Shown: positions 1-64,000 of the stretch, piece by piece
How positions within the stretch are numbered: position 1 is the stretch's first letter
Layout: every line of letters begins with the position of its first letter
Origin: a bacterium
GTDB taxonomy: Bacteria > Margulisbacteria > Marinamargulisbacteria > SXXA01
Reading direction: 5' to 3'
NCBI GenBank assembly: GCA_010028705.1
Contig: RHAI01000001.1
Location: 3,104 to 67,103 of the forward strand
Length of the DNA stretch: 64,000 nucleotides
Program-made: the position numbers and the translations under genes
The notes under the pieces: model-generated
What the model was told of the DNA's origin: nothing
What the model saw: only the letters and a program-made list of their open reading frames with translations
Database searches by the model: none

Positions 1-1160
1 GAATAAGTATAACGTGTTGATGGTAGGCTGTTACGTTGGACGGACGTCAAGTTTCCGCTGACATCGTAGGCGTATGTGACAGAACCCGTGACGCCATTCG
101 GCGCAGGGTAATTAATTTTGCTGACCCTGCAGATCGTCGTCGCAACCGGAACAGCTTGATATTCGAGTGTAATGGTTCGCCCCATCGAATCAAGAATCGA
201 CACAGGACGTAACCGTTTAGTGAGACTCGACATCGAATAAACCGGATTCATCGGCGCCGTCCCTGCATTAATCATGTCTATGAGGCGCTTATAAGTCTGC
301 CCAACAATGTGGGGTATTCGATATACTGCCAAATTGTCACTTTCATATTTACTCGTTTGGACCTGCATAATGTACCGGGTCGAATAGCTCTTGCTATCTT
401 GAATTGGAGGGCTAAATTCCTGATATGTTATCGTCGATTTATTTCCAAACAGGTCGCCAATAGACGTTAGGCAAAACCCACGAATGGTTAAGTCCTCGCC
501 ATATAAACCGTGAACCTCATTATAAAACTCCCTTTCAAATGAATAAACGATGCCATCCAGGGTAGTCATCACAACCTTGGCAATCGGCGATGTTCGTGAA
601 GACTGAGGATTTTGGATGCGAATTCCCGAAGCGTCGAAAAGTTCGATACGACTTTGGTTAGGGGTATCCCGGGTCCGATATTCTTCGCCCGCGTTCCCAG
701 TCGCATCAAAGATTTCTAAGGAGCCAGAATCCAAAATAACTCGACAATTTTTTAAGTCATATTCACGCACTACATACACTCGCATCCCGATGTTCATATT
801 CCAACCATTTCCTATCAAGGCTCCCCATAACCTGTTACTTGTCGCGGATATTTCGGCCGAAGAACGATAATTTCGACTGCTGTAGAACCGCGATAAATTT
901 AATCCAACCGGGCCTTTGCCAGGGAGTTCCAAATCGACTACAGCCTGCACGACATGTCCTCTCGCGATATCCAAATCGTCGTGTGTCGCACTCAACTCTC
1001 GTGTGGAATAAGAATTTACTTTTTCAAACCCGGCAACACCAGGTCCGTATGAAACCATGTCTGTCGCCGAAAACACGACTGTCGCGAAGGCTAGACAAGA
1101 TACGCATACACTGGTAGACAAACTGAGCCAACATCTCGATGTCATTAATAAGTTAGTCAT
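1..1160 (-). CDS. Secreted protein; N-terminal part only, the gene continues beyond the window start. It has a signal-peptide-like N-terminus and a YD-repeat-like motif near the window edge.
   Basis: Manual minus-strand translation from the ATG at 1158-1160 gives MTNLLMTSRCWLSLSTSVCVSCLAFATVVFSATDM..., a hydrophobic signal-like segment. The frame stays open to position 1. Near the edge it reads ...NYPAPNGVTGSVTYAYDVSGNLTSVQ, resembling the Rhs/teneurin YD-repeat consensus YxYDxxGxLxxV. The ORF track omits it because it is truncated. The plus-strand ORFs 616-870 and 839-1117 are antisense to it. Confidence 0.5.
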   Translation of the reverse strand, partial: MTNLLMTSRCWLSLSTSVCVSCLAFATVVFSATDMVSYGPGVAGFEKVNSYSTRELSATHDDLDIARGHVVQAVVDLELPGKGPVGLNLSRFYSSRNYRSSAEISATSNRLWGALIGNGWNMNIGMRVYVVREYDLKNCRVILDSGSLEIFDATGNAGEEYRTRDTPNQSRIELFDASGIRIQNPQSSRTSPIAKVVMTTLDGIVYSFEREFYNEVHGLYGEDLTIRGFCLTSIGDLFGNKSTITYQEFSPPIQDSKSYSTRYIMQVQTSKYESDNLAVYRIPHIVGQTYKRLIDMINAGTAPMNPVYSMSSLTKRLRPVSILDSMGRTITLEYQAVPVATTICRVSKINYPAPNGVTGSVTYAYDVSGNLTSVQRNSLPSTRYTY

Positions 1161-1164
1161 CTGT

Positions 1165-2583
1165 TTATTGGGACAGAGCCTTCAATTTCTTAATTTCGAA
1201 GTTTAACTCATTGAGCTGTTTTTTCAGCTGAATCACATACAAGGTCAACTCTTCAATCTTTTTCATATGAATTTGTTGCATTTCAGCGACATTGATTCCC
1301 TTCGATTTAATATCCGACTCGGACGGAACGTCGGGCAAATGTTTATTATTTTTCACATATTCAGCCAACTCCGACAGCGGTCGAAGCGAATAATTAGGCT
1401 CAAACACGTAATCCGCCCACCCGGTGGTCGACACGAAAAAATCTTGCGCGGTTATCGTGCCATCAACGCGGACATTTCCACTGATATGCAGCTTTTCTAA
1501 CGGAGCGGTGGTACCAATACCTATATTTCCAGACGCTGTGATAGTCAATCGGGGCGATAACGTCGACACCAATGATGACGAATTGGTTGAAAATAAAAGG
1601 CGACCACCGTTACCTTGCAGCTCGCTGATGCCCTGAATGCTGGCAAATCGAGGCGACGTCAACGAACTAAATACAATATTTAAGCCTTCTGAAGATCCAC
1701 TTCCAGGATCCTCTAAAGTCAAGCCATCTTGAATTCCGTAGATATTTGCCGGTCTCAAATGTAATAACGATTGTGGTACCATCGTACCAATACCAACTTT
1801 TCCGTCATACGTTATCCGCATACGCTCAGATGTTAATTGCGTCCCCGATGAATTCCCGGTATGAAATTGGAGGTTATGATTCCCTGACGGACCGACGGCA
1901 CCAATTCGAAAGCTATTATCCGCGCCGTAATGGCCCAAAACCCCATACTGGTTCTCTGGGGTTCCTTCCCCAATTTTAACCGTAACAATCGAGCTGCCGC
2001 CACCAAGATTTTGAAAATGAGCCGCTAAAAGCTCGGTATTTTGGCTATATTTAGCCGCGTGAAGCATCGCGTCTGGCGCCGTCGTCCCAATCCCCACGTT
2101 TCCGCTCACAACAGTTAACCCGCCCGACACCTGCATCGTGCCGCCATCTGGAATCATCAGTGTTTTTCGATTTGCTAAATAATCAAAAAAGTACAATTGT
2201 CGATCCCTGGCCGAATAGGTGATGTCCCAGCGTAATTGAGCCGTTCCACCGTTAGCGGAGGGTGCCATAAACATCAGCCCCAACCATCCATTGTTGGTAC
2301 CATTATTGTCGATTGTTTGTCCGGCAGATGTTGTCATGAGTGTGATAATCGGATTGGTATTTTTTAGGTGGAGGTAGGTTTGTGGGACATCGGTGCCCAA
2401 CCCGAAATTGCCATTAGATGAATTGTAATAGATCGCACTCGGGTCAAACGCAGCCCCAATGCTGACCGACATGATCACCACCCCCGCCGCCACCTGGACG
2501 ATACGCCCAGCGATGCGCTGATGCCATCCGCGACCGTCCCCGTTCGATGGTGAAAATAGCTGTTTACTGAATCGTTCGATCAT
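1165..2583 (-). CDS. Glycine-rich repeat protein with a tail-fiber-like C-terminal domain (intramolecular-chaperone / peptidase S74-like, coiled-coil tail)
   Basis: A 472 aa ORF with repeated G(N/K)(V/I)GIGTxxP...LH motifs. The C-terminus reads ...ITAQDFFVSTTGWADYVFEPNYSLRPLSELAEYVKNNKHLPDVPSESDIK..., followed by a heptad-like KKIEELTLYVIQLKKQLNELNFEIKKLK. This is typical of Bacteroidota 'tail fiber domain-containing' proteins. Its stop lies 4 nt from the start of the downstream gene. Confidence 0.6.
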   Translation of the reverse strand: MIERFSKQLFSPSNGDGRGWHQRIAGRIVQVAAGVVIMSVSIGAAFDPSAIYYNSSNGNFGLGTDVPQTYLHLKNTNPIITLMTTSAGQTIDNNGTNNGWLGLMFMAPSANGGTAQLRWDITYSARDRQLYFFDYLANRKTLMIPDGGTMQVSGGLTVVSGNVGIGTTAPDAMLHAAKYSQNTELLAAHFQNLGGGSSIVTVKIGEGTPENQYGVLGHYGADNSFRIGAVGPSGNHNLQFHTGNSSGTQLTSERMRITYDGKVGIGTMVPQSLLHLRPANIYGIQDGLTLEDPGSGSSEGLNIVFSSLTSPRFASIQGISELQGNGGRLLFSTNSSSLVSTLSPRLTITASGNIGIGTTAPLEKLHISGNVRVDGTITAQDFFVSTTGWADYVFEPNYSLRPLSELAEYVKNNKHLPDVPSESDIKSKGINVAEMQQIHMKKIEELTLYVIQLKKQLNELNFEIKKLKALSQ

Positions 2584-2611
2584 GTGTGACTCTCCTGTGT
2601 GGTGTGTTTAG

Positions 2612-3553
2612 TTACCATTTAATTCGGACCCCCAATCGATACGTGGGTTCCATACCATCGATCGACGGTTGAAAATATGACAAATCGATACCGGAGTTCC
2701 CGAGACGAAGACCGGTTCCAATGGTCCATCCCCGACTGGCGACGTTACCCCACACGGGAATATACTCAGACAGCCAATATTCAGCACCAGCGCGCGTCAA
2801 CGTTTCTTTTGGCCAATATCCGATCTCAGCAATGGTCGTCAAGCGATCATCAAGCCATCGATACCGCATCCCTAATTCAACCGCCGAATCAACCGCCTCA
2901 ATCGTTCGTGATGGGGTATCCCAAGCCATTTGGGGAGCGATAATATTCCGAAATACGACTCCGAAATCGCCCCAGGGCCACGGTGTCCACTGAAGGCCAA
3001 TATCCGCACCAACACCCGATCCAACAAATCCCGCGCCGGTCTCATATATCCATTTACCTGCCACCCCTAAAGAGATTTGAGGAGTGATACGATATGCACT
3101 GGCTATTGTAATTCCCCTACCCAAATAACTGAGAGGATCCCCGGTCTCGTGGAGTCGTTTATCCAATACAGACTGGGCCGTTTGAGGCGAAATCAGTTGG
3201 GTATTGATCATCCCGATACCAACTCCCAGTGTCGATGTCATCCACGCTACTTGGGCTTCGGTGTAATCAGACTCCAAATAATGATAAGCGGTTCCCCCAA
3301 TGATAAGGCCTTGATCAGCGGCAAGCCCGGCGGGATTGCCACATACCGCATCAAATCCCTGCTCAGTAGTAATCCCACCCAATCCCGTCAAATGAGCTTG
3401 GCCCATATTTTCCATAAATACCGCCGCACCTGTTGCGGCATAGCCACCTACCGACCATAGACCCACGCATCCAATAATCATGACCATTCCCATCAGTCGC
3501 GAGATGTGGCGTTTATCAATGATTGTCACAGTATTCGATCCCTTCCCATCCAA
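2612..3553 (-). CDS. Outer-membrane beta-barrel protein, possibly PorP/SprF-like
   Basis: A 313 aa ORF with an N-terminal hydrophobic segment. The remainder has an alternating Gly/aromatic-rich pattern typical of beta-barrels and ends in ...YRLGVRIKW, an aromatic C-terminus. It sits between a T9SS-CTD protein and a fibre-like protein, as PorP/SprF genes usually do. Confidence 0.4.
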   Translation of the reverse strand: MDGKGSNTVTIIDKRHISRLMGMVMIIGCVGLWSVGGYAATGAAVFMENMGQAHLTGLGGITTEQGFDAVCGNPAGLAADQGLIIGGTAYHYLESDYTEAQVAWMTSTLGVGIGMINTQLISPQTAQSVLDKRLHETGDPLSYLGRGITIASAYRITPQISLGVAGKWIYETGAGFVGSGVGADIGLQWTPWPWGDFGVVFRNIIAPQMAWDTPSRTIEAVDSAVELGMRYRWLDDRLTTIAEIGYWPKETLTRAGAEYWLSEYIPVWGNVASRGWTIGTGLRLGNSGIDLSYFQPSIDGMEPTYRLGVRIKW

Positions 3554-3567
3554 TAATTCACCGGACG

Positions 3568-4476
3568 CTATTTGATCACTAGCAGGCGATTTCGCCCCGA
3601 AACGCGATCACTGCCCGATCTGGCGGTTACAACAATGAGATAGGGTCCATTGGCGACCATCTCGCCAGTCCCATCACGACCATTCCATGAGACCCGATTA
3701 AATCCGGGCGACGCACCGTCACGCCCAGCAGGTACGAAATCGGTCCAAATCATACGGCCATTCATGGCAACAATTTTGATATCGATATCCGCCGCACGCG
3801 ATAATTGATACTCGATGACCGCCGTCGACTGATTCGGGTTTAACGGATTGGGCCCACTGATTAATCCAGATAGTCGAAGTGCGGATTCAGCGCGTAAATT
3901 AGAAATCGTACTGGCACTATAGTTCCCTCCAGAATCCCACACCTCAAGCCGCAACGAGTAGATTCCATTCGGCAATGGAGACGTGACTCGCATCGACGCC
4001 GTAACCGAGGACTGAGTCTCACCCTGGCGATTTTCAGATACAAGGGTCTGGTTGGAGGCGTCATTGAGTGAAATATTCCAACTCGATATCGTCGAATCGA
4101 TATCAAAAAAGCCCGCCTCAAACACCGTTGATACCCCAATAGAATCGCCCGTGCTCACCCATTGGCCCGCTGACATTACCCCTCGGATGCCGGGAGGGTT
4201 TATATCCAACGCCAATGGAACGGAGTCACTACCCGATGCCTTAAAATCAGACCCTACCCCTCGGTTGGCCGAACTCTCTTTATTAGCGGTTGTGGTCCGA
4301 ATCGGATTCGCCCCACCGCCGACCAACTGAACACGGGTCGGAGTAGCGGTATCGCGACGGATCTGATACTCGTTTGGAATGTCCGGACGATTGTTGGTCA
4401 ATGCAAGACTCGGCCGAGCGTACACTGCGCCTAGCATCATCAACAGAATCGCGATTTGAAATGGTAAACGAGTCAC
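3568..4476 (-). CDS. Secreted protein with a T9SS-type C-terminal sorting domain (FlgD Ig-like fold)
   Basis: A 302 aa ORF with a signal peptide (MTRLPFQIAILLMMLGAVYARPSLA). The C-terminal ~85 aa read NPLNPNQSTAVIEYQLSRAADIDIKIVAMNGRMIWT...RVSWNGRDGTGEMVANGPYLIVVTARSGSDRVSGRNRLLVIK. This matches the Por-secretion CTD pattern NPFNP..T.I.Y.L....V.L.IYD..G..V........G.H...W.G.......G.Y.....A......K. Confidence 0.55.
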   Translation of the reverse strand: MTRLPFQIAILLMMLGAVYARPSLALTNNRPDIPNEYQIRRDTATPTRVQLVGGGANPIRTTTANKESSANRGVGSDFKASGSDSVPLALDINPPGIRGVMSAGQWVSTGDSIGVSTVFEAGFFDIDSTISSWNISLNDASNQTLVSENRQGETQSSVTASMRVTSPLPNGIYSLRLEVWDSGGNYSASTISNLRAESALRLSGLISGPNPLNPNQSTAVIEYQLSRAADIDIKIVAMNGRMIWTDFVPAGRDGASPGFNRVSWNGRDGTGEMVANGPYLIVVTARSGSDRVSGRNRLLVIK

Positions 4477-4536
4477 TATAACCCCTTAAAGTTGTAAAAC
4501 GGGGGATTATAGGGATCGATGGTCGAACCGTCAACT

Positions 4537-6099
4537 TTACTTGGTATTTTTGACTATTGATTCCTCAAACAATGACAAGCCGGCCTTCGCACCTTCACCC
4601 ACCGCAATGACGATTTGTTTAAACGGCACCGTCGTCACGTCACCAGCGGCGTAAATCCCGTCGGAGCTGGTTTTACATTTTGAGTCCACAATGATTTCTC
4701 CCGACGCATTACAATCCACAACGCCACATACAAACTGGCTGTTTGGAACCAACCCGATTTGGACAAAAACACCCTCAACATCGAGAATCTGACGCTCTCC
4801 GGTCGATCGATTTTCAACCGACAAACCGACTACTTTTTGACCGTTACCTACCACTTCGACGGGAGCCGCATGGGTCACAATAGAAACATTGGGTAATCCT
4901 ATCGCTTTATCCACCAAAATTTGGTCAGCCTTCAGCTGTGGAGCAAATTCGACAACCACGACTGACTGGGCAATACCCGCCAAATCAATCGCCGCCTCAA
5001 TACCTGAATTACCCCCACCCACCACCGCCACCGATTTCCCCTTGTAGAAGGGACCGTCACAGTGCGGGCAATAGGCGACGCCTCGGCCAATGTACTCCGC
5101 CTCCCCGGGCACACCCAGCTTACGCCACTGAGCTCCCGTCGCGACAATAATCGATCTCGCACGCAGTGATTCCCCACTCGATAAATGCAGAGTTTTTATC
5201 ATACCGGTATCAATTCCGACGACTCGCCGGTTTTCGTAGCAGTCGATGCCATTCTCCGTAGCATGGCGCCGCAAATTAGCCGCTAAATCCGATCCCTCGG
5301 TATAGGGAATCGAAATAAAGTTCTCGATTCCCTTTGTATCATTTAACTGCCCCCCAATTCGGTCGGCCACAATTGCCGTTCGCAATCCCTTACGGGCGGT
5401 GTAAATTGCAGAACTGATTCCAGACGGCCCGCCGCCGATGATGGCCACATCCACTTCCGGTAATTCTTGGGGACTGTTATCCGCCGACTCATCCGACCCC
5501 ACATGCGCCGAAATGGCCTCGATCAGCTCCATTAAATTAGCTCGCCCCGAACTCACCAGATGCGTTCCGGACATCACACTGGGGACCCCCTGGATACCCA
5601 ACGCAGTAATCTGGTCTGGCACATAGGCCCCATCGACCATTTCATGCTCAAAATCAGGATGAATTAACGCCATTTGATTGAGTGCCTGAACAACATCCGG
5701 ACAATTTTCGCACGTGAGAGAGATAAATGTTTTGAGTCGGATCGGCCCCCGAAGGTGTCGGATACGACGCTGAATCCCATCATCTGGCAATTTGCCTTTA
5801 CCATCACTATTCAGTAGGGCAACGATTAGCGATGTAAATTCATGTCCCGTCGGGATTCCGGTAAAGCGAATACCCGTGGGACCGTGAACCGTATGAATGT
5901 GCAACTGAGGTACCGGCGCCATCTCCCCTCGTTCAATAACCTGAACATGAGGTGCAACCGACGCAATATCACTCAGCAAGGCCATCAATGCCGGACCATC
6001 CGGATGGGAGGTCGGATTCACCTGACACACAACCGTCGATGTCAACACACCTAACACCGTTTTGAGCTGAGCTTTTATTGAATCGTTCATCGTGTCCAA
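4537..6099 (-). CDS. ahpF: Alkyl hydroperoxide reductase subunit F (thioredoxin-reductase-like flavoprotein)
   Basis: A 520 aa ORF with an N-terminal CxxC (LTCENCPDV), a FAD/NAD Rossmann fold (GGGPSGISSAIY, GGGNSGIEAAIDLAG) and a redox-active CPHCDG. It lies immediately downstream of ahpC. Confidence 0.85.
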   Translation of the reverse strand: MDTMNDSIKAQLKTVLGVLTSTVVCQVNPTSHPDGPALMALLSDIASVAPHVQVIERGEMAPVPQLHIHTVHGPTGIRFTGIPTGHEFTSLIVALLNSDGKGKLPDDGIQRRIRHLRGPIRLKTFISLTCENCPDVVQALNQMALIHPDFEHEMVDGAYVPDQITALGIQGVPSVMSGTHLVSSGRANLMELIEAISAHVGSDESADNSPQELPEVDVAIIGGGPSGISSAIYTARKGLRTAIVADRIGGQLNDTKGIENFISIPYTEGSDLAANLRRHATENGIDCYENRRVVGIDTGMIKTLHLSSGESLRARSIIVATGAQWRKLGVPGEAEYIGRGVAYCPHCDGPFYKGKSVAVVGGGNSGIEAAIDLAGIAQSVVVVEFAPQLKADQILVDKAIGLPNVSIVTHAAPVEVVGNGQKVVGLSVENRSTGERQILDVEGVFVQIGLVPNSQFVCGVVDCNASGEIIVDSKCKTSSDGIYAAGDVTTVPFKQIVIAVGEGAKAGLSLFEESIVKNTK

Positions 6100-6135
6100 C
6101 CTCCTAATGGTGACTCGGGAATCCCAGAGCGCAGA

Positions 6136-6735
6136 TTACAGTTTACCGACTAAATCTAAGCTAGGTTCCAACGTCGATTCACCGGGATTCCATTTGGCTG
6201 GACATACCTCTTTTGGGTGTTTCGCGATGTATTGTGCCGCTTGGACTTTGCGAAGTAGCTCGTCGGCGTTACGACCGATCCCATTATCTGTTACTTCAAT
6301 CGACTTAATGGACCCGTCGGGCGCCACGATAAACGTCCCACGTCGCGCAATCCCATCCTCTTCGTTATAGACCCCAAAGGCACGAGATATCCGTGCGGTC
6401 GGATCCGCTAACATTGGGAATGTGATAGTTTTAATCGTGTCAGAGGCATCATGCCATGCCTTGTGGGTAAAATGGGTATCGGTGCTCACGGACACCACTT
6501 CAACGCCCATCGATTGAAGTTGGGGATATTTTTCGGCAACGTCAGCCAATTCGGTGGGACACACAAACGTAAAATCCGCCGGATAGAAAAAGAACACCAC
6601 CCATTTTCCGGAAAAATCATTTGAACTGACATCGATAAATGTATTGGCGTGGTACGCTTTTGCTGTGAATTCGGGGAGTTTAGAATTAATTGTTACGGTC
6701 ATTGAACATCTCCTTAAAAAATTTGATGGCGCCAT
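6136..6735 (-). CDS. ahpC: Peroxiredoxin AhpC (typical 2-Cys)
   Basis: A 199 aa ORF with the FTFVCPTEL peroxidatic Cys motif and a resolving Cys near the C-terminus (EVCPAKW). Confidence 0.9.
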   Translation of the reverse strand: MAPSNFLRRCSMTVTINSKLPEFTAKAYHANTFIDVSSNDFSGKWVVFFFYPADFTFVCPTELADVAEKYPQLQSMGVEVVSVSTDTHFTHKAWHDASDTIKTITFPMLADPTARISRAFGVYNEEDGIARRGTFIVAPDGSIKSIEVTDNGIGRNADELLRKVQAAQYIAKHPKEVCPAKWNPGESTLEPSLDLVGKL

Positions 6736-6773
6736 TGTCTCGGAACATCACGCCTATTTCCAATTCAAAAACA

Positions 6774-6798
6774 CTATCATATAATAGTTTTAAACTAT
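6774..6798. promoter_or_regulatory. Candidate OxyR/LysR-type operator in the ahpC-oxyR divergent intergenic region
   Basis: The sequence CTATcatataATAGttttaaaCTAT contains an ATAG-N7-CTAT dyad plus an extra CTAT half-site. It resembles the OxyR ATAGnTnnnAnCTAT repeat architecture and sits between divergent ahpCF and oxyR. Confidence 0.4.
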
Positions 6799-6829
6799 CA
6801 TAAATTTTTTACAATCCGACAAACCTATC

Positions 6830-7738
6830 ATGATTTCGATGAGTCAAGTGGAATATATACTCGCGGTGGCACGTACCGGGCATTTCGGGAAAGCGGCTCG
6901 GGAATGCCATATCAGCCAACCGTCCTTGTCCTCGCAAATTCAAAAAGCCGAGATCCATTTCGGTGTGACCCTATTCGATCGGAGTACAAAGCCTGTGACC
7001 GTCACGGAAGCCGGGCAACCCATTATCGACCATGCCATGGTGTTGATGGACGACTATCAGCAATTTGTCACTGCCACGGCCCGGCAAACGCCATTAAGTG
7101 GGACGTTTCACCTGGGCACCATTCCTACAATTGCGCCGTACTTATTACCGATGATTCTGCCCACCTTTTCTAAGACATATCCACACATTCAACTCACCGT
7201 ATCGATTGAGAAGACGCACACTCTCCTTGAGATGATGGATAGCCATCGTCTCGATGCCGCCATCCTAGCGACCGAACACGATGACCATCGACTGCACCAG
7301 GATCCCGTCGGATCCGATCCATTTTGGGTTGTAAGCTCAGACCCGGACATTTTGAGCCATTCGACCGTGACCCCGGATCTCCTCCACACCGTACCGCTGT
7401 GGCTATTAGACGACGGGCATTGTTTTCGGGACCAAGTGATCGACATGTGCCACCTCGATATCGGCCAACAGGGACTGCCTAATGTTCAATTTCGAGGTGG
7501 TAGCCTGGAAACCTTGATGCATTTAATCCAAAACGGTATCGGAACCACGTTAATTCCCGAAATGGCCATTCGATTTCTGCCAGCCAATACCCAGACCGCC
7601 ATCCGTCCGTTGGCCGCCCCCACCCCCGCTCGCACCATTCGTATCTCCCGGCGCAGCAAAAATCCCAAACGGTCGATTGCAGCGATTTTTCACACCCTGT
7701 GTCATGACGCGATGACGGCACCGCATGGGATGGGATAA
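6830..7738 (+). CDS. oxyR: LysR-family hydrogen-peroxide sensor/regulator OxyR
   Basis: A 302 aa ORF with an N-terminal LysR HTH (VEYILAVARTGHFGKAARECHISQPSLSSQIQKAE). It has a redox Cys pair spaced like OxyR C199/C208 (GHCFRDQVIDMCH). It is divergent from ahpCF. Confidence 0.8.
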   Translation: MISMSQVEYILAVARTGHFGKAARECHISQPSLSSQIQKAEIHFGVTLFDRSTKPVTVTEAGQPIIDHAMVLMDDYQQFVTATARQTPLSGTFHLGTIPTIAPYLLPMILPTFSKTYPHIQLTVSIEKTHTLLEMMDSHRLDAAILATEHDDHRLHQDPVGSDPFWVVSSDPDILSHSTVTPDLLHTVPLWLLDDGHCFRDQVIDMCHLDIGQQGLPNVQFRGGSLETLMHLIQNGIGTTLIPEMAIRFLPANTQTAIRPLAAPTPARTIRISRRSKNPKRSIAAIFHTLCHDAMTAPHGMG

Positions 7739-7743
7739 TCCCG

Positions 7744-9567
7744 CTACGACGGGTTGGATTCCGACGGCAATATCGCTTCGCCCCGTTTGTCGGCCAAGTT
7801 CCAAAACTCCCAAAACCGTCCCCGCCGCTCAAGTAACTGATGGAGGGAACCTATTTCGATCACGCGCCCCCCATCCAAGACAACAATGCGGTCCATTTCG
7901 GCAATCGTACTGAGCCGATGGGCAATGACAATCGCCGTGACGCCACCCAAAAATCGATGCAATGACTCTTGAATTTTTTCTTCGGATTCGACATCCAGAT
8001 GAGACGTCGCTTCGTCCATTAATATGATATCGGGACGCCGTGCGATCGCACGCGCAATTCCCAACCGCTGACGCTCCCCTCCCGATAGCTTTACCCCTTT
8101 CTCACCAATCATGGTGTCGAGGCCATCCGGTAATTTGGCCACTAGATCTCTCAGGTTGGCCGTATCGATGACACTATCCAACGACGGGTCGGTGCTGTTA
8201 TCGCCTGAGGTGGCGATCATAATATTATCCCTCAAAGACACATTGAATACTTCCGTGTCCTGTAATACCACCGACACATGGTTAAAATAATCCGAGGACT
8301 TGATATCCGTGATCGATACATCATCAAATTGAATATCGCCGCTAAATCCCTCGCGTTCTTTGAGTAACAATTTGAAGAGAGTCGATTTTCCGGCACCCGA
8401 CAACCCAACAATCCCAACCTTCTCGCCACGATGAATCGTGAGCGATATGTCATGGAGGACGGGGACCTCCGCATAGGCAAATGACAGGTGGGTCAGGGTC
8501 AGGCGCTGCCACTGGCTCGGGAAGGCACGTTTATCCGTGTCATTTTCAATCACGATTGGGGTCCGTAACAGGTCCCGTAATCGTGAGATGCTGAACTGCG
8601 CGACCATCACATCCATTGATACCGACGACAACTCATCGATGGCTGTTCGTAAATCCGAAAAGTAGCTATTGAATAAAATGAGAAATGCCAGCTCATACCG
8701 GCCAATAAAAATCCCATAAATTATCCACCCCACCATTGCCACACGGGCCACGCCTTCCCAGATCGCCAGTACCATATTACGCGATTGATACCGATAAATT
8801 CGGATGGCAATCCGATTCAATACCGCCTCGGATCCATTCCAAAGCCGATCCAAAAACCGAGAGGTAATCCCCATCGCTTTGACCGTCCGAATCGTGTTGA
8901 TCGACTCAAATACGATGCCGCTGAGCTGTTCCTCGTAGTCATTCACCACTCGTGCGGCCGCACTAGCCTGCCGCGTTAGGTACAAGGAAAGTGCAAAATA
9001 GCTCATCAGAAATAGCACAACACAGGCCACAATCCGGTGATCAAACTGAGCAATCACCACCTGAATCGCCACGAGATGGACAATGATTTGAATAATATTC
9101 ATAAACCAAATTCGAATCAGGCGATTGAAGCCATCACTGGCGTTTTGAATTCGCTTCACCTTGTTGCCGGCATTTTCGAGCTCATGCCACCCCATGTCGA
9201 GGCGAAACAAGTGAGTCACCGCCTCCAGTGTACAATCAACCGACACGCGCTCGGCCACCCAAAACCCATACCGTTTCCCAACGTAATGGCAGACATTTCG
9301 ACCGATGACAGCCACCACCCACAGTCCCAACACGACAGCCATCGGCACCACGGATTGGCCCGGGTGATAGTGTGTGATCATCGTTACAATTTGAGCGAAC
9401 GCGTACGCTGGAAACAACCACAGAACATCCCCAGTCATGCGAACCAGGCTGGCAAATATAAACTGCGAACGATATCGATGGAGTCGGCCCGCCATGTCTC
9501 GCAACAGTTCACGCATATAAACCACCCTACCAAAGACCCGCGAATTAAACCATTCGTGCGCTGACAA
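7744..9567 (-). CDS. ABC exporter with fused permease and ATPase
   Basis: A 607 aa ORF with about six predicted TM helices in the N-terminal half. The C-terminal NBD carries Walker A (GLSGAGKST), the signature LSGGERQRLGIARA, Walker B (ILMDEATSHLD) and an H-loop. Confidence 0.8.
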   Translation of the reverse strand: MSAHEWFNSRVFGRVVYMRELLRDMAGRLHRYRSQFIFASLVRMTGDVLWLFPAYAFAQIVTMITHYHPGQSVVPMAVVLGLWVVAVIGRNVCHYVGKRYGFWVAERVSVDCTLEAVTHLFRLDMGWHELENAGNKVKRIQNASDGFNRLIRIWFMNIIQIIVHLVAIQVVIAQFDHRIVACVVLFLMSYFALSLYLTRQASAAARVVNDYEEQLSGIVFESINTIRTVKAMGITSRFLDRLWNGSEAVLNRIAIRIYRYQSRNMVLAIWEGVARVAMVGWIIYGIFIGRYELAFLILFNSYFSDLRTAIDELSSVSMDVMVAQFSISRLRDLLRTPIVIENDTDKRAFPSQWQRLTLTHLSFAYAEVPVLHDISLTIHRGEKVGIVGLSGAGKSTLFKLLLKEREGFSGDIQFDDVSITDIKSSDYFNHVSVVLQDTEVFNVSLRDNIMIATSGDNSTDPSLDSVIDTANLRDLVAKLPDGLDTMIGEKGVKLSGGERQRLGIARAIARRPDIILMDEATSHLDVESEEKIQESLHRFLGGVTAIVIAHRLSTIAEMDRIVVLDGGRVIEIGSLHQLLERRGRFWEFWNLADKRGEAILPSESNPS

Positions 9568-9653
9568 TGGCGCCCGGGGGATTCTCGACCTATGTCCCTC
9601 ACATACAGGGTCTGCTACGCGTTATCGGGGGCTCACTACCGGGTTATCGGACC

Positions 9654-10310
9654 CTATTTTATGCCAATCAATTTATGCGATTGGGGAATCACCCGTACGT
9701 CCGCTAATTTTTGATGAGCAAAATTGTAGGCTCTCTCAATATCCTCAATGGTCGCACGGTCTTTGATACCCCCGAACGGAGTCACGGGTTGAATTATAAA
9801 CGGCACATCCGGCGCTACCGTCGCGACAGTTTGCACCATTTTTTTGAGATCCAACACTGGAAACCCGCGGGTCAGCACCCATTTTACAAATACGTTCGGG
9901 CGTCCCCGAAGGATCGTCATAAAATCTGCAAATTCTTTATCAAATCCAGGTTTATAATCTACGGAAAAATAGGTAAATAAATCCACTACTTCTTCAAGGT
10001 GCTTCGGTAAGGTCCCATTGGTTTCCAAATAAGCCGGTACTGGGATATGAGGCAATAGTTCTTTAATTGCGGCCACCTGAATCAGCGGCTCGCCTCCCGT
10101 TATTGATATCGAATGGGGGTTTTTCTGAATCAATGGGTGAAGCTCGTCGAGCACTTTTTCTAACGTGTAGGGTTTACGCTGATGGATAAAATCAGGTTCA
10201 TCGCAATACTCGCAATGGATATTACATCCATAAAACCGAAGAAAAATTTGGGGATACCCGATAAAGGGGCCTTCCCCCTGAAAACTATAAAAAATATCTT
10301 TAATGTACAT
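9654..10310 (-). CDS. queE: Radical SAM 7-carboxy-7-deazaguanine synthase (QueE-like)
   Basis: A 218 aa ORF. Its N-terminus (MYIKDIFYSFQGEGPFIGYPQIFLRFYGCNIHCEYCDEPD) matches the QueE signature IFxSxQGEG...FxRxxGCNLxCxYCDT, including the Cx3CxxC cluster. Its start overlaps the upstream helicase stop by 1 nt. Confidence 0.65.
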   Translation of the reverse strand: MYIKDIFYSFQGEGPFIGYPQIFLRFYGCNIHCEYCDEPDFIHQRKPYTLEKVLDELHPLIQKNPHSISITGGEPLIQVAAIKELLPHIPVPAYLETNGTLPKHLEEVVDLFTYFSVDYKPGFDKEFADFMTILRGRPNVFVKWVLTRGFPVLDLKKMVQTVATVAPDVPFIIQPVTPFGGIKDRATIEDIERAYNFAHQKLADVRVIPQSHKLIGIK

Positions 10311-12436
10311 TAGAGTCGTTTGACATCGGCGTATTTCGCCATCACCTTCCGGGTGTGATCCGTAAATTGAATATTAAGCACTAGTTTGTCCTCTGAGCCT
10401 TCGATGGATTGAACGATCCCTTTCCCCCATTGCCCGTGGTCAATCCATTCACCCACGGTGAACTCCTGAAACGACTTCCCGCCACCGGACCCGCCCGTGG
10501 GGGTCCAATTATCAAGCGTATTTCCATTCATTTCGACCCAGCGAGTGAGGCCGGTACGCTGGGAATCTGTCACCGATTCGGACACCATGGCCCCCACACA
10601 CTGGGACGGCCATTCATACGCAAACCGAGACAGTTGGGTCGGCTGATCATGCGCCACATGACGCTGAAATGATGCACACAACGACAGATGATGGGTGGCC
10701 CGGCTAATGCCCAGATACACATACCGTCGTTCTTGAGCTAACAGATCCGGGCGATCGATAGCTGAACCGTGTGGCAAGGTCCCCTCTTCAAACCCAGGAA
10801 TAAACACGCATCGGAATCGACGGCTTTTGGATGATTTAAGTGGCATTAATGTGACGGCGTCACCCGACGTAGGGGCATCATCACTGAGTTGCTGAGTCGT
10901 CACCTGAGTGAACACCTGATCGACGGTCCACTCGTTCTCGATGGCGGCATCGATAAACTCGTCAATCGATTGAAGTTGGTCCAAGGATTCAAGCGTGTTT
11001 TCTTCATCCAGGAGCGATCGATACCCACTGTCCCGTGCGATATTATCCAACACGACCCCGGCTAAAATGTCGGGATTTTCTTTAATTTCGGCCTCCCAAT
11101 GAGTGAGCAAATCCACGAGACCTAAGATTTTAGGCTGAACCAAATCGGATAGGCGATCCGTATCTTGCAGGTCAAAGACACCGTCCGAATGCGTGGGCAT
11201 ACACGTTAGCACCGTCGAAATCTCGGGTTCGGTCAGTTGAAATGGCGCTATCGACAACAACTGCGCCAACGCCTGACGATCACAGGGGTTCATCAACAAG
11301 CGCAGATATAACATTAAATCTCGAATTTCACTGTGACCAAAGGGGGTGTGACGTCCCATACTGCGGAGCCGAATCGCGTGTAATCGCAACTGCTCTTCAA
11401 GATACACGGCGTGAGACCCCGCACGATACAAAATACAAAAATCGTTATACGACCACCGTTTTTCCCGACGCATCGATTCAATCGTCTGTAAAATATACTG
11501 GCTTTCCTCCAGTTCACTGGCCGTCACCATCACCGTCACTTTATCCGTTTCCTGTGAAACATCCGCCACAGGTTGGGGAGATGTGGATAATGCATTGACG
11601 AGAGTATTTATGACTGGTGTTCGGCCCCACAACTCCAGCAACTCGATGGTGTGCATCCCTGGGACCGTCGCCAAATCTGTGAAGGGGTCATAGCCATCCA
11701 TCGTCTCATCGGATATCCGCTGCCCCGGGTCGATGGCAACCGTGACATGTATCCCCGCGTCCACCGCCTCACGAATCAGCTGGACCGCTACGGGCGACAG
11801 GTCTTCCCCATGATCAATAAGCCAGACGGGATGGTCATCGGCCATGCGTTGCCGAATATCCGGAGCGGTTTGAAACAGCCGCAGCGTGAGGGCCAGAATG
11901 TCCTCCACGTTAATCGCATTCGATCGACGGAGATACTCCCGATACTGAGTCATCGCCAGATCGACCCGGTGAGTATCGTGCCGATCATCCGCCGTCGACG
12001 CCACATGCTGGGAGTCCCGATGAATACGCGCCACAAGATCTCGTGGCGCCAATCCAATCCCTTCGAATTGAGGATCATTTAGAATCTCGATGGCGACCCG
12101 AATCGATTCAATTGGGTCAAACACAGTAAAATGGGGCGCCAACCCCGCTAACGCCGCGTGGGATCGTAGCCACCCCAAACACACCAATTCGATACGATTA
12201 AACTGAACTTTTAGAACATCGTTCCCGACAATTTCACCGGTCCATGCCCGCCAATCGTTCAGTGCATGAGCCGACCCCGACATCGCGATCAGTGACGGGG
12301 TAGCTACGGCTTCCAGGAGATATGCGATTTTATGGGCCAACAGGGTCGTTTTACCGGTACCGGAGGCCCCAACAATCATGAGTGGCGAATCGGTATATCG
12401 GATCGCGTCGTGTTGTGTCGTCGTAAATGTCGTCAT
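10310..12436 (-). CDS. UvrD/PcrA-family helicase-like protein with a degenerate motif II
   Basis: A 708 aa ORF. The Q-motif and Walker A match UvrD (TTTQHDAI...PLMIVGASGTGKTTLL). Motif VI reads VYLGISRATHHLSL, and there is a UvrD C-terminal domain (EFTVGEWIDHGQWGKGIVQSIEG...). Where DE(F/Y)QD is expected the sequence is WLIDHGEDL. Confidence 0.7.
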   Translation of the reverse strand: MTTFTTTQHDAIRYTDSPLMIVGASGTGKTTLLAHKIAYLLEAVATPSLIAMSGSAHALNDWRAWTGEIVGNDVLKVQFNRIELVCLGWLRSHAALAGLAPHFTVFDPIESIRVAIEILNDPQFEGIGLAPRDLVARIHRDSQHVASTADDRHDTHRVDLAMTQYREYLRRSNAINVEDILALTLRLFQTAPDIRQRMADDHPVWLIDHGEDLSPVAVQLIREAVDAGIHVTVAIDPGQRISDETMDGYDPFTDLATVPGMHTIELLELWGRTPVINTLVNALSTSPQPVADVSQETDKVTVMVTASELEESQYILQTIESMRREKRWSYNDFCILYRAGSHAVYLEEQLRLHAIRLRSMGRHTPFGHSEIRDLMLYLRLLMNPCDRQALAQLLSIAPFQLTEPEISTVLTCMPTHSDGVFDLQDTDRLSDLVQPKILGLVDLLTHWEAEIKENPDILAGVVLDNIARDSGYRSLLDEENTLESLDQLQSIDEFIDAAIENEWTVDQVFTQVTTQQLSDDAPTSGDAVTLMPLKSSKSRRFRCVFIPGFEEGTLPHGSAIDRPDLLAQERRYVYLGISRATHHLSLCASFQRHVAHDQPTQLSRFAYEWPSQCVGAMVSESVTDSQRTGLTRWVEMNGNTLDNWTPTGGSGGGKSFQEFTVGEWIDHGQWGKGIVQSIEGSEDKLVLNIQFTDHTRKVMAKYADVKRL

Positions 12437-12446
12437 ATTGAGTCCT

Positions 12447-13568
12447 CTAATGTGTGAGTGGGTTGCGATTCCATCGATTGATGTGTGGGGTCCACTTCAT
12501 CGAGGATGCCCTGACCTGAAATTCCCCATCGTTTTGACCAAATTCCACCACCCCGTCCATCAAATATTTGATATTGTTCAGGGTCTGGTCGGGAACGGTA
12601 CCCTCTTCCATCAAAAATAGCGTCGTCACACCACCAAACGAAATCGCCGTTCGTGCAATCTGACTCAAAAATCGTTGAACCGAAGGCAGATCGAAGTTAA
12701 TTAATAAGCTCGAAATAGAGTCGACAACCCGACGCCCTCCCAATTTACTTTGAACGGTTTGCCCCAATTCGAAGCTTGCATCTGAAATAATCCCGGCTAA
12801 TTGATTCAATTCCAACATACCGTTTAAGGCAAATCGTTCGGACTCCGGTGCCGAAAACGTCGACCAGGAGTAGGCATCCACAAACCGGAGTAGGCATAAT
12901 GACTCGAGCTCGGTCACTGTCGTTTTAAGATCTTTATCCATAATCCGCCGAACCTGCTGCGGATTATCATCCAATGCCACAAAGAGACATCGCTCGGATC
13001 GCTGTAATCCGCTCACCATAAACTGGCGCGCAAAGGTGGATTTCCCGCTACCTACCGGACCGATCACTAAAATATTCGAGCCTTTCGGAAGACCGCCGTA
13101 CAATGCTTCATCCAACGACCCAATACCCGTCGATACGGTGTCGATATTGACTGGCTCAGCCATATCCCGTTCGCGGGGAGCCACTATCTCCGGTTTGGGT
13201 CGAAAGCGAAATAGCAAGGCTTTGGCGCGCGCCTTCAACTCTTCGATATTGAATGGTTTCGTCACGAAATCGTCAGCCCCTTCTTCAAATCCCGTGAGCT
13301 TGTTGTACTCGTCACCCAATGCCGAAATAATGATGATCGGGGTTTCCGCGATATCCGGATGAGATCGGACCGCCTTACACACCTCAAAGCCGGTCTTTTT
13401 AGGCATAATTATATCGGTGATAATCAAATCTGGACGTTCCCGAAGCGCCACTTCGATGGCCTCGTCACCGTCACTGGCGGTCACCACATCCATTCCAATG
13501 TCTTTGAATACCATCTCCGTCAACATCAGAACATGATATTCATCGTCAGCAATCAAGATTTTTGTCAT
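12447..13568 (-). CDS. Response-regulator receiver domain fused to a KaiC/RadA-like RecA-superfamily ATPase
   Basis: Start chosen at MTKILIADDEY. The longer ORF to 13655 would overlap the upstream gene. The REC domain reads ILIADDE...DLIITDIIMPKKTGFEVCKAVR. The KaiC-like domain has GIGSLDEALYGGLPKGSNILVIGPVGSGKSTFARQF. Confidence 0.7.
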   Translation of the reverse strand: MTKILIADDEYHVLMLTEMVFKDIGMDVVTASDGDEAIEVALRERPDLIITDIIMPKKTGFEVCKAVRSHPDIAETPIIIISALGDEYNKLTGFEEGADDFVTKPFNIEELKARAKALLFRFRPKPEIVAPRERDMAEPVNIDTVSTGIGSLDEALYGGLPKGSNILVIGPVGSGKSTFARQFMVSGLQRSERCLFVALDDNPQQVRRIMDKDLKTTVTELESLCLLRFVDAYSWSTFSAPESERFALNGMLELNQLAGIISDASFELGQTVQSKLGGRRVVDSISSLLINFDLPSVQRFLSQIARTAISFGGVTTLFLMEEGTVPDQTLNNIKYLMDGVVEFGQNDGEFQVRASSMKWTPHINRWNRNPLTH

Positions 13569-13575
13569 GCTACCC

Positions 13576-14316
13576 TCATATCGGCTGCCGCAATACAATG
13601 CCGCGTTGAGGCAAAATCTCAAACGAAAATTCTGACAAATCCACTCGCGTTCCACGCATCTTTTTTACCCGGACCGTTCGAATGTACTTGGTGTTTAGTT
13701 TGGTTAACTTCAAAATTATGATACCCGACGCCGCAAATTCCTCGATTCCATGGTGGCTAACCTTGTCACTACCGACCGGGGAATACGATGTCAGAAGAGT
13801 GGTGCAATCCGAAATATCTTCGATTGCAAAAATAAGCCGACGAATATACTCAGTAATCTCGGGAATATGCCGCTCAGAAAAAATAAGTGGCGCCACCGGA
13901 TCTATCACTAAACGGGTGGCCTTGAAGTCTTTGACATACCCCAGAACCTCTAAAATAATTCGATCAATATCGATCCCTGATGTTCCCATCTGGGCAGATG
14001 AAAAGTGGCTTGTCACATCAATAATCCGAAGCATCCCCTGTTCAAGATAGGTCTGCAATGACCATCCCAATGCCTCGGCATCGGCGATCACATGTTCGGG
14101 TTTTTCGTCGATCGAAATGTAAATTACACGCTCACCCAACCGAAGACCCTCCAGTAAAAACTGGAGTGTAAAAATGGTTTTACCCGCCCCGGGCTCACCG
14201 GCGACTAAATAGGATCGCCCCTTCGGAAACCCTCCGAATAATAATTGATCGAACCCTTCGACTCCACTACTCACTTTTAACATCGGCATAGGGTTCCAAT
14301 TTACAGTGATCGACAA
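13576..14316 (-). CDS. Single-domain KaiC-like (RecA-superfamily) ATPase
   Basis: A 246 aa ORF with SSGVEGFDQLLFGGFPKGRSYLVAGEPGAGKTIFTLQFLLEG and a C-terminal KKMRGTRVDLSEFSFEILPQRGIVL typical of the KaiC/Rad55 family. An alternative internal start (MPMLK) is possible. There is a 7-nt gap to the downstream REC-KaiC gene. Confidence 0.7.
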   Translation of the reverse strand: MSITVNWNPMPMLKVSSGVEGFDQLLFGGFPKGRSYLVAGEPGAGKTIFTLQFLLEGLRLGERVIYISIDEKPEHVIADAEALGWSLQTYLEQGMLRIIDVTSHFSSAQMGTSGIDIDRIILEVLGYVKDFKATRLVIDPVAPLIFSERHIPEITEYIRRLIFAIEDISDCTTLLTSYSPVGSDKVSHHGIEEFAASGIIILKLTKLNTKYIRTVRVKKMRGTRVDLSEFSFEILPQRGIVLRQPI

Positions 14317-14891
14317 AACTGCTCAATATGCGTCCGTGCCTTCGCCAATGCACGACTTCGATGACTGAGGCTATTTTTTTCCTCTGGCCCCATCTCAGCA
14401 AACGTCCGGTGATGCCCCTCAGGTATAAAGATAGGGTCATATCCAAATCCATCATCCCCCCGGATTTCACGGGTGATAGTTCCGTCGACACAGCCATCAA
14501 CGGTGACAATGGATTGATCCGGAAAACGGAGTGCGATGACGCATCGAAACCGAGCCCGTCGGTCGTGATTATCGGCAAGTTCATCGAGAATCTTTCGACA
14601 CATATCGGTCCCAGTCGCCTGAGGTCCCGCATACCGCGCGGAATGTACCCCGGGGGCCCCCTGTAATCCATCGACTTCAAGGCCCGAATCGTCGGCCAGT
14701 AGGATCACCCCGGATCGAATCGGCCAGGCGGCTAATTTTTTAATGGCATTCGACGCAAAAGTATCCCCATCTTCGAGCGCTGAATGTCGATGACCGTATT
14801 CATGGCTAAAGGAAACCACCTCACATCCGGAAAGAATCGTTTGAATCTCGGATACTTTATGACCATTATCACTGGCAACGACAATACGCAT
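14301..14891 (-). CDS. rdgB: Non-canonical purine NTP pyrophosphatase (RdgB/Ham1, dITP/XTPase)
   Basis: A 196 aa ORF: MRIVVASDNGHKVSEI...FGYDPIFIPEGHHRTFAEMGPEEKNSLSHRSRA. Its start shares one nucleotide with the relA stop. Confidence 0.8.
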   Translation of the reverse strand: MRIVVASDNGHKVSEIQTILSGCEVVSFSHEYGHRHSALEDGDTFASNAIKKLAAWPIRSGVILLADDSGLEVDGLQGAPGVHSARYAGPQATGTDMCRKILDELADNHDRRARFRCVIALRFPDQSIVTVDGCVDGTITREIRGDDGFGYDPIFIPEGHHRTFAEMGPEEKNSLSHRSRALAKARTHIEQFCRSL

Positions 14892-17059
14892 TACTTGGCC
14901 AATCTCTGAATAGAATATACATCGGCAATTTGAGCCAACGCCTGACGAATCACGTTAATATGTTGAACGTCCCGAATATCAACGGTTACGGTCGCTTTCA
15001 TCCGCCCACCTGTCCGTGCGGTCTTGGTTCGAATTTCCTGAATATTTGTTTTGGTATTGGTGATCCGATGAATAATATCCTCCAAGATTCCGATCCGATC
15101 AAACGCCTCAATCTGAAGGCTAGCGCGAAAGGTTTTATCGCGAGATGACAGCACCCATTCAACCGCCACTAATCGGGCGCGATCATCATCAGGTACCGAC
15201 AAAATATTGGCACAATCGGGACGGTGCACCGCCACACCACGCCCGGTGGTGACATAGCCGACAATTGGATCTCCGGGCACCGGGCTACAGCACCGAGGCA
15301 GTGTCACCAAGACGTTGGTTTCGCCCATAACCTTAATTGATTCGATGCCGGTTCGCCGGGATTGTTTCGCCGACGGGGGAGCAAAGGGTGCCGAGGTCGA
15401 TGAAATGTCGATTTTGAGCAATCGCTCTAAGACGCGCTCAATATCGCGCGTCGACAAGTCTCCCTCGGCCAACGCCAAGTACACATCGTCCGGGCGACTA
15501 TAGTCCAATTGCCGCACGAGCTGATCGGTAAATTCACGGGTCAACACATCTTTGGGTACGAATCCCAAAAAGACCAAGAGTCGCTCAAGTTTTTCACGCC
15601 CACGCTCGATGATTTCCGACTGATTTTGACGTTTAAACCATTGCTTTATTTTGGACTTAGCTTGCCGAGTTTGAACCACGTTCAACCAATCCAACTTTGG
15701 ACTTGGCGTTTTAGACGTCAATATTTCGATTCGATCGCCGCTTCGAAGACGATAATTGGTATTTACGATTTGACCGTTTATTTTGGCACCGACATACGAA
15801 TGGCCAATTTCGGAATGGATTTTATACGCAAAGTCCAATGGGGTGGCACCCTTTGGCAACACCTGGACATCACCTTTGGGAGTAAAAATAAACACCTCAT
15901 CAATAAACAAATCGAGTTTGAGGTTTTGCAGAAATTCTTTAGGGGCCCCGCCTTCTTTTTCGGTTTCTAATATCTGCCGTAGCCACGCAAAGTCTCCATC
16001 GAAATGACCGCGAGTATCCCCCTCTTTGTACCGCCAATGAGCCGCGATGCCATATTCGGCAATTTGATGCATTTCCTTAGTTCGAATTTGAATTTCGACC
16101 GGACGCCCCAACTTTCCGATAACGGTTGTATGGAGACTCTGATACAAATTGCTTTTGGGCATCGCAATATAATCCTTAAATCGTCCAGCCAACGGTTTGT
16201 ACATCGAGTGGACAACCCCTAAAACGGCATAACAGTCCTGCAACGACTCAACAATGATCCGAACTCCCAATGTGTCAAAGAGCTCGTCGTAACTCAAATT
16301 CTGTGACACCAATTTTTTGTAAATACTAAAAAAATGCTTGGGACGCCCATAGATTTTGGCCGTAATCCCGGCGCGGTTAATTAAAGGTGCTAAATCATCG
16401 ATGACGGTTTGAACAACGGCTTCCCGCTCATCCCGCTTGAGCGCTACTAACTTTTTAATCCTCTGAAACTCTTCATGCTGGAGGTAGTAGAACGAATAAT
16501 CTTCAAGTTCCCACTTTAAGGACCACATTCCCAACCGATGAGCCAATGGCGAAAAAATCTCACTGGTTTCCCTCGAAATTAAGATTTGCTTCTCTTTGGA
16601 CAAATGTTTCAAGGTTCGCATGTTATGGAGTCGATCGGCCAATTTGATAATCACCACGCGGATATCCTGGGCCATCGCCAAAAACATCTTTCGAAAATTT
16701 TCGGCTTGCTCGTCCTCTTTTGACTCAAAATAAATCTTACCCAATTTGGTCACCCCTTCGACCAAAAGATAGATATCCTCGCCAAAGAATTGGGTGATTT
16801 GATCGCGCGTCGCGCCAGTATCTTCGACGGTATCGTGGAGCAAACCGGCAGCGACCGTCGCTGGATCTTGCTGCAAATCGGCTAAAATGTACGCGACTTC
16901 AACCGGATGAATAATATACGGATCGCCCGATTTTCGCTGCTGGGGTGCATGTGCATCGCGTGCAAATTCGTAGGCACGTTGGACCAACTGAACCGATTCA
17001 TCCGGCATATATCGGGAAACTAGATCCATCAATTCCTCGACCGAGTGCTCCAAACGCAT
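14891..17059 (-). CDS. relA/spoT: Bifunctional (p)ppGpp synthetase/hydrolase (RelA/SpoT family)
   Basis: A 722 aa ORF with an HD hydrolase domain (HPVEVAYILADL...HDTVEDT), a synthetase domain (RPKHFFSIYKK...YQSLHTTV), a TGS domain and a C-terminal ACT domain. Confidence 0.9.
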   Translation of the reverse strand: MRLEHSVEELMDLVSRYMPDESVQLVQRAYEFARDAHAPQQRKSGDPYIIHPVEVAYILADLQQDPATVAAGLLHDTVEDTGATRDQITQFFGEDIYLLVEGVTKLGKIYFESKEDEQAENFRKMFLAMAQDIRVVIIKLADRLHNMRTLKHLSKEKQILISRETSEIFSPLAHRLGMWSLKWELEDYSFYYLQHEEFQRIKKLVALKRDEREAVVQTVIDDLAPLINRAGITAKIYGRPKHFFSIYKKLVSQNLSYDELFDTLGVRIIVESLQDCYAVLGVVHSMYKPLAGRFKDYIAMPKSNLYQSLHTTVIGKLGRPVEIQIRTKEMHQIAEYGIAAHWRYKEGDTRGHFDGDFAWLRQILETEKEGGAPKEFLQNLKLDLFIDEVFIFTPKGDVQVLPKGATPLDFAYKIHSEIGHSYVGAKINGQIVNTNYRLRSGDRIEILTSKTPSPKLDWLNVVQTRQAKSKIKQWFKRQNQSEIIERGREKLERLLVFLGFVPKDVLTREFTDQLVRQLDYSRPDDVYLALAEGDLSTRDIERVLERLLKIDISSTSAPFAPPSAKQSRRTGIESIKVMGETNVLVTLPRCCSPVPGDPIVGYVTTGRGVAVHRPDCANILSVPDDDRARLVAVEWVLSSRDKTFRASLQIEAFDRIGILEDIIHRITNTKTNIQEIRTKTARTGGRMKATVTVDIRDVQHINVIRQALAQIADVYSIQRLAK

Positions 17060-17371
17060 GGATAAATACTAACTTAATTTTATAAACAAAGGTACCAGTT
17101 CGACGCGATGGACCATCGGGCAATTCAATCGCGACTAAATCGACCGAACGACTCGACTATCTTTAACGTTTGTGATCTTAAGGGTACACTATGGTCCAGA
17201 ATTTGGGACTGTTCCGATAACCAACTTTGGTTCAATCGCGAGTGGAATACATGCCCAACGGAGCGGTTACTCACTCACCACTGTGGCGCCAGTTGCGGGC
17301 CGTTGAGAGAGACCTTGTTTCGCCGAGTCCATGTGTACCCCTCGCTAAGATTTTTATTAAGGTGAGACACC

Positions 17372-20170
17372 ATGACAACTCTTTTTCCCGACGATTTATT
17401 TGCTGACCGACATATTGGCCCCAAAGGCCAGGATCTCACAACTCTACTGGACCGAATTGGCGTAGGATCACTCGACGAACTGACCCAACTCACCGTCCCA
17501 GCCGCAATCCTGAGGAACCGCCCACTCGCGACTGGCGACGCATTAACCGAACGAGAGCTTTTGGATGAACTTCACCAAATCGCCTATAAAAATAAAATAT
17601 TATCCAACTTCATTGGGGGAGGATATTACGGAACAGTTACCCCCCCAGTCATTCGCCGAAATGTCACCGAAAATCCCGGTTGGTACACGGCATACACCCC
17701 GTATCAAGCGGAGATCGCTCAAGGCCGTTTAGAAGCATTATTTAATTTCCAAACCGTCATTGCCGAATTAACGGGCTTGCCGATTGCGAATGCGTCCCTT
17801 CTCGACGAAGCCACTGCGGCGGCGGAAGCCATGACACTCGCCTATCGATCAGGGAATGGGGCTCGCCGATTTTTTGTATCGACTCGCTGCTTTTCGCAAA
17901 CAATCGAGGTCATTCGCTTGCGCGCCGAACCGTTACATATCGAGGTCGAAGTCGGCGATGTTGACGAGTTTGTTCCATCCACTGATTACTTTGGCGTACT
18001 CATTCAATATCCCGCCCATGACGGGACCATCACCGACTTTAAACAACTGGTTTCTGACGCTCATGCTCATCGCATTCAGGTTACTGTGGCCGCTGACATA
18101 TTAAGCTTGACGTTACTTGTTCCGCCAGGTGAGTGGGGCGCCGACATCGTTGTGGGTTCAACTCAGCGATTGGGAGTACCCATGGGATATGGGGGGCCTC
18201 ATGCCGCATTCTTTGCGACCAAAGACGAATTCAAGCGGCAAATCCCGGGTCGAATCATCGGAGCGTCGGTCGATCGCCTAGGGAACCCGGCATTCCGAAT
18301 GGCCCTCCAAACTCGGGAACAACATATCCGTCGCGAGAAAGCCACATCCAACATTTGCACCGCCCAAGCGTTATTGGCCATTATGGCATCGTTTTATTCC
18401 ATCTATCACGGACCCGATGGACTCAAACGAATAGCGACTCGAATCCACCAATTGGCTCATTGGGCGGCACGGTCGATTGGGTCACTCGGATTTTCAATCG
18501 CGTCGGCCAGCTATTTCGATACCGTTTCCGTTACCGTGGCATCCGCCACTCAATTGAGTGAGGAAGCGATAAAACGGGGCATCAATATCCGGATAATCGA
18601 CGCCACAACCGTTGCATTCAGTGTTGACGAAACTCACTCGGTACATGACCTTGAGCAACTGGTGAGTGTATTCGAGGCGGTGTCTGGCCAATCCCTAGCG
18701 CCCCACCCATCGTACGAGATTGGAATCCCCACTCATCTCCTCCGAAGGTCCGCATTTATGCAACAACCGGTGTTTAACCGATACCACAGCGAAACTCAGC
18801 TGATGCGCTACATTAAGCAATTGGAAACTAAAGATTTAGCATTAAATACCGCGATGATCCCGCTCGGAAGCTGTACCATGAAACTGAATGCTGCCGCGGA
18901 AATGATCCCCATTACCTGGCGTAATTTTTCACAGCTCCACCCCTTTGTTCCAGTGAATCAAGCCGAAGGGTACCGCATCATATTTGATCGATTGTCCGAC
19001 GCCCTGTGCGAATCTACCGGATTTGCGGCGTGTTCATTACAGCCGAATTCGGGCGCTCAAGGTGAGTACGCGGGTCTTATGGTGATCCGCGCGTACCACC
19101 ACTACCGAGGGGATGCGCATCGAACGATTGCGCTCATTCCATCGTCTGCCCACGGAACAAACCCGGCCAGTGCCGCATTGGCGGGATTGGAGATTGTGAT
19201 TGTATCCTGCGACGACCAGGGTAATATCGATGTCGATGATCTCCGAGCGAAAGCCATTCAATACTCCGATCGATTAAGCGTGTTAATGGTGACCTACCCC
19301 TCCACCCATGGCGTGTTTGAATCAGAGATTCAAACGATCTGTGAGATTATTCACCAGAACGGCGGACAAGTGTACATGGACGGGGCCAACATGAATGCCC
19401 AAGTGGGGCTGACCTCTCCCGCCTTGATTGGCGCTGACGTCTGCCACATCAACCTTCACAAAACATTTTCTATTCCTCACGGGGGGGGTGGCCCCGGAAT
19501 GGGACCGATTTGTGTTGCCGCTCACCTTGAACCGTTTTTGCCCGGGCATCCATTCGTCGACCTTGGCCATTCCCATGCCACCCGTCCCGTATCCGCCGCC
19601 CCATGGGGAAGCGCCTCCATTTTAATTATTTCGTACGCGTATATTCGGATGATGGGTGGCGCGGGCTTGACCCGCGCTACCCAGGTGGCGATTGCCAACG
19701 CAAATTACATCAAAGAGCGACTGGCACCCCATTATGACGTGTTATATGTCGGCCAAAATGGACGGGTTGCCCATGAATTAATATTAAATTTCCAACCATT
19801 CAAAAAACAGGGAAAAATCGAAGTTGAAGATATTGCCAAACGACTCATCGACTATGGATTTCATGCTCCAACCGTTTCTTTTCCAGTGGCATTTTGTGAC
19901 GCCATGATTTCCATCCGATCAGAAATTGACGCGATAATCGAGGGATCCGCCGATGCCACACACAATGTCCTGAAAAACGCCCCACATACAGCCGCCGAAG
20001 CAATCGCAACGGACTGGGGGCACCCTTACTCACGAGAGACCGCCGTATACCCACCCGGGGTCAACCGATCCACGAAATTCTGGCCATCGGTCGCGAGGAT
20101 CGACGGCGCCTATGGAGATCGGAATTTAGTCTGCACCTGTGCACCGATCGAAACGTACGTTACCGCCTAG
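17372..20170 (+). CDS. gcvP: Glycine dehydrogenase (decarboxylating), single-chain P-protein
   Basis: A 932 aa ORF. The N-terminus (FADRHIGP...) is typical of GcvP, and the PLP-lysine region reads [22 protein letters not shown]. It is preceded by a 312-nt leader. Confidence 0.9.
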
Positions 20171-20172
20171 GT

Positions 20173-20631
20173 ATGTTATCCAAAAAAACAAAATACGCCA
20201 TCAGTGCATTGCGAATCCTCGCCCGCCACGCTCACCCTGAGCCGATGTTAATTTCCGACATTGCTCAAAAAGGAGACATTCCTAAAAAATTTTTAGAACT
20301 CATCTTATTGGAGCTGAAAAAACATCACATCCTGGAATCCAAAAAAGGCCAAGGGGGCGGATATTTTTTAAAAATTAATCCTGAAGAGATTAGTATTGGC
20401 CAAATCATTCGAAAACTATCTGGCCCGATCGGTATGGTGTCGTGCGTGAATCGTGACGGATACCTACCCTGTGACGAATGTCCGGGCGAGGATTTATGTG
20501 GGCTGCGGGAAATCATGACCAACGTACTCGATGCAACGTGTCAGATACTCGACAACGAAACGTTGGCTGACTTATTGGTTCGCGAAGACCGCCTATTGCA
20601 GGAAAAGCGCGATTACATGTTTCATATATAG
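20173..20631 (+). CDS. Rrf2-family transcriptional regulator (IscR/NsrR-like) with a Cys-rich C-terminus
   Basis: A 152 aa ORF. The N-terminal wHTH reads MLSKKTKYAISALRILA, and the C-terminus carries a cysteine cluster (CVNRDGYLPCDECPGEDLC). Confidence 0.75.
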   Translation: MLSKKTKYAISALRILARHAHPEPMLISDIAQKGDIPKKFLELILLELKKHHILESKKGQGGGYFLKINPEEISIGQIIRKLSGPIGMVSCVNRDGYLPCDECPGEDLCGLREIMTNVLDATCQILDNETLADLLVREDRLLQEKRDYMFHI

Positions 20632-20633
20632 GT

Positions 20634-22424
20634 ATGGCTGAATTTATTACTGTATCACAACTGACCAAAACAATTGGCACCCGAACCTTGCTCGACAATG
20701 TCTCAGTGACCCTATCCACTGATCAAAAAATAGGGATCATTGGTCGCAACGGTGCTGGAAAAACCACATTTTTTCATATCGTACTTGGTACGGACGAAGC
20801 GACATCGGGAACCATTACCCAAAGTGCGGGATTAACCATCGGCTATCTGCGCCAGCACGACGACTTCAGTGACAGCGAAGCCACGTTAGCCTGGATGGAA
20901 CGAACATCCGGAGCCCCCGCCTGGGAGTGCGCCAAAGCGGCTCACGCCTTTGGAATTACAGACGCCCAATTAGACCAATCGCCGCTCGCCTTATCCGGGG
21001 GGTATCGGATGCGAGTCAAATTAGCGACCATTACCGCCTCCGAACCCAATATGTTGATGCTCGATGAGCCAACGAACTATTTGGACTTAAGCACGTTACT
21101 GTTACTCGAGCGGTTCATCAACACGTTTTCCGGCGGAGTATTGTTGATTTCCCACGATCGGGAGTTTCTCCGGCGCACCTGCGATCACACGCTCGAAGTA
21201 GCCTCCGGCAAACTGGATCTATTTCCTGGAACTATCGACGATTATATCGCTTACAAATCCGAGCGATTGGCCCACGCCGAAGCATTTAATCGAAACGTGG
21301 AAAAAAAGCAGGAGCACCTGGAACGATTTATCACCCGGTTTCGTGCCAAAGCCTCCAAGGCCACTCAAGCCCAATCAAAAATGAAACAGCTGGAAAAATT
21401 ACAAAAAGTAGAGATTGACGCACCCCTCTCGACGGCACGCATTAAATTTCCACTCCAAGAACGCAAAAAGGGGACGGCGCTGGATGTAATGGATCTCGCC
21501 ATAGGGTATCCCAACAAACACGTTGCCGGACCGGTCAATGTGTCGATTGAACGCGGCCAGAGAATTGCCGTACTGGGTGATAATGGCCAAGGGAAATCAA
21601 CATTTCTAAAAACAATCGCCGAGACCCTACGCCCCTTAAACGGTCGGGTCAAGTGGGGCTTCGGCACACAGATCGGATATTTTGCCCAACACGTCTATGA
21701 AGAACTCAATCAACCGCTGACCATTGTCCAATATCTCGAAAAAGAAGCCGATCCATCGGTCCCAAGGCAACAAGTATTAGATACCGCCGGAAGCTTGTTA
21801 TTCAGTGGCGACGACATGCACAAATCGCTGTCAGTATTAAGCGGAGGAGAACGCGCCCGAGTGCTGCTGGCTAAAATAATTTTGTCCAATCCAACCGTGA
21901 TGCTGCTCGACGAGCCCACCAACCACCTGGATTTTGAAACAGTCGAATTGTTGGGCGAAAGCCTCAAGGATTACGCGGGTACGGTGTTGTTTATTAGCCA
22001 CGATCGTACGTTTATCAGCGAAGTTGCCACTGGAGTCATTCATGTCGCCGACGGAAAAATACGCAATTTCCCCGGCCCCTTCGACGAGTTTTTAAGCTAC
22101 CTCAAAAACGTAGTCGCCAGCCAATTGATTAGTGATTCCCCTAAACCCACCTCAAAAAAACAGGCATCCGCGGTGTTGTCTGGAAAAGCACAGCGCGAAC
22201 TCACGAAAAAAATGCAGGGAATCGAGCGTAAAGTCGAAAAATTAGAAGCGGAAAAAAAACAAATTCACCGATTGTTTGCGCTTGAACCCCTCGGATATTC
22301 AGAAGAAAAAACGAACCGTCTCGAGGCCATCGACGCCGAATTAGCGAGCCTTGAATCGGATTGGTTCACTATGAATGAGCGACTTAGCATGTCGAAAGGC
22401 TCTGACAATGTCACCGAGGCCTAA
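20634..22424 (+). CDS. ABC-F family ATPase (two tandem NBDs, no TMD)
   Basis: A 596 aa ORF with two Walker A motifs (GRNGAGKTT; GDNGQGKST) and two signature motifs (LSGGYRMRVKLA; LSGGERARVLLA). A linker and a C-terminal coiled coil are typical of ABC-F proteins. Confidence 0.8.
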   Translation: MAEFITVSQLTKTIGTRTLLDNVSVTLSTDQKIGIIGRNGAGKTTFFHIVLGTDEATSGTITQSAGLTIGYLRQHDDFSDSEATLAWMERTSGAPAWECAKAAHAFGITDAQLDQSPLALSGGYRMRVKLATITASEPNMLMLDEPTNYLDLSTLLLLERFINTFSGGVLLISHDREFLRRTCDHTLEVASGKLDLFPGTIDDYIAYKSERLAHAEAFNRNVEKKQEHLERFITRFRAKASKATQAQSKMKQLEKLQKVEIDAPLSTARIKFPLQERKKGTALDVMDLAIGYPNKHVAGPVNVSIERGQRIAVLGDNGQGKSTFLKTIAETLRPLNGRVKWGFGTQIGYFAQHVYEELNQPLTIVQYLEKEADPSVPRQQVLDTAGSLLFSGDDMHKSLSVLSGGERARVLLAKIILSNPTVMLLDEPTNHLDFETVELLGESLKDYAGTVLFISHDRTFISEVATGVIHVADGKIRNFPGPFDEFLSYLKNVVASQLISDSPKPTSKKQASAVLSGKAQRELTKKMQGIERKVEKLEAEKKQIHRLFALEPLGYSEEKTNRLEAIDAELASLESDWFTMNERLSMSKGSDNVTEA

Positions 22425-23511
22425 ACCACGGGACACGCTGGCTCGGATAGTGCCCTATACCCCGGGTCGGTCAATCGCCGATGTCAAAGCGGCATTGGGA
22501 CTAGAGGCTGTGATAAAATTGGCCTCAAATGAGAATCCTTTCGGTTCGCCCATCAGCCATGACGAACTGATTGAATGTCTCGAGTCAATCGCACTGTACC
22601 CCGACCTGAGCGGGGCCCCGTTAATTGGGGCACTTGCTGCCGAGTTATCGGTCGCCCCTCACCAGATTATCGTGGGCAACGGAAGTGACGAAATTCTCAC
22701 CATGATTGGCCTGGCCTACCTTAATCCTGGGGATCGTGTGCTCACCGCATCGGGCACGTTTTCCGAATATGGGTTTGTGGCCAATCTTATGGATGCCAGT
22801 GTGGATGCCATACCCTACTCGGATTTCACATTTGATCTTGGCCGCATGGCGGAGCAAATTACCGAAACAACAAAATTAATTTTTATTGCCAACCCGAATA
22901 ACCCAACAGGCACCATTGTGTCCACACGGTCATTGACAGAGTTCATGCAGCGTGTGCCTGCGACCACTCTGGTGGTGATCGACGAAGCGTATGCCGAATT
23001 TGTCGATTCTCCCCATTATCCCCGTCCCATTACATGGTTATCCGACTATCCAAATCTGATTGTCACTCGGACGTTTTCAAAAGTATACGGATTGGCTGGT
23101 TTCCGAATTGGATATGCGGTGTCCACAGCGGAAGTGATCGCCACTCTTTATAAAGTTCGCCAACCCTTCAATGTCAACAGCGTTGCACTTGCGGCGGCAT
23201 CCCTTGCCCTGACCAAGCCGGAATTTATTCACCACACGATACAGAATAATCAGACCCAAAAAACTCGGTTAACGGATGCCATTACCGAGATGGGCTTTAG
23301 TGTCATCCCGTCTCATGCTAATTTCATATGTGTTCATATCGGTGTTCATGCCAAACAATGTGTCGATGAATTAATGGCTCGAGGGATTATCATTCGACAC
23401 TTAGCCAGCTTTGGAATGCCTGAACATGTGCGCATTACCATTGGCACTCCCGACCAGATCACGACACTCATCACAGCACTCACTCTACTCGTAGAAGGCA
23501 AATTAATATGA
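22408..23511 (+). CDS. hisC: Histidinol-phosphate aminotransferase
   Basis: The KLASNENPFG motif and a PLP-lysine context (FSKVYGLAGFRIGY) are present. Start chosen at MSPRPK. The longer ORF from 22375 would overlap the ABC-F gene more. Confidence 0.8.
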   Translation: MSPRPKPRDTLARIVPYTPGRSIADVKAALGLEAVIKLASNENPFGSPISHDELIECLESIALYPDLSGAPLIGALAAELSVAPHQIIVGNGSDEILTMIGLAYLNPGDRVLTASGTFSEYGFVANLMDASVDAIPYSDFTFDLGRMAEQITETTKLIFIANPNNPTGTIVSTRSLTEFMQRVPATTLVVIDEAYAEFVDSPHYPRPITWLSDYPNLIVTRTFSKVYGLAGFRIGYAVSTAEVIATLYKVRQPFNVNSVALAAASLALTKPEFIHHTIQNNQTQKTRLTDAITEMGFSVIPSHANFICVHIGVHAKQCVDELMARGIIIRHLASFGMPEHVRITIGTPDQITTLITALTLLVEGKLI

Positions 23512-24605
23512 AAACTATCCCAATCAAAATTAACTTCAAAAATCATCCAGTACACGTGGGGGTCAACCTGATCGCGAAGGTACCTCAATGGATAGATAAC
23601 GAAACTGCAAGCCGAAAGGTAGCCATCGTCACCCATCCTGAGTTAGTCAATTTGGCCGCCCCCTTGATGGAGGCGCTCCGAGACAGTGATTACTCACCAT
23701 CGTTAATCACGATTCCATCGGGTGAATCGAGTAAATCAATGGACACCGCCATGCGAATCATTGATCAACTTCTGGAGCACCAATTTGAACGAAAAGACAC
23801 CGTAATATCATTTGGAGGTGGGGTCGTGGGCGACACCGCCGCATTTGCTGCCAGTATCTATTTGCGGGGAATTAATTTGATACATATCCCGACAACATTA
23901 CTGGCTCAGGTTGATTCGGCCATTGGCGGCAAAACCGGAGTGAATCATTCAAAGGGAAAAAATTTGATTGGCACATTTTATCAACCATTATTTACGGTAG
24001 TTGATTTTACATTGTTGGCCACGCTACCCGAACGAGAAATCAAATGCGGGCTGGCTGAAATAGTAAAGTATGGCATTATCGGAAATGCCGGCCTATTTAA
24101 ATACATCGAAACCCACGTCGATAAAATTAAGGCATGCAATATCACTCGTGACTCCGATATTTGGGCCCATTTGATCACTCGGTCCGTCGCTGACAAAGCC
24201 CAAGTGGTGACCCAAGATGAAAAAGAATCAGGGCGGCGTGAGATACTCAATTTTGGGCACACCATCGGCCATGGCGTTGAAGCCGCATCTGGGTATGGGC
24301 GATATCTTCACGGAGAGGCCGTAGCCATTGGCATGATCGGCGCCACGCGACTGGCAGAAACCATGGGGTTTCTGGATTCTAAAACAGCCATTCGCATCGA
24401 TAATTTGATACTCGCACTGGGTTACGACACGACGATCGATTCATCAGTCACACTATCGGAGGTCATGAGGGCGATGCGCTTGGACAAAAAAGTCCGCAAC
24501 GGTAAGATGCGATTTGTATTGCCATTTGGAATTGGCGACGTCGAAACAGTGTCCGACATTGATGAATTAATGGTGACGGAAATTATTGAAGGGCTCTATG
24601 CATGA
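23508..24605 (+). CDS. aroB: 3-dehydroquinate synthase
   Basis: A 365 aa ORF with [45 protein letters not shown] and a downstream metal-binding His pair. It overlaps hisC by 4 nt. Confidence 0.85.
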
Positions 24606-25030
24606 AAATACTCGTGATCCATGGACCCAATCTGAATATGTTAGGCACTCGAGAACCCTCAGTCTACGGCTCCATTACCCTTGAATCATTGAACGATACA
24701 TTGATTCAAAAAGCCAAATCACTCAATGTTGAACTGGATGTCTTTCAATCAAACAGTGAGGGCGGGCTGATCAACAAGATACAACACGCCCCCCAAAACT
24801 ATGACGCGCTTATTGTAAATCCCGCCGCATATACTCATACCAGCATCGCCATTCGGGATGCACTAGCCAGCATTTCTATTCCCAAGGTTGAAGTGCATTT
24901 ATCCAACATTCACGCCCGCGAAGAATTTCGCCATCGGTCGGTTACGGCGGGGGTATGTCAGGGCCAAATTTCAGGTTTCGGCGTCAAAAGCTACCTAATG
25001 GCACTCTACTATCTAACAGAATTGAATTAA
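24602..25030 (+). CDS. aroQ: Type II 3-dehydroquinate dehydratase
   Basis: A 142 aa ORF: [23 protein letters not shown]...[13 protein letters not shown]. It overlaps aroB by 4 nt. Confidence 0.85.
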
Positions 25031-25066
25031 CACCCTACGCGCATATTAACGGCCGACTCCGGCAAC

Positions 25067-26602
25067 CTAGACTCGGCCTTTGTACTTATTGTAATCAATT
25101 TGCAATGTGGAAATTTTGTATCCGATGATTCGCTGGGTTGTTTTAAGCATATCAGCGGCCTTAGATTTGTTTCCTCGCGTCTTTTTTAAGGCGTCTATAA
25201 TTAATTCACGCTCAAAATTATTCACCATTTCCTCATAGGTTAAATCTTCCGACACCGACAGGCTGGTATCACTACGTTGCAACGTCGGAGGAAGGTCCCG
25301 CGCTTGGATGGTATCCGTTCGGCAGACCAAAACGGCTCGCTCGATACAATTTTCCAATTCACGAACGTTACCTGGCCATTGATAACTCGTTAACAAATCG
25401 ATGGCTAATGACGAAATTCGAGTAATTTGCTTTTCATTCTCCCGAGAAAATTTATCGAGAAAATGCTCCGCCAATAGTAAAACATCGGTTTTACGATCCT
25501 TTAACGATGGCAAAAAAATGGGGAATACATTGAGCCGATAATAGAGATCCTCACGAAACCGTTTGCTTACTAATTCGGATTCTAAATCGCGATTGGTCGC
25601 CGTTACCACACGAACATTTACCTTAATCGGTTTTAAGCCCCCCACACGCTCAATTTCTTTTTCTTGTAAGACGCGGAGTAATTTAACCTGCACGGCGGGT
25701 GCCAGCTCGCCAATTTCATCAAGAAAAATAGTACCGCCATTTGCTAGTTCAAATTTCCCCACCTTAGTGTCGTGCGCATCGGTAAACGCCCCTTTTTCGT
25801 AGCCGAACAATTCGGACTCGATCAGACTTTCAGGAATAGCGCCACAATTGATTTTAATAAACGGCTTCGTCGAGCGGGGTGACGTATAATGAATCGCGTG
25901 TGCCACCAATTCTTTACCTGTTCCACTTTCGCCCCGAATCAAGACTGTTGCGTTTGAATTGGCGACTTGAATAATACTTTCATACACCTGATGCATCGAG
26001 GAACTATTTCCAATCATGTTATGAATGTTGTACTTATCTTTAAGCTCATCTCGAAGCAACACATTTTCACGACGCAATGCCTCTTTTTCAATTTCGAGCA
26101 TTTTTTTTAGCTTAATTTCCTGGGCAATTAGCAAACATACCGTCGACAACAACCCCAGCCGATCATTTACATCGACGGTGGTCTGGGGAACGAACACGCT
26201 CAGGGTTCCGATGTTTTCCTCTCCCAAGACTATGGGTAAGCACACAATGCCATACCCGGGCATTTCTTCGTCAGAATCCATGGGTACGTTGCAAATTCCA
26301 GATTTCACCTCCGAAATCCGCTCCACCTGATTAGATTCAAGGACTTTACTCGTCAATATTTCTAAAACTTTAAATACAGATTTCCGACGATCTTTTTCGG
26401 TGAGCCCATAGCCTATTTCGATATAATATTCATCCGTGTAATTATCGCGAAGAATCAAAACACCTTTTTTAAGATGAATATGATCTTCCAGTAGGCTAAA
26501 AATACTTGATAGAGTGTCTTTTAGATTTAGTGATGTCGTTAGGAGGCTACTAATTGAATGCAACAATTGCAATTGATCAATGGAATTTTCAATGGGAGCC
26601 AT
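25067..26602 (-). CDS. Sigma-54-dependent transcriptional activator with an N-terminal GAF domain (NifA/FhlA-like)
   Basis: A 511 aa ORF. The AAA+ sigma-54 interaction domain has GESGTGKELVAHAIHYTS, a GAFTDA loop and Walker B FLDEIGEL. The C-terminal Fis-type HTH reads KSKAADMLKTTQRIIGYK. The N-terminal half is GAF-like. Confidence 0.8.
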   Translation of the reverse strand: MAPIENSIDQLQLLHSISSLLTTSLNLKDTLSSIFSLLEDHIHLKKGVLILRDNYTDEYYIEIGYGLTEKDRRKSVFKVLEILTSKVLESNQVERISEVKSGICNVPMDSDEEMPGYGIVCLPIVLGEENIGTLSVFVPQTTVDVNDRLGLLSTVCLLIAQEIKLKKMLEIEKEALRRENVLLRDELKDKYNIHNMIGNSSSMHQVYESIIQVANSNATVLIRGESGTGKELVAHAIHYTSPRSTKPFIKINCGAIPESLIESELFGYEKGAFTDAHDTKVGKFELANGGTIFLDEIGELAPAVQVKLLRVLQEKEIERVGGLKPIKVNVRVVTATNRDLESELVSKRFREDLYYRLNVFPIFLPSLKDRKTDVLLLAEHFLDKFSRENEKQITRISSLAIDLLTSYQWPGNVRELENCIERAVLVCRTDTIQARDLPPTLQRSDTSLSVSEDLTYEEMVNNFERELIIDALKKTRGNKSKAADMLKTTQRIIGYKISTLQIDYNKYKGRV

Positions 26603-26623
26603 TCTATCACCTTATTAAACTGT

Positions 26624-26713
26624 TGGTGCCGAGGGCCGGACTTGAACCGGCACGACCGGATTAGGGTCAACGGATTTTAAGTCCGTCGTGTCTACCAATT
26701 TCACCACCCCGGC
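26624..26713 (-). tRNA. tRNA-Leu (anticodon TAA), class II with a long variable arm
   Basis: The reverse complement reads GCCGGGGTGGTGAAATTGGTAGACACGACGGACTTAAAATCCGTTGACCCTAATCCGGTCGTGCCGGTTCAAGTCCGGCCCTCGGCACCA. It has a D-arm, an anticodon loop CTTAAAA, the GGTTCAAGTCC T-arm and a CCA end. Confidence 0.85.
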
Positions 26714-26744
26714 TAAGTAGGTAGGGAAGGCAGCCATGATATCA

Positions 26745-28034
26745 CTAAATTGGCGTGGACTGAAGCCGTATATCAACGCTCAATTGATGGGCATCAAACC
26801 CTTCCATAGTGGTTAGTGGTCTCATATCATTAGCCACGTCGCTCAACGCCTGTTCAGAGTACCGACAAATGGCTGAATATTTCATAAAATCCATGACCCC
26901 CAACGGTGACGAAAAGCGGGCCGCTGAGGCGGTCGGTAATACGTGATTCGGCCCCGCTATGTAATCGCCAAGGGCCACCGGAGTAAACGGCCCCAAAAAA
27001 ATAGAACCGGCGTGACGGATGTTCGGCAACAGAGTGTCGGCATCATCGACTAATAGCACCAGATGTTCCGAGGCCACCGTATTAATCATTTCGATCGCAT
27101 CGGCCAGTGTGTCGGTGACAACCACTGACGAATGGCAAACCGATTGCGCAATAATATCGCGTCGCTTGCAGTGATTTATGACCTCACGAAACGCCTCAAC
27201 TATCGCCGTCGCGCATACGGCTGAGGGGGTCACCGATACCGCACGCGCATCCGGGTCATGCTCCAGTTGCGCGAGCATTTCAGCCGCTGCAAACCGCGCG
27301 TAACGGGCATCGGTCACTAAAATCGCCACTTCCGACGGCCCGGCAGGTTTATCAATATCGACCACGCCATACACCCGTTGTTTGGCACCGTCGACATATT
27401 TATTACCTGGCCCCACGATTTTATCGACTTTAGGAACGGACTCGGTACCATACGCCATGGCAAAAATGGCTTGGGCACCGCCAGACTTAATGACTGTGGA
27501 TACTCCACAAACACTGGCTGCCGCCAAAATAGCATCCGGAATCTGACCATCTGCCTGTGGGGGCGTAGCCATAACGATATGATCGACCCCAGCAATACGA
27601 GCGGGTATCGCATTCATTAGTACACTCGACGGATATATCGCGCGGCCACCTGGCACATACAACCCGACGGAATCCAAGGCGCGATACTGGAGTCCGTAGT
27701 CAACACCCGCTCGTGGCTGCTTCCGCCAACTGGTGGGGAGTTGGTGGCGATGATAGTCTGAAATATTGCGATGAGCGATCGTCAGTGCCGCCATAAATTC
27801 CCGAGGCACTCGGGTAGTGGCCGACTCAATCTCATCCGAAGTGACCACTAATTTGAACCCGGGAGCACTCACTCGATCAAAGCGTCTCGCGTAGTCATGA
27901 AGGGCAGCATCGCCCCGTTGAAGGACCTGACTCTGAATGTCCGATACCACGGCTTGTACATCGGGATCCGACGCTGGAGATCCGAGATGCTGGAAGGACT
28001 CACGAAATTCAGCCGCTGTTTGAACCGCTAACAC
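26745..28034 (-). CDS. hisD: Histidinol dehydrogenase
   Basis: A 429 aa ORF with HisD-like motifs ([23 protein letters not shown]; SEHL..L). It overlaps the valS stop by 7 nt. Confidence 0.85.
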
Positions 28035-30649
28035 GGCTGCGTGGCCTTGATCTGAATCTGGATGGAGTCCAGCTCTGCAAGGAGTGCGGCATGCTGATCT
28101 CGAAGTTTATCGACCACGTGTGGCGGCGCTTTCTCAACAAAATTAGGGCGCCCCAGCGTCGCCTCTGTGACGCTAAGTTCCGCCTGAATTCGGTTCTTTT
28201 TCTTGGTCAGTCGGGCGAGTTCTTGGTCAAGGTCAATGAGGCCGGCCAAGGGGACATATAATTGGATGTCGTCAACTACTCCCGCCGCAGACTGGGACGG
28301 CGGCGCATCACGACTCATTTCCGTGTGCCAGTCCGATACCCGCGCCAACTTGCGGATATATTGGAGCGACTGGGACACAATATCACGATCGGCTGCCGAC
28401 GGGATCACCGCAATAACCGATATGTCTTTTCCAGGGGAAATCGATAACTGCTGTCGAATATTTCGGAGCTCGCGAATAATCGAAATCCAACGGTTCGTTT
28501 GGGAATCGAGTTCGGAATCGGTGGCTCCCAGTGTCGGCCATTGCGCCGTGATGAGCATTGACGACTCCATCCCGACAATCTTCTGAGTGGCCACGAGAGT
28601 CTGCCAAATTTCTTCGGTAATAAACGGCATGTAGGGATGGAGTACTTTGAGTGAGCCCAACAGGACATAGATCAAGGTCGGCATCGATTCCGCCTTATGA
28701 ATTTTACTCAGCTCTAAATACCAGTCGCAGTACGTATTCCAAATAAATTCCCACAACAGGTCCGCACCGCGTGCAAAATTAGTCGTTGATGTGCACTGCT
28801 CCAAGTCACGGATTAATCCGTTAAACTGGCTCAGTATCCAACGATCCGCCAGAGTCGTCGGGGTTGGAACCTTATAATCGATCGGGGCCTCCATCGCATC
28901 CAATCCCATGATCACAAATCGCGACGCATTCCACACCTTGTTCGCAAAATTCCGACTCGATTCAACCTTTTCTTTACTGTACTTAATATCCTGTCCACCC
29001 AATGTCGCTAAGGATGCCAAGCTGAATCGAAGCGCATCGGCCCCAAATTCCTTCACTAAATCCAAGGGATCGACCGCATTACCAAATGATTTGCTCATTT
29101 TTTTGCCGGTGATATCCCGGACCAATCCGTGGACATATACCTTGCCAAATGGGGACTTTCCGGTGAGGGCCAAGCCCATCGTGATCATTCGTGACACCCA
29201 AAAGGTCAAAATATCATACCCCGTAACTAACATTGTGTTTGGATAGAATCGAGATAGATCAGGGGTATCATCCGGCCAGCCAAACGTCGAAAAGGGCCAT
29301 AGAGCTGACGAAAACCAGGTATCTAACACGTCGGGATCTTGAAAATAGGAATGCCCGTCCGTTGGCGGCGATACCGACACAACAAAATAATCGGGATTAT
29401 TGCGTCGGTACCATACTGGAATCCGATGTCCCCACCAAATCTGTCGGGAAATACACCAATCGCGAATGTTTTCCATCCAGTCGAAATATAATTTTGAAAA
29501 TCGCGGGGGGACAAATTCGATCTCCCCAGTTTTGACAGCGTCAATGGCGGGCGCGGCGAGGGATTTCATATTGACGAACCATTGACGGGACAAATATGGC
29601 TCAACAATCGTCTTACATCGATAGCACGTCCCACGGGATAACGCATGATCCGTGACGGAGACTAACCAACCCGCCGCCGATAAATCCTCGATCAGTTTTT
29701 CCCGACAATCAAATCGATCCAATCCCCGATACTGTGGGGGGACCGCCGTGTTCATGACACCCGTTTCAGTCATGATCAGCAACGGTTCCAACTGATGGCG
29801 TTGACCCATTTCATAATCGTTTAGGTCATGCGCGGGGGTTACCTTTACAGCGCCTGTACCAAATGTAGGATCAATGGCGGCATCCGCGATAATGGGAATC
29901 CGACGACCCGTAAACGGCACCTCGACCGTCTGTCCGATGAATTGAGTGTAACGACTATCATCCGGATGGACGGCCACAGCGACGTCGCCCAACAGTGTTT
30001 CGGGCCGAGTGGTTGCCACAACGATGCCATGAGGCTCACCGTCAGAAAAGGGATACAAAATATTCCAAAGGTGCCCATCCGCGGGTTCATGATTGACCTC
30101 GATATCGGAGAGAGCTGTGGTGCAGCGCGGGCACCAATTAATGATGTAGGCCCCCCGATAAATGTGCCCCTGATTGTAGAGGGTTACAAACGTATGCGCG
30201 ACCGCCGCCGCGCACCCTGAATCCATGGTAAATCGTTCACGACTCCAGTCCACCGAGATCCCCATACGGCGCATTTGGTTAGTGATGGTATGTCCATATT
30301 CATGCTTCCAATCCCATACCTTTTTAACAAATGCCTCCCTCGAAAATGAGTGTCGGGACTGTCCCAGGCTGGCCATAGTCTTTTCAACGACGTTTTGGGT
30401 GGCAATTCCAGCGTGATCCGTTCCTGGAAGCCACTCAACGGCATGCCCCTGCATTCGTTTTTGACGACATACGATATCGATCAAGGTGTGTTCCAGAGCG
30501 TGTCCAATGTGCAAGGTACCAGTGACATTGGGGGGCGGAATAACGATCGAAAAAACATTGGCCGATTCGGTTGGCTCAAAGACGCCAGATTCTTCCCATG
30601 CAGAATAAATACGAGATTCAATTGATTTTGGTGAATAAGTGATGTCCAT
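28028..30649 (-). CDS. valS: Valine--tRNA ligase
   Basis: An 873 aa ORF with the HIGH-type motif (PPPNVTGTLHIGHAL), KMSKS and a C-terminal coiled coil. Confidence 0.9.
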   Translation of the reverse strand: MDITYSPKSIESRIYSAWEESGVFEPTESANVFSIVIPPPNVTGTLHIGHALEHTLIDIVCRQKRMQGHAVEWLPGTDHAGIATQNVVEKTMASLGQSRHSFSREAFVKKVWDWKHEYGHTITNQMRRMGISVDWSRERFTMDSGCAAAVAHTFVTLYNQGHIYRGAYIINWCPRCTTALSDIEVNHEPADGHLWNILYPFSDGEPHGIVVATTRPETLLGDVAVAVHPDDSRYTQFIGQTVEVPFTGRRIPIIADAAIDPTFGTGAVKVTPAHDLNDYEMGQRHQLEPLLIMTETGVMNTAVPPQYRGLDRFDCREKLIEDLSAAGWLVSVTDHALSRGTCYRCKTIVEPYLSRQWFVNMKSLAAPAIDAVKTGEIEFVPPRFSKLYFDWMENIRDWCISRQIWWGHRIPVWYRRNNPDYFVVSVSPPTDGHSYFQDPDVLDTWFSSALWPFSTFGWPDDTPDLSRFYPNTMLVTGYDILTFWVSRMITMGLALTGKSPFGKVYVHGLVRDITGKKMSKSFGNAVDPLDLVKEFGADALRFSLASLATLGGQDIKYSKEKVESSRNFANKVWNASRFVIMGLDAMEAPIDYKVPTPTTLADRWILSQFNGLIRDLEQCTSTTNFARGADLLWEFIWNTYCDWYLELSKIHKAESMPTLIYVLLGSLKVLHPYMPFITEEIWQTLVATQKIVGMESSMLITAQWPTLGATDSELDSQTNRWISIIRELRNIRQQLSISPGKDISVIAVIPSAADRDIVSQSLQYIRKLARVSDWHTEMSRDAPPSQSAAGVVDDIQLYVPLAGLIDLDQELARLTKKKNRIQAELSVTEATLGRPNFVEKAPPHVVDKLRDQHAALLAELDSIQIQIKATQPC

Positions 30650-30816
30650 AATAGGGCTAGAATATCATCCCCACACGAATCTTAGAATCGACGATCACAC
30701 AATTCCCCTCCCGAAGTATAGACAGCCAATTAAATCGTTTTATCCATCGGACAATTTGGGGAAACTGCATCTCAGATTGGGTATGTTTTTTTTGAAAAAT
30801 AGGGCAAAATACGGGG

Positions 30817-31350
30817 ATGAACAAATACGCCCCATCCCGCATTCAAGCTTGGCTTAGTTCACTATTATTCGGAGTTATCGCGATGACCCACCCTAATTTC
30901 CATAAACCCTCAGATGCCGAATTACGCAAACAATTAACTCCAGAACAATATCAAGTCACTCAACACGACGCTACCGAGCGTCCGTTCGCCAATAAATATT
31001 GGAATACCACCACCCCCGGGCTCTATGTTGATGTCGTGTCTGGAGAACCCCTATTTACATCCTTGGATAAATTCGATTCCGGGTGTGGGTGGCCCAGTTT
31101 TTCAAAACCGATCGGTCCTCTGACCGAAAAATCCGATCATAAAATTGGCTATGAGCGAACGGAGGTGCGGAGTAAAGGGGCCGATTCTCACCTCGGACAT
31201 GTATTTCCAGATGGCCCCAAGGATCGTGGGGGGCTTCGCTATTGCATCAACTCCGCCGCACTGCGATTCATCCCGGTGAGTGATCTTGAAGCCGAAGGAT
31301 ATGGCCGTTTCAAGTCATTATTCACCTCAGCCAACTCCCGACCCAAGTGA
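30817..31350 (+). CDS. msrB: Peptide-methionine (R)-S-oxide reductase MsrB
   Basis: The MsrB core reads [18 protein letters not shown]...GCGWPSF...[10 protein letters not shown]. The first ~22 aa are hydrophobic, so either a signal peptide is present or the true start is the internal Met at 30883. Confidence 0.85.
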
Positions 31351-32294
31351 CACGCTCCCCGATCATTGCCGTGTCATCGGTCAGTTTTTCCAAAAATGCG
31401 ACGTTACGCTCTGAATTGAGTGCCCAATTTCCAAATTCCCGATTTAATGAATCAGGACGCAATTTATCGACAGACGAATTAATTGCATTTTTTAGTCACG
31501 CGGATGGCATTTTAGTCGGAACCGAGCCAATTAACCGTGAGGTCATTAATGGATCCCCCTCTGTGTCCTGCCTCGCTAAATATGGCGTGGGTCTCGACAA
31601 TGTGGACATCGACTATTGTCGCCAGGCCAATGTTGCCATTGGGTGGACAGGTGGCGTTAATAAATATGCCGTTGCTGAGCTAGTGATCGGATACATGATC
31701 ACCTTATCCCGAAACATGTTTATGAGTGCGAATCAATTGAAGGCAGGGGGGTGGCACAAATTCGGGGGTCGGCAATTATCGGGACTCACCATTGGGATCA
31801 TAGGCCTGGGTCATATCGGTCAAGAATTGGTACGGTTGCTCCAGCCATTTGAGCCCACTATTCTGGCAAACGACATCGCGGATCGCTCGGAATTTGCGAC
31901 AACACACGGCGTTCAGCTCGTGGGATTGAGCACACTGGTATCGCGTTCCGACATCATAACGATACACACCCCATTAACGGCGTTAACTCATCACTTAATT
32001 AACGCCGGGACATTGTCGCTCATGAAGCCAACGGCCATCGTAATCAATACCGCCCGGGGTCCAGTGATTGATCAGGCGGCCCTCACCGAATCCCTCGCGA
32101 ACGGGGTAATTGGTGCGGCAGCGCTCGATGTCTACGCGGTTGAACCAGAAACAGATGCAAGACTATTAGCCCTTCCGAATCTATTCTGCACGCCCCATAT
32201 CGGGGGCAACTCAATCGAGGCGGTGCTCGCAATGGGACGAGAAGCGATTCATCACCTCGTTCAGTTTTTTACAGCACCCAACCTAATGGCATGA
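31347..32294 (+). CDS. D-isomer-specific 2-hydroxyacid dehydrogenase (PGDH/SerA-like)
   Basis: A 315 aa ORF with the NAD-binding motif [12 protein letters not shown] and a catalytic region (ARGPVID...HIGGNS). It overlaps msrB by 4 nt. Confidence 0.75.
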
Positions 32295-32367
32295 CCGCCC
32301 AGTCACGTATTGTAATGGGTGGGGGCCACTCGGGATGGGTACGAATTAATTCGGATAGCAGGATCCT

Positions 32368-34122
32368 ATGAAATTAGCATCGGGCATGCTGATGTGGAGC
32401 GCCATTATTTACACTCAGATGCGCCCAAGTCAGACTCTACCGATCGGGCACCCGAACAATGCCCCACTCCGCCCCATCCAATCGGACGATTCACTTCCAA
32501 CGCGGCGATTGGCCACAACGACCCTCGATGCACCGTCGGGGACCGCCCACTCGATCGATGAACTCAGTCGGACCCTGTTAGAAATCGTCGATATTGGGGT
32601 TCCATTAACCACCCCAATGTGGGGGGGATGGACCCCCGGAACCCAGGCGGCTGTCGACGGGGACATCCAGCAACTCCACCGCCTAAATCGGCTCGACCCC
32701 GCATCACTCAAGGAATCCGATGTGGAGGGATGGACCCCCGCCACTCGCGCGGCGTCTGTCGGGCAGGTTGAATCGATAATGGCTCTCTTTGAGATTGACC
32801 CACTATTGCTTCGGCAGGTGGATAATTTTCTAGCGACGCCCGCCACACGGGCCGCACATTATGGCCAGACAACCATTTTAGAGACATTGCATCGATTGGA
32901 TCCCGAGTTATTATCGCAAATCGACGCCGGAGGTTGGACTCCCGCCACACGAGCCGTCTTCGACAAGCAGCATGGTGTATTAGAAACGCTATTCCGTTTG
33001 AACCGGACGATATTAACACAACCAAACGGCAAAGGGTGGACTCCCGCCACCTTAGCGGTAGCGTTTGATAAAGGAGATATTGTTAACACATTGTATCGAC
33101 TCGACCCCCAAGCGGTGACGTGTAGCGACGCCAATGGATGGACTCCCGCGATGTGGGCGGCCAACGACGGCAAAGTTGCCGGACTGCGACGACTTCATTC
33201 GCTGCACCCCGAAACCATTACTCGGCCAGATTCCTATGGTCGAACCACGGCAACCCGGGCCGCCGCCAATGGGCATTCCCACGTACTTCAGCTACTTTTC
33301 GAACTCGCACCTGAGATAGTTCGACATCCCGACGTGACCGGTTGGTCCGTCGGGACCATCGCGATACGCCACAACCAAGGCGAGATACTCCAGACACTCC
33401 ACGCCCTAGATCCACGCTTATTATCCCAACCCGATGGCCATCAATTCACGCCACTCACGTTTGCAATTCACGAAAAAAAAATGGAAATGATTACTACCCT
33501 CTACCAGATTAACCCGTCACTGATTGATACGCTAACCCCCGACGGATTGACACCCGTGTCCTTCGATTCACTGCTGGAGTTAATGAACACGACCCATCGA
33601 GGTTGGGGTATCGATCCATGGCTGGCGATATCGCCACTCCTATTAATTAGTCAGGTTACGGTTGGAGTTCTGTCACTGATTTTCATCATCCAGCGTCTCG
33701 GCCGAGGGGGAATCCCAAACGATGCTCAGACGAATCTGTCCTCCGAACCAATCGGCAACGAGTTAGTCGCGGATCAAAGTCATCAGCTGATGACCCAACT
33801 TGCCGAACTTTCGGATAAGGAGTCACTTAATGTCGGCCACGGAATGGTCGCCCGTCGAAACGGAAGCCTCTATGAACTCGACGATGCCACGGGCACCTAT
33901 CAACCCGTAGCGTGCCTTATCTCGCACGACGAACTCACGCTACACACCGCGGTCTTAATTCATCGACCAACGCATCCCAATCACCGGCTCCATCTCGTGA
34001 CGGCCGAAAATCCGTATCAATTTGCTAAGTGTGCGCTCTGTAAGGAACCCACGGCAACTGAGAACTGGCTCCATTACTATTGGGCCACCCGGATCCAAAA
34101 TTCGATTGCCGCGCCCGACTAA
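32368..34122 (+). CDS. Membrane protein with ~10 tandem 34-residue ankyrin-like 'GWTPATxAA' repeats, one TM helix and a conserved Cys/His C-terminal domain (paralog A)
   Basis: A 584 aa ORF. The repeats follow DxxGWTPATRAAxxGxxxxLxxLxxLDPxLLxQxD. A TM helix (ISPLLLISQVTVGVLSLIFII) is followed by a C-terminal domain with HGMVARRNGSLY and CALCKEPTATENWLHYYWATR. This domain is shared with the gene at 37891. Confidence 0.6.
   Translation: MKLASGMLMWSAIIYTQMRPSQTLPIGHPNNAPLRPIQSDDSLPTRRLATTTLDAPSGTAHSIDELSRTLLEIVDIGVPLTTPMWGGWTPGTQAAVDGDIQQLHRLNRLDPASLKESDVEGWTPATRAASVGQVESIMALFEIDPLLLRQVDNFLATPATRAAHYGQTTILETLHRLDPELLSQIDAGGWTPATRAVFDKQHGVLETLFRLNRTILTQPNGKGWTPATLAVAFDKGDIVNTLYRLDPQAVTCSDANGWTPAMWAANDGKVAGLRRLHSLHPETITRPDSYGRTTATRAAANGHSHVLQLLFELAPEIVRHPDVTGWSVGTIAIRHNQGEILQTLHALDPRLLSQPDGHQFTPLTFAIHEKKMEMITTLYQINPSLIDTLTPDGLTPVSFDSLLELMNTTHRGWGIDPWLAISPLLLISQVTVGVLSLIFIIQRLGRGGIPNDAQTNLSSEPIGNELVADQSHQLMTQLAELSDKESLNVGHGMVARRNGSLYELDDATGTYQPVACLISHDELTLHTAVLIHRPTHPNHRLHLVTAENPYQFAKCALCKEPTATENWLHYYWATRIQNSIAAPD
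32650..33630 (+). repeat. In-frame tandem repeats (~102 bp period) encoding the GWTPAT ankyrin-like modules of paralog A
   Basis: The motif recurs at ggatggactcccgccac about every 102 nt. Antisense ORFs with VAGV.P peptides in the ORF track are artefacts of this periodicity. Boundaries are approximate. Confidence 0.6.
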
Positions 34123-34199
34123 CACTCAACGATACGCCAGGGGAATACGACTTCATCCATTGGCCCATCGGAAGTCTGCAGCCCCGTTAGTGCCCCACC

Positions 34200-36761
34200 C
34201 TACACCGTAATCCGCCCCTCACGATAGTCTACAGTGATTGAGGATTGGGGGATTGTTCCCGCCAACAATTTGGCCGCTAACGGATTTTCGATGGTTTGGA
34301 CGATTAATCGCTTCATTGGTCGAGCCCCAAATTCTGGATCAAAACCTGCCAGTGCGAGATACTGAATGGCCGACGGTGTCACGTGAAACGAATACCCTCT
34401 GGCGGCCAACCGATCGGACAAATGCGCCAATTGAATATGTACTATTTTTTCCAAATCGTCGTTGGAAAGCGGATGAAACGACACGATATCATCAATTCGA
34501 TTTAAAAATTCGGGTCGAAACACTTGTTTGAGCGCTGACATCAACTGATGATCGCGTCGATCGGGATCCGACTCGGCGTGTAGAATATGACTGCCAATGT
34601 TCGACGTCATAATTACGATAGTATGTTTAAAATCGACGGTGCGACCCTGACTATCGGTTAAGCGACCGTCGTCCAATACCTGAAGTAATAGGTTGATGAC
34701 ATCCGGATGCGCCTTTTCGATTTCGTCTAGCAACACCACACTGTAAGGACGACGTCGGACAGCCTCGGATAGCTGACCTCCCTCGCCATAGCCCACATAC
34801 CCCGGCGGCGCACCAATTAATCGAGATACCGAATGCTTTTCCATGTATTCCGACATATCGATTCGCACCAGGTGTTTATCGTTATCAAACAAAAACTCAG
34901 CTAAGGCTTTCGCCGTTTCAGTTTTCCCAACGCCGGTCGGGCCAAGAAACAAAAAACTTCCCATCGGTCGATTGGGATCCGCTAATCCCGATCGCGACCG
35001 TCGAATGGCATGGGCAACACGATCAATCGCCTCCAACTGCCCCACCACTCGCTGCGTGAGTCGCTCCTCCGCATGAATCAATTTTTCCTTCTCGGTTTCA
35101 ATCAGTCGAGAGACCGGAATGCCGGTCCATTTGGCTACGATCTCCGCGATATCTTCGTCTTCAACTTGTTCGTTTAACATTTTCTGTGTCGACTGAACCT
35201 CCGCCAGCTGCTGCGTCAACGAATCAATCATTTGGGTCAACTCGGGGACTAACTTAAATCGAATTTCAGATACTTTCTCGTAATTTCCCAATCGCTCTTC
35301 CATTTGTTCTGTGTATCGCGCATCTTCCAACTGTTTTTTGGCCGTTCGAATCGATTGAATCACCGCTTTTTCGCTCATCCAATGGGCCGTCAGCGTCGCG
35401 GATTTTTCTTTTAATTCGGCCAACTGTGCATCAATTTTAGCCAAGGTACTGTTTCCGAGCTCGTCGCCGTCCCGTTTCACCGCCTGACGTTCAATTTCAA
35501 GTTGGAGTATTTTACGGGTAACTTCGTCAATTTCTTGAGGCATGGAATCAATTTCGATGCGCAATTTGGAGGCGGCTTCATCGAGCAAATCAATGGCTTT
35601 GTCTGGCAAAAAACGGTCGCTAATGTACCGATTTGAAAGATTGGCCGCCGCAATCACCGCGTCGTCATGTATTTTTACCCCGTGATGGATTTCGTATTTT
35701 TCCTTAAGCCCTCGCAAAATTGCGATGGTATCTTCAACACTCGGCTCTCCCACATAGGTCTGTTGAAACCGACGTTCCAGGGCCGGGTCTTTTTCAATGT
35801 GGGACCGATATTCATCCAGGGTCGTAGCACCGATGCAACGGAGCTCACCCCGAGCCAGTGCCGGTTTAAGCATATTGGCCGCATCAACGGCCCCCTCAGC
35901 CCCCCCCGCGCCGACCAAGGTGTGGAGTTCATCAATAAACAAGATGACGTCATCTTTCCCCTGCACTTCCGTCAGCAATCCCTTAAGCCGCTCTTCAAAC
36001 TCGCCCCGATATTTGGCACCTGCAATCAGCGCACCCATGTCCAACGACAGGACCCGCTTGCCACGTAATAGTTCGGGAATATCGCCCGACACAATGCGTT
36101 GGGCCAACCCTTCGACAATCGCCGTTTTACCCACTCCCGGTTCTCCGATAAGTACAGGATTGTTTTTTGTGCGGCGGCATAACACTTGAATAACGCGACG
36201 AATCTCATCATCACGGCCAATCACAGGATCCAACTTTCCCTGAGCGGCCCGGTCGACCAAATCAATGGTAAATTTTTTAGACGCATTGAACCGGGCATCG
36301 GGATCCGGACCATCGACTCGCATCGACCCGCGAATCTGCGTTAAGGATTCTTTAATCGCCCGGGGAGAGGCCCCCGCATCCGACAATAACCGCCCCGCCG
36401 CAGACGGATGATCGGCAACCGCCACCAGCAAATGATCGCAACTGACATATTCATCACCCATCGACGACGCGGTGGTTTTAGCCAGTTGCATGATGGTTGT
36501 GAGATGAGAAGATAGGTAAGGAGTATGGCCCCCAGTGACTTTGGGTAATCGACTAATCGCGTCCATCGACAATTTTAAGACGTAATCGGGTGACACCCCA
36601 GTTTTCTGGACCAATTCCGTTGCTAATGACGAACGATCCGATACCAATCCGGCCAATAAATGCACATCCGTTAGTTCTTGATTGGTATGGGCGATGGCCA
36701 ATTCCTGAGCGTTTTGAATGGCTTCCTGCGCCTTAATCGTCAGTTTATCGTTACCGATCAT
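34200..36761 (-). CDS. clpB: ATP-dependent chaperone/disaggregase ClpB
   Basis: An 853 aa ORF with a Clp N-domain, two AAA+ modules ([15 protein letters not shown]; [15 protein letters not shown]) and a long middle-domain coiled coil. Confidence 0.9.
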
Positions 36762-37111
36762 GGATACACCTCATGTTTAAATTGAAAAGTCGCTAAAACG
36801 ACAGGAGTTACGCGGCACATTGGGTGCCAATCAAAACGGCCAAAAATCGTTCCATAATACTACACTTGGAGGGTGATGCGATATGAATCTGTCGGCATTC
36901 AGTACATCGTGAATCGCCCGTCGTATCGTTCGGGATATCGGTAGGCGTTAGGGCCTTCTGACGAATCGCCGAGTTGTATGTCCGCATACCGTCCTCGACA
37001 ACCGCCCGTACGACTCCGGTCGTCGGTGTCACCCTGCCGTGCGATTGACTCCGTCAATCCGCCCCTACGTGTAATCGTGCACTGGGGATCGCGATGCGCG
37101 GCACCCGACCA

Positions 37112-37675
37112 TTACTTCGGACCCCATTTTTTTTGAATAAATCCGGCGCGACCGGACCCTACTTTGTATCGCTCATAATGGATGGGTTGTTTGCGGTAAT
37201 ACTGTTGATGATAATCTTCAGCTGGATAAAATGTCGCGGCCGGTTTAATGGTAACAACAATCGGTTTTTCAAATTTTCGACTGGCCGCCAACGCTTCTTT
37301 CGACGCAGCCGCCGCGAGACGTTGCTCAGGGCTGTGATAAAAAATGACAGGTCGATATTGAGGGCCTAAATCGGCAAACTGCCCATACTGATCCGTCGGA
37401 TCAACATTTTTCCAGTACACATCTAATAACGCGTTATAGCTTACCCTCGACGGGTCATATTCAACCTGAATTACTTCATAATGTCCGGTTCGACCGGTAC
37501 TGACTTGGTCGTATGTTGGTCGGATTACACTACCGCCCATATACCCTACCGTTGTGTTTACAACGCCTGGAATATGATCATACGGTGACTGCATACACCA
37601 AAAACATCCCCCCGCAAACGTCGCAATCAATAAGGCTTTCACGTACCCATTTAATCGGATGTTCTCGTGAAACAC
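37112..37675 (-). CDS. msrA: Peptide-methionine (S)-S-oxide reductase MsrA
   Basis: A 187 aa ORF with the MsrA active-site motif GGCFWCMQ near the N-terminus, a conserved GYxGG and recycling-Cys context. Confidence 0.85.
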   Translation of the reverse strand: MFHENIRLNGYVKALLIATFAGGCFWCMQSPYDHIPGVVNTTVGYMGGSVIRPTYDQVSTGRTGHYEVIQVEYDPSRVSYNALLDVYWKNVDPTDQYGQFADLGPQYRPVIFYHSPEQRLAAAASKEALAASRKFEKPIVVTIKPAATFYPAEDYHQQYYRKQPIHYERYKVGSGRAGFIQKKWGPK

Positions 37676-37890
37676 AATTTTAAATTCAATAACAACCGAT
37701 CAGGGGAGAACCTCGTGCCGCCCCCGATTACGACTTGTGACGTGACCGATCGCCGATCATTCCACTGCCTTGGCATTTTAATTGAAATTTTTTCGCCCAA
37801 AATTTCGATAATAATTTGAGCCGATTGAATGGAGTGGCCGAATCCCATCGCCACTAGACTTTATTCCATTCGCCCAGGAGTCTGTCCCCA

Positions 37891-40185
37891 ATGAATATAT
37901 TTAACGGCGCCAACCCGATGATTACCCAAGTAGCTTACAATACAACATCCCCCCGACGGACGGATAATTCACTCCCCGTATGCCCGATTCCTACCCCAGT
38001 TAGTCGCCATCAAGACCCCATCGCCATGGACTCATGGACACAACTCGAGCAACTTACTCGATCAAATATTCGCTGGTCACTCCCTCCGGATCAATCCGGC
38101 AATACCGCCCGGCCGATTTTTCCAACACTTGCGCCTGATTTAATAAGTCAATTAGTTAACGGCGACACAACAGCTGCCACAATGGCCGCAAAATACGGCC
38201 GATCCGATGATCTCATCAGGCTGTATCACCTCGACCCCAGAGGCTTAAATCAGACTGACAAAAAGGGATTGACTCCCGCCACAATGGCCGCCAAATCGGG
38301 CCAATCAGATGTACTTAAAACAATTCATCTACTTGACCCTAAATTGCTCACCCAATTTGATAATTACGGCCGAACTCCCGCCACAATAGCCGCCATCTCA
38401 GGACAATCAGACGTACTTAAAATGCTCTACTCAATAAATCCGAAACTACTCACCCAATTTGATAAAAACGGTTGGACTCCGGCTACATTAGCCGCCAAAT
38501 TAGGCCAATCGGAAATAGTTCTCACACTTCACCAACTCAATCCCAATTTGCTCAAACAACACAATAAGAATGGAAAAAACGCCGCGACAGAAGCCGCTTA
38601 CGAAGGAAATTTGGATGTCATACAGACGATTTCCAAAATCGACTCAAATTTGTTACGAATCTTTGACAAAAAAGGGCGGACTCCCGCCACAATGGCGGCT
38701 CAAGAAGGTCATCCAGACATCCTAATTGCACTTCATCACCTGGATCCGGATTTACTAAAACAATCGACCCAATTTGGGCATACCCCAGCAACCACGGCTG
38801 CCAGAAAAGGAAAATTAGGCATACTCAATACTCTAAACCAACTCGATAGTCGTCTGTTACATCAATACAACAAGCACGGAGATACGCCAGCAACCACGGC
38901 CGCCGGAGAAGGAAAAGCAAACGTCATCACGACCCTCCACACACTCAATCCCCAATTGATCACCCAATGTAATAAACACGGCTGGACGCCAGCCACCCTT
39001 GCTGCGAAAACAGGAAACGCCAACGTCATTAAAATCATCCACCAACTCAATCCTGAACAATTATCTCAAGTCGACAGTAACGGGCGAAACGCCGCATCAA
39101 CAGCTAGTGAGGCCGTTAGAGATGACGTATTAAATGCACTCCACACACTCAATCCCCAATTGCTCTCACAGTGGGATAATCACGGCGCAACGTCTGCGAC
39201 AAGAGCTGCCGAATTGGGGCGTTCATTCGCAATTATCACCCTGCATAAACTGAATCCAGAATACCTGACCCAATTCGACAAAAATGGCCGAACACCTGCC
39301 ACTGTCGCCGCCAAATCAAAAAAATTAGGCATCATCAAAACTCTCTACCGACTTAACAAAGACTTGCTCAACCAATCGGATGATAGCGGACATAATCCAG
39401 CCACTGTCGCCGCCAAATCAGGCCAATTAGACGTCATCTCCACTATTTACGAGCTCAATCCAGAAGTACTCATACAATCGGATCGTAGCGGCCATACACC
39501 AGCCACTATCGCCGCGACATTAGGCAACTTAGACGTCCTCATCACACTCCACAACCTCGATCCTGCGTTACTCACCCAACTCGACAACAACGGCTGGACT
39601 CCCGCCACGAAAGCCGCGTCCAAAGGCAACTTAGACGTCCTCAAAACTCTGTATCAACTGGATCCCAAACTATTGCTACAACTCTGGCTCCTGATCGGGA
39701 GCATAAGCGTTCTGGGGATCGCCACCCTCGGAGGGATTTGGTATTTATTACCGTTGGAACAACTCCACCCCAATGCACTCGGTCAAGCTATTCTTGAACC
39801 ACCTATCCCCATCATGGCGCCCCAGGTCGCCGAAGTTCCAATGATCGGACTCGAGGTGGTCACCGCCCAACGCAATCAACTGATGGCTCAACTGAGTCAA
39901 CTTGGGGAGAATGATCACCTCGATGTCGGCCATGGGATGGTCGCCCGTCGAGACGGAAGCCTTTATGATCAGAGCGAAAGTAGCATGCTTAATCTCTTAC
40001 AACGACCTGATGCTCGATACCGCGACCCTACTTCATCGACCACGGAATCTCCATCAACGCCTCCATCTTGTGACGTCAGAATATCCGTATCAATGGGCGA
40101 CGTGTGCGCTCTGTCAGGAACCCACGGCACCAGAGACCTGGCTCCATTACTATTGGGCCACTCGGAACATGGCCCCGCCAAGTGA
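37891..40185 (+). CDS. Paralog B of the GWTPAT ankyrin-like repeat membrane protein (~15 repeats); the C-terminal conserved domain is frameshifted
   Basis: A 764 aa ORF with 34-aa repeats (e.g. DKKGLTPATMAAKSGQSDVLKTIHLLDPKLLTQF), a TM helix (LWLLIGSISVLGIATLGGIWYLL) and then HGMVARRDGSLY. After that the annotated frame encodes a non-conserved tail. The conserved C-terminus CALCQEPTAPETWLHYYWATR is encoded in another frame (39902-40192). Confidence 0.55.
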   Translation: MNIFNGANPMITQVAYNTTSPRRTDNSLPVCPIPTPVSRHQDPIAMDSWTQLEQLTRSNIRWSLPPDQSGNTARPIFPTLAPDLISQLVNGDTTAATMAAKYGRSDDLIRLYHLDPRGLNQTDKKGLTPATMAAKSGQSDVLKTIHLLDPKLLTQFDNYGRTPATIAAISGQSDVLKMLYSINPKLLTQFDKNGWTPATLAAKLGQSEIVLTLHQLNPNLLKQHNKNGKNAATEAAYEGNLDVIQTISKIDSNLLRIFDKKGRTPATMAAQEGHPDILIALHHLDPDLLKQSTQFGHTPATTAARKGKLGILNTLNQLDSRLLHQYNKHGDTPATTAAGEGKANVITTLHTLNPQLITQCNKHGWTPATLAAKTGNANVIKIIHQLNPEQLSQVDSNGRNAASTASEAVRDDVLNALHTLNPQLLSQWDNHGATSATRAAELGRSFAIITLHKLNPEYLTQFDKNGRTPATVAAKSKKLGIIKTLYRLNKDLLNQSDDSGHNPATVAAKSGQLDVISTIYELNPEVLIQSDRSGHTPATIAATLGNLDVLITLHNLDPALLTQLDNNGWTPATKAASKGNLDVLKTLYQLDPKLLLQLWLLIGSISVLGIATLGGIWYLLPLEQLHPNALGQAILEPPIPIMAPQVAEVPMIGLEVVTAQRNQLMAQLSQLGENDHLDVGHGMVARRDGSLYDQSESSMLNLLQRPDARYRDPTSSTTESPSTPPSCDVRISVSMGDVCALSGTHGTRDLAPLLLGHSEHGPAK
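38180..39660 (+). repeat. In-frame tandem ~102-bp repeats encoding the ankyrin-like modules of paralog B
   Basis: Adjacent units are near-identical, e.g. ...caatcagatgtacttaaaacaattcat... / ...caatcagacgtacttaaaatgctctac..., and ctcacccaatttgataa recurs. Boundaries are approximate. Confidence 0.6.
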
Positions 40186-40192
40186 AACTTAA
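39902..40192 (+). pseudogene. Out-of-frame segment encoding the conserved C-terminal domain of paralog B (frameshift relative to 37891-40185)
   Basis: The 96-aa frame-2 ORF (...VACLISYNDLMLDTATLLHRPRNLHQRLHLVTSEYPYQWATCALCQEPTAPETWLHYYWATR...) aligns residue-for-residue with the C-terminus of the 32368 protein. A DNA alignment shows that paralog B has 20 nt fewer than paralog A just after ggaagcctttatga (~39970-39985). Confidence 0.6.
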
Positions 40193-40436
40193 ACTAGAAC
40201 GGGTCATCACGACGCCCCCCACCCGTGTGGGACAAAGGCTCACGTACCGTCACGACGTCGGCATCAGTTTCCCTTAACCTATGATTTACTGCTAAAATCC
40301 CTCCACTTTTGAAAATTAAGCCATCTCATCCTGATCGACCAGCTGATTCGGAACCACCACCGATTCCAGGTCAGCGACTCAGTCCATCCCATAGTCCTAC
40401 ACTCTTTATCCATCGAAAGGACCCCGCCCAGACCCT

Positions 40437-41753
40437 ATGATCGCATCTCTAGTTCATATTGATTCTCTGTCGATCGTCATCATGATTCTGGTGGGATTTA
40501 TCGGATCCATTGTCCTGGCGTTCGCCACACGTTACCTAAGATACGACCGGCATTACGCCCGATTTCTAGCGTCACTGAGCGGTCTACTGGTGTCTGTTAT
40601 CATCTTAAGCGTTTCCGATCATGTTGTGCTTTTTGGCATAACGTGGACACTGGTTAATGGAATACTGATTCGGCTAATGACCCATTTTCGCCAGTGGCCA
40701 CAGGCCATCGAATCGGGACGCCAGGCCGTTTATCGCTTGGGAATAGGCACGGCGGCACTATATTTGGGGCTCATCCTAGTGACACACTCGGCACACAGCG
40801 TTCGAATTTCGACCATCATCCACACGGTGCCGGTCACCCCAATGTCGACCATTGGGATCGGATGTATTGTCATTGCTGCATTGGCACAATCCGCTATTAT
40901 TCCGTTTCATAAATGGCTACTGAGCTCCCTTAATTCCCCAACCCCCGTTTCGGCACTCATGCACGCCGGAATCATTAACGGCGGGGGGGTTCTACTGACA
41001 CGATTTGGGCCGTTGGTCATTCAACATCCCACGATTCTTCATTTTTTGGTCATCATCGGGCTACTGACCGCCGCGTTTGGAACGGCATTTAAATTAGTGC
41101 AATCGGACATCAAGCGCATGTTAGCGTGTTCCACGATGGGGCAAATGGGGTTCATGATACTCCAATGTGGACTGGGATTATTTCCCGCTGCTATTTCGCA
41201 CATGGTGTGGCACGGCATGTTTAAAGCCTATTTTTTCCTGGATTCTCCGAGCGCCGCGCAGTACCCCAAACTTAGCAAGCCCGAAACCCCGCATCCGTTG
41301 TCAGCCATCGCGTCAATTGTGGGTGGTATGGCGGCGGCATCCATTGCCATGATGATACTCCATATTTCAGTGGCCCCGATCAATTCTTCGGTGGTCATCC
41401 CCATTGTTATCGGAATCGCAGGCACCCAAGGAATGATGACATTTATTCAACGAAACGGTGTATCTCTGGCCCCGATTGGGTTCGGACTAGCAGTGGTGAT
41501 GGGCGCCATGTACGGATTCAGTGTCCGGATCGTCGAAACGACGCTAAGCCCCCTTCACCTGTTGGCACCCCAACCCTTTCATTGGGTTCATGGCATGGCC
41601 GCCAGCGTATTAATTGGATTATGGGCAAGTATCGCCTTGAGCCCATTGATTACGAAACGAAAATTACCCGGGCTATACGTTTGGATACTGAACCTCAGTC
41701 AGCCTCACCCCGCCACGATTACCTCCGACAGAAACATGTACCGCTATGATTAA
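40437..41753 (+). CDS. dabB: Proton-conducting membrane transporter subunit (NuoL/MrpA-like); DabB-like partner of a DUF2309 protein
   Basis: A 438 aa polytopic membrane protein with ~12 hydrophobic helices and a NuoL-family-like core (HAGIINGGGVLLTRFGPL; MGQMGFMILQCGLG). It lies immediately upstream of a DUF2309-type gene and overlaps it by 8 nt. Confidence 0.6.
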   Translation: MIASLVHIDSLSIVIMILVGFIGSIVLAFATRYLRYDRHYARFLASLSGLLVSVIILSVSDHVVLFGITWTLVNGILIRLMTHFRQWPQAIESGRQAVYRLGIGTAALYLGLILVTHSAHSVRISTIIHTVPVTPMSTIGIGCIVIAALAQSAIIPFHKWLLSSLNSPTPVSALMHAGIINGGGVLLTRFGPLVIQHPTILHFLVIIGLLTAAFGTAFKLVQSDIKRMLACSTMGQMGFMILQCGLGLFPAAISHMVWHGMFKAYFFLDSPSAAQYPKLSKPETPHPLSAIASIVGGMAAASIAMMILHISVAPINSSVVIPIVIGIAGTQGMMTFIQRNGVSLAPIGFGLAVVMGAMYGFSVRIVETTLSPLHLLAPQPFHWVHGMAASVLIGLWASIALSPLITKRKLPGLYVWILNLSQPHPATITSDRNMYRYD

Positions 41754-43932
41754 CTCCTCGGCCACTATTCGTGATATCATCGAGGCCGCTTGGCGGCCCA
41801 TCTCACCGTTTTGGCCACTGCAATCGATTGTATCGGTCAACCCACTTCAGGGTTTGGAATATTTGCCATTTGATCAGGCCATCGTTCACGCCCAGCATTT
41901 ATGGGGAAGGACCCCATTACCTGACACGATCTCCACTGCGAATCGGATCTCGATAAAATGGTGTCAATCGCTCATGGATTTGGGCCAGGCTCGAATTGGA
42001 ATTGTATCCAAACGGCGCACACTATTTGACACCTGGAAATCACTGGCCGTATGGGATACGGAACTCACCCGACCATGCCCCACATTACGATCATGGTTAG
42101 ACAAAGATCCCGTTGATTTGATCGCGCATCACATCAATGAACTGGGGATAACCCTCGATCAGGGAGCCGAGTTACTGACACTCACGCTCACATCGCTACC
42201 GGGATGGGCATCGCATGTTCGGTATCTCGACCAATGGGCATCGGGTCACCCGACGGATATCCAAACCGATTTCCTCGCAATTCGGTTAAGTATTATTCGG
42301 GCCGTTGGTCAGGACTCCGAAATCGTGCGGTGGGTCACCACGCCGCCAGTGCCGAATCCCGATTTTATAAATTATCAGGCCATCCGCGACGCCGAATCTG
42401 ACTATATTCCATCGCTAATCCAACGCCTGGAATCGGCGATAAACCACCCATCGCCCAGTGAATCACCCGACCTACAAATGGCATTCTGTATTGATGTTCG
42501 CTCAGAACCTATTCGCCGAGCGATCGAGTCAGCGGGGCCGTATCAGACGTTTGGGATCGCCGGTTTTTTTAATATTCCGATTCAAATTTCCGACCATTTG
42601 TCACTCGAGACCCACCCGTCATGCCCAGTCATAATGCGCCCGGAATATCGCATCCACGATCGACGCCCCGCATCAACCTGGCTGGCCCATAGTTTAAAAT
42701 CATGGCATATGATTCAACGCGGAATTCGGTATTTGTATCGAACACTCAAATATACATTTTCCGCTCCCTTTGCATTAGTCGAAATAGTCGGTGGAAGTTT
42801 AGGGATCGCTATGGCGATACGAACATTATTTCCCGCCGTGGCCCACATGGCGACCCCTCAAAAAATACACGCTACCCCCCGATTGCCATCAGTATTGGAT
42901 GCATTAACAGCGATTCCGTTAGAGGATCAAATTCGCTACACCGAAGGTGCGTTGAGGACGATGGGATTAACGGACAACTTTGCCCCAATCATACTTATTT
43001 GCGGCCATGGCAGTTCGACTCAGAACAATGCCTTCGCCACAGCCCTCGATTGTGGCGCATGTGGCGGGCAACCCGGCGACCGAAATGCCCGTGTTCTTGC
43101 ACAACTCCTCAATTCCCCCGATGTACGACAGGCGCTTCATTCACGGGATATCTCGATCCCTGACAGCACATTATTTATGGCGGCACTGCACAACACAACA
43201 ACTGATCACATCTCATTATTCGACGACAGCCTCCTACCTCCAAACGGAATCCAGCAGGCTATTCTTGAACGATTTAAGTCCCATTTACCCGCCATACAAT
43301 CCATATGCGCCCATCGACGACTGACTCAACTGGGGCACCCCACCGACGTCCGCCTTGCAACACGTTTGGCGATTAAACTCAGTGTGGACTGGGCGCAAAT
43401 CAGACCGGAATGGGGGTTATCCGGAAATGCCTCTATTATTGTCGGCGATCGTGAGCTCACGCGAGATCTCGACCTTGGCGGCCGGTCATTTTTGCAGTCC
43501 TACAATTGGCACTCTGACCTCGATGGCCGCATATTAGTGAGCCTTCTGGATTCGGCTGTTGTTGTCGCCCACTGGATCAACAGTCAGTACCTTTTTTCAA
43601 CCATCAATCCAACCGCCTTTGGAAGTGGGAGTAAAGTGACCCACAACATCACAGGAAAACACAGCGTCATGCAAGGCAACGCCAGTGACATTATGACTGG
43701 ATTGCCAATGCAATCGTTATATCGGCGACCGGGAGAACCGTACCATGCGCCCGTCCGACTAACGATCGGAATTATGGCGCCCATCGATCGAGTCATCGGG
43801 TCGATAAAACAATCCCCGACGCCGCTTCAATTGATTATTAATCAATGGGCCCATTTGGTGGTGATTGATCCGATCACCCGGCGAGTCAGTCGGATTACCC
43901 ACACCGAACTATTGGCGCACTGTTCCGCCTAG
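41746..43932 (+). CDS. dabA: DUF2309-family protein, DabA-like (putative inorganic-carbon accumulation complex subunit)
   Basis: A 728 aa ORF with the motif FCIDVRSEP. A His and a Cys lie 15 residues apart (ICGHGSSTQNNAFATALDCGACGG). This matches the Cys-x-Asp ... His ... Cys beta-carbonic-anhydrase-like site described for DabA. Confidence 0.65.
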   Translation: MINSSATIRDIIEAAWRPISPFWPLQSIVSVNPLQGLEYLPFDQAIVHAQHLWGRTPLPDTISTANRISIKWCQSLMDLGQARIGIVSKRRTLFDTWKSLAVWDTELTRPCPTLRSWLDKDPVDLIAHHINELGITLDQGAELLTLTLTSLPGWASHVRYLDQWASGHPTDIQTDFLAIRLSIIRAVGQDSEIVRWVTTPPVPNPDFINYQAIRDAESDYIPSLIQRLESAINHPSPSESPDLQMAFCIDVRSEPIRRAIESAGPYQTFGIAGFFNIPIQISDHLSLETHPSCPVIMRPEYRIHDRRPASTWLAHSLKSWHMIQRGIRYLYRTLKYTFSAPFALVEIVGGSLGIAMAIRTLFPAVAHMATPQKIHATPRLPSVLDALTAIPLEDQIRYTEGALRTMGLTDNFAPIILICGHGSSTQNNAFATALDCGACGGQPGDRNARVLAQLLNSPDVRQALHSRDISIPDSTLFMAALHNTTTDHISLFDDSLLPPNGIQQAILERFKSHLPAIQSICAHRRLTQLGHPTDVRLATRLAIKLSVDWAQIRPEWGLSGNASIIVGDRELTRDLDLGGRSFLQSYNWHSDLDGRILVSLLDSAVVVAHWINSQYLFSTINPTAFGSGSKVTHNITGKHSVMQGNASDIMTGLPMQSLYRRPGEPYHAPVRLTIGIMAPIDRVIGSIKQSPTPLQLIINQWAHLVVIDPITRRVSRITHTELLAHCSA

Positions 43933-44436
43933 AGACGGAGCGACGGATACGCGAATATTTTCGGCCAATTGGGTGAGCGCCGTGATATCGCCCATTGGTC
44001 CACTCCCCGAACAAATCCACCCCTCGTATCGTTCAAACCAAAACTGTTTGCCACTGAGTTGCTGGCGCCAACTGCCATTTTCTAAATGTTCAGTCCCATG
44101 CATGGGCACCAATTTAATGTGAGCGTGATCAACCCCGGTACCCTCCATAATCAATCCAACGCGGCCCACGTCGTCAAAATAATTTTCAAGAATACCCGCG
44201 ACCGTTTTCGAGGCCAAAATAAACCGTTGGAGCACCTCATCGGGCATCTTCAACACATCGCTACCAAAATGGATTTTGGGGACAACACACGAAAATCCTT
44301 CGGTATTCGGATCGATTGCCAACCACGCCATAAAGTCGTCGTCACTCCAAAAAATTCCTGGAGTGTTTATTTTCCCAGAAATAATGTCACAAAAAATGCA
44401 TCGATTATCAGCGGTGTGCGACGGGTAATTAGCCAT
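43909..44436 (-). CDS. HIT-family (histidine triad) nucleotide hydrolase/transferase
   Basis: Start set at MANYPSHT. The longer ORF to 44532 would run through tRNA-Tyr. The protein has a Cys-rich N-terminus (CIFCDII) and the histidine triad DHAHIKLVPMH. Confidence 0.75.
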   Translation of the reverse strand: MANYPSHTADNRCIFCDIISGKINTPGIFWSDDDFMAWLAIDPNTEGFSCVVPKIHFGSDVLKMPDEVLQRFILASKTVAGILENYFDDVGRVGLIMEGTGVDHAHIKLVPMHGTEHLENGSWRQQLSGKQFWFERYEGWICSGSGPMGDITALTQLAENIRVSVAPSLGGTVRQ

Positions 44437-44446
44437 AAATAGTTGG

Positions 44447-44530
44447 TGGAGGGAGCTGGATTTGAACCAACGTAGAGCTAAGCTCGGCAGATTTACAGTC
44501 TGCTGCGATTGACCACTCCGCCATCCCTCC
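44447..44530 (-). tRNA. tRNA-Tyr (anticodon GTA), long variable arm
   Basis: The reverse complement reads GGAGGGATGGCGGAGTGGTCAATCGCAGCAGACTGTAAATCTGCCGAGCTTAGCTCTACGTTGGTTCAAATCCAGCTCCCTCCA. The anticodon loop is CTGTAAA and the T-arm is GGTTCAAATCC. Confidence 0.85.
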
Positions 44531-44621
44531 AAAGGAAAGCTTTGAAAAAGCAGAGTATTCTAGGATATAGCTTGCGAGAAACCTATGTCAAATCAAGCCC
44601 ATTCACGCAAAGCGAATTGGG

Positions 44622-45470
44622 ATGGTAATATCTGATCCAATGAAAATTCGTCTTTCAAAACGAGGGGTGTGGCTACTAGCGCTTGTCATTATTGCGTGCA
44701 TCATGGGCCCATTACGAGGCGTAATCTCAAATACCCCTGGGGTAGGGGTCCCCTTCTTGTACATCTACTACTGGACTGACAATCTAAAATTTTGGGGAAC
44801 AAAATCGTTGTCACCATCGCTTCGTGGGCTTGAAATACCGACCGTGGCAGGGCGTCCGATTGGGACCGATCCAGTGGGATCTCATTTTCGCTCACCCAAT
44901 AGCTCCTTTGTTCTGACCTCCAATCCTACCCCAATTTACACCCGCCCCAGCCAATCCAGTCGACGAATTCGAATGATACAGCCCGGCTATCGTGTGCGAG
45001 TGGTTTATCAAAAAGATGATGTATCTGTTTCAGACTCGAATGGTCGTGGATTATGGGTTTTTCTGACCATGGAAGATGGCAAACGTCCCATCGGATGGGC
45101 GATCAATACGACACTAGGGTATCAGGATAAATTTGCACCGCCCGCGCACTGGAACATCCCTTATTTTTCTCTGTGTATCGGTGAATATTGCGCCAGCTTC
45201 AAAGTCAAACCCAGCGGTCGATTTTATGAGACCTGGGATTCGATTGGTAAAGGAATAGAGATGAGAGGGAAAAATACCGGTCAGATTTTCGAATACCAGT
45301 CGTTAATATGGGCGAAACAAGACGATCCCGAGGATTATGATGAGCTCATTATTAAAGACAAGGCGAAAGGAATTCGCCATGAAGATAAGTACCGTGATGA
45401 ACCAATCAAGGTGACTCGGTCATATATAAAATCCATTCGATCGTCTCGCGACTACGTATTAAAAAATTAA
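44622..45470 (+). CDS. Hypothetical membrane-anchored protein (N-terminal TM; SH3-like middle region)
   Basis: A 282 aa ORF with an N-terminal hydrophobic helix (VWLLALVIIACIMGPL). No recognised catalytic motif was found. The call is tentative. Confidence 0.35.
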   Translation: MVISDPMKIRLSKRGVWLLALVIIACIMGPLRGVISNTPGVGVPFLYIYYWTDNLKFWGTKSLSPSLRGLEIPTVAGRPIGTDPVGSHFRSPNSSFVLTSNPTPIYTRPSQSSRRIRMIQPGYRVRVVYQKDDVSVSDSNGRGLWVFLTMEDGKRPIGWAINTTLGYQDKFAPPAHWNIPYFSLCIGEYCASFKVKPSGRFYETWDSIGKGIEMRGKNTGQIFEYQSLIWAKQDDPEDYDELIIKDKAKGIRHEDKYRDEPIKVTRSYIKSIRSSRDYVLKN

Positions 45471-47067
<1,597 letters not shown>

Positions 47068-47078
47068 TATTCACCACT

Positions 47079-47474
47079 ATGGATGATCAAAAAATAGGTT
47101 CGGTTGTTGAAGGGGAAGTCACACATATCACCACGTTTGGGGCCTTCGTCAAACTTGAGGATGGAGAAGAAGGGCTCGTTCATATTTCAGAAATTGCCAA
47201 CGAATATGTCACTGACATATCAAATTTTGTAAATGTTGGGGATAAAGTGTCCGTTAAGGTCATGGCCAGAAATCAAAAAAATAAGCTTGAGCTTTCGATG
47301 AAACGTTCGAAGCCTGATTTTGAAGAAGAAGCCGGCTTGTTTATGGCTAAAAAAACAAAAAATGCGGCGTTCGAAGATCGAATCACATCGTTTTTAAAGC
47401 GATCAGAAGAGAAGCAAATTGATATTCGACGCAATCTCAAGAGTAAACAAGGTATTACAAAAAAACGTCGATAA
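47079..47474 (+). CDS. S1 RNA-binding domain protein (YabR/GSP13-like)
   Basis: Start chosen at MDDQKIG. The S1 fold reads GSVVEGEVTHITTFGAFVKLEDGEEGLVHISEIANEYVTDISNFVNVGDKVSVKVMA, followed by a basic tail. Confidence 0.7.
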   Translation: MDDQKIGSVVEGEVTHITTFGAFVKLEDGEEGLVHISEIANEYVTDISNFVNVGDKVSVKVMARNQKNKLELSMKRSKPDFEEEAGLFMAKKTKNAAFEDRITSFLKRSEEKQIDIRRNLKSKQGITKKRR

Positions 47475-48543
47475 GCGACGTTTTTTACTGTTGATCTCAG
47501 TATGGTGTCTGACATTAGCCACACCTGTAGTCGCGGATTTATCCGAGGTACTGTTTACAACGCCAATTGTTTCTGGCAAATTCTACGACACGTCATTTAT
47601 CGGGATAACATCCCAAAATACCCTCACAAAGTATTCCATTACGGGACAAAAATTCTGGACAGTATCCATCGAACATCCCCCGCTCCAGCAATTGGATATC
47701 CTATTTAACCGAGTGATCATGATCGATGGCCAAGGATCGATCGAATGCCGTGATGGAAACTTTGGAATCCGACTTTGGGGAATATCGTCCGAAAAATATC
47801 GCCGATTATTTCTTCAGTATCCGATATTTTTTGCGCTGCGCGACAATGGTGCTATCGATGCGTTTGATTTCTCGAGCGGGTGTCTCTTATACGGGGTCCG
47901 GTACCCGGAGTCGTGCCGCATTTTTGATAAAATTCCAAATGGGGGCGGACTCTTTGCTCAAAACGGCACGAATGTCAGCTATATTTCTCCGGACTTGTCG
48001 GATGAAACAATCATCACTCATGAGATGAGGCCCACCGGGGAGGAGCTGGATATCACGCGTGATCGGTTGGCATATCTAGACAACACTACGATTCGTGTGT
48101 CTTCAGGGGATTCAACGATTGACACGTACGTTTTAGGCTCATCGCCCAGTCAAATACTCATTCCTAAGAACCGATTTGTGAGTATAAACTACTCCGAATC
48201 AGACCAAAATCAATGGATAATTCACTACCCATTGCTAGTCGAAATCAACCTTCCATATGGCCTGATTCGTGCTTTTAACGTCACAACGGATGACACATAT
48301 CTGGAATGGAAAGAGTTGGACCCCGACAAAAAATGGAATTCCGTTTGGTGGCAAAACGGATTAGTGGGACTCGTGAACTCTGATAACGTACTCACGATTT
48401 GGGACTACGACACCAACCGAATTCTAGGCTCTGTCCCGTGGGACGCCAAAAAAGGACACCCCATTGCGATCAATTACACACGCGATATTATTTCGATCGC
48501 CACATCAGAAAAAATGTACGTTGCGGCAGTGAGACGAAATTGA
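47419..48543 (+). CDS. Hypothetical secreted protein (possibly beta-propeller-like)
   Basis: A 374 aa ORF with a signal-like N-terminus (RRFLLLISVWCLTLATPVVA). No recognised motif was found. Confidence 0.35.
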   Translation: MIFDAISRVNKVLQKNVDKRRFLLLISVWCLTLATPVVADLSEVLFTTPIVSGKFYDTSFIGITSQNTLTKYSITGQKFWTVSIEHPPLQQLDILFNRVIMIDGQGSIECRDGNFGIRLWGISSEKYRRLFLQYPIFFALRDNGAIDAFDFSSGCLLYGVRYPESCRIFDKIPNGGGLFAQNGTNVSYISPDLSDETIITHEMRPTGEELDITRDRLAYLDNTTIRVSSGDSTIDTYVLGSSPSQILIPKNRFVSINYSESDQNQWIIHYPLLVEINLPYGLIRAFNVTTDDTYLEWKELDPDKKWNSVWWQNGLVGLVNSDNVLTIWDYDTNRILGSVPWDAKKGHPIAINYTRDIISIATSEKMYVAAVRRN

Positions 48544-50225
48544 CACTCCGAGTGATTAAAGACACTTATACCATTCAATCCGAACTTTTCAGGGACTCGA
48601 TATCCCGTTCTTTCGCAGGAAACTCGCCAACAGGGGACGTCATTATCACGCAATACGATCCCAAATTTACGGGATCCGGCACAGTCAATGCGTTAATCAC
48701 CGTGGGAAATCGGTGGTTAAATGCCTCGGGTGACTACGGCCCGCGATTAATCGATTTTCATTATGACGGCCAATCCTTTTATGCCATATATTCAGTCCAG
48801 AAACCGTGTCGGCCATTAGTCACTGTATTACGGGATTCCCCATCGATATCAATGCAGATGTTAGATCAATGGACCAAAGAGTTGCTCGATCAACTCTGTA
48901 TCCTTGAATCACTGGGTGTATATCATGGGGGAATAAGTCTCCATTCGATAGTGATTGACGGAGAGGGAAAGCTGTCGACAATCCATGCAGGGCTTCATGC
49001 TGAAATCGTACGCCTCAATCTTTCCGAGATACGCCAAATCGAATCCGCTATTTTTCTGACTGAATCCCAATTAAATGGCCACCCATCAGTGATTCAAGAT
49101 GACATTCATGCGGTTGGAGTTCTCACTTACCTGTTCTTTTCAAATACATGGCCCTACGAATTTACCGGGGAGCTGGCACGAGCACGCGCATTAATCGGGG
49201 TTCGGCATCGTCCCTTTTCACCGTCAAACGAACTCATTCCTTCCAATTACCCAATGATTATTGACTGCGCATTGATGTCTAAATCGGGCGACGGATACCC
49301 CTCTATGCAAGAACTGAGATCGGCATTTTTACCAACTAAAGCTCCACAACCGACTCCCAATTCCCCAATTATTGATCCTATCAGTACCGAGATTGCCCGG
49401 GGGCGCGATTCAGATGAACGCCAACCGCTTGATTCCCGAATCCTCGATGTATTTCATCGCAAAAAACGCATTATAACCACCGTGATCATTGGGTTAGTGT
49501 TAGCATTTACCACAAATTACCTGTACGTATCGTATGTCACCTCGATTCCTGAAATTACCGTTCCAAATATTCAAGGCGAATCACTGACCTCAGGTATATC
49601 GCAGTTGGAAGCGGTCCATCTCCAAGGAAAAGTGGCCGCCTATCGACCCGACTATACTGTGCCAGAAGGTACCATTTTAGAAACTCGCCCACCCGGAGGG
49701 CGCCAAGTTAAGCAAAACCGAATCATTCTATTAACTGTTTCAAAATATACTTCCGAATTAAAAATGCCCGATTTAATTGGGCGAACAATTACTGACGCGC
49801 AACAACTTCTGCCAAACCCAAAAACAAAAATTAAAATTATTGGAGATGCGTTTTCGATGTCGGCAACAGCCGGTGAAATCATGTCACAAATCCCAACTCC
49901 GGGAGTAACTATTAACGCCAATTCAGCCGTTCAAGTTACGATCAGTAAGGGGTTTCCGGTCCAGATAGACATCCATCCAGGCGGAAAAAAATATATTGCG
50001 ACGATAATTATTGGGGTTCCACCCGATTGGCCCGAGCAAGAAATTAGAGTAACAGTAAAGCATGGCGGCACAAGCCAACAGCTACTATCGAAGACAGTAT
50101 CCCCAGGAGATACGACTCAGACATCCGCCCCCCTCGATCTGTCCGACACATTGTCCGTCAGCTACAATGGAAAATCAGCTATCTCACAGTCTGTAAAAGA
50201 CCTACTGGCAGAAGAGGCGGAATGA
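48540..50225 (+). CDS. Membrane-anchored protein-kinase-like (probable pseudokinase) with two extracytoplasmic PASTA domains
   Basis: The N-terminal ~330 aa have a kinase-like layout with degenerate motifs. The Gly loop reads FTGSGTVNALITV with no obvious VAIK Lys. The catalytic loop reads YHGGISLHSIVID instead of HRDLKPxN. No DFG is present. A TM helix (IITTVIIGLVLAFTTNYLYV) follows. Two PASTA modules follow (VPNIQGESLTSGISQLEAVHLQG...ILLTVSK; MPDLIGRTITDAQQLL...VQVTISKG). The start is inferred as TTG at 48540, overlapping the upstream stop. The ORF track starts at 48399. Confidence 0.55.
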   Translation: MTLRVIKDTYTIQSELFRDSISRSFAGNSPTGDVIITQYDPKFTGSGTVNALITVGNRWLNASGDYGPRLIDFHYDGQSFYAIYSVQKPCRPLVTVLRDSPSISMQMLDQWTKELLDQLCILESLGVYHGGISLHSIVIDGEGKLSTIHAGLHAEIVRLNLSEIRQIESAIFLTESQLNGHPSVIQDDIHAVGVLTYLFFSNTWPYEFTGELARARALIGVRHRPFSPSNELIPSNYPMIIDCALMSKSGDGYPSMQELRSAFLPTKAPQPTPNSPIIDPISTEIARGRDSDERQPLDSRILDVFHRKKRIITTVIIGLVLAFTTNYLYVSYVTSIPEITVPNIQGESLTSGISQLEAVHLQGKVAAYRPDYTVPEGTILETRPPGGRQVKQNRIILLTVSKYTSELKMPDLIGRTITDAQQLLPNPKTKIKIIGDAFSMSATAGEIMSQIPTPGVTINANSAVQVTISKGFPVQIDIHPGGKKYIATIIIGVPPDWPEQEIRVTVKHGGTSQQLLSKTVSPGDTTQTSAPLDLSDTLSVSYNGKSAISQSVKDLLAEEAE

Positions 50226-51352
50226 TTACCGAATTTGAGACGCAAACCCTCAAACATTTATTAGCCATATCGCGACGAAATGCATGGAAAACTCGTCCAA
50301 ATCCTGCGGCTGTTGCCGCCGTGGTTAACGATGGCGTTATATTAGGGATTGGACACCATCGGGGAAAAGGATCTCCACACGCAGAAGTCGATATACTCCA
50401 TCGATTGGGTGATCGCGCCAAGGATTCCACCATTATTGTGACGCTTGAACCCTGTACTCACTGGGGAGACAATCCCCCGTGCACATCAGCCATCATTGCC
50501 AGTGGCATTAAGCGAGTGATATTTCCCATAATTGACCCCAATCCCCTGGTCAGAAAAAATTCCGCCACCGAATTACTTCAAGCCCATGGCATCGAGGTGA
50601 TTTCGGGTGTGTTGGTGGAAGAAGCCGCTGAAGCCAATATCGAATTCTTTACCCACATTAGTCAACAACGCCCGTACGTGACCGCAAAAATTGCGTGCTC
50701 GCTCGATGGAAAAATGGGATTGGATAACGGGGAAAGTTTTCCCATTTCAAGCGCGACATCGCTTCATAAGGTACACCAACTTCGAAATAAAATGGACGCT
50801 ATAATGGTGGGAGTCAACACCATTATTAACGATAATCCAAGATTAACAATTCGAGGGATTAGATCCCCCAATCGACTAATAAAGATCATCGTCGACTCCC
50901 ATGCCAGAGTGCCTTTAAACGCTCGTTGCTTTGAAAATACAGACCCGGCCGATGTATTTGTTATTACAGGGAACGATTGCCCTATAGACGCCATAAATGC
51001 CCTCAAATCCAAATCAACCATAATTGAGCTTCCCTTTGCGTCGTTAAAAGGCCGCTTTGACGCCGTAGTAAAGGCATTGTACCCGTATTCAATTTATCAT
51101 GTGCTTCTCGAGGGCGGCCCCACCTTATTGTCCGATGCGATAGATCACCAACTCGTCGACCGCCTAATCGTCATCCAGTCTCCAATACTTATCGGAGGTA
51201 CATCAAAATATTCATTTTACTCGGGGAACTCGACCCAAACCCTGAATAGTGCCCTACAATTTCAAACAATCAGACGTCAATCAATTGGCCCCGATATCTG
51301 GATTGAGGGAATGATTCACCGTCCGACATCCAATCTAACTAAAGGAATTTAA
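50222..51352 (+). CDS. ribD: Bifunctional riboflavin biosynthesis protein RibD (deaminase/reductase)
   Basis: A 376 aa ORF with the CDA zinc motifs HAEVDIL and LEPCTHWGDNPPC, plus a C-terminal RibG-type reductase domain. Confidence 0.85.
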   Translation: MITEFETQTLKHLLAISRRNAWKTRPNPAAVAAVVNDGVILGIGHHRGKGSPHAEVDILHRLGDRAKDSTIIVTLEPCTHWGDNPPCTSAIIASGIKRVIFPIIDPNPLVRKNSATELLQAHGIEVISGVLVEEAAEANIEFFTHISQQRPYVTAKIACSLDGKMGLDNGESFPISSATSLHKVHQLRNKMDAIMVGVNTIINDNPRLTIRGIRSPNRLIKIIVDSHARVPLNARCFENTDPADVFVITGNDCPIDAINALKSKSTIIELPFASLKGRFDAVVKALYPYSIYHVLLEGGPTLLSDAIDHQLVDRLIVIQSPILIGGTSKYSFYSGNSTQTLNSALQFQTIRRQSIGPDIWIEGMIHRPTSNLTKGI

Positions 51353-51355
51353 TCC

Positions 51356-52255
51356 ATGACCGAATTCAATTACACGCCAACCTTAACCAAACTGCCGTTT
51401 CCCCTGTTTCGACAAGGTAAGGTCCGAGAAGTCTACGATATTGGACCTTATTACCTGTTTGTAACTAGTGACCGAGTGTCCGCGTTTGACCATGTACTCG
51501 AAACCACTATTCCTGACAAAGGTAAGATTCTGAATTCCATTTCTGAATATTGGTTTAAACAGACTCGACGAATTTGCCCCAATCACATGCTAACGGCTGA
51601 CGTAATGGACTTCCCAATGGAGCTGAATCCCTACTCGAATGACCTACGCCATCGATCCATGGTTGTTGCGAAAACCATCCCAATTGATGTGGAATGCGTA
51701 GTCAGAGGATATATGGCCGGATCAGCATGGCAAGAATATCAACAACGAGGAAGCGTTGCGGGTATTTCCTTACCCAAGGGACTGCGACTTGGATCACCGT
51801 TACCTGAGCCACTATTTACTCCGGCAGTAAAAAATCATTCGGGTCACGACGAAAATATTACATTTGAGGAGATGGCACATTTAGTCGGTGACGATGTGGC
51901 GTCACAATTGAAGAAAATTAGTATTAACCTATTTACATTTGCTCACGAAAAAGTGAGCCATAGCGGCCTCATTTTAGCGGACACCAAATTTGAATTCGGA
52001 TGGCTAAACAACACCATTATATTAATCGACGAAGCACTGACTCCGGATTCCAGCCGGTATTGGGAGACAGAGCATTATAAACTCGACGAATCGCCACCAA
52101 GCTTCGACAAACAAATCGTACGAGACTACTTAAACCATGTCTGGTCAGAACCAGATCCTGTTCCACCTCTACCTTCAGAAGTCGTCGAAAAGGTGGTGAG
52201 AAAATACAATGAAGGATTTGAGAGGATAACGGGAGCTAAACTAATGCCATTTTAA
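51356..52255 (+). CDS. purC: Phosphoribosylaminoimidazole-succinocarboxamide synthase (SAICAR synthetase)
   Basis: A 299 aa ORF with GKVREVYDIGPYYLFVTSDRVSAFD, typical of the long-form PurC. Confidence 0.9.
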   Translation: MTEFNYTPTLTKLPFPLFRQGKVREVYDIGPYYLFVTSDRVSAFDHVLETTIPDKGKILNSISEYWFKQTRRICPNHMLTADVMDFPMELNPYSNDLRHRSMVVAKTIPIDVECVVRGYMAGSAWQEYQQRGSVAGISLPKGLRLGSPLPEPLFTPAVKNHSGHDENITFEEMAHLVGDDVASQLKKISINLFTFAHEKVSHSGLILADTKFEFGWLNNTIILIDEALTPDSSRYWETEHYKLDESPPSFDKQIVRDYLNHVWSEPDPVPPLPSEVVEKVVRKYNEGFERITGAKLMPF

Positions 52256-52258
52256 TAA

Positions 52259-52335
52259 TGGCGGGAGCGAAGGGACTCGAACCCTCGACCTCCTGCGTGA
52301 CAGGCAGGCGTTCTAACCAGCTGAACTACGCCCCC
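52259..52335 (-). tRNA. tRNA-Asp (anticodon GTC)
   Basis: The reverse complement reads GGGGGCGTAGTTCAGCTGGTTAGAACGCCTGCCTGTCACGCAGGAGGTCGAGGGTTCGAGTCCCTTCGCTCCCGCCA. It has a 7-bp acceptor stem, the anticodon loop CTGTCAC and the T-arm GGTTCGAGTCC. Confidence 0.85.
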
Positions 52336-52381
52336 GAGTTGTCCTCAGAAACCGTTTGGGATTATAACCCCTTAATGAAAG

Positions 52382-52912
52382 ATGCACAACACAATGGTAA
52401 AAAAGTTTAATTATATTTTAGGAATAATCGGTCTGCTTGCAACGCACCTCACCGCAAGCGATATTCCGTTTCGCACACAGTTCTACTCCGTGATCCTATC
52501 GAGTGATTTCGTCACGACTCCAAATAATAAACAGAGCAGTATTAATTACTTTATATTGCCATCCATCGCTACGTTTTCAATAACCACGTACGATTTAAAC
52601 TTCACACCAACCCCTGGGGCCATCGAAGCGATACGAATTCATGACCGGTACGACGGCTGGATATTGAAACACCGCAGAGACCTAACATCGGATGAATTAA
52701 GCCGATCAAACTCCCAATCCGGATCGCTCGCAGTCTACGGTTTCACTCGAATGGACGCAAATTCACTCAAAATAAAAAATAAATTATCCATCGAATACAG
52801 CTACATTACCAACCACAGATCGGCTGTAATCACGGTTGAAACCGACGACACGCACTGGAAACACCTCGAACCAAAAATAAAACAATTTGTTCGCTTGTTT
52901 ATGTTTATATAA
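52382..52912 (+). CDS. Hypothetical secreted protein
   Basis: A 176 aa ORF with a signal peptide (YILGIIGLLATHLTASD). No recognised motif was found. Confidence 0.35.
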   Translation: MHNTMVKKFNYILGIIGLLATHLTASDIPFRTQFYSVILSSDFVTTPNNKQSSINYFILPSIATFSITTYDLNFTPTPGAIEAIRIHDRYDGWILKHRRDLTSDELSRSNSQSGSLAVYGFTRMDANSLKIKNKLSIEYSYITNHRSAVITVETDDTHWKHLEPKIKQFVRLFMFI

Positions 52913-52983
52913 TCTATATTTTACTTGACGTAGTAAATATAAGTAGTTAATTTAATCCTCATCGAATTAATAAGGGAGGATTT

Positions 52984-53349
52984 ATGGCGTTTAATTTTAA
53001 TCAAGCTACACTAGTGGGCCGTCTGACCCGCGACCCAGAATTAAAACAAGTAGGTGATGGGGTATCAAAAGCCTATTTCACGTTGGCAATCAGCCGAGGT
53101 TATAAACGCCCTGACGACACAATAGAAACCGACTTTATCCCCGTGTCACTTTGGGGTAAAAACGCAGAAACGGCTTATCTTTTATTAAAAAAAGGAGCCC
53201 CTGTTTTAGTTACTGGCCGAATTCAGGTTCGAGTATATGAAAAAAACGACGTAGTTCGAAGTATGGCTGAACTGGTCGCTGAACATTTTCAAATACTTGA
53301 AAAACGAAACCGCCTGGAACCCCAATTAGAAATTACCGAAGTAAATTAA
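52984..53349 (+). CDS. ssb: Single-stranded DNA-binding protein, short OB-fold form without an acidic tail
   Basis: A 121 aa ORF: MAFNFNQATLVGRLTRDPELKQVGDGVSKAYFTLAISR...FIPVSLWGKNAETAYLLLKKGAPVLVTGRIQVRVYE. It matches the SSB OB-fold pattern. An SD (AGGGAGGA) lies upstream. Confidence 0.7.
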   Translation: MAFNFNQATLVGRLTRDPELKQVGDGVSKAYFTLAISRGYKRPDDTIETDFIPVSLWGKNAETAYLLLKKGAPVLVTGRIQVRVYEKNDVVRSMAELVAEHFQILEKRNRLEPQLEITEVN

Positions 53350-53755
53350 CACACCCAAATCCCACGTTGATCACGGCTTTGTTGCCAAATGCTCCATCTG
53401 CCCCATTTTCGCTCTACTCATGTCGCTCTGCACCACCACGTGGAGAAAGAAACGGCGAATCTGAATCATTTGGCAACATCGCTATTTCTGAAAATAATCC
53501 ATTTTGCAACAGGCCCAACAACGAAAAAGACCGACGTCCACCGTTTAGCGGAGATCCACAGCCTAACTCACCAGTAACCCAGCCAATCAATCACTACAAT
53601 TCAACAAGGTTATCCCTTGTATCCTTCAGATATCAATTAAAATCAACTAGTACGGCATACACTCGACCAATTTAATTCGGACTCATTTCCCCCGACTATT
53701 AGCTTAACAAAAGAGAAAAGCACCGAGGAAAAAAATAAACCAATTTTAATAAATG

Positions 53756-53832
<77 letters not shown>

Positions 53833-53834
53833 AG

Positions 53835-54326
53835 TTACCGTTCATCAAAATACTTGGAGAAATCGTCGGGCTTAATGTTGTCAATAAATTCGCGGAATTT
53901 CTGAGCCTCTTCTTCATCCTTTTCAGCATTGACCATTTTAGCTTTCGCCATCACGGACTCAGATACAAACACCGGCGAACCTGTCCGAACCGCGATCGCA
54001 ATTGCATCGGATGGACGGGCATCGACTTTTAACGAGGTACCGCTGTTAGACAAAATTTCTACAAATGCGTAAAAAGTATTATCAAGAATGTCATTAATCG
54101 CCACTTTTACGACTTTACCACCAAACAACTCAATCAACTTGGTAATCAAATCGTGAGTCATCGGACGGGGCGGCTTGAATTCCTGAAGTTCCATGGCAAT
54201 CGCGGCGGCCTCGAACATGCCGATCCAAATTGGTAGAAAATTCCGGTCTTCCATATCCCGCAATAATACAATAGGAGACATATTTTTAGGATCAAATCCA
54301 AGCCCCCCCAATTGCATTTCAATCAT
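53835..54326 (-). CDS. Bifunctional nuclease (BFN/DUF151) domain protein
   Basis: A 163 aa ORF. ...PIVLLRDMEDRNFLPIWIGMFEAAAIAMELQEFKPPRPMTHDLI... matches the BFN-domain signature (P.VLL......LPIWIG..EA.AI..........RP.THDL). Confidence 0.6.
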   Translation of the reverse strand: MIEMQLGGLGFDPKNMSPIVLLRDMEDRNFLPIWIGMFEAAAIAMELQEFKPPRPMTHDLITKLIELFGGKVVKVAINDILDNTFYAFVEILSNSGTSLKVDARPSDAIAIAVRTGSPVFVSESVMAKAKMVNAEKDEEEAQKFREFIDNIKPDDFSKYFDER

Positions 54327-54345
54327 ACAATTACCTTTACAGTAT

Positions 54346-54693
54346 TTACTTTGATGCTAATTGAACAACAGACCTGAAAGTTTCAGGATTGGAAATCGCC
54401 AATTCGGACAACATCTTTCGATTTATCTCAATATTATTACGTTTCAAACCACCAATAAATCGCGAATATGAGATACCCTCAGCAGTAACCGCGGCGTTTA
54501 TTCGGGAAATCCACAATGCCCGAAAATCACCTTTTTTGTCACGACGATCGACGTACATGTGGCGCATCGCTTGAAGAACTGCCTGGTGGGCCTGACGATA
54601 TAATTTTGAAATACCACCGCGGTATCCTTTTGCAAACTTGAGAACTTTTTTTCGTCGATTTCGGGCAACATTACCTCGTTTAACTCGAACCAT
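54346..54693 (-). CDS. rplT: 50S ribosomal protein L20
   Basis: [27 protein letters not shown]... is canonical bL20. Confidence 0.95.
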
Positions 54694-54719
54694 AACTCTT
54701 TAACTCCTATCCTAATATT

Positions 54720-54914
54720 CTAAGCGTAAGGTAAGCACGCTTTAATTTTGTTCATGTCTGAATCAGACACTGCAAAAAAGCCCCGCTTGTTTCGCTTAAG
54801 TTTGGACGATTTGTGACCTAATAAATGCCGCCTCCCTGAAACATTACGAACTACTTTTCCGGTAGATGTAATTTTGAATCGTTTAGCTGCTGCTTTTTTT
54901 GTTTTTAATTTCAT
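54720..54914 (-). CDS. rpmI: 50S ribosomal protein L35
   Basis: MKLKTKKAAAKRFKITSTGKVVR...; 64 aa, canonical bL35. Confidence 0.9.
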   Translation of the reverse strand: MKLKTKKAAAKRFKITSTGKVVRNVSGRRHLLGHKSSKLKRNKRGFFAVSDSDMNKIKACLPYA

Positions 54915-54942
54915 AAAGTACTGACCTTTAACCTTTCAAATT

Positions 54943-55446
54943 TTATTTGGGATTCAAAAACGCAATTAAGGACCGACCTGATTGACTCACTTGCCCCTCT
55001 AAAGTGCCATTCTCACGCAACAAGTCCACAAATTTATCCACGTTTTGACGACCTAACTCGGGGTGAATAATTTCCCGACCACGGAATGATACGGATACTT
55101 TAACCTTAAACCCTTTTTCTAAAAACTCTCGTCCGTGATTTACCCGAACCATCAAATCGTGCTCCGATATTTTGGCGCTCAATTTGAGTTCTTTAATAAC
55201 ATGGCTCTTGGATTTTTTTTGAGCTTGTTTTTCTTTTTTTCGCTGTTGGTACTTAAATTGACCAAAGTTGACCAACTTGCATACCGGCGGATCAGAGGTT
55301 TCCGAGACGAGCATTAAATCTAAATTACCGTCCCTCGCCATTGTCATCGCACTCTCTATTGGGACAATACCGTGCTGAGTACCATCATCGCCAATCAGTC
55401 GCACAGTGCGAGCTTTGATTTTTTCATTTAGTAAATACTTTTTTAT
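54943..55446 (-). CDS. infC: Translation initiation factor IF-3, with a probable non-AUG (AUA) start
   Basis: The conserved IF3 N-terminus LNEKIKARTVRLIGDDGTQHGIV lies upstream of the GTG at 55404 used by the ORF track. The frame is open back to an ATA codon at 55446-55444. That ATA is preceded by AGGAGG at a 7-nt spacing. infC classically uses AUU/AUA for autoregulation. Confidence 0.8.
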   Translation of the reverse strand: MKKYLLNEKIKARTVRLIGDDGTQHGIVPIESAMTMARDGNLDLMLVSETSDPPVCKLVNFGQFKYQQRKKEKQAQKKSKSHVIKELKLSAKISEHDLMVRVNHGREFLEKGFKVKVSVSFRGREIIHPELGRQNVDKFVDLLRENGTLEGQVSQSGRSLIAFLNPK

Positions 55447-55639
55447 ACTGGTTCCTCCTGTATCTCCGGAACATCTTGCCTAACGTCGAGAATACAGAAT
55501 TCAATCCAGTCGGCATGGCCGAGAGAGTATATATTCTATCTAAAAAAAATGTCAATGTGGCGAGGTCATTTTAAGTTCAAAATGTATCCGTATTATTGTC
55601 TCAATTTTTTTAACAACGATGGATCAACATAATTCACAG

Positions 55640-55790
55640 GCCTGTGTATAACTTGTAGATAACTAGTGAAAATCTATGATATTTGTTATTAAAAAAAACA
55701 CGAAATAACCCGTAATAAGGCATTAAATTAAACTCAAATCAATTAGATAAAAATCTCCCTATATACAAAAACACAATCTGTGGATAACCT
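55640..55790. promoter_or_regulatory. DnaA-box cluster upstream of dnaA (candidate oriC part or dnaA autoregulatory region)
   Basis: A perfect TGTGGATAA (rc TTATCCACA) lies at 55779-55787. TGTGTATAA at 55643-55651 matches TGTGNATAA. A 1-mismatch TGTAGATAA lies at 55653-55661. The surrounding sequence is AT-rich. Confidence 0.55.
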
Positions 55791-55796
55791 GTTGAA

Positions 55797-57140
55797 ATGT
55801 TGCATGAACTTTGGGAAAAAATATTGATCAACCTCAATCAAACATTATCGGGTCCGGGATATCAAACATTCGTCTCATCATCTATTCCAAAATCATTCGA
55901 AGACAATATCTTAACCATTACTGTTGGAAATCGCTTCTCGATGGATTGGATTAAGGAAAAGTGTGAACAATCTGTTCGTGACACACTTCAACAAAACGGA
56001 TTCTACCCTGTAATCGTTATGTACGATATTGATTCTACCCCGGTCACCAATGAATCCAGTCAAATGGATTTACTTGAGGTCACCACCCCGCCCCCTGTAA
56101 TTACAAATCCAAATGGGATGTTTAATCCCAAATATAATTTTGACAACTTTATTGTCGGCCATAACAACCGCTTTGCACATGCGGCATCGGAAGCAGTCTC
56201 CAAGGCACCCGCCAAAGCGTACAACCCCCTCTTTATTTATGGGTCTGTTGGACTAGGTAAAACACATTTGCTCCACGCGATTGGCAACGAAATTCAGAAA
56301 AAACACCCAAAACTCAAACTATTTATGGTGTCATCAGAAAAATTTACGAACGAACTTATTAATTCGATCAAAGATAAAAAAGTCGAAAACTTTAGATCGA
56401 AATACCGAAACGTTGATGTGTTACTCGTCGACGATATCCAATTTTTATCTGGGAAGGAACAAACTCAGGAGGAATTTTTTCACACATTTAACGAACTTCA
56501 CAGCAACAACAAGCAAATAATATTGACCTCAGACCGACCACCAAAAGAAATTCCAACACTTGAAATTCGACTGAGAACTCGCTTTGAATGGGGATTAATC
56601 GCCGACATTCAACCTCCTGAATTTGAAACTAGAATTGCTATTCTTAGAAAAAAAATTGAGTTATATAACATTCGGATTTCCGACGAGATCCTTCATTTTA
56701 TTGCAACTCAAATTCCGACAAACGTCCGCGAAATGGAAGGATGCCTGACTAAAATTTCGGCATATGCGTCACTTCTAAATACGGAAATTACCCTTTCAAT
56801 TGCGAGTAACGTCATTCGGGATATGATTGGCATTAAAAACGATAAACCGCTCACAATCACTCACATCAAACGGAAAGTATGTGATTACTTTAACGTATCA
56901 AACGTCGATCTATGCTCCAAAGGCCGAACAAGAGAACTGACGTACGCGCGGCAAATTGCGATGTATTTAGCCAGGGAATTAACGAACGTGTCACTGCCAA
57001 AAATTGGCGAAAATTTTGGAGATCGTGACCATAGTACCGTCATGCATGCATGTGACAAAGTGAAAACGTTGTTAGTGAATGACCCTGAAACAAAAAGTAT
57101 CATCAATCTGCTAATATCAAATATCAAAAACGACGAATAA
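55797..57140 (+). CDS. dnaA: Chromosomal replication initiator protein DnaA
   Basis: A 447 aa ORF with the AAA+ Walker A GSVGLGKTHLLHAIGNE, Walker B LLVDDIQF and a C-terminal DnaA-box-binding HTH (...YARQIAMYLARELTNVSLPKIGENFGDRDHSTVMHA). Confidence 0.95.
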   Translation: MLHELWEKILINLNQTLSGPGYQTFVSSSIPKSFEDNILTITVGNRFSMDWIKEKCEQSVRDTLQQNGFYPVIVMYDIDSTPVTNESSQMDLLEVTTPPPVITNPNGMFNPKYNFDNFIVGHNNRFAHAASEAVSKAPAKAYNPLFIYGSVGLGKTHLLHAIGNEIQKKHPKLKLFMVSSEKFTNELINSIKDKKVENFRSKYRNVDVLLVDDIQFLSGKEQTQEEFFHTFNELHSNNKQIILTSDRPPKEIPTLEIRLRTRFEWGLIADIQPPEFETRIAILRKKIELYNIRISDEILHFIATQIPTNVREMEGCLTKISAYASLLNTEITLSIASNVIRDMIGIKNDKPLTITHIKRKVCDYFNVSNVDLCSKGRTRELTYARQIAMYLARELTNVSLPKIGENFGDRDHSTVMHACDKVKTLLVNDPETKSIINLLISNIKNDE

Positions 57141-57147
57141 TGATTCC

Positions 57148-57355
57148 GTTGATAACGCTGCGTATAACTACCTAACTTTTTGTTGATAACTGTTGATAAC
57201 AGTATGGTTATTATTTTTTTCCGCATTTTTATCTACAGTCCAATTTACTATTTTTAATTGAATAACCAAATAAAATAGACTTTATTAACATATTAACAGG
57301 TCCCTACTAGATACTAAATTTAAAATAAATATATTAATCTTTATAAAAGCTATTA
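57148..57355. promoter_or_regulatory. Candidate oriC: DnaA-box cluster plus an AT-rich DNA-unwinding element between dnaA and dnaN
   Basis: Four DnaA-box-like 9-mers lie within 57148-57200 (cgTTGATAA, TGcGTATAA, TGTtGATAA x2; 1-2 mismatches to TGTGNATAA). A ~125-nt stretch that is mostly A/T follows at 57230-57355, just before dnaN. Confidence 0.55.
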
Positions 57356-57385
57356 ATGAATCATCAAGAATTAAGCCGAGGAAAC

Positions 57386-58528
57386 GCCATGCAATTTTCA
57401 TGTTCTGCATCTCAGTTACAAAAAGCCGTCGGAATCGTAGAGCGAGCTATTTCTCAACGGACTACACTGGCCGTTTTGGAGAATCTTTATTTAGAGCTCA
57501 GTGGAAATCGATTAAAACTTCGAGGTAACGACCTAGAAATTGGAATCGAAACTAGCCTGTTCGTTGAGTCTGCTGGGGTGGATGGTTCGGTGTTAGTTCG
57601 GGCGAAGACTTTTAGTAGTATTCTGTCTAAAATTCAGGCCGACACCCTGAATGTTCGAGTCGATGTGAACTCAAAAATTGTGATAGTTGCGAATAAGGTT
57701 GATTTCGAAATTTTGTGTACCCCGGTTGAAGATTATCCGATTTTCCCCGCCGTGGAGTCTGGTATTTCATTCACTATGTCGGCGTCCGTGATACAGGATT
57801 TGATTCGGCATACAATTTTTGCCGTTAGCTTTGATGAAACAAAGCAGTTTCTGAATGGGATTTTCGTCAAAGTTGAGAGTGGCAGCATCAATTTCGTTGC
57901 GACGGATGGCTATCGCTTGGCGTTAAAACGTCATACTCTCGACCAAAGCAGCGTCGGGGATTTTTCATTAATCGTTCCTCATAAAGCAGTCAATGAATTA
58001 CTTAAAATTTTGGGCACTTTGGGGGATGACGCGCCAATTAAATTAAATGTTTCTGAGTCTCAAATTGCCTTTGAGTCCGAACGGTTTTTATTAGTGTCGC
58101 GTGTAATTAAGGGGCAATTTCCCGATTACCGGCAAGTGATGCCAAAACACTCTGATAATTTATTTTCAGTGTCTCGGCATTCACTGTTAAACGCGTGTGA
58201 TCGAGCCACGATTATTGCCGCAACCTCAAATAATGTTGTTCGATTAAATTTCAGCGAAACCAGCGTATTGATCAAAGCTAACGCCGCGAGTTTAGGTGAC
58301 TTTAAAGAAGAAATTGATGTTTCGCGGTTGAGTGGTGCGGGTGAAGTGAAAATCGCATTTAACGTTAAACTGGTATTAGATGGGATTCGCGGAATTAGCT
58401 CGGATGATATTCGATTGGAATTCAATCAGGGAGTCTCGCCGTGCGTGGTTCGTTCGGCGGCGGATGAGGATTATGTATACATTGTGATGCCGATACGTAC
58501 AAATGACTTTCAGGAGGAAACTGCCTAG
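57386..58528 (+). CDS. dnaN: DNA polymerase III beta sliding clamp
   Basis: Start set at MQFSCSASQLQKAV, which aligns with the MKFT... N-terminus of DnaN homologs. The ORF track starts 10 codons earlier. The three-domain clamp length is ~380 aa. Confidence 0.9.
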   Translation, partial: AMQFSCSASQLQKAVGIVERAISQRTTLAVLENLYLELSGNRLKLRGNDLEIGIETSLFVESAGVDGSVLVRAKTFSSILSKIQADTLNVRVDVNSKIVIVANKVDFEILCTPVEDYPIFPAVESGISFTMSASVIQDLIRHTIFAVSFDETKQFLNGIFVKVESGSINFVATDGYRLALKRHTLDQSSVGDFSLIVPHKAVNELLKILGTLGDDAPIKLNVSESQIAFESERFLLVSRVIKGQFPDYRQVMPKHSDNLFSVSRHSLLNACDRATIIAATSNNVVRLNFSETSVLIKANAASLGDFKEEIDVSRLSGAGEVKIAFNVKLVLDGIRGISSDDIRLEFNQGVSPCVVRSAADEDYVYIVMPIRTNDFQEETA

Positions 58529-58533
58529 GTGAA

Positions 58534-59601
58534 ATGCTGCGTCGGATCTGGGTTAAAAATTTTAGAAATTTATCCGAGCAGCTTTTAGAGTTAGATCCTA
58601 AATTCACAGTTATTCGTGGGGAAAACAATCAGGGAAAAACAAATTTATTAGAGGCCATTTATTTTGGTATTTCAGGGGGGACGATTATGGATGAGTCGTT
58701 ACATGATCTCCCCAGTTTTTCCTCGGCTGATTCGGCCGTTGTGGGGGTTGATTTCGAGTCGTCTACTTCCCATCGGCTGTACCGAGAGGTATCGAGGCGG
58801 GGGGCAAAGTTTCCAGTTCTGGATGGTGAATCGGTTCGTCAAGCGAGGGACCAGGTACCTCATGGCGCTGCCTACTGGTCGGCTGATCTGATTCGATCAA
58901 TTCAGGACTCAGCCGACGAGCGCCGAAAGATGGTTGATCGAATAGTGGTTAAAAAAGATCGTAAACTCGAGTTTTTGTACAAGTCGTATCAAAGGGTTCT
59001 GTCACAACGAAACGCGTGTTTACGAACCGGTAATCGGTCTCTTATTCGATTTTATAATGATCGGTTTATTGAGCTATCGATGGCCGTAACTTCGGCGAGA
59101 GAAAGAATGGTCGTCGAGTTATGTGATCGGGTAGGTCCCTATATATCTGACATTTTAGGGGACCGGCTACTGACGGTGAGTGGGGTGATCCAAATGAAGG
59201 GAATTGATCGTTTGCAAGACGTTGATTCATTCAAGCACGCGCTAGAACATCGGCTTGAAAAAGATTTCGCGTTGGGGTTTACGTCCGTTGGGGCCCATCG
59301 AGATGATATTGAATTTTTTATAGACGGTCAGTCGGTGGTGCGTTATTTGTCACGAGGCGTTAATCGTATTTTTGCATTGTTATTAAATTTGTCTGGTCTT
59401 GAATCGATGGTTTCCAAGGTGCCGATGATTTTATTAATTGATGACGCCTTCTGTGAGGTGTCCAGTCGGTTAAAGGATCGCGTACTACCGTTTTTATTGG
59501 GGCGGTTTCAGATCGTTTACGTTTCGACGAATACTGACGAATTTCGTGATTTTTCGGGGAAACGATTTATAATGGAATTGGGTGTTTGTACTGATGGATA
59601 A
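58534..59601 (+). CDS. recF: DNA replication and repair protein RecF
   Basis: A 355 aa ORF: MLRRIWVKNFRNLSEQ...GENNQGKTNLLEAIYF, with Walker A and a C-terminal SMC-like signature region. Confidence 0.9.
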   Translation: MLRRIWVKNFRNLSEQLLELDPKFTVIRGENNQGKTNLLEAIYFGISGGTIMDESLHDLPSFSSADSAVVGVDFESSTSHRLYREVSRRGAKFPVLDGESVRQARDQVPHGAAYWSADLIRSIQDSADERRKMVDRIVVKKDRKLEFLYKSYQRVLSQRNACLRTGNRSLIRFYNDRFIELSMAVTSARERMVVELCDRVGPYISDILGDRLLTVSGVIQMKGIDRLQDVDSFKHALEHRLEKDFALGFTSVGAHRDDIEFFIDGQSVVRYLSRGVNRIFALLLNLSGLESMVSKVPMILLIDDAFCEVSSRLKDRVLPFLLGRFQIVYVSTNTDEFRDFSGKRFIMELGVCTDG

Positions 59602-60061
59602 GCTAGGTGATACGCTTGGACGGATTAAGGCGGTCAGTACGGTATCTCGAAACCACCACTTAGTCAGTCAAATTGTAAAGGCATGGCGGGATTTAGCTGG
59701 AAAATTGGCGGATGATATTTCCGTAGAGTGGGTTCGTGACAAAGTTCTTTACCTGAGTTGTACTAACTCACTTTGGATTTCAGAAGCGGAATTTATCAAG
59801 CCGAGGTTACTGGAGCGAATCGGCGCCGAGTTCGGTAAAAATGTTATTAAATCAATTAAGATTCGGTATTTTGATCCGATTCGAAGCGACGGTTCGGTGA
59901 TGACTGCACCTGTTCCAAAATCGTTACAGCAATTGATATTGGAATCAAACTTTGCGAGAAGGGAACAAGGAATGTCTCTATGCGACGCCTGTGGTGATGT
60001 ATACTGTAACGGCGGCCAATGCATATTTTGCAAGGTAAAATCTCAATCTACCCAAGGTTAA
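59582..60061 (+). CDS. DUF721 (DciA-like) domain protein with a C-terminal Cys-rich zinc-ribbon-like tail
   Basis: It follows recF. ...WVRDKVLYLSCTNSLWISEAEFIKPRLLERI... resembles the DUF721 core. The tail reads CDACGDVYCNGGQCIFC. The real start may be MDKLGD at 59594. Confidence 0.55.
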   Translation: MFVLMDKLGDTLGRIKAVSTVSRNHHLVSQIVKAWRDLAGKLADDISVEWVRDKVLYLSCTNSLWISEAEFIKPRLLERIGAEFGKNVIKSIKIRYFDPIRSDGSVMTAPVPKSLQQLILESNFARREQGMSLCDACGDVYCNGGQCIFCKVKSQSTQG

Positions 60062-60114
60062 TGGTTAGTTGCTACCATGGGTGCTGGTACAGTTTGTCGA
60101 GGAGGTGAATTTGA

Positions 60115-60201
60115 ATGGGAAGTTTGATTAAAAAACGACGAAAAAAAATGCGAAAACATAAATATAAAAAGTATGGACGCAAAATGAAGGCCAAACGATA
60201 G
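60115..60201 (+). CDS. 28-aa highly basic mini-protein resembling ribosomal protein bS22 (DUF4295-like)
   Basis: MGSLIKKRRKKMRKHKYKKYGRKMKAKR. A perfect SD (GAGGAGGTG) lies 8 nt upstream. The N-terminal pattern MGS[VL]IKKRRK.M.K.K resembles bS22 of Mycobacteria and Bacteroidota. It is too short for the ORF track. Confidence 0.5.
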   Translation: MGSLIKKRRKKMRKHKYKKYGRKMKAKR

Positions 60202-60291
60202 TTCGTATAAAAATGTTTAAAATTATTACCCCTGGGAATTATAGCGGTCTCATCATATTTAAATAATTTATAGTTCCCGGGGGGTATTTTT

Positions 60292-60645
60292 ATGGAGTCT
60301 ACGGCGGCCGTCGTTGATCGATATAACGTCGAAACAGTTATTGCTCATATTGTGCGATTGGGAGTCGGTATTTATCGGAAATTTGGTCGGTGTGTGGTGG
60401 TGTCCTCGAATCCTCACTCCACTGGATTTAGTAAAGAGCTGGTTGAATTTTCTGGAACAGGTTTGCGATATATTTCGGTACTATCACGATGTCAAAGCCG
60501 TTTTTATTTTGATTACTCAACGAATACGTTAATTGGAGGTGACCGCGAAATTTCAGTCGGGTATTTCGTTGGCCTTGGTGCTGATGTATTTCGGCTGGTT
60601 CGGGGAATCGATTCTCGAAAAAGTCATATTTATTTAATTTCTTAA
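60292..60645 (+). CDS. Hypothetical protein
   Basis: A 117 aa ORF with an SD-like GGGGGGT upstream. No recognised motifs were found. Confidence 0.35.
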   Translation: MESTAAVVDRYNVETVIAHIVRLGVGIYRKFGRCVVVSSNPHSTGFSKELVEFSGTGLRYISVLSRCQSRFYFDYSTNTLIGGDREISVGYFVGLGADVFRLVRGIDSRKSHIYLIS

Positions 60646-60655
60646 GGGGGGAATT

Positions 60656-62569
60656 ATGGGCGGGGTATCTGAATGTCGAGCTGTTGGAGGGTCCGATTTC
60701 CGTCAACCATTGAGTGGCGTTCAATCGGAAATCGATTTTATTCGGAACGTTACGGGTTCGTCGACGTCTCGTGTTCGATTGATAAATTTTGAGTCTATGT
60801 CAGAGCGATTTCTGTCTCAATTTTCACGGTTCCGGGGGGCGTGTCGAGCGTTGTTGGCTGTGGATAATCCGTTGAATGTTAAAAAAGTGGTTACGGATAT
60901 GGCGTTTCGTTCGTTTTTTGCTCCGCCTACCGCGATGGTTGAGTCGGCATCCCGGTTGTTGGATAGATTATCGTCGGTTGATATGTCGTTTTTGAATAAA
61001 GTAGATTCGATCGTGTCTGTTTGGCGTTCGTTATCGAGCGCTGGTTTTCTGCGTAGTCGAGATAATCGAGAGTTCGCTGTCGGTAAAAAAAACTGGGGGC
61101 ATCCAATTAATCGGGGCCTGCATTCTTTTGAGATTGACGATATAGGGTTTGATCGGCACGATTTACATACGATTGAGGGGGGCGATTTTGAAGCTCGGTT
61201 TAGGCCGCATTCTGTGTCGGAATTTGCCTCACAACTAAGGTTATCCGATTTCGATTTATTAGGTGAGGATCATAGCTTGACGTCTGATTCAATAGTTGGG
61301 TCGGTGTTGCATGATTGCGAAGTCCAGTGTTTTGATCCGTCCTTGATGGGTGGGTCCGGAGGCGTAGGGACCTCTGTTAGTACATCGGGGCCATTGGGAT
61401 CGTTGTATCAGTTTGAAATGGATAGTAGTTATTTGGCTTTGGACGATGGTAATTCAGCGGTAGCGAGGAAACCTTTACCCCTGGTTGGTGCCGAATTACG
61501 CCCGGTAGGTGACAGTGAGGAAGTTTATTATCATCGTGGGTCCCAATTGGCTCAACTTGAGCAGATTCCGATTGAAAACAGCTCGAGGTTAGGAATAAAT
61601 AATTTTGAAGTCGACGCCGTTAATTCAGATAACAATCATTTTTTATCGAGATTTGAAATTTGTTTCAAACGAACAGTGGAAAAGGTGAATAAAACGGAGA
61701 CGATAAGTGATTCTGGGTATTGTCTGAATAGGGATAAAGCTGGATATTTGGATGTAAAAGCTAACACCGTGAGGAAAAAATCTGTTTTTGAGCAGTTTGA
61801 TGATATGGTCGCCCACCGGTTCGGGGCTGAATTTATGAATTCTAGTCAAAATGTTGTCGACTATTTTCGTTGGAGAGATTGTTACGGGAACCGGCTAGGC
61901 GCTCATTCGTCGGGTGATGGTGACGGCGTCGGCCGGCCGGGTGGGACCGGGGGTGGATTTCTTGGTGTTGTGTGCGAGCCGGATCGCTATGATTTGTCGG
62001 GATTGGGTGTTTACGACGAGTTGTTCGACGATTTTTCGGATCTTGGGGAGGAGTATGAAAATATTTTCGGCTCGGTCCGGCGGGTCCATGGGTATATTGA
62101 TCGGATTAATCACCGGTGGGATATCGCGATTGAATATATTGAAACGTTTTTGAAGCTCTGTGGTGTCTCAGTAGGTAGTAGTGGGAAGTTTCCGCGATCG
62201 TCGATTGACACGTTACGATCATTGGAAGGTCTTATCAATGATAGGTCGTTGTTGGTTAAAGTTTTGGGTAGTGATAACGCGGTCGTGTCGACGTACACGG
62301 ATTTGGTTGAGTTGTGTAATGAAAATGAAAAAGATATTAAAAAAGTGACACATATAATCGACGGTATTATGATTGCTACTGAGCGATTTTGCGGTGAAAT
62401 AGGTATTTTTGATAAGGATCATCGATATTGTGATTGTGATGAGATTCGGTCTCACGTGAAACATTTGAAAAATGATCTTAATCGTATAGGTCAATTTAAA
62501 TTGGGCAGTTATGAATCACTTTGGGAGGCCACTAAATACGCCGTGTATTCGAATGTCGAGCCTGCTTAA
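60656..62569 (+). CDS. Hypothetical 637-aa acidic, Ser/Gly-rich cytoplasmic protein
   Basis: A long ORF with an upstream SD (AAGGGGGG). It has no TM helix and no recognisable catalytic motif. It sits where gyrB usually lies in the dnaA-dnaN-recF cluster. Confidence 0.45.
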   Translation: MGGVSECRAVGGSDFRQPLSGVQSEIDFIRNVTGSSTSRVRLINFESMSERFLSQFSRFRGACRALLAVDNPLNVKKVVTDMAFRSFFAPPTAMVESASRLLDRLSSVDMSFLNKVDSIVSVWRSLSSAGFLRSRDNREFAVGKKNWGHPINRGLHSFEIDDIGFDRHDLHTIEGGDFEARFRPHSVSEFASQLRLSDFDLLGEDHSLTSDSIVGSVLHDCEVQCFDPSLMGGSGGVGTSVSTSGPLGSLYQFEMDSSYLALDDGNSAVARKPLPLVGAELRPVGDSEEVYYHRGSQLAQLEQIPIENSSRLGINNFEVDAVNSDNNHFLSRFEICFKRTVEKVNKTETISDSGYCLNRDKAGYLDVKANTVRKKSVFEQFDDMVAHRFGAEFMNSSQNVVDYFRWRDCYGNRLGAHSSGDGDGVGRPGGTGGGFLGVVCEPDRYDLSGLGVYDELFDDFSDLGEEYENIFGSVRRVHGYIDRINHRWDIAIEYIETFLKLCGVSVGSSGKFPRSSIDTLRSLEGLINDRSLLVKVLGSDNAVVSTYTDLVELCNENEKDIKKVTHIIDGIMIATERFCGEIGIFDKDHRYCDCDEIRSHVKHLKNDLNRIGQFKLGSYESLWEATKYAVYSNVEPA

Positions 62570-62619
62570 TTGTTAGTTTATTGTTGCCGTAACGTTCAGC
62601 GGTGTCTATACTCTGATGG

Positions 62620-63384
62620 ATGTCATGTAAAGTTCTAGCGGTGGTAAATCAAAAAGGCGGCGTCGGCAAAACGACGACCGCTATTAATATTGCGTCTTAC
62701 CTAAGTGAATTTGGGAATAAAGTACTGTTAATCGATTTGGATTCTCAATCGAACGCCACCTCTGGGTTAGGGCTTCGTCCCGATACAATACAGGCTGGGA
62801 TTTATGATCTATTAATATCAGAGGCTCCTATTTCGACGGTTCTATATCCGACCCCATTTGATAAATTGCATATTATTCCAAGTACAAAAGATTTGGCTGG
62901 GGCGGAAGTCGAGCTGGTCGGATTTGATTCACGTGAAACCGTACTCCGTGACCGTATATCTGGATTGAGGTCTTATTATGATTATGTCGTGATGGATTGT
63001 CCGCCGTCCCTCGGTTTGATTACCTTGAATGCCTTGGTTGCAGCGGATAGGACATTGATCCCAGTCCAGTGCGAATATTTCGCCTTAGAAGGTATCGCTA
63101 GTTTATTAAACACCTTAGGTCTGGTTAAAGAAATGTTCAATCCGGGTCTGGAAATTTCAGGTATAGTCCTTACGATGTATGATAAGCGAACAGCCTTAAA
63201 TCGGCAGGTGGCCGAAAACGTTCGGACGTATTTCAAGGACTTGATCTACGAAACAATTATTCCTCGAAATGTTAGGCTGTCTGAGGCCCCGAGTCACGGG
63301 TTACCGATTTCGTTATATAAATCTGATTCTAGGGGTGCCATTGCGTACTTAAATTTAGCTCGGGAGGTAAATAGGCGTGATTAA
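62620..63384 (+). CDS. parA: Chromosome-partitioning ATPase ParA/Soj
   Basis: A 254 aa ORF with the deviant Walker A KGGVGKTTTAINIA and the MDCPPSLG motif. Confidence 0.9.
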   Translation: MSCKVLAVVNQKGGVGKTTTAINIASYLSEFGNKVLLIDLDSQSNATSGLGLRPDTIQAGIYDLLISEAPISTVLYPTPFDKLHIIPSTKDLAGAEVELVGFDSRETVLRDRISGLRSYYDYVVMDCPPSLGLITLNALVAADRTLIPVQCEYFALEGIASLLNTLGLVKEMFNPGLEISGIVLTMYDKRTALNRQVAENVRTYFKDLIYETIIPRNVRLSEAPSHGLPISLYKSDSRGAIAYLNLAREVNRRD

Positions 63385-64000
63385 AGACAATGTAAGGTTA
63401 GGAAAAGGGTTAGAGGCATTGATTCCAAGGACTACATTAAGTGCGGGTCGTACGATATTGTCGTTGCCTATAACTGCGATTGTTCCAAATCCGTTTCAGC
63501 CGCGTCGATTGTTTGACGACGATTCGATGAGTTCCCTTGTTGCTTCAATAAAAAAACATGGTTTAAATCAGCCTATTTTGGTTCGGCGTAGTGGTGACGG
63601 GTACGAATTGATTGCTGGCGAACGTCGATTGAGGGCCTGTCAGATCGTGGGTCTTGAGCAAATTCCGTCTATAATTAAAACTGTTAGTGACGAGGAGTCA
63701 CTTCAACTTGCTTTGATTGAAAATATTGAACGGCAGGATCTCAATTCTATTGAGGTGGCCCGGGCGTATCAACGCCTAGTTGATGAGTTTGAATACACCC
63801 ATCAGGCGATAGCGGACGCGTTTGGACGAAGTAGGTCAGCTGTTTCGAATACAATGAGGTTGCTAAATTTGCCCGCGATTGTTCAGGATGATGTGGCTAG
63901 CGGAGTGATTTCTGAAGGACATGCACGGACGCTTTTGTCACTGGGTACGGAAGAAGAAATGTTGGATTACGTGGATCGTATAAAACGTGGAAAACTTAAT
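63377..64000 (+). CDS. parB: Chromosome-partitioning protein ParB (N-terminal ~208 aa; the gene runs off the window end)
   Basis: A GTG start at 63377 overlaps the parA stop. The translation reads VIKDNVRLGKGLEALIP...ITAIVPNPFQPRRLFDDDSMSSLVASIKKHGLNQPILVRR...GYELIAGERRLRA...HTH. This is the canonical ParB/Spo0J N-terminus and HTH. Confidence 0.8.
   Translation, partial: MIKDNVRLGKGLEALIPRTTLSAGRTILSLPITAIVPNPFQPRRLFDDDSMSSLVASIKKHGLNQPILVRRSGDGYELIAGERRLRACQIVGLEQIPSIIKTVSDEESLQLALIENIERQDLNSIEVARAYQRLVDEFEYTHQAIADAFGRSRSAVSNTMRLLNLPAIVQDDVASGVISEGHARTLLSLGTEEEMLDYVDRIKRGKLN

Follow-up and report, generated by a model that had tools for sequence, protein, structure and literature searches.

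A short-form DabB/DabA gene pair in a Margulisbacteria genome very probably encodes a DAB-type vectorial carbonic anhydrase

Results

Two overlapping genes encode a probable DAB complex

We found that two overlapping genes in a 64,000-nucleotide stretch of a Margulisbacteria genome (contig RHAI01000001.1 of GCA_010028705.1; the whole stretch is called the window hereafter) very probably encode a two-subunit DAB (DabBA, MpsAB) complex that acts as a vectorial carbonic anhydrase. The pair belongs to the DAB family, conserves the catalytic and coupling residues of that family, is organised as an operon, and is under purifying selection. The initial annotation, made from the letters alone, had proposed a DabB/DabA-type identity, which is supported by Pfam searches, matches to solved structures, and an alignment of the zinc site. 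The pair is one more instance of a known, ordinary DAB system.

The dabB gene (positions 40437..41753; all features are on the forward strand) encodes a short form of the NuoL-like, proton-conducting membrane subunit (438 aa), and dabA (41746..43932) encodes the cytoplasmic, beta-carbonic-anhydrase-like subunit (728 aa, PF10070/DUF2309). Positions, lengths, and overlap agree exactly with those first proposed. The dabB stop and the dabA start share 8 nt (ATGATTAA, 41746..41753), which were read directly from the sequence (...TAT GAT TAA for the end of dabB and ATG ATT AAC for the start of dabA) and mark the genes, judged by this arrangement, as translationally coupled. At 76 of 80 genome loci, dabB is the gene immediately 5' of dabA, and the two genes overlap or are separated by at most 30 nt at 44 of 75 related loci, a crude estimate that takes the first ATG as start. 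Both ORFs are intact, and the overlap is retained, in four independent assemblies. Strain variants of the two genes combined differ by 18 synonymous and seven non-synonymous changes, and this excess of synonymous changes indicates purifying selection. The NCBI annotation already covers both proteins, as "proton-conducting membrane transporter" and "DUF2309 family protein".

DabA retains the zinc site and the tested residues of DabA2

DabA matches PF10070 far above the cut-off (E=2.4e-192; 641.7 bits, cut-off 25) across profile positions 109-746 of 747, and its best solved-structure match is DabA2 of Halothiobacillus (PDB 9rd0, E=2.6e-96). It has no Pfam match to PF00484, the canonical beta-carbonic anhydrase family, and is a member of neither the soluble beta-carbonic anhydrases nor CsoSCA. 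Alignment to DabA2 with phmmer and MAFFT found the proposed Cys-Asp-His-Cys, carbonic-anhydrase-like site intact. FCIDVRSE (residues 247-254, 42484..42507) provides the zinc ligand C248, the catalytic dyad D250-R252, and S253, which align to C351, D353/R355, and S356 of DabA2. C248, D250, and R252 are identical in 120/120 aligned homologues covering those columns, and S253 is replaced by Ala in one. The other zinc ligands, H421 and C436, are in HGSSTQNNAFATALDCGAC (43006..43062), with HGS at residues 421-423 and DCGAC at 435-439, and align to H524 and C539; the 15-residue His-to-Cys spacing equals that between H524 and C539 in H. neapolitanus DabA2. They belong to the NNxxxxALDCGACGG coupling loop, a motif described in bioRxiv 10.64898/2026.05.01.722082.

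Further DAB-specific motifs are present, namely a GIAGFFN lid, NNAFATALDCGACGG, and DWAQIRPEWGL (43387..43419), in which R553, W556, and L558 are equivalent to R653, W656, and L658. The last corresponds to DW(xxx)RPEWGL, a DAB-specific motif in which Leu replaces the Gln/His of beta-carbonic anhydrases. The lid motif, GI(A/G)GFFG, ends in Asn here, a change unique to the window DabA.

The single strongly hydrophobic segment of DabA (residues 340-358, 42763..42819) corresponds to the membrane-inserting finger/elbow motif and contains E346, which is equivalent to E444 of DabA2. A phmmer alignment had placed E444 opposite a gap, but the MAFFT multiple alignment overturned this and put E346 in that column, where 118 of 121 homologues have Glu. 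In the predicted structure, this region forms helices at residues 311-337 and 341-369, modelled at low pLDDT. The functionally tested DabA residues are thus all retained (C248, D250, R252, H421, C436, E346, and L558), as are S253, H482, D487, R553, W556, A272, and F274.

DabB is a natural short form with an intact central proton path

DabB matches PF00361 (E=3.5e-33) across 40437-41753, as the proposed identity predicted, and also PF00662. Its best PDB match is DabB2 (9rd0_B, E=7.8e-41, query 2-379 against chain 82-466), with NdhF and NuoL behind at ~1e-32. The central proton-path residues H176, K226, H255, H259, and K263 (40962..41225) align to H260, K310, H339, H343, and K347 of DabB2, and none of them varies among the 117 aligned DabB sequences; H260, the counterpart of H176, is essential in DabB2.

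DabB begins at the counterpart of residue 82 in DabB2 and so lacks the first two helices (TM1-2). Its AlphaFold model (pLDDT 88) has ~13 transmembrane helices, compared with 15 in DabB2, and the top Foldseek matches are E. coli NuoL. We considered an N-terminal truncation or frameshift and rejected it: the upstream spacer holds no DabB-like remnant, and the short form is shared by 120/120 of the nearest homologues. At the TM7 lysine position (K235 in DabB2, K229 in NuoL), the window DabB has Q151 (codon at 40887..40889), and T105 occupies the position of D185, so that the K235/D185 ion pair is absent. Gln is found at this position in 54/54 short-clade sequences, and since all sampled members share both traits, the short DabB is not a truncation. 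Long-form DabB proteins have K, R, P (Staphylococcus MpsA), or Q at the same position, which is therefore not family-defining. Loss of the lysine does not indicate inactivity either, as the clade has an invariant Gln and MpsA of S. aureus, which is active by experiment, carries Pro there; in DAB2, alanine mutants of the K235/D185 pair still complemented.

The pair belongs to a widespread short-DabB clade and its DabA is fast-evolving

By sequence, the window pair belongs to a short-DabB clade of DABs that spans Bacteroidota, Chlamydiota, Rickettsiales/Holospora, Legionellales, and others. Its members have a DabB of 420-472 aa (all 120 closest homologues), the invariant TM7-position Gln, and a DabA of ~745 aa. 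Within this clade, the window DabA and one relative with 54% identity (P0002) form a long branch in the DabA tree. In a comparison of 56 sequences, the window DabA diverges most (~41% identity to the clade, where the median for members is 52%). Of 170 columns with conservation of at least 95%, 24 differ from the clade consensus in this protein, the median per member being two. Among its changes are H684Q, I700L, A703S, and P704A at the CO2-tunnel bottleneck, which are confined to its lineage. Endosymbiont copies (Holospora, Rickettsiales) show similar divergence, which points to fast evolution of the lineage as a whole rather than decay of the window gene.

Members of the short clade carry a divergent LysR regulator gene at nine of 14 loci and a downstream DUF6671 gene at five of 14, whereas the window locus has neither. 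DUF6671 is found repeatedly beside DABs, in some cases as a fusion with DabA.

Genomic context

A non-coding spacer of 251 nt (40186..40436) precedes dabB and has stops in all three frames and no trace of a longer N-terminus for DabB. It presumably holds the promoter and 5' UTR; in a promoter/terminator scan, promoter-like matches were no commoner than in shuffled sequence. An Rfam search returned four tRNAs only and no regulatory RNA near the operon. No ORF for a third subunit (DabC) occurs between the ankyrin gene and dabB, and no same-strand ORF follows dabA. Among ORFs of at least 150 aa, the window encodes no carbonic anhydrase, RuBisCO, carboxysome, or biotin carboxylase.

The initial annotation placed the pair in an FCB-like context next to stress genes. 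The stress genes are real (clpB, msrA, and msrB), but relatives do not conserve their linkage to the DAB. We found no evidence for the FCB group: the nearest named ClpB relative is from Candidatus Margulisiibacteriota (66% identity), and the FCB impression is probably owed to the many Bacteroidota homologues at ~42% identity. The Candidatus Margulisiibacteriota contig with this ClpB shows no synteny with the window. The locus of another ClpB relative, at 72% identity, has only a sigma54-activator, hisD, and valS block in common with it and no DAB nearby.

Comparison with characterised systems

The closest characterised system is DAB2 of Halothiobacillus neapolitanus (DabA2/DabB2; PDB 9rd0, 9rd8, and 9rd9), with which the window pair shares the two-gene dabB-dabA operon, the Cys-His-Cys zinc site and Asp-Arg dyad, the finger glutamate, NNxxxxALDCGACGG, DWxxxRPEWGL, the Leu in place of beta-carbonic anhydrase Gln/His, and the His/Lys path of DabB. 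In contrast, the window DabA has ~100 residues fewer, most of them missing from the weakly conserved N-terminal domain, and several CO2-tunnel bottleneck residues differ. The window DabB (438 aa, against 551 aa for DabB2) lacks TM1-2 and has Q151/T105 for K235/D185, and the window host offers no carboxysome context.

Similarly, MpsAB of Staphylococcus aureus is encoded by adjacent genes in the same order and lacks the TM7 lysine, which is Pro there and Gln here. Its host is a non-autotroph, in which this DAB homologue is believed to provide carboxylases with bicarbonate. Its DabA homologue has only 33-34% identity to the window protein and branches elsewhere in the DabA tree, and MpsA, unlike the short window DabB, has a full-length N-terminus (ORF ~500 aa).

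The DAB1 systems (DabABC) of Thermocrinis albus and H. neapolitanus have the DabA fold, the zinc site, and the DabB proton path in common with the window pair. They possess a third subunit, DabC, of which the window encodes none, and the strictly conserved DabA1 motif NNPYESALDCGACGG reads NNAFATALDCGACGG in the window DabA; the pair is not of the DAB1 subtype. Nor is it a cyanobacterial CO2-uptake NDH-1 (CupA/CupB with NdhF3/NdhF4), as the NdhF3 model gives a score of 67 (cut-off 589) and there is no NDH-1 context.

Discussion

By analogy with characterised homologues, from which we infer its activity, coupling ion, and physiological role, the pair would work as follows. DabA would sit on the cytoplasmic face of DabB, with a two-helix finger and its conserved glutamate inserted into the membrane subunit, and protons would pass down the membrane potential through the His/Lys chain of DabB. 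In DabA, this flow is thought to gate the buried zinc site of beta-carbonic-anhydrase type (Cys-His-Cys and the Asp-Arg dyad), so that CO2 diffusing in would be hydrated one way to bicarbonate. Because bicarbonate could not leak out, inorganic carbon would be trapped in the cell. A likely role is to provide bicarbonate for carboxylases at low CO2, in place of a soluble carbonic anhydrase or in addition to one. The window shows no sign of autotrophy, and it contains no carboxylase, RuBisCO, or carboxysome gene that could anchor this role.

Other readings of the same genes give the complex another function or none. One of them treats the membrane protein as an isolated subunit from respiratory complex I or from an Mrp antiporter, with DUF2309 adjacent by chance. 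This was suggested by NuoL, NdhF, and MrpA models among the NCBIfam matches and by the NuoL chains heading the Foldseek results, but it is effectively refuted already: those NCBIfam scores all fall far under their cut-offs (e.g., NuoL 171 against 556), the best solved match is DabB2, the window has no other nuo or mrp genes, and the dabB-dabA order is kept at 76 of the 80 loci. With 438 aa where E. coli NuoL has 613, the protein also has no long lateral helix region, and T71 stands where the TM5 Glu would be. We regard it as distinctly unlikely that the complex is instead a sodium-coupled bicarbonate transporter and membrane-potential generator, as proposed for S. aureus MpsAB, for which sodium use has been argued. 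The replaced TM7 lysine and its missing Asp partner would fit such a role, at a position that is variable and Pro in Staphylococcus MpsA; however, the zinc site, the Asp-Arg dyad, and the buried-site motifs that define CO2 hydration are intact, the central His/Lys proton path is invariant, DAB2 shows no sodium dependence, and the sequence specifies no sodium site.

The divergence of DabA can be read in two further ways. It is highly unlikely that the pair is a horizontally acquired DAB drifting under relaxed constraint on DabA, impaired or changed in substrate access. The 24 deviations at conserved columns in the most divergent of the 56 sequences, the four tunnel-bottleneck changes seen only in this lineage, and the missing LysR and DUF6671 neighbours are compatible with drift, as is a ratio of six non-synonymous to eight synonymous strain differences in dabA, compared with three to 13 in seven flanking genes. 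Yet the ORFs are intact and overlapping in all four assemblies, every residue of mutagenesis-proven importance is kept, dabB has 10 synonymous changes to one non-synonymous, which together with the combined count of 18 to seven indicates purifying selection, and the Holospora and Rickettsiales copies are about as divergent. It is unlikely that the short-form clade constitutes a mechanistically distinct vectorial carbonic anhydrase, whose gating or coupling ion might be unlike that of DAB2; in such a case, the fast-evolving window copy, with its remodelled CO2 tunnel, may have altered substrate access or kinetics. As part of this proposal, horizontal transfer would have spread the clade across Bacteroidota and numerous intracellular bacteria. 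An ordinary DAB remains our preferred reading.

The DAB system is known to be widespread, also in bacteria without carbon fixation. The initial annotation considered a DAB in a heterotroph-looking genome worth noting; such DABs were already published in 2018-2019 (bioRxiv 10.1101/476713; PMC6689103), with homologues in Bacteroidetes and pathogens. DabA homologues have been reported in, e.g., Bacillus anthracis and Legionella pneumophila, and also in Vibrio cholerae, and S. aureus MpsAB is reported to complement an E. coli carbonic-anhydrase mutant (PMC6689103). The window pair thus adds one more non-autotroph-looking lineage to a long list of DAB carriers, and its importance goes little beyond correct annotation, for which dabB/dabA or mpsA/mpsB would be better labels. 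Two observations provide modest leads for the DAB mechanism, namely that DabB does without TM1-2 and the TM7 lysine in a large natural clade and that DUF6671 is a recurrent neighbour; both concern the DAB family in general rather than the window pair.

A two-gene DAB operon

The window carries two overlapping plus-strand genes, dabB (40437-41753, 438 aa) and dabA (41746-43932, 728 aa), which the initial annotation had proposed to encode a DabB/DabA-type pump. Both open reading frames and their lengths were confirmed, as was the claimed 8-nt overlap, in which the dabB stop and the dabA start are shared (TAT GAT TAA read over ATG ATT AAC). In Pfam, the dabA product hits PF10070 (DabA; E=2.4e-192, 641.7 bits, cut-off 25), and that of dabB hits PF00361 (E=3.5e-33) as well as PF00662. 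The best matches among solved structures are the chains of the Halothiobacillus neapolitanus DAB2 complex, determined by cryo-EM (PDB 9rd0; bioRxiv 10.64898/2026.03.13.711513; Nat Commun 2026, PMC13144422): DabA2 for the window DabA (E=2.6e-96) and DabB2 for the window DabB (E=7.8e-41), with NdhF and NuoL ranking lower (~1e-32). The proposed identification is thus correct. The NCBI annotations, on a 112-kb contig, are "proton-conducting membrane transporter" (NDC82069.1) and "DUF2309 family protein" (NDC82070.1).

No third gene, DabC, was found at the window locus, and the DabA1-specific motif NNPYESALDCGACGG is replaced by NNAFATALDCGACGG; on these sequence grounds we classify the pair as a two-gene DAB2/MpsAB-type system. 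Among genome loci retrieved with DabA, 76 of 80 have the DabB gene directly upstream on the same strand; taking the first ATG as a rough guide to the start, the two genes overlap or nearly abut in 44 of 75 of these loci. The 3' end of dabA overlaps convergently by 24 nt with that of a HIT-like ORF (43909-44532, minus strand; listed as 207 aa, HIT match under the Pfam cut-off). The start of this ORF falls within tRNA-Tyr (44444-44530, minus strand), so the true start is probably an ATG near 44430.

Catalytic residues of DabA

The motifs noted in the initial annotation are present, with FCIDVRSE at residues 247-254, HGS at 421-423, and DCGAC at 435-439. In DabA2, the zinc ligands are C351, H524, and C539, accompanied by the D353-R355 dyad; E444 is an essential glutamate within a membrane-inserting "finger" or "elbow", and Leu658 is strictly conserved (DAB structure papers). 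Three DAB-specific motifs have been described: GI(A/G)GFFG, NNxxxxALDCGACGG, and DW(xxx)RPEWGL (bioRxiv 10.64898/2026.05.01.722082). We aligned the window DabA with 55 short-clade sequences (DAB systems whose DabB lacks the first two helices of DabB2 and has Gln at the TM7 lysine position), 66 other DabA sequences, and DabA2 residues 339-809. The window protein agrees with the reference at the zinc ligands C248, H421, and C436, at the dyad D250-R252, and at S253, A272, F274, E346, D435, C439, H482, D487, R553, W556, and L558. A pairwise phmmer alignment had placed E444 in a gap, which the multiple alignment overruled (FALVEIVGGS against FTFVESAGLS). The sole strongly hydrophobic segment of the protein, residues 340-358, surrounds E346.

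A short DabB that is typical of its clade

The central proton path of DabB2 (H260, K310, H339, H343, and K347) corresponds to H176, K226, H255, H259, and K263 in the window DabB, and these residues are invariant in all 117 aligned DabB sequences; DAB function depends on H260 (DAB literature). The N-terminus of the protein corresponds to DabB2 residue 82, so the first two transmembrane helices are missing. Gln151 occupies the position of the TM7 lysine (K235 in DabB2, K229 in NuoL), and Thr105 that of its partner Asp185 in DabB2.

We rejected damage to the gene as the source of these differences because no coding remnant was found in the spacer upstream of dabB, the nearest homologues are equally short (420-472 aa in 120/120), and the Gln is invariant in the clade (54/54 sequences, and an invariant column in a second alignment). 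Across the wider DabB family, K, R, or Q is found at the TM7 position, with Pro in Staphylococcus MpsA, which is experimentally active (PMC6689103). Mutating the ion pair of DAB2 to alanine merely reduced activity (DAB structure papers).

Four or more independent assemblies contain the locus, with nucleotide identities of 99.2-99.98%. Counted against the two most different strains, synonymous and non-synonymous substitutions number 10 and 1 in dabB, 8 and 6 in dabA, and 13 and 3 in seven flanking genes; the combined 18:7 for dabB and dabA indicates purifying selection on the pair, looser on dabA than on dabB. In the comparison with related locus L085, synonymous differences are ~3 times denser in dabB/dabA (40437-43932), with 18 over 3.5 kb, than in the seven genes downstream (44622-51352), with 13 over ~7 kb; this could reflect recombination or weaker codon constraint.

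Genomic context

The initial annotation placed the operon in an FCB-like genome, which finds no support: the nearest named relative of the window ClpB is from Candidatus Margulisiibacteriota (66% identity), albeit weak evidence, and the next named matches (~60%) are from unrelated phyla. The window holds housekeeping genes (valS, relA/spoT, enolase, and a replication origin region) and ordinary biosynthetic genes (glycine cleavage P-protein, hisD, aroB, ribD, and purC); genes for RuBisCO, carboxysomes, carbonic anhydrase, or biotin carboxylase were not found within the 64 kb. A DAB in a heterotroph-looking genome had been considered noteworthy. It is instead expected, since DabA homologues were reported in 2018 in genomes without RuBisCO, including the pathogens B. 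anthracis, V. cholerae, and L. pneumophila (bioRxiv 10.1101/476713). The role proposed for DAB in heterotrophs is bicarbonate supply to carboxylases (DAB literature).

The stress genes described beside the operon are real (clpB, msrA, and msrB), but the arrangement is absent in a 72% ClpB relative and at the closest DAB locus, and no conserved linkage of oxidative-stress genes to the operon was seen in relatives. Such genes are scattered over 4537-7738 and 30817-37675 (an ahpF-like gene, ahpC with a divergent LysR regulator, msrB, msrA, and clpB). Two large plus-strand genes for ankyrin-repeat proteins (32368-34122 and 37891-40185) flank clpB and msrA. The second protein contains ~17 repeats and has a hydrophobic segment at its C-terminus; by NCBIfam it weakly resembles Legionella Dot/Icm Ank effectors. 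The 3' part of its gene varies more between strains than any other part of the region (93% identity in related locus L084, >99% elsewhere). These proteins hint at a host-associated lifestyle.

The probable chromosomal replication origin (54000-60100) lies ~12-15 kb from the operon and comprises dnaA (55797-57140), dnaN (57356-58528), recF (58534-59601), and a DciA gene (59582-60061); GC falls to 39%, and GC skew turns from negative to positive at ~58 kb. In bacterial origin regions, gyrB frequently follows recF. Directly downstream of the DciA gene is a 637-aa ORF (60656-62569, plus strand), which, like ORFs of 472 and 313 aa (1165-3553, minus strand) and 374 aa (47419-48543, plus strand), remains without a Pfam match at a threshold as loose as E=0.01. 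At 12447-14316 (minus strand), two genes for KaiC-like ATPases lie side by side, one of them fused to an N-terminal response-regulator receiver domain.

At nine of 14 short-clade loci, a divergent LysR-type regulator lies immediately upstream of dabB (L003, L007, L009, L011-L015, and L019; ~7.6-8.5 kb, minus strand), where the window has an ankyrin-repeat gene. In 26 of ~80 genome loci, a gene for a DUF6671 (PF20376) protein is found no more than ~5 kb from dabB-dabA (e.g., L013:12139-13020 and L007:12163-13038, both plus strand, L019, L014, and L003); the window has none. These loci are spread over many phyla, with Rickettsiales, Waddliaceae, Actinobacteria, Bacillota, Mesorhizobium, Methylomonas, and Bdellovibrionales represented. 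The protein (~290 aa) ends in four CxxC pairs, and in one related protein, P0084 (1,031 aa), DabA and DUF6671 are fused. The PDB contains no relative of DUF6671, and no mention of it was found in the literature searched; DUF6671 may be an accessory of DAB systems that has gone unrecognised.

Phylogeny and divergence of the window copy

The DabA family comprises 3,117 representatives at 50% clustering, 1,586 with E<=1e-30. Only one relative exceeds 50% identity to the window DabA (P0002, 54%, on a Logan contig with other neighbours); the remainder share ~40-43%. The short clade forms a single group in a neighbour-joining tree, in which Bacteroidota, Chlamydiota (Waddliaceae), Rickettsiales, Holospora, Legionellales, and other Proteobacteria are mixed together, a pattern best explained by horizontal transfer; Simkaniaceae (Chlamydiota) are listed separately among the homologues.

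Within this clade, the window DabA and P0002 form a long branch. Among 170 columns with conservation of 95% or more, the window protein departs from the clade consensus in 24 (median member, 2; Holospora obtusa and P0002, 18 each). The changes include CO2-tunnel bottleneck residues named by Lo et al. (H684Q, I700L, A703S, and P704A, also F375I and V696I) and the final glycine of the lid motif; none of these changes affects a residue proven necessary by mutagenesis. Of the features of the window copy, only these tunnel and lid changes could point to altered behaviour. That they, with the missing TM1-2 and TM7 lysine, amount to a genuine mechanistic difference seems quite improbable. Judged from its sequence, the pair is a two-gene DAB that belongs to the short-DabB clade, is intact, and is under selection; what remains new is the clade-level DabB without TM1-2 and the TM7 lysine, together with the divergent tunnel residues of the window copy.

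What the first reader, a model, noticed from the sequence alone, without database searches (positions are those of the whole stretch)
48540..50225. PASTA-domain transmembrane pseudokinase in a presumed diderm, FCB-like genome
The kinase-like cytoplasmic domain lacks recognisable catalytic Lys, HRD-Asp and DFG residues. The extracytoplasmic part has two well-formed PASTA modules.

PASTA kinases are characteristic of monoderm Firmicutes and Actinobacteria, where they sense muropeptides or lipid II. A catalytically dead version with PASTA domains suggests a scaffold or sensor role in cell-wall signalling. It lies next to ftsB-like and S1 genes and a secreted hypothetical.
Basis: seen in the sequence. 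Interest (0 to 1): 0.5.

Follow-up and report, generated by a model that had tools for sequence, protein, structure and literature searches.

The report
Catalytically dead PASTA receptor pseudokinase family
This gene encodes a membrane receptor that keeps the cell-wall-binding outer part and the overall fold of a well-known bacterial signalling kinase but has lost every residue needed for catalysis. It belongs to a sizeable, conserved and so far undescribed family found only in uncultured bacteria that carry outer-membrane systems.

Summary
Window 48540-50225 (+) encodes a 561-aa protein made of:
- a cytoplasmic Hanks-kinase-fold domain;
- a disordered linker;
- one transmembrane helix;
- two PASTA repeats;
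- a C-terminal beta-sandwich.

This is the architecture of PrkC/Stk1/PknB. All catalytic signatures are gone:
- the glycine loop is RDSISR;
- the beta3 Lys is T37;
- HRDLKPxN is H129-G-G-I-S-L-H-S136;
- DFG is H149-A-G.

The register is fixed by a profile-profile alignment (E 2.9e-80) and by an AlphaFold model (pLDDT 91.5). The model's best PDB matches are the Stk1, PknA and PknB kinase domains.

It is not an isolated decayed gene. An exhaustive HMMER search finds at least 81 clusters (50% identity) with the same architecture. None of the 81 keeps the HRD Asp. The structural residues (APE, the alphaF Asp, the subdomain XI Arg) are kept, and dN/dS is about 0.09.

In all six examined contexts of the core family, the gene sits directly upstream of ribD. 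It usually lies in the block eno-divIC-S1-(BamB-like propeller)-pseudokinase-ribD-purC.

The host shows outer-membrane markers, so "diderm" is supported. "FCB-like" is not supported: the closest hit that carries a phylum-level label is a Margulisiibacteriota ClpB.

The function, kinase-independent peptidoglycan sensing or scaffolding, is inferred. I rate it a new variant of a known kind, of moderate interest.

The parts
48540..50225 (+). Complete gene for the 561-aa PASTA receptor pseudokinase. It starts at a TTG that overlaps the upstream stop, and its stop overlaps the ribD ATG.
48540..49334 (+). Cytoplasmic pseudokinase domain (aa 1-265) with a Hanks-kinase fold. T37 replaces the beta3 Lys (48648-48650). 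H129-G130-G131 replace HRD (48924-48932). H149-A150-G151 replace DFG (48984-48992). T174-E175-S176 replace APE, and G252 replaces the subdomain XI Arg.
49335..49454 (+). Disordered, poorly conserved juxtamembrane linker (aa 266-305), rich in Pro, Ser and Thr.
   Evidence: pLDDT below 50 for residues 268-303. Mean pairwise identity is 11%. dN/dS is 0.57.
49455..49541 (+). Single transmembrane helix (aa 306-334, hydrophobic core 311-333). It is preceded by HRKKR, so the positive-inside rule puts the kinase-like domain in the cytoplasm and the PASTA repeats outside.
49551..49751 (+). PASTA repeat 1 (aa 338-404), the most conserved part of the family. P342, P384 and R394 are invariant and K391 is 93% conserved.
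49752..49955 (+). PASTA repeat 2 (aa 405-472). Q450 is invariant; S469 and G471 are 99% conserved.
49956..50222 (+). C-terminal extracytoplasmic beta-sandwich (aa 473-561). It is comparable to the terminal Ig-like domain of the Stk1/PrkC ectodomain.
   Evidence: Model strands 474-551. Foldseek hit to 3py9. The region aligns with the C-terminus of canonical kinases in hhalign.
47419..48543 (+). Upstream 374-aa protein with a signal peptide, translationally coupled to the pseudokinase gene. It is probably a PQQ/BamB-type beta-propeller and is directly adjacent in three of the four other core-family contexts where the upstream side was visible (P0002/P0003, P0044); in P0017 two inserted genes separate it, and in P0027 no homologue was identified.
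   Evidence: The single-sequence AlphaFold model was too poor to use.
46723..47067 (+). DivIC/FtsB-like septum-formation initiator, a bitopic protein.
   Evidence: PF04977, 47.1 bits. TM segment found.
47079..47474 (+). 131-aa S1-domain protein.
   Evidence: PF00575, 58.6 bits
45483..46793 (+). Enolase, the first recognisable gene of the conserved block.
50222..51352 (+). ribD. It lies immediately downstream of the pseudokinase gene in all six core-family contexts examined.
51356..52255 (+). purC (SAICAR synthase). It is the next gene downstream of ribD in five of six contexts and inverted but adjacent in the sixth.

Best explanation
The gene encodes a PrkC/Stk1/PknB-type receptor that has become a pseudokinase.

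**What is shown**
- It has one transmembrane helix, with the kinase-fold domain in the cytoplasm. Two PASTA repeats and a terminal beta-sandwich face the periplasm.
- The kinase fold is intact, but the glycine loop, beta3 Lys, HRD Asp, catalytic-loop Lys and Asn, and DFG Asp are all replaced.
- The same losses occur throughout a family of at least 81 sequence clusters.
- The family is under purifying selection, and the PASTA repeats are its most conserved part.
- In its core the gene sits in a fixed neighbourhood: eno-divIC-S1-propeller-pseudokinase-ribD-purC.

**What is inferred**
- The PASTA/beta-sandwich ectodomain binds peptidoglycan precursors or nascent, uncross-linked peptidoglycan, as PASTA domains of active kinases do.
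- This places or clusters the protein at sites of wall synthesis or division.
- The cytoplasmic dead-kinase domain then acts without phosphotransfer. It would be a docking or allosteric surface for divisome or elongasome proteins, or for an active Hanks kinase encoded elsewhere.
- The co-translated periplasmic propeller protein is a likely partner on the outside.

The host is an uncultured freshwater bacterium with outer-membrane systems.
For: **Architecture and topology:**

**Kinase fold and homology to PASTA kinases:**

**Loss of catalytic residues in a verified register:**

**Family size:** 81 full-length cluster representatives among the best 150 hits, and 306 hits at E<=1e-30.

**Fold-maintaining residues are kept across the family**:
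- APE-Pro 79/81 and APE-Glu 77/81;
- alphaF Asp 80/81;
- subdomain XI Arg 80/81.

**Likely blocked ATP site:** Trp sits at the beta3-Lys position in 38/81 members. This resembles the occluded ATP sites described for MviN and GLW pseudokinases (PMC12599244).

**Selection**: dN/dS is 0.09 for the pseudokinase domain, 0.06 for the PASTA repeats and 0.57 for the linker.

**PASTA1 is the best-conserved region:** 38% mean pairwise identity against 28% for the kinase lobes.

**Conserved synteny** down to 25-27% identity, and overlap with the upstream propeller gene.

**Origin:** outlying relatives sit in the prkC-cpgA-rpe position.

**Outer-membrane markers:**
Against: - No ligand, partner or phenotype is known; the mechanism is by analogy only.
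- No active Hanks kinase, PP2C phosphatase or FHA protein is encoded in the window, or within the 6-10 kb fetched on each side (less where a contig ends) of the core-family members examined. The "allosteric partner of an active kinase" branch therefore has no direct support.
- The constant neighbours ribD and purC have no evident link to the cell wall. The synteny may only reflect a frozen gene order near the replication origin.
- The window protein has additionally lost the APE Glu and its Arg252 partner, which 80 of 81 members keep. Its cytoplasmic domain may be less constrained than the family's.
- The N-lobe dimer interface of PknB is only partly conserved. Tyr10 and Asp72 are kept, but the Arg and Leu positions are not (PknB numbering is from my own knowledge).
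Confidence: 0.6

Rival explanations
1. The function is purely extracytoplasmic. The PASTA/beta-sandwich ectodomain, together with the secreted propeller protein, regulates or positions a periplasmic peptidoglycan synthase or hydrolase. The dead kinase domain is only a folded cytoplasmic anchor with no signalling role.
For: - The PASTA repeats are the most conserved region.
- The upstream propeller gene is translationally coupled here and directly adjacent in the P0002/P0003 and P0044 contexts.
- No cytoplasmic signalling partner lies nearby.
Against: - The pseudokinase domain is under nearly as strong purifying selection as the ectodomain: dN/dS 0.09 against 0.06, while the linker is at 0.57.
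- It keeps family-specific conserved surface motifs such as W204-P205-Y206 and G130. A mere anchor would not need these.
Confidence: 0.25
2. It is an atypical but active kinase, or another nucleotide-dependent enzyme, that uses non-canonical residues. WNK or CASK among eukaryotic kinases are examples of this.
For: - Some families classified as pseudokinases may still bind ATP by alternative modes (DLHK; PMC12599244).
- Many family members have a conserved Lys three residues after the beta3 position (the YK motif).
Against: - In the window protein that Lys is Asp40.
- The HRD-Asp position holds no Asp (0 of 81) and is variable across the family (Asn, Ser, Gly, Thr, Ala); the DFG-Asp position keeps Asp in only 3 of 81, and the catalytic-loop Lys and Asn positions are also replaced.
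- The glycine loop is replaced by a segment that is acidic in most members (E/D-D-x-x-S).
- Trp fills the Lys position in 38/81 members.
Confidence: 0.05
3. It is a decaying, non-functional remnant of a PASTA kinase gene, or the loss of motifs is an alignment artefact.
For: - Pfam Pkinase does not detect the domain in this protein.
- The protein has lost even the APE/Arg252 pair.
Against: - There are intact full-length ORFs in at least 81 divergent clusters.
- dN/dS is about 0.1.
- The AlphaFold model has pLDDT 91.5.
- The register is fixed by hhalign at E 2.9e-80 and by structural matches to Stk1, PknA and PknB.
Confidence: 0.02

Closest known systems
PASTA Ser/Thr kinases PrkC / Stk1 (PknB) / StkP / M. 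tuberculosis PknB (NCBIfam NF033483; the 'KAPD' family of the bacterial STK atlas)
   Same: - The domain order is the same: Hanks-kinase fold, juxtamembrane linker, one transmembrane helix, PASTA repeats and a terminal beta-sandwich.
- They are the best sequence and structure matches.
- Outlying relatives of the family occupy the prkC-cpgA-rpe locus position.
   Different: - All catalytic residues are lost.
- There are only two PASTA repeats.
- The NF033483 score is 93.8 against a cut-off of 450.
- No PP2C phosphatase gene is adjacent.
- The host carries outer-membrane systems. KAPD is described as specific to Gram-positive bacteria (bioRxiv 10.1101/2025.01.12.632604).
MviN/MurJ-linked pseudokinase of M. 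tuberculosis (ActPs3 family)
   Same: It is a bacterial Hanks-fold pseudokinase tied to peptidoglycan synthesis. It lacks the catalytic motifs, and its ATP pocket is filled by bulky aromatic residues. It acts as a phosphorylation-dependent docking site rather than as an enzyme (PMC12599244).
   Different: It is fused to the MurJ flippase and a carbohydrate-binding domain, not to PASTA repeats. It is specific to Actinobacteria. No sequence-level grouping with it was seen here.
GLW pseudokinases (mainly Proteobacteria)
   Same: They are membrane-anchored by a transmembrane helix C-terminal to the pseudokinase domain. All three catalytic motifs are degraded, and a hydrophobic residue or Trp replaces the beta3 Lys (PMC12599244).
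   Different: They are defined by a GLW motif in place of HRD, whereas this family has H-G-x. No PASTA or other ectodomain is described for them.
YukC/EssB pseudokinase of the type VIIb secretion system
   Same: It is a bitopic membrane protein with a cytoplasmic pseudokinase fold that is used as a structural scaffold (PMC9600267).
   Different: It is a component of a secretion machine in Firmicutes. It has no PASTA repeats and a different gene neighbourhood.

Membership tests
Hanks-type protein kinase superfamily (fold) | Bilobal protein-kinase fold, recognisable by profile or structure | tested here: met
   hhalign probability 100%, E 2.9e-80 against canonical PASTA kinases. The AlphaFold model has pLDDT 91.5, and Foldseek matches Stk1, PknA and PknB kinase domains at E about 1e-15 with TM about 0.8. 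Pfam Pkinase itself gives no hit for this protein. The orthologues score 32.3 and 33.5 against a cut-off of 31.7.
Active Hanks-type Ser/Thr kinase | Gly-rich loop, beta3 Lys (VAIK), HRD Asp with catalytic-loop Lys and Asn, and DFG Asp | tested here: not met
   The residues are RDSISR, T37, H129-G-G-I-S133-L-H-S136 and H149-A-G. Across the family, HRD-Asp is kept in 0/81, beta3-Lys in 3/81 and DFG-Asp in 3/81.
Stk1/PknB-family PASTA kinase (NCBIfam NF033483, equivalog) | Whole-protein score at or above the curated cut-off of 450 bits | tested here: not met
   93.8 bits, matching residues 169-473 only.
Stk1/PknB-family PASTA kinase (architecture) | Cytoplasmic kinase domain, single transmembrane helix, extracytoplasmic PASTA repeats | tested here: met
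   Transmembrane helix at 311-333 with HRKKR on the N-terminal side. Two PASTA repeats. The model shows the same layout, and 3py9 is a structural match.
PASTA domain (PF03793) | Score above the gathering threshold; alpha-plus-beta repeat of about 65 aa | tested here: met
   75.4 bits against 23.2, in two repeats. The model shows a helix plus three strands in each repeat.
PASTA domain (function) | Binds muropeptide, lipid II or beta-lactam | not testable with these tools
   No binding data exist. Only the conservation of P342, P384, K391, R394 and Q450 is known.
Pseudokinase (operational definition of the bacterial STK atlas) | Kinase-fold domain lacking at least one of VAIK-Lys, HRD-Asp and DFG-Asp | tested here: met
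   All three are lacking. The definition is taken from bioRxiv 10.1101/2025.01.12.632604.
GLW pseudokinase family | GLW motif replacing HRD, and a poly-Leu or Trp motif replacing the beta3 Lys | tested here: not met
   The catalytic loop is H-G-x-(L/I)-(N/S). The feature is as described in PMC12599244. The family's own profile was not available.
ActPs3 / MviN pseudokinase family | [quoted passage not shown] | tested here: not met
   No MurJ domain is present, and the activation segment is present. Features are from PMC12599244 and bioRxiv 10.1101/2025.01.12.632604.
CP1 / DLHK / DYD pseudokinase families | CP1 and DLHK: cytosolic, with COG3899, helicase or other fused domains; DLHK keeps the HRD Asp. 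The DYD section of the review was not read. | tested here: not met
   For CP1 and DLHK: the protein is membrane-anchored, carries PASTA repeats and has no HRD Asp. Features are from PMC12599244. DYD was excluded only on the review's single mention of PASTA, which is in its reference list.
Diderm (outer-membrane-bearing) host | Genes for outer-membrane-dependent systems in the same genome or lineage | tested here: met
   TonB_C, ExbD and MotA_ExbB, plus Poly_export/SLBB, lie in the syntenic orthologue contigs. The window holds a PorV/PorQ-like protein (E 4.6e-9, below cut-off) and TIGR04183 at 24.3 against 23. A BamB-type PQQ_2 hit occurs in the homologue of the upstream gene. All of this evidence is indirect.
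FCB superphylum host | Phylogenetic placement of marker genes in FCB | tested here: inconclusive
   T9SS-like elements are present. However, among the 120 best ClpB relatives the closest hit that carries a phylum-level label is Candidatus Margulisiibacteriota at 66% identity, and none is labelled FCB. Only one marker was used, and the orthologue genomes are labelled only 'bacterium'.

The most novel reading that the evidence does not exclude
In a whole uncultured diderm lineage, possibly Margulisbacteria-related, the ancestral PrkC-type PASTA kinase has been replaced by a catalytically dead receptor. That receptor would work with a co-encoded periplasmic BamB-like propeller to couple peptidoglycan status to division without any phosphorylation. 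If so, the PASTA-receptor scaffold, rather than kinase activity, would be the conserved core function of this receptor class.
Probability: 0.2. Interest if true: 0.7.

Novelty: new variant of a known kind. Interest (0 to 1): 0.5.

Why it matters
**Place in the field.** PASTA kinases are central, often essential regulators of wall synthesis and division. They also affect beta-lactam tolerance in Firmicutes and Actinobacteria. It is still debated how much of their role depends on phosphorylation and how much on localisation or scaffolding.

**What this family offers.** It is a natural, deeply conserved experiment in which catalysis is abolished but the receptor is retained and constrained. It also occurs in bacteria with outer-membrane systems, outside the "Gram-positive-specific" range given for the PASTA-kinase family. 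If studied, it could:
- define the phosphorylation-independent functions of PASTA receptors;
- add an eighth family to the seven catalogued bacterial pseudokinase families, and the first that is PASTA-linked.

**Limits.** Pseudokinases and PASTA receptors are both known kinds, and no function is demonstrated here.

Tried and rejected
- **Word-indexed homologue search.** With the protein alone it found only two orthologue clusters. With the 81-member alignment it returned nothing new. Only the exhaustive HMMER search revealed the family.
- **Taxonomy.**
  - The single genome-contig scan returned one record titled only "uncultured bacterium".
  - Cluster look-ups gave "bacterium" and an evidently mislabelled "Thermoproteota archaeon", and no further names.
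  - The locus around the Margulisiibacteriota ClpB shares no synteny with the window.
  - Literature searches linking Margulisbacteria to T9SS or ankyrin proteins found nothing useful.
  - The afdb50 fold library, which would have given organism names, was not available.
- **Upstream protein structure.** The single-sequence model was unusable, with pLDDT 38.
- **Promoter and terminator scan of the block.** It was uninformative.
- **Literature.** The Kwon et al. 2019 pseudokinase survey is not held. I therefore could not check whether it lists PASTA-linked pseudokinases. Searches for PASTA proteins in Bacteroidetes or diderm bacteria gave nothing relevant.
- **Rejected readings.** These are mis-registration of the motifs, a decaying pseudogene, and membership of the GLW, ActPs, CP1 or DLHK families as described in the review I read (PMC12599244).
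Full report
**1. What is at the coordinates**

- The ORF runs from a TTG at 48540 to the stop at 50223-50225 and encodes 561 aa.
- Its start overlaps the stop of the preceding 374-aa ORF by 4 nt. Its stop overlaps the ATG of ribD at 50222.
- The N-termini of the orthologues align with this start.
- The gene is the fifth in a same-strand run with overlapping or very short junctions: eno (45483-46793), a DivIC/FtsB-like gene (46723-47067), a 131-aa S1-domain gene (47079-47474), the 374-aa gene (47419-48543), the target, ribD (50222-51352) and purC (51356-52255).

**2. Check of the observation**

PASTA repeats:
- Pfam finds two PASTA repeats (75.4 bits, cut-off 23.2, E 3.4e-21) and no Pkinase hit even at E<=1.

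Kinase relationship:
- NCBIfam's Stk1-family PASTA-kinase model matches residues 169-473 at 93.8 bits, far below its 450-bit cut-off.
- phmmer against PDB sequences gives PknA and StkP catalytic domains at E about 4e-4 to 1e-3 over residues 60-271.
- The 38-39% identical orthologues P0002 and P0003 just pass the Pkinase gathering score.
- A profile of 81 family members aligned to a profile of 17 canonical PASTA kinases gives probability 100% and E 2.9e-80 over 549 columns.
- An AlphaFold2 model built with the family alignment has mean pLDDT 91.5, and only residues 268-303 are disordered.
- The model's best PDB matches are the catalytic domains of S. aureus Stk1 and M. tuberculosis PknA and PknB (E 1e-15 to 1e-12, target TM about 0.8). 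The whole Stk1 ectodomain 3py9 also matches.

Motif replacements, in that register:

| Canonical motif | In this protein |
|---|---|
| Glycine loop GxGxxG | F17-R-D-S-I-S-R-S-F25 |
| VAIK Lys | T37 |
| HRDLKPxN | H129-G-G-I-S-L-H-S136 |
| DFG | H149-A-G151 |

These come, with direct translations.

**3. Anatomy**

- Hydropathy gives one transmembrane segment at 311-333. HRKKR on its N-terminal side places the kinase-like domain in the cytoplasm.
- The model shows a long helix at 301-334, PASTA1 at 338-402 and PASTA2 at 406-469.
This domain aligns with the C-terminal domain of canonical relatives.

**4. It is a family, not a lone decayed gene**

- The word-indexed search found only two orthologue clusters.
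- The exhaustive HMMER search of 1.84 billion cluster representatives found 306 proteins at E<=1e-30. Among the best 150, 81 proteins of about 400-610 aa (most about 540-600) align in a single stretch from the kinase-like domain at least through the PASTA repeats, most of them end to end.

Residue counts in these 81 members:

| Position | Count |
|---|---|
| HRD Asp kept | 0/81 |
| Gly in place of the HRD Arg | 78/81 |
| beta3 Lys kept | 3/81 (Trp in 38) |
| DFG Asp kept | 3/81 |
| APE Pro kept | 79/81 |
| APE Glu kept | 77/81 |
| alphaF Asp kept | 80/81 |
| Subdomain XI Arg kept | 80/81 |

- The glycine loop is replaced by an E/D-D-x-x-S segment.
- Canonical PASTA kinases from the same hit list keep every motif and form a separate neighbour-joining clade.
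- Mean pairwise identity is 38% in PASTA1, 31% in PASTA2, 28% in the kinase lobes, 22% in the C-terminal domain and 11% in the linker.
- Between P0002 and P0003, dN/dS is 0.09 (pseudokinase), 0.06 (TM plus PASTA), 0.08 (C-terminal domain) and 0.57 (linker). dS is about 1.6 and close to saturation, so these are rough values.
- The window protein is the only member that has also lost the APE Pro and Glu and the Arg that pairs with the Glu (T174-E175-S176 and G252). This explains why Pfam fails on it.

**5. Genomic context**

The pseudokinase gene is followed directly by ribD in the window and in the contigs of P0002, P0003, P0017 (27% identity), P0027 (25%), P0044 (26%) and P0061.

- purC follows ribD in all but one of these contexts. 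In that one it is adjacent but inverted.
- eno-divIC-S1 precedes the gene, or lies within a few kb of it, in every contig that extends upstream of the gene; the P0061 contig ends just upstream, so this could not be seen there.

The upstream 374-aa protein:
- It has a signal-peptide-like N-terminus.
- It has homologues directly upstream of P0002, P0003 and P0044, and nearby for P0017.
- The P0044 neighbour passes the PQQ_2/BamB propeller threshold (28.1 against 27.6 bits), and the P0017 neighbour scores 24.9.
- hhalign links the P0044 neighbour to the window protein at 93% probability.
- Its fold could not be confirmed, because the single-sequence model had pLDDT 38.

Two outlying relatives are arranged differently:
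- P0084 and P0101 keep the catalytic-loop Asn, and P0101 also keeps the beta3 Lys, but both lack the HRD and DFG Asp.
- They are followed by rsgA(cpgA)-rpe or by rpe, with def-fmt nearby for P0084.
- From my own knowledge, this is the B. subtilis prkC-cpgA-rpe arrangement. It suggests the family descends from a PrkC-type locus.

Signalling partners:
- No other kinase-like or PASTA sequence exists in any frame of the window.
- No PP2C or FHA domain was found in any ORF of 150 aa or more.

**6. The host**

Evidence for an outer membrane:
- The syntenic orthologue contigs carry TonB-ExbD-ExbB and a Wza-type polysaccharide exporter.
- The window carries a PorV/PorQ-like protein and a T9SS type-A sorting domain.

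Evidence on the phylum:
- The window's ClpB does not. Its best relatives (64-72% identity) are unlabelled MAG proteins. The closest hit that carries a phylum-level label is from Candidatus Margulisiibacteriota at 66%. The next labelled hits, at about 60%, are Thermodesulfobacteriota, Methylomirabilota and Brocadia. No FCB name appears in the top 120.
- The protein's own database entries are labelled only "bacterium".

I regard "diderm" as supported and the phylum as unresolved, with Margulisbacteria-like more likely than FCB.

**7. How it most likely works**

Shown:
- the topology;
- an intact fold;
- complete loss of catalytic chemistry;
- family-wide constraint that is strongest on PASTA1;
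- a conserved, translationally coupled periplasmic neighbour.

Inferred:
- The ectodomain binds peptidoglycan precursors or nascent glycan strands, as in active PASTA kinases. This reading rests on the literature summarised in bioRxiv 10.1101/2025.01.12.632604 and PMC6428115.
- This localises or clusters the receptor. The cytoplasmic pseudokinase then serves as a docking or allosteric surface.
- The frequent Trp at the beta3 position resembles the occluded ATP pockets described for MviN and GLW pseudokinases (PMC12599244).
- Whether an active kinase partner exists cannot be decided from 64 kb.

Rivals:
- a purely periplasmic role with the cytoplasmic domain as an anchor (weakened by dN/dS of 0.09 in that domain);
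- cryptic catalysis (very unlikely, because the HRD-Asp position holds no Asp in any member and is variable across the family);
- gene decay (refuted).

**8. Comparison with what is known**

- The closest family is the PrkC/Stk1/StkP/PknB PASTA kinases. Architecture and fold match, but catalytic residues and the NCBIfam equivalog threshold do not. It works from the same chassis but is not a member in the enzymatic sense.
- The 2025 atlas and review of bacterial Ser/Thr kinases list seven pseudokinase families: ActPs1-3, GLW, CP1, DYD and DLHK. For the four whose descriptions I read (ActPs3, GLW, CP1, DLHK) no PASTA link is described, and in the review 'PASTA' occurs only once, in the reference list. 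They describe the PASTA family KAPD as specific to Gram-positive bacteria.
- I found no description of a PASTA-linked pseudokinase family.
- I could not read Kwon et al. 2019, and the atlas used RefSeq and UniProt rather than metagenomes.

**9. Verdict**

This is a real, correctly read feature. It represents a previously undescribed, metagenome-only family of PASTA receptor pseudokinases in bacteria with outer-membrane systems.

- Novelty: new variant of a known kind.
- Interest: moderate (0.5). It is clear-cut, conserved and relevant to an open question, the kinase-independent roles of PASTA receptors. However, both components are known kinds and no function is demonstrated.

Noticed in passing
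window 55400-58500: This is the probable replication origin. GC skew switches from negative to positive at about 58 kb. dnaA (55797-57140), dnaN and recF follow. DnaA-box-like 9-mers cluster at 55643-55787 and 57181-57237. The pseudokinase block lies only about 6-8 kb from it.
   Followed up: partly
window 32368-34122 (+) and 37891-40185 (+): There are two large ankyrin-repeat proteins of 584 and 764 aa, the latter with at least 9 Ank_2 matches. This is unusual for a free-living bacterium and may hint at interaction with eukaryotes.
   Followed up: no
window 2612-4476 (-): There are adjacent genes for a PorV/PorQ-like protein (E 4.6e-9, below cut-off) and a protein with a T9SS type-A sorting domain (TIGR04183, 24.3 against 23 bits) and a PorU-like C-terminal region. 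These T9SS-like elements sit in a genome whose ClpB points away from FCB.
   Followed up: partly
window 53350-53835, compared with L001 12879-14541 and L004 12871-14497: The orthologous contigs carry tonB-exbD-exbB between ssb and the BFN-domain gene. The window has only about 400 bp of non-coding sequence and tRNA-Arg(tct) there, so that cluster is missing at this position.
   Followed up: no
window 12447-14316 (-): There is a KaiC-like ATPase (246 aa) next to a response-regulator-receiver/KaiC fusion (402 aa). This is a possible non-cyanobacterial Kai-type module.
   Followed up: no
window 40437-43932 (+): There is a DabB-like (Proton_antipo_M) and DabA (PF10070, 641 bits) pair, a probable inorganic-carbon uptake system.
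   Followed up: no
window 60656-62569 (+): A 637-aa ORF downstream of dnaA-dnaN-recF-DUF721, where gyrB is usually found, has no Pfam or NCBIfam hit at E<=0.001.
   Followed up: no
window 44622-45470 (+) and 52382-52912 (+): Two hypothetical proteins flank the block: a 282-aa protein with a TM anchor and a weak SH3_3 hit, and a 176-aa protein with a signal-like N-terminus. Unannotated genes of similar size sit at the same positions in the orthologous and more distant contigs (homology not tested), so they may belong to the frozen gene order.
   Followed up: no
proteins P0026, P0037, P0038, P0041, P0083 and others: Metagenomes contain giant proteins of 1,000-3,300 aa with 8-24 matches (some overlapping) to the two-PASTA unit of this family's profile and no kinase domain. 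They appear to be an unrelated, uncharacterised class of poly-PASTA proteins.
   Followed up: no
L011 4169-7562 and L014 4468-6946: The outlying relatives P0084 and P0101 lack the HRD and DFG Asp but keep the catalytic-loop Asn, and P0101 also keeps the beta3 Lys. They sit in the prkC-(cpgA)-rpe locus position. They may be evolutionary intermediates between active PASTA kinases and the dead family.
   Followed up: partly
window 43909-44532 (-): The listed 207-aa ORF overlaps tRNA-Tyr (44444-44530). Its true start must lie further in. It had no Pfam hit as listed.
   Followed up: no

Follow-up and report, generated by a model that had tools for sequence, protein, structure and literature searches.

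Two clade-restricted orphan genes between the replication-origin genes and parAB of an uncultured freshwater bacterium

Background

In the canonical origin cluster of Bacillota and Actinomycetota the genes are arranged as dnaA-dnaN-recF-(remB or DUF721)-gyrB-gyrA. The 64-kb stretch of DNA analysed here (the window) comes from an uncultured freshwater bacterium and contains a native replication-origin gene cluster: dnaA, dnaN, recF and dciA (DUF721) are found in the same order, on the same strand and in the same DnaA-box neighbourhood as in the canonical cluster, but gyrB is missing and the genes that follow are the small gene of ribosomal protein bS22 (28 amino acids), two orphan genes (orf117 and orf637), parA and parB (Table 1). 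This raises the questions of whether the two orphan genes are real, whether they have taken the place of gyrB and what their products may do so close to the origin. A first-pass annotation, made from the sequence alone, had proposed these open reading frames (ORFs), and all are located where it had placed them and in the order it gave, up to parA-parB.

Results and discussion

The origin cluster

The cumulative GC skew has its minimum at about 56-58 kb, and orf117 and orf637 are 3-5 kb away from this switch and from the two DnaA-box clusters that probably form oriC. Among the neighbouring genes, dciA is identified by a match to PF05258 that is above the gathering score (51.2 bits, cut-off 24). 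The three ORFs between dciA and parA were said in the first-pass annotation to have good Shine-Dalgarno (SD) sequences, and purine-rich, SD-like stretches are indeed present 5' of each (GGAGG for bS22, GGGGGG for orf117 and AAGGGGGG for orf637). Both orf117 and orf637 have more G than C and more T than A, in agreement with recF, dnaN and parA.

Table 1. Features of the origin cluster; positions are those of the 64-kb window
Feature	Position	Strand	Evidence and remarks
DnaA-box cluster, probable oriC part 1, upstream of dnaA	55643..55787		three TTATCCACA-like boxes, one of them perfect
dnaA	55797..57140	+	Pfam domains; 83% identity to species B
DnaA-box cluster, probable oriC part 2, between dnaA and dnaN	57181..57237		three boxes within 57 bp, one mismatch each
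dnaN	57356..58528	+	gene-caller start at 57389 gives 379 aa; 71-74% identity to relatives
recF	58534..59601	+	Pfam SMC_N and AAA_15; unusually divergent within the clade
dciA (DUF721)	59582..60061	+	PF05258, E 1.4e-13; C-terminal CxxC...CxxC motif
rpsV-like, ribosomal protein bS22 (28 aa)	60115..60201	+	PF08213; alignment to solved chains
Predicted hairpin	60229..60284	+	-24 kcal/mol, z -2.8; 3' arm holds the orf117 SD GGGGGG, followed by a U-run and ATG
orf117	60292..60645	+	positional orthologues in species B, C and D; profile match E 1.4e-16
orf637 (637 aa), whole ORF	60656..62569	+	profile match E 6.7e-8
orf637, N-terminal predicted helical region, aa 1-135	60656..61060	+	weakly conserved; alignment, low-confidence AF2 helices
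orf637, variable Ser/Gly/Asp-rich linker, aa 136-445	61061..61990	+	not alignable between species
orf637, acidic patch and conserved C-terminal domain, predicted helical and zipper-like, aa 446-637	61991..62569	+	the only region alignable in four species
parA	62620..63384	+	PF13614, E 1.9e-62
parB	63377..64000	+	ParB_N and HTH_ParB; continues past the window end

gyrB is not a member of this cluster

No gyrB was found in the window, either by tblastn with a verified GyrB or by a Pfam scan of the ten largest ORFs, and none was found in the 10 kb downstream or the about 4 kb upstream of the window. gyrB is likewise missing after dciA at each of the ten loci from the wider clade and in several unrelated phyla; in the control set, recF is followed by gyrB at 43 loci, and eight unrelated loci have no gyrB. 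The first-pass annotation was therefore correct in stating that gyrB is missing from the cluster, but its view that other ORFs have replaced the gene is not supported: distant relatives that have kept dnaA-dnaN-recF-dciA and possess neither orf117 nor orf637 equally lack gyrB after dciA, and so do the eight unrelated control loci. gyrB does not belong to this cluster in this lineage, its absence is ordinary, and annotators should not expect gyrB adjacency in this clade.

A conserved, fast-evolving gene pair

The locus was compared between four species: the window species, species B (loci L084, L085 and L094), species C (L086 and L087) and species D (L088 and L089). Synteny in related genomes had been suggested as a check by the first-pass annotation, and the order bS22-orf117-large ORF-parA-parB is kept in all three other species. 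orf117 and the large ORF are always adjacent, 10-30 nucleotides apart; the large ORF and parA are separated by 50 to about 680 nucleotides, depending on the species, and co-transcription with parAB is thus not assured. When a profile was made exclusively from the positional orthologues of the three other species, it recovered just orf117 and orf637 among the 322 six-frame ORFs of the window (E-values in Table 1).

Sequence identity between species is 29-31% for orf117 and 21-23% for orf637, compared with 83% for DnaA. RecF is also divergent, with 38-41% identity where DnaA has 83%, while control pairs from other lineages have 54-74%. Evolution is accelerated along an uninterrupted stretch that comprises RecF, DciA, orf117 and orf637, which is unusual amid the highly conserved origin genes. 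Between strains, orf637 has a pN/pS of 0.39, higher than that of parAB, at a pS of 0.021. The pair is vertically inherited, has evolved much faster than its neighbours and is so far found only in a narrow clade of four related species. Among the matches listed in a scan of GTDB genomes with DnaA, all were from other phyla and had at most 52% identity. Very probably, orf117 and orf637 are thus a real and native clade-specific gene pair.

Searches for relatives of orf637 outside the species returned only the same-species protein, both in a word-indexed search of 5.8 billion proteins and in a full HMMER scan of 1.84 billion representative proteins. With an alignment of fused orf117 and orf637 as query, again only the same-species protein was recovered, because low-complexity words crowded out true relatives. 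A metagenome scan with the orf117 alignment had matches only in the same species and in species B. For both proteins, whether used as single sequences or as alignments, there was nothing above chance in Pfam, NCBIfam, PADLOC, PHROGs or PDB, and tblastn found no match in 72,556 plasmids or 50,697 phages. Each of the two genes represents a new protein family that is confined to the clade and has conserved motifs.

Architecture of orf637

The product of orf637 has an acidic pI of 5.2 and a high content of serine (11.0%), glycine (9.1%) and aspartate (8.3%), in agreement with its first description. It has neither a transmembrane segment nor a signal peptide and its maximal Kyte-Doolittle hydropathy over 19 amino acids is 1.15, indicating a soluble protein. 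The first-pass annotation could not assign any motif to it, and we also obtained no domain from searches of Pfam (no match at E <= 1), NCBIfam, PDB or the protein databases. Orthologues have 504-607 amino acids and are predicted to be mostly helical or disordered.

Three regions can be distinguished (Table 1). The N-terminal region ends with a degenerate SRDNREFAVG motif. Most differences between strains (15 of 21) are within amino acids 229-431, that is, within the linker, and in the orthologues of the sister species the linker contains tandem 17-amino acid basic SKRNRL repeats that vary in copy number; the window protein lacks these repeats and has one degenerate copy only. The C-terminal domain has the invariant residues R483, R487, D489 and S599-H-V-K602; its profile matches only GCN4-type coiled coils in PDB, and there is a heptad-like segment around SHVK (amino acids 595-622), with a weak signal in the window protein. 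The single-sequence AF2 model of orf637 is too poor for use (mean pLDDT 32), and its C-terminal helices are of low confidence.

orf117 and the preceding hairpin

The product of orf117 is small and basic (pI 9.3), with orthologues of 117-140 amino acids in species B, C and D and two conserved motifs, FG(R/P)CVVV and G(R/K)EISxG(F/Y). It is possibly beta-rich, a low-confidence prediction; the single-sequence AF2 model has a mean pLDDT of 39 and is too poor for use. Neither the single sequence nor the alignment matches a family in Pfam, NCBIfam or the other libraries. In Bacillota, the small gene between recF and gyrB encodes a RemA/RemB-like protein (PF04025). We rejected a RemB-like identity of orf117, as hhalign of the orf117 alignment with 23 ORFs from the RemB position gave a probability of 0.1% and there was no Pfam match.

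The hairpin predicted between bS22 and orf117 may be terminator-like or may sequester the SD sequence of orf117. SD-containing hairpins of different sequence are also predicted in species B (z -3.25) and species C (z -5.1). By burying the SD sequence, such a hairpin would probably limit expression.

Possible functions of the pair

As a whole, the data are best explained by a native origin cluster with a real, clade-specific gene pair that would encode a scaffold or adaptor and may have a role in the origin/ParABS region, an explanation to which we give an even chance. Its parts differ in strength. That orf637 is a scaffold or adaptor by nature is a similarly balanced call: a helical N-terminus, a hypervariable linker, an acidic patch and a zipper-like C-terminus would be consistent with an oligomerising scaffold or adaptor, and orf117 could be its small partner. 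In four of four species the pair occupies the interval from the dnaA-dciA-bS22 block to parAB, within 5 kb of oriC, and a role at the origin or with ParABS is therefore the likeliest one; in absolute terms, a role in origin function or segregation is a tentative and rather doubtful assignment, and we propose, with low confidence, that the pair functions as a scaffold or adaptor at the origin or together with ParAB. The two proteins might organise or anchor the origin/ParABS region, or otherwise modulate replication or segregation. The adjacency to parAB may also be a historical accident.

PopZ, DivIVA/Wag31 and HubP/FimV are cytoplasmic proteins in which a short structured N-terminus is connected, via a long linker that is acidic or of low complexity, to a helical oligomerisation domain at the C-terminus; they are poorly conserved in sequence and functionally linked to ParAB. 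The predicted architecture of orf637 may be similar, but this does not make it a member of these families: its link to ParAB is one of adjacency only, sequence and profile comparisons show no similarity to these proteins (no Pfam match at E <= 1), and neither Pfam nor NCBIfam finds a PopZ or DivIVA domain in any of the four orthologues. It is also much longer than PopZ. Another group of proteins, McdB and PomX/PomY, are encoded beside a gene of the ParA family, are extremely divergent and have disordered basic segments and a coiled coil. The position beside parA and the fast divergence are shared by orf637; however, the parA of this locus is already paired with a canonical parB, and the window protein lacks the basic repeats.

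In its most specific form, the scaffold reading would describe a hitherto unknown organiser of the origin/ParABS region that oligomerises via its zipper and uses variable basic SKRNRL linker motifs to recruit ParA, ParB, DNA or the replisome, a functional analogue of the PopZ or McdB type without sequence relationship and maybe co-evolving with the fast RecF and DciA. We consider this specific form unlikely. If the pair does have a role at the origin or with ParAB, a lineage-specific organiser, from a lineage without a cultured member, would join the small set of bacterial chromosome-organising scaffolds; as it stands, the value of the findings is mainly one of annotation.

Alternatively, orf637 could be a fast-evolving protein for interaction with a host or the environment. 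It might, for instance, be exported by a type III or flagellar-type apparatus and have its chaperone in orf117. In this view, the position at the origin would be incidental. The low identity of orf637 compared with DnaA, its pN/pS above that of parAB, the variable-number tandem repeats in the orthologues and the lack of homologues elsewhere among the 1.84 billion representatives would all be consistent with such a protein. Moreover, the genome encodes a 764-amino acid ankyrin-repeat protein, a cluster for the export ATPase (FliH-FliI-FliJ) is located about 4 kb downstream, and the tight coupling of the small to the large ORF is reminiscent of chaperone-effector pairs. However, class I type III chaperones are acidic, and orf117 is basic and, in a low-confidence model, possibly beta-rich; the FliHIJ genes look flagellar, with a FlgD-like gene elsewhere, and the synteny beside parAB is strict in four species. 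RecF and DciA of the same block are also fast-evolving, so the speed is a regional or lineage trait rather than specific to an effector. We regard an export substrate as improbable.

A further possibility is a regulatory role of the pair in replication initiation or helicase loading, exerted by binding to DnaA, DnaN or DciA, with no part in segregation. The genes are directly 3' of dnaA-dnaN-recF-dciA-bS22 on the same strand, the shared acceleration of RecF, DciA, orf117 and orf637 could reflect co-evolution, and a perfect DnaA box is found within orf637 (60859-60867). This lone box may be due to chance, given that the window has 26 one-mismatch matches with 17 expected, a terminator-like hairpin is predicted between bS22 and orf117, and wider relatives have the same dnaA-dciA block without the pair. 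Direct regulation of replication thus also appears unlikely.

The two remaining explanations can be dismissed. Displacement of gyrB by the insertion of a mobile element or defence island would account for orphan proteins without annotation, but is effectively refuted: GC content, GC3 and strand skews are as in the neighbouring genes, synteny is kept in four species, matches in PADLOC and PHROGs are sub-threshold chance matches and tblastn against phages and plasmids gave none, no integrase, repeats or tRNA flank the pair, and relatives without the pair lack gyrB here just as well, all in line with the first-pass view of native genes rather than a recent insertion. Refuted, finally, is the idea that orf637 is a degenerate gyrB remnant or that the ORFs are non-coding artefacts: orf637 does occupy the gyrB position of Bacillota and Actinomycetota and is about as long as GyrB (639 amino acids in locus L005), but HATPase_c, DNA_gyraseB and Toprim give no match even at E <= 1, hhalign of the orf637 family with a GyrB alignment gives a probability of 0.2%, the orthologues are of different length and mostly helical or disordered by prediction, and the ORFs are intact in four species with pN/pS below 1 and profile homology.

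The 28-amino acid ORF encodes bS22

By its sequence, the mini-ORF between dciA and orf117 encodes ribosomal protein bS22, and what the first-pass annotation called bS22-like can be named with more certainty. PF08213 (COX24_C/AURKAIP1) matches residues 1-28 with 27.3 bits (cut-off 23, E 3.3e-6), and in a search of PDB all five matches are bS22 chains, aligned to residues 1-28 (E 0.04); with the solved mycobacterial bS22 the alignment is end to end. The sole NCBIfam match, the equivalog NF047430, covers the full length with 23.7 bits, below its cut-off of 34. The peptide consists of 57% lysine and arginine and has an N-terminal MGS(L/V)IKKRRK motif, whereas its C-terminal half (HKYKKYGRKMKAKR) differs from mycobacterial bS22. 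Identity to species B, C and D is 96-100%, where RecF has about 40%, and DNA differences between species are almost all at third codon positions; bS22 is thus strongly constrained by purifying selection, in keeping with a ribosomal protein.

bS22 is known from mycobacteria, Flavobacterium johnsoniae and Borrelia burgdorferi (PMC10618245). In Borrelia it is often missed by gene callers (PMC10618245), and the same is true for the gene described here, which our analysis adds to the annotation. Compared with other bS22 genes, its location directly 3' of dciA is specific to this lineage.

Gene order at the origin and position of gyrB

The six-frame ORF list reproduces the gene order given by the first-pass annotation, dnaA-dnaN-recF-DUF721 followed by three ORFs and parAB (table below), and this arrangement is a variant of a well-known gene cluster at replication origins. 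The cumulative GC skew switches direction at about 56-58 kb of the window and clusters of DnaA boxes flank dnaA; these are therefore leading-strand genes at most 5 kb away from the probable origin. Each of the 28-aa ORF, orf117 and orf637 (ORFs of 117 and 637 aa) has a purine-rich Shine-Dalgarno-like sequence at its 5' side, as had been claimed. Only three perfect DnaA boxes are present in the 64 kb: one of them is in the dnaA promoter region and another (TTATCCACA, 60859-60867, minus strand) is within orf637, where it may have arisen by chance.

Features of the origin region (window coordinates)
Feature	Position	Strand	Evidence or remark
DnaA-box cluster	55643-55787		flanks dnaA
dnaA	55797-57140	+	six-frame ORF list
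DnaA-box cluster	57181-57237		flanks dnaA
dnaN	57356-58528	+	six-frame ORF list
recF	58534-59601	+	six-frame ORF list
dciA (DUF721), 159 aa	59582-60061	+	PF05258, 51 bits (cut-off 24)
bS22 ORF, 28 aa	60115-60201	+	six-frame ORF list
orf117, 117 aa	60292-60645	+	six-frame ORF list
orf637, 637 aa	60656-62569	+	six-frame ORF list
parA	62620-63384	+	six-frame ORF list
parB	from 63377	+	six-frame ORF list

A tblastn search with a Pfam-verified GyrB query from a Brevibacillus locus gave no match in the window, and GyrB is not among the ten largest window ORFs. The gene was also not found in roughly 4 kb 5' of the window or in the 10 kb 3' of it, which encode parB, gidB, gidA, an outer-membrane-like 400-aa protein, fliJ, fliI, fliH, lgt, sodA and aroA. 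In a control set of dnaA loci fetched from other phyla, gyrB follows recF within 2.5 kb in 43 loci and is elsewhere in the locus in 3, and 8 loci have no gyrB despite sufficient room; in the wider clade it is absent from 10 of 10 loci. Three more distant relatives (L090, L091 and L092, DnaA 61-71% identical) retain dnaA-dnaN-recF-dciA followed by unrelated genes, with neither gyrB nor the orf117/orf637 pair after dciA. Relatives without the pair thus equally have no gyrB at this cluster, and the idea that gyrB was replaced by the window ORFs does not hold: in this lineage the cluster simply does not include gyrB, and such variation in gene order is ordinary.

orf117 and orf637 are a native, clade-restricted gene pair

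Related contigs were reached via RecF homologues and represent three species: B (L084, L085, L094), C (L086, L087) and D (L088, L089, from GCA_009924325.1). All three have the order dnaA-dnaN-recF-dciA-bS22-small ORF-large ORF-parA-parB, with a small ORF of 117 or 140 aa, a large ORF of 607, 504 or 549 aa and a gap of 10-30 nt between the two in every species. When profiles made from species B, C and D only were run against the 322 six-frame ORFs of the window, orf117 (E 1.4e-16) and orf637 (E 6.7e-8) were matched and no others. The composition of orf117 (GC skew +0.22, AT skew -0.21) and orf637 (+0.30, -0.15) matches that of recF (+0.23, -0.13). Both the skews and the conserved order support the earlier view that the genes are native and not a recent insertion. 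The pair has been inherited vertically and is confined to this clade.

When 1.84 billion representative proteins were scanned in full with HMMER, the same-species protein was the sole match, as it was in an indexed search, and in JGI metagenomes the orf117 profile matched solely the window species and species B. No orthologue of the pair has a match above chance in Pfam, NCBIfam, PADLOC or PHROGs, plasmid and phage collections contain no tblastn match, and among 9,735 ORFs from roughly 95 loci both family profiles match clade members only. orf117/orf637 are a genuine, uncharacterised clade-specific family.

Between the window and species B, C and D, identity is 83% for DnaA, 71-74% for DnaN, 80-85% for ParA, 70% for ParB, 85% for L20 and 96-100% for bS22, but only 38-41% for RecF, 33-37% for DciA, 29-31% for orf117 and 21-23% for orf637 (C-terminal ~200 aa only). 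RecF and DciA have diverged unusually far in this clade (window 58534-60061; L084, L087, L088, L090-L092): RecF is at 38% where DnaA is at 83% and DnaN at 71%, while in control pairs of other lineages a DnaA identity of 78-83% goes with 54-74% for RecF; at DnaA identities of ~71%, RecF is at 27-30% in the clade and at 53-58% elsewhere. recF, dciA, orf117 and orf637 form a single contiguous fast-evolving block, interrupted solely by the near-invariant bS22.

Three near-identical strains of the window species (L001-L003) each have 21-22 differences from the window in orf637. For L001, these are 12 non-synonymous and 9 synonymous changes (Nei-Gojobori; pN/pS 0.39 at pS 0.021), indicating purifying but relaxed selection; parAB have a pN/pS of ~0.1 at pS 0.018. 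Synonymous divergence from L001-L003 is split within the window: it is 0.001 at 56369-60828 (dnaA to orf117) and 0.018-0.021 at 60828-64000 (orf637, parA, parB). The strains thus form a mosaic produced by recombination, whose breakpoint is either immediately 5' of orf637 or inside its start.

The mini-gene upstream of the pair encodes bS22

The 28-aa ORF, previously described as bS22-like, is bS22, a member of a known family with known biology: it exceeds the Pfam threshold for COX24_C/AURKAIP1 (27.3 bits, threshold 23) and aligns over 28 of 28 residues to the bS22 chains of solved mycobacterial ribosomes (MGSLIKKRRKKMRKHKYKK... and MGSVIKKRRKRMSKKKHRK..., respectively). Its sole NCBIfam match is ribo_bS22, under the model cut-off (23.7, cut-off 34). 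DNA differences between species are almost wholly at third codon positions. bS22 is a highly basic protein of ~30 aa from mycobacteria, Bacteroidetes and Borrelia that is often overlooked in annotation (PMC10618245). The mini-gene is systematically under-annotated here too: in two species B contigs it is present (L084 11589-11678, L085 4919-5008) but was missed by gene calling.

Between bS22 and orf117 is a strong 16-bp hairpin (60229-60284, -24 kcal/mol, z -2.8). Its 3' arm contains the GGGGGG Shine-Dalgarno sequence of orf117, and the hairpin precedes a U-run and the start codon. Equivalent hairpins of different sequence are found in species B (L084 11708-11775, z -3.25) and species C (L087 ~2871-2946, z -5.1). 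The predicted structure looks like a terminator of the dnaA-to-bS22 transcript that would also sequester the orf117 ribosome-binding site; its role may lie in termination or in translational attenuation. With the site sequestered, orf117 expression would be low or conditional, as judged by structure prediction for three sequences only.

Protein architecture

orf637 is soluble and made up of several regions, among them a hypervariable linker prone to repeats and a conserved C-terminal domain that is predicted to be helical; its putative partner orf117 is small and basic. orf637 is acidic (pI 5.2) and rich in Ser, Gly and Asp, in agreement with the first-pass annotation, and has no hydrophobic segment and hence no membrane anchor (maximum 19-aa hydropathy 1.15). 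Residues 1-135 are weakly conserved and predicted to be helical, while residues 136-445 cannot be aligned across species and contain most of the between-strain changes. From residue ~445 onwards there is an acidic, aromatic patch and then the C-terminal domain, predicted to be helical, with the invariant residues R483, R487 and D489 (motif NRIxHRxD) and S599-H-V-K602. Against the PDB, the family profile matched only GCN4-type zippers over the last ~60 residues, a sign of coiled-coil sequence rather than of homology; residues 595-622 stand out in a crude heptad score.

Directly after the N-terminal region, the orthologues have a basic motif, S-(K/G)-R-N-R-L-x-(S/V). There is one copy in species C (L087) and species D, and six diverged tandem copies of a 17-aa SKRNRLxSV repeat in species B (L084 12581-12850; residues 146-235 of the 607-aa orthologue); in the window, the motif is reduced to a degenerate SRDNREFAVG. 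The second species C assembly (L086 3978-4100) has at least four near-identical 51-nt repeat copies around a 100-N scaffold gap: either the copy number is variable, or assembly collapsed the repeat. orf117 is basic (pI 9.3), has the motifs FG(R/P)CVVV and G(R/K)EISxG(F/Y) and is possibly beta-rich. AF2 models of orf637 and orf117 are of low confidence (pLDDT 32 and 39, respectively).

The C-terminus of DciA (59960-60061) is a Cys-rich motif, CDACGDVYCNGGQCIFC, zinc-ribbon-like in appearance, conserved in species B as CNECQ...CCVFCRC and outside the Pfam match (residues 7-94).

Possible functions of the pair

Our best single guess, and a tentative one, is that the pair helps to organise the origin or acts in segregation, because it is fixed in place at the origin with the replication genes on one side and parAB on the other. 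The architecture of orf637 would fit an oligomerising scaffold or adaptor; that the pair is a new origin- or ParABS-associated scaffold is, in this specific form, rather unlikely. orf637 resembles organisers of the PopZ, DivIVA or McdB type only in architecture and adjacency to a ParA gene and failed every sequence-based membership test run for them. Similarly doubtful is an exported or host-interaction protein: the pair evolves fast and has variable repeats, the window encodes an ankyrin-repeat protein and a fliHIJ cluster is downstream, but orf117 is basic and the origin synteny is conserved. A regulator of replication initiation or helicase loading is just as improbable. A mobile or defence insertion is very improbable and effectively refuted by the native composition and the absence of any PADLOC, PHROGs, plasmid or phage match, and least probable is a gyrB remnant or non-coding artefact, effectively refuted by an hhalign comparison with GyrB, the pN/pS and the profile matches to both ORFs.

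Other genes in and near the window

The ankyrin-repeat protein (764 aa, 37891-40185) may be the product of a foreign or host-interaction gene; skews are aberrant in this stretch (38-40 kb; GC -0.23, AT +0.21). For a 608-aa protein (48399-50225), Pfam matches are limited to PASTA domains, with no kinase or transpeptidase domain at E <= 1e-5; species B has a 562-aa counterpart. The 400-aa ORF beside fliJ (L001 16000-17202, ~3.4 kb past the window end) has no Pfam match; its hydrophobic N-terminus, Gly/Tyr/Ser-rich sequence and C-terminal Phe are like those of an outer-membrane beta-barrel, which would suggest a diderm, flagellated organism.

Follow-up and report, generated by a model that had tools for sequence, protein, structure and literature searches.

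The 87-nt open reading frame (stop included) that closes the replication-origin cluster dnaA-dnaN-recF-dciA is a real gene, whose product is under strong selection at the level of the protein. It is very probably a gene of the bS22/mS38 family (PF08213) in marine Margulisbacteria, its placement on the ribosome being drawn from homology. The stretch of DNA analysed here, 64,000 nucleotides (64 kb) in length, is referred to as the window.

The ORF comprises 28 codons, with ATG as the start codon and TAG as the stop codon, and its product is MGSLIKKRRKKMRKHKYKKYGRKMKAKR. By direct count, 16 of the 28 residues are basic (11 Lys and 5 Arg) and neither Asp nor Glu is present. A Shine-Dalgarno (SD) sequence, read directly from the DNA (Table 1), is separated from the ATG by the spacer ATTTGA. 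The first-pass annotation, in which the SD had been written as GAGGAGGTG (60099-60107), was accurate in describing a 28-codon ORF with 16 Lys or Arg residues and a strong, well-spaced SD. The last three bases of the spacer form an in-frame TGA immediately 5' of the ATG and, therefore, a start further upstream is impossible. AGGAGGTG occurs only once in the window when both strands are counted, in this SD, which is the strongest of the window. The other sense frames over the ORF are interrupted by stops, and the antisense frames are open because of the Lys/Arg codons.

A crude census of the ORFs of at least 150 aa found AGGAGG near a possible start in 1 of 49, and 35 of the 49 had no 4-nt SD core at 4-18 nt from any start candidate within the first 40 codons. 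This genome may make little use of SDs in general, with the strong ones of the bS22-family gene and of infC standing out. The latter gene probably starts at a non-canonical ATA (55443-55441) with CAGGAGGAACCAGT just before it. Position 11 of the IF3_N profile is the first one matched by the mechanically called infC ORF, which begins at a GTG at 55404, and the sequence upstream of it in the same frame reads IKKYLLNEKIKARTVRLIG. infC is known for its autoregulated unusual start, which the ATA reading fits, and it is followed on the same strand by rpmI and rplT.

Table 1. Features around the small basic ORF and their positions in the window
Feature	Position	Strand	Evidence or remarks
rplT	54346-54693	-	
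rpmI	54720-54914	-	
infC	54943-55443	-	
dnaA	55797-57140		
dnaN	57356-58528		
recF	58534-59601		
dciA (PF05258)	59582-60061	+	Pfam; co-oriented upstream neighbour
Shine-Dalgarno AGGAGGTGA	60100-60108	+	Read directly; 6-nt spacer to ATG
Predicted bS22/mS38-family (PF08213) basic mini-protein gene	60115-60201	+	ORF, PF08213 match, syntenic orthologues, pN/pS
Terminator-like hairpin followed by G-UAUUUUU	60229-60291	+	16-bp stem and 23-nt loop at 60229-60283; RNA folding
ORF of 117 aa (u117)	60292-60645	+	No Pfam match
ORF of 637 aa	60656-62569	+	No Pfam match
parA-type ATPase	62620-63384		

Against Pfam, the peptide gave a single match, to PF08213 (COX24_C), with 27.3 bits versus a gathering score of 23 (E 3.3e-6, residues 1-28). 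This profile, formerly DUF1713, represents the mS38/bS22 domain and has 33 positions, to which the whole peptide was aligned. The 12 orthologues described below all matched it at E≤10 (best E 1.4e-7), and matches above the gathering score were reported for all 12 peptides. In NCBIfam the sole match was NF047430 (ribo_bS22, an equivalog), with an E of 3.8e-5 and 23.7 bits, under the curated cutoff of 34, and this was likewise the only NCBIfam family matched by the 12 orthologues (best E 2.3e-5). A profile of the 12 sequences, searched against 177,635 distinct PDB sequences, returned solely bS22 of Mycobacterium and Cutibacterium (E 0.003) and mitochondrial mS38 (E 2-6), and the single peptide (E≤10) also returned solely bS22 and mS38 chains. 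bTHX, eL41, bL34 and bL36 were found neither among the PDB matches nor among those to Pfam/NCBIfam at E≤10. After removal of the first four residues (MGSL) the peptide had no PDB match. The detectable similarity is carried mainly by the N-terminal two-thirds (approximately 19 residues); the C-terminal third, KKYG[KR][KR]MKA..., is lineage-specific and unlike that of all structurally characterised bS22.

The closest structural reference is bS22 of Mycobacterium smegmatis/tuberculosis (MSMEG_0945, Rv0550B) and Cutibacterium acnes (PDB 5O5J, 5O61, 5XYU and 8CRX, among others) which, like the peptide of the window, consists of some 30 aa, is not part of a larger protein and has no acidic residues. 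The mycobacterial protein agrees with it at 10 of the 12 positions of the N-terminus MGS(V/L)IKKRRK(R/K)M and at 15 of 28 overall, and both have Lys16 and match PF08213 and NF047430. In contrast, the mycobacterial and Cutibacterium proteins have 33 aa against 28 in the window, and the C-terminal third reads RKLLRRTRVQRRKLGK where the window has KKYGRKMKAKR. The window's host belongs to another phylum, Margulisiibacteriota, and here the ribosomal placement would follow from similarity. mS38 (AURKAIP1 in mammals, Cox24 in yeast), the only protein other than bS22 among the PDB matches, carries the PF08213 domain at its C-terminus and is much longer, 111 to >500 aa (PMC10081302), and its direct sequence matches to the peptide are weak (E ~1-6). 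This protein fills the same rRNA pocket as bS22 (PMC10618245, PMC10081302).

These results bear out the proposal of the first-pass annotation that the ORF encodes a bS22-like, ultra-basic mini-protein with a predicted ribosomal role. They do so through PF08213 and NF047430, which are the right profiles, and not through DUF4295, which had been put forward as the bS22 profile. DUF4295 (PF14128) is bL38 of Bacteroidia, a 50S protein of 5.6 kDa whose gene comes after rpmB-rpmG (PMC7797042). Like the peptide studied, bL38 is small, basic and recently discovered as a ribosomal protein, but identity with it was rejected, given that no match to PF14128 was obtained at E≤10 and that the gene follows dciA instead of rpmB-rpmG. 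The N-terminus had also been likened to bS22 of both Mycobacteria and Flavobacteria. It is indeed of the actinobacterial and mitochondrial type, but the flavobacterial half of the comparison found no backing, as the Flavobacterium, Porphyromonas and Borrelia bS22 chains gave no PDB match at E≤10 with either the peptide or the 12-sequence profile. The bS22 of these organisms (Fjoh_1533; AAQ66340.1 in P. gingivalis; bb0822) has about 30 aa and about 60% Lys/Arg, is often missed by gene callers, has a non-ATG start in Borrelia, and occupies the pocket of mycobacterial bS22, both types being treated as structural counterparts (PMC10618245, PMC7797042, PMC12123416). In the work on the Borrelia ribosome, standard mass spectrometry did not reveal bS22 (PMC10618245).

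The related loci, which encode DnaN relatives, come from genomes of Candidatus Marinamargulisbacteria/Margulisiibacteriota. Fourteen of them (among L002-L018) reach far enough past recF/dciA to be informative, and the same ORF was present in 11. Its peptide was 71-96% identical to that of the window across these relatives, against 23-37% for DciA, 27-43% for RecF, 46-74% for DnaN and 58-77% for DnaA. Over codons 2-21 in 12 genomes, pS was 0.855, near saturation, and pN 0.024, with a ratio of 0.028. The start codon, constant in position, was ATG in eight of the relatives, GTG in a single one and TTG in the remaining two. A GGAGG/GGAG core lay 5-10 nt 5' of the start in 11 of the 12 orthologues, whose flanking sequences, the upstream ones included, were unalignable outside the SD. 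The orthologue alignment has 18 invariant columns, K16 included, and the motif of residues 1-12 given above is constant in the 12 orthologues except for I/V at position 5. Thus both a profile match and conservation in relatives (11 syntenic orthologues, pN/pS ~0.03), on which the first-pass annotation had made its proposal depend, were found.

No copy was detected within 6 kb of dnaN in L014, L015 and L018, which points to a gene that is dispensable in these genomes or else can change its genomic position. Two of these loci are Saanich Inlet bins in which dciA is followed by a very AT-rich, ORF-free spacer of about 400 nt (L014, 8705-9103; L015, 8705-9109) and then by parA; neither the bS22-family gene nor the two ORFs lacking a Pfam match occur at this position. 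A search of 5.8 billion sequences with an over-extended 44-aa call of the ORF (P0014) returned solely Margulisbacteria-type peptides, because the E-values of short queries collapse in a database of that size. One peptide of this type (P0030), 93% identical to the query, lies in the EukProt entry COSAG01_NODE_9, a 43.7-kb contig, which suggests a Marinamargulisbacteria contig within a eukaryote assembly through contamination or association. Some labels of metagenome-assembled genomes are apparently wrong as well. L017 is titled "uncultured Rickettsiales bacterium" but its dnaA-dnaN-recF-dciA-bS22 locus is of the Marinamargulisbacteria type, and among P0015, P0016, P0037 and P0069 Margulis-type peptides are labelled "Rickettsiales" or "Actinomycetota" and Acidimicrobiia-type ones "Acidobacteriota" or "Gammaproteobacteria".

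Outside Margulisbacteria, a scan of metagenomes, with the aligned peptides as the query, revealed 62 loci encoding MGSL[IV]KKRRKKMSKHKYRKR[LIR][KR][AS]NRHK..., on contigs with a GC content of 29% to 72%. Exact look-up of these peptides placed them mainly in Acidimicrobiia (Actinomycetota), with others in Thermodesulfobacteriota and the SAR202 cluster, and the names given to them by NCBI are "AURKAIP1/COX24 domain-containing protein", "aurora kinase A-interacting protein" and "30S ribosomal protein bS22". The Acidimicrobiia and Thermodesulfobacteriota peptides are the closest ones outside Margulisbacteria (61-71% identical to that of the window over the full length and 84-89%, with 2-3 differences, over the first 19 residues) and have the KHKY motif in common with it. 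With SAR202 included, these peptides are similar in length (29-31 aa), whereas their tail, R(L/I/R)(K/R)(A/S)NRHK..., is unlike that of the window. Scores against NF047430 (cutoff 34) descended from 59.5 bits in Mycobacterium to 35-39 in the Acidimicrobiia and Thermodesulfobacteriota types, of which several pass, 28-29 in other actinobacterial and SAR202 types and 23.7 in the window. This graded series indicates that the protein of the window is a divergent member of one continuous family, scoring above the threshold of the family profile and below that of the strict equivalog. Constraint, common ancestry or transfer could each account for the near-identity of the first 19 residues in Marinamargulisbacteria and marine Acidimicrobiia, and 28 residues are too few to tell the three apart.

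A low-GC (29-36%) marine group among the scanned loci (L044, L055, L056, L063-L065, L068, L072, L078, L079, L081-L083) encodes MGSLIKKRRKKMSKHKYRKRRKSNRHKKK(SV), with AGGA-type A-rich leaders in place of GGAGG. The 31-aa form of this peptide was absent from the protein collection on exact look-up. The group is probably a low-GC marine lineage of Acidimicrobiia, judging from the GC content of "Ca. Actinomarinales".

The first-pass annotation had read the ORF as a sign of an FCB or Actinobacteria-type ribosome composition. This does not hold, as the host belongs to Candidatus Marinamargulisbacteria, an uncultured lineage in a phylum that falls in the Cyanobacteriota/Melainabacteria group, and the family has further members in Thermodesulfobacteriota and SAR202. 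Given its copies in Margulisbacteria, Acidimicrobiia, Thermodesulfobacteriota and SAR202, the family is no marker for Actinobacteria or the FCB group.

With regard to the locus, a gap of 53 nt separates the gene from dciA. Of the 11 relatives carrying the ORF, 10 had a tblastn match to dciA immediately 5' of it, and all 11 had a co-oriented ORF 21-120 nt upstream of it. A consensus scan of 59500-60700 gave no sigma-70-like promoter either in the gap or elsewhere in that interval, which is compatible with read-through or co-transcription with dnaN-recF-dciA. At gathering scores, an Rfam scan of the window reported nothing apart from four tRNAs, with no element at the bS22-family locus. Such a steady association with dnaA-dnaN-recF-dciA in Marinamargulisbacteria (dciA in 10 of 11 carriers, a same-strand ORF in 11 of 11), together with the lineage-specific C-terminal third and the score under the bS22 equivalog cutoff, could be taken to mean that this PF08213-family peptide acts off the ribosome, for instance as a nucleic-acid-binding protein tied to the origin cluster. 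We consider this unlikely. Homologues in other lineages have contexts unrelated to dciA (a kinase and PAC2 in one case, a metallophosphatase and an AP endonuclease in another), and the names and coordinates of MSMEG_0945/Rv0550B and bb0822 place them away from the origin cluster (PMC10618245, PMC10081302). In addition, L014 and L015 retain dciA-parA in the absence of the peptide, and linkage in a single class is weak evidence of function. Finally, all the family members characterised so far are ribosome-bound (PMC10618245, PMC7797042, PMC12123416, PMC10081302).

Downstream of the ORF, the stem of the hairpin has a predicted energy of -22.4 kcal/mol, the surrounding 94-nt region scored a z of -3.2 versus shuffles, and the U-tract abuts the ATG of the 117-aa ORF. 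A hairpin and T-run are also found 3' of the ORF in L010, L013 and L017, and the structure may function as a terminator; the consensus terminator scan of 59500-60700 left it unreported because its loop exceeds 8 nt. The 117-aa ORF itself has no SD before its ATG, and its conservation was detectable just in the closest relative, L002 (32% identity). A strong hairpin with a U-tract that lies between two ORFs and touches the start codon of the second could suggest that the peptide is a regulatory leader (uORF) controlling the downstream gene through the hairpin. This is very improbable in view of the variable downstream neighbour over the 12 loci (u117, a MEMO-like gene, a response regulator, murI-like genes or genes on the opposite strand). 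Moreover, leader peptides are not conserved to the extent of this near-invariant one (pN/pS 0.03), nor do they match a ribosomal-protein profile.

Shortness, low complexity and antisense frames that are open too would fit an ORF that arose by chance in an A-rich spacer between genes, its SD being fortuitous and its profile match driven by composition. None of 10 shuffled peptides of the same composition matched COX24_C at E≤10 and, therefore, composition alone is insufficient to explain the PF08213 match. The chance ORF is refuted by these shuffles together with the eleven orthologues and their pN/pS, in which synonymous change is saturated and amino-acid change near nil; ATG, GTG and TTG starts are interchanged, and near-identical N-termini are encoded in genomes of 29% to 72% GC. 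A small cationic toxin or antimicrobial-type peptide, similar to type I toxins, is just as implausible: the peptide is indeed small and highly cationic, and one relative gave a noise-level YonT match (E 2.5, 8.3 bits versus a cutoff of 45), but it has no hydrophobic segment, nothing at the locus suggests an antisense RNA or antitoxin, its specific similarity is to bS22/mS38 alone, and its conservation extends across phyla in the manner of a single-copy housekeeping gene.

For the bS22/mS38-family protein preferred here, a function can be proposed from its known homologues. Cryo-EM of Mycobacterium, Cutibacterium, Flavobacterium, Porphyromonas and Borrelia ribosomes has shown bS22 as a bent helix, buried between h2, h27, h44 and h45 of the 16S rRNA beside the decoding centre and reaching H68/H70 of the 23S rRNA, with which it forms an intersubunit bridge (PMC10618245, PMC7797042, PMC12123416). 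M. smegmatis can grow without this protein but then becomes more sensitive to aminoglycosides, and Lys16 of the protein is reported to shape the aminoglycoside pocket of h44 (PMC10081302). In Borrelia the gene for bS22 is among the candidate essential ones (PMC10618245). By homology, the peptide of the window would be translated at a high level, possibly from the end of a dnaN-recF-dciA transcript terminating at the downstream hairpin, and would take up its bent-helix fold solely on binding rRNA. It most likely sits in the h44/h45 pocket of the 30S subunit, as Mycobacterium bS22 does, seated among h2, h27, h44 and h45 beside the decoding centre, where its Lys/Arg side chains would neutralise the rRNA backbone. 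No 16S rRNA is encoded in the window. The C-terminal part would contact H68/H70 as an extra intersubunit bridge, as in the homologues; the C-terminal third is where the peptide departs from actinobacterial bS22, and this modified tail may alter the bridge contacts.

The ORF had been presented as unannotated. This is correct for the matching ENA metagenome contig (ERZ27247967, k141_721251), in which it is uncalled, but the identical protein is present in NCBI nr. NDC82090.1 has the exact 28-aa sequence under the name "AURKAIP1/COX24 domain-containing protein [bacterium]", and the orthologues bear the same NCBI name in Marinamargulisbacteria and Margulisiibacteriota records. The protein is therefore already known, its sequence being public and named for the family. 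The minimum gene length of Prodigal is 90 nt, and the 87 nt of the gene, under this minimum, are likely the reason why it was not called. It is a clean case of a real and highly conserved gene that falls just short of the length limit of a common gene caller. In this regard, the finding is nothing new in kind, the study of the Borrelia ribosome having foreseen further overlooked copies (PMC10618245).

Margulisbacteria join the lineages with a bS22/mS38 mini-protein. Since bS22 adjoins the decoding centre and the aminoglycoside site, the presence of the gene predicts a ribosome with that extra element. If the ribosomal placement is true, a lineage beside Cyanobacteria, outside the three phyla with bS22 in ribosome structures, has a bS22/mS38-type 30S protein, and its altered tail could change the intersubunit bridge. 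It is possible, although we regard it as doubtful, that a bS22/mS38 protein was ancestral in a broader slice of Bacteria than structures suggest, or that it was transferred between co-occurring marine lineages; an ancestral bS22/mS38, if true, would bear on the origin of mitochondrial mS38.
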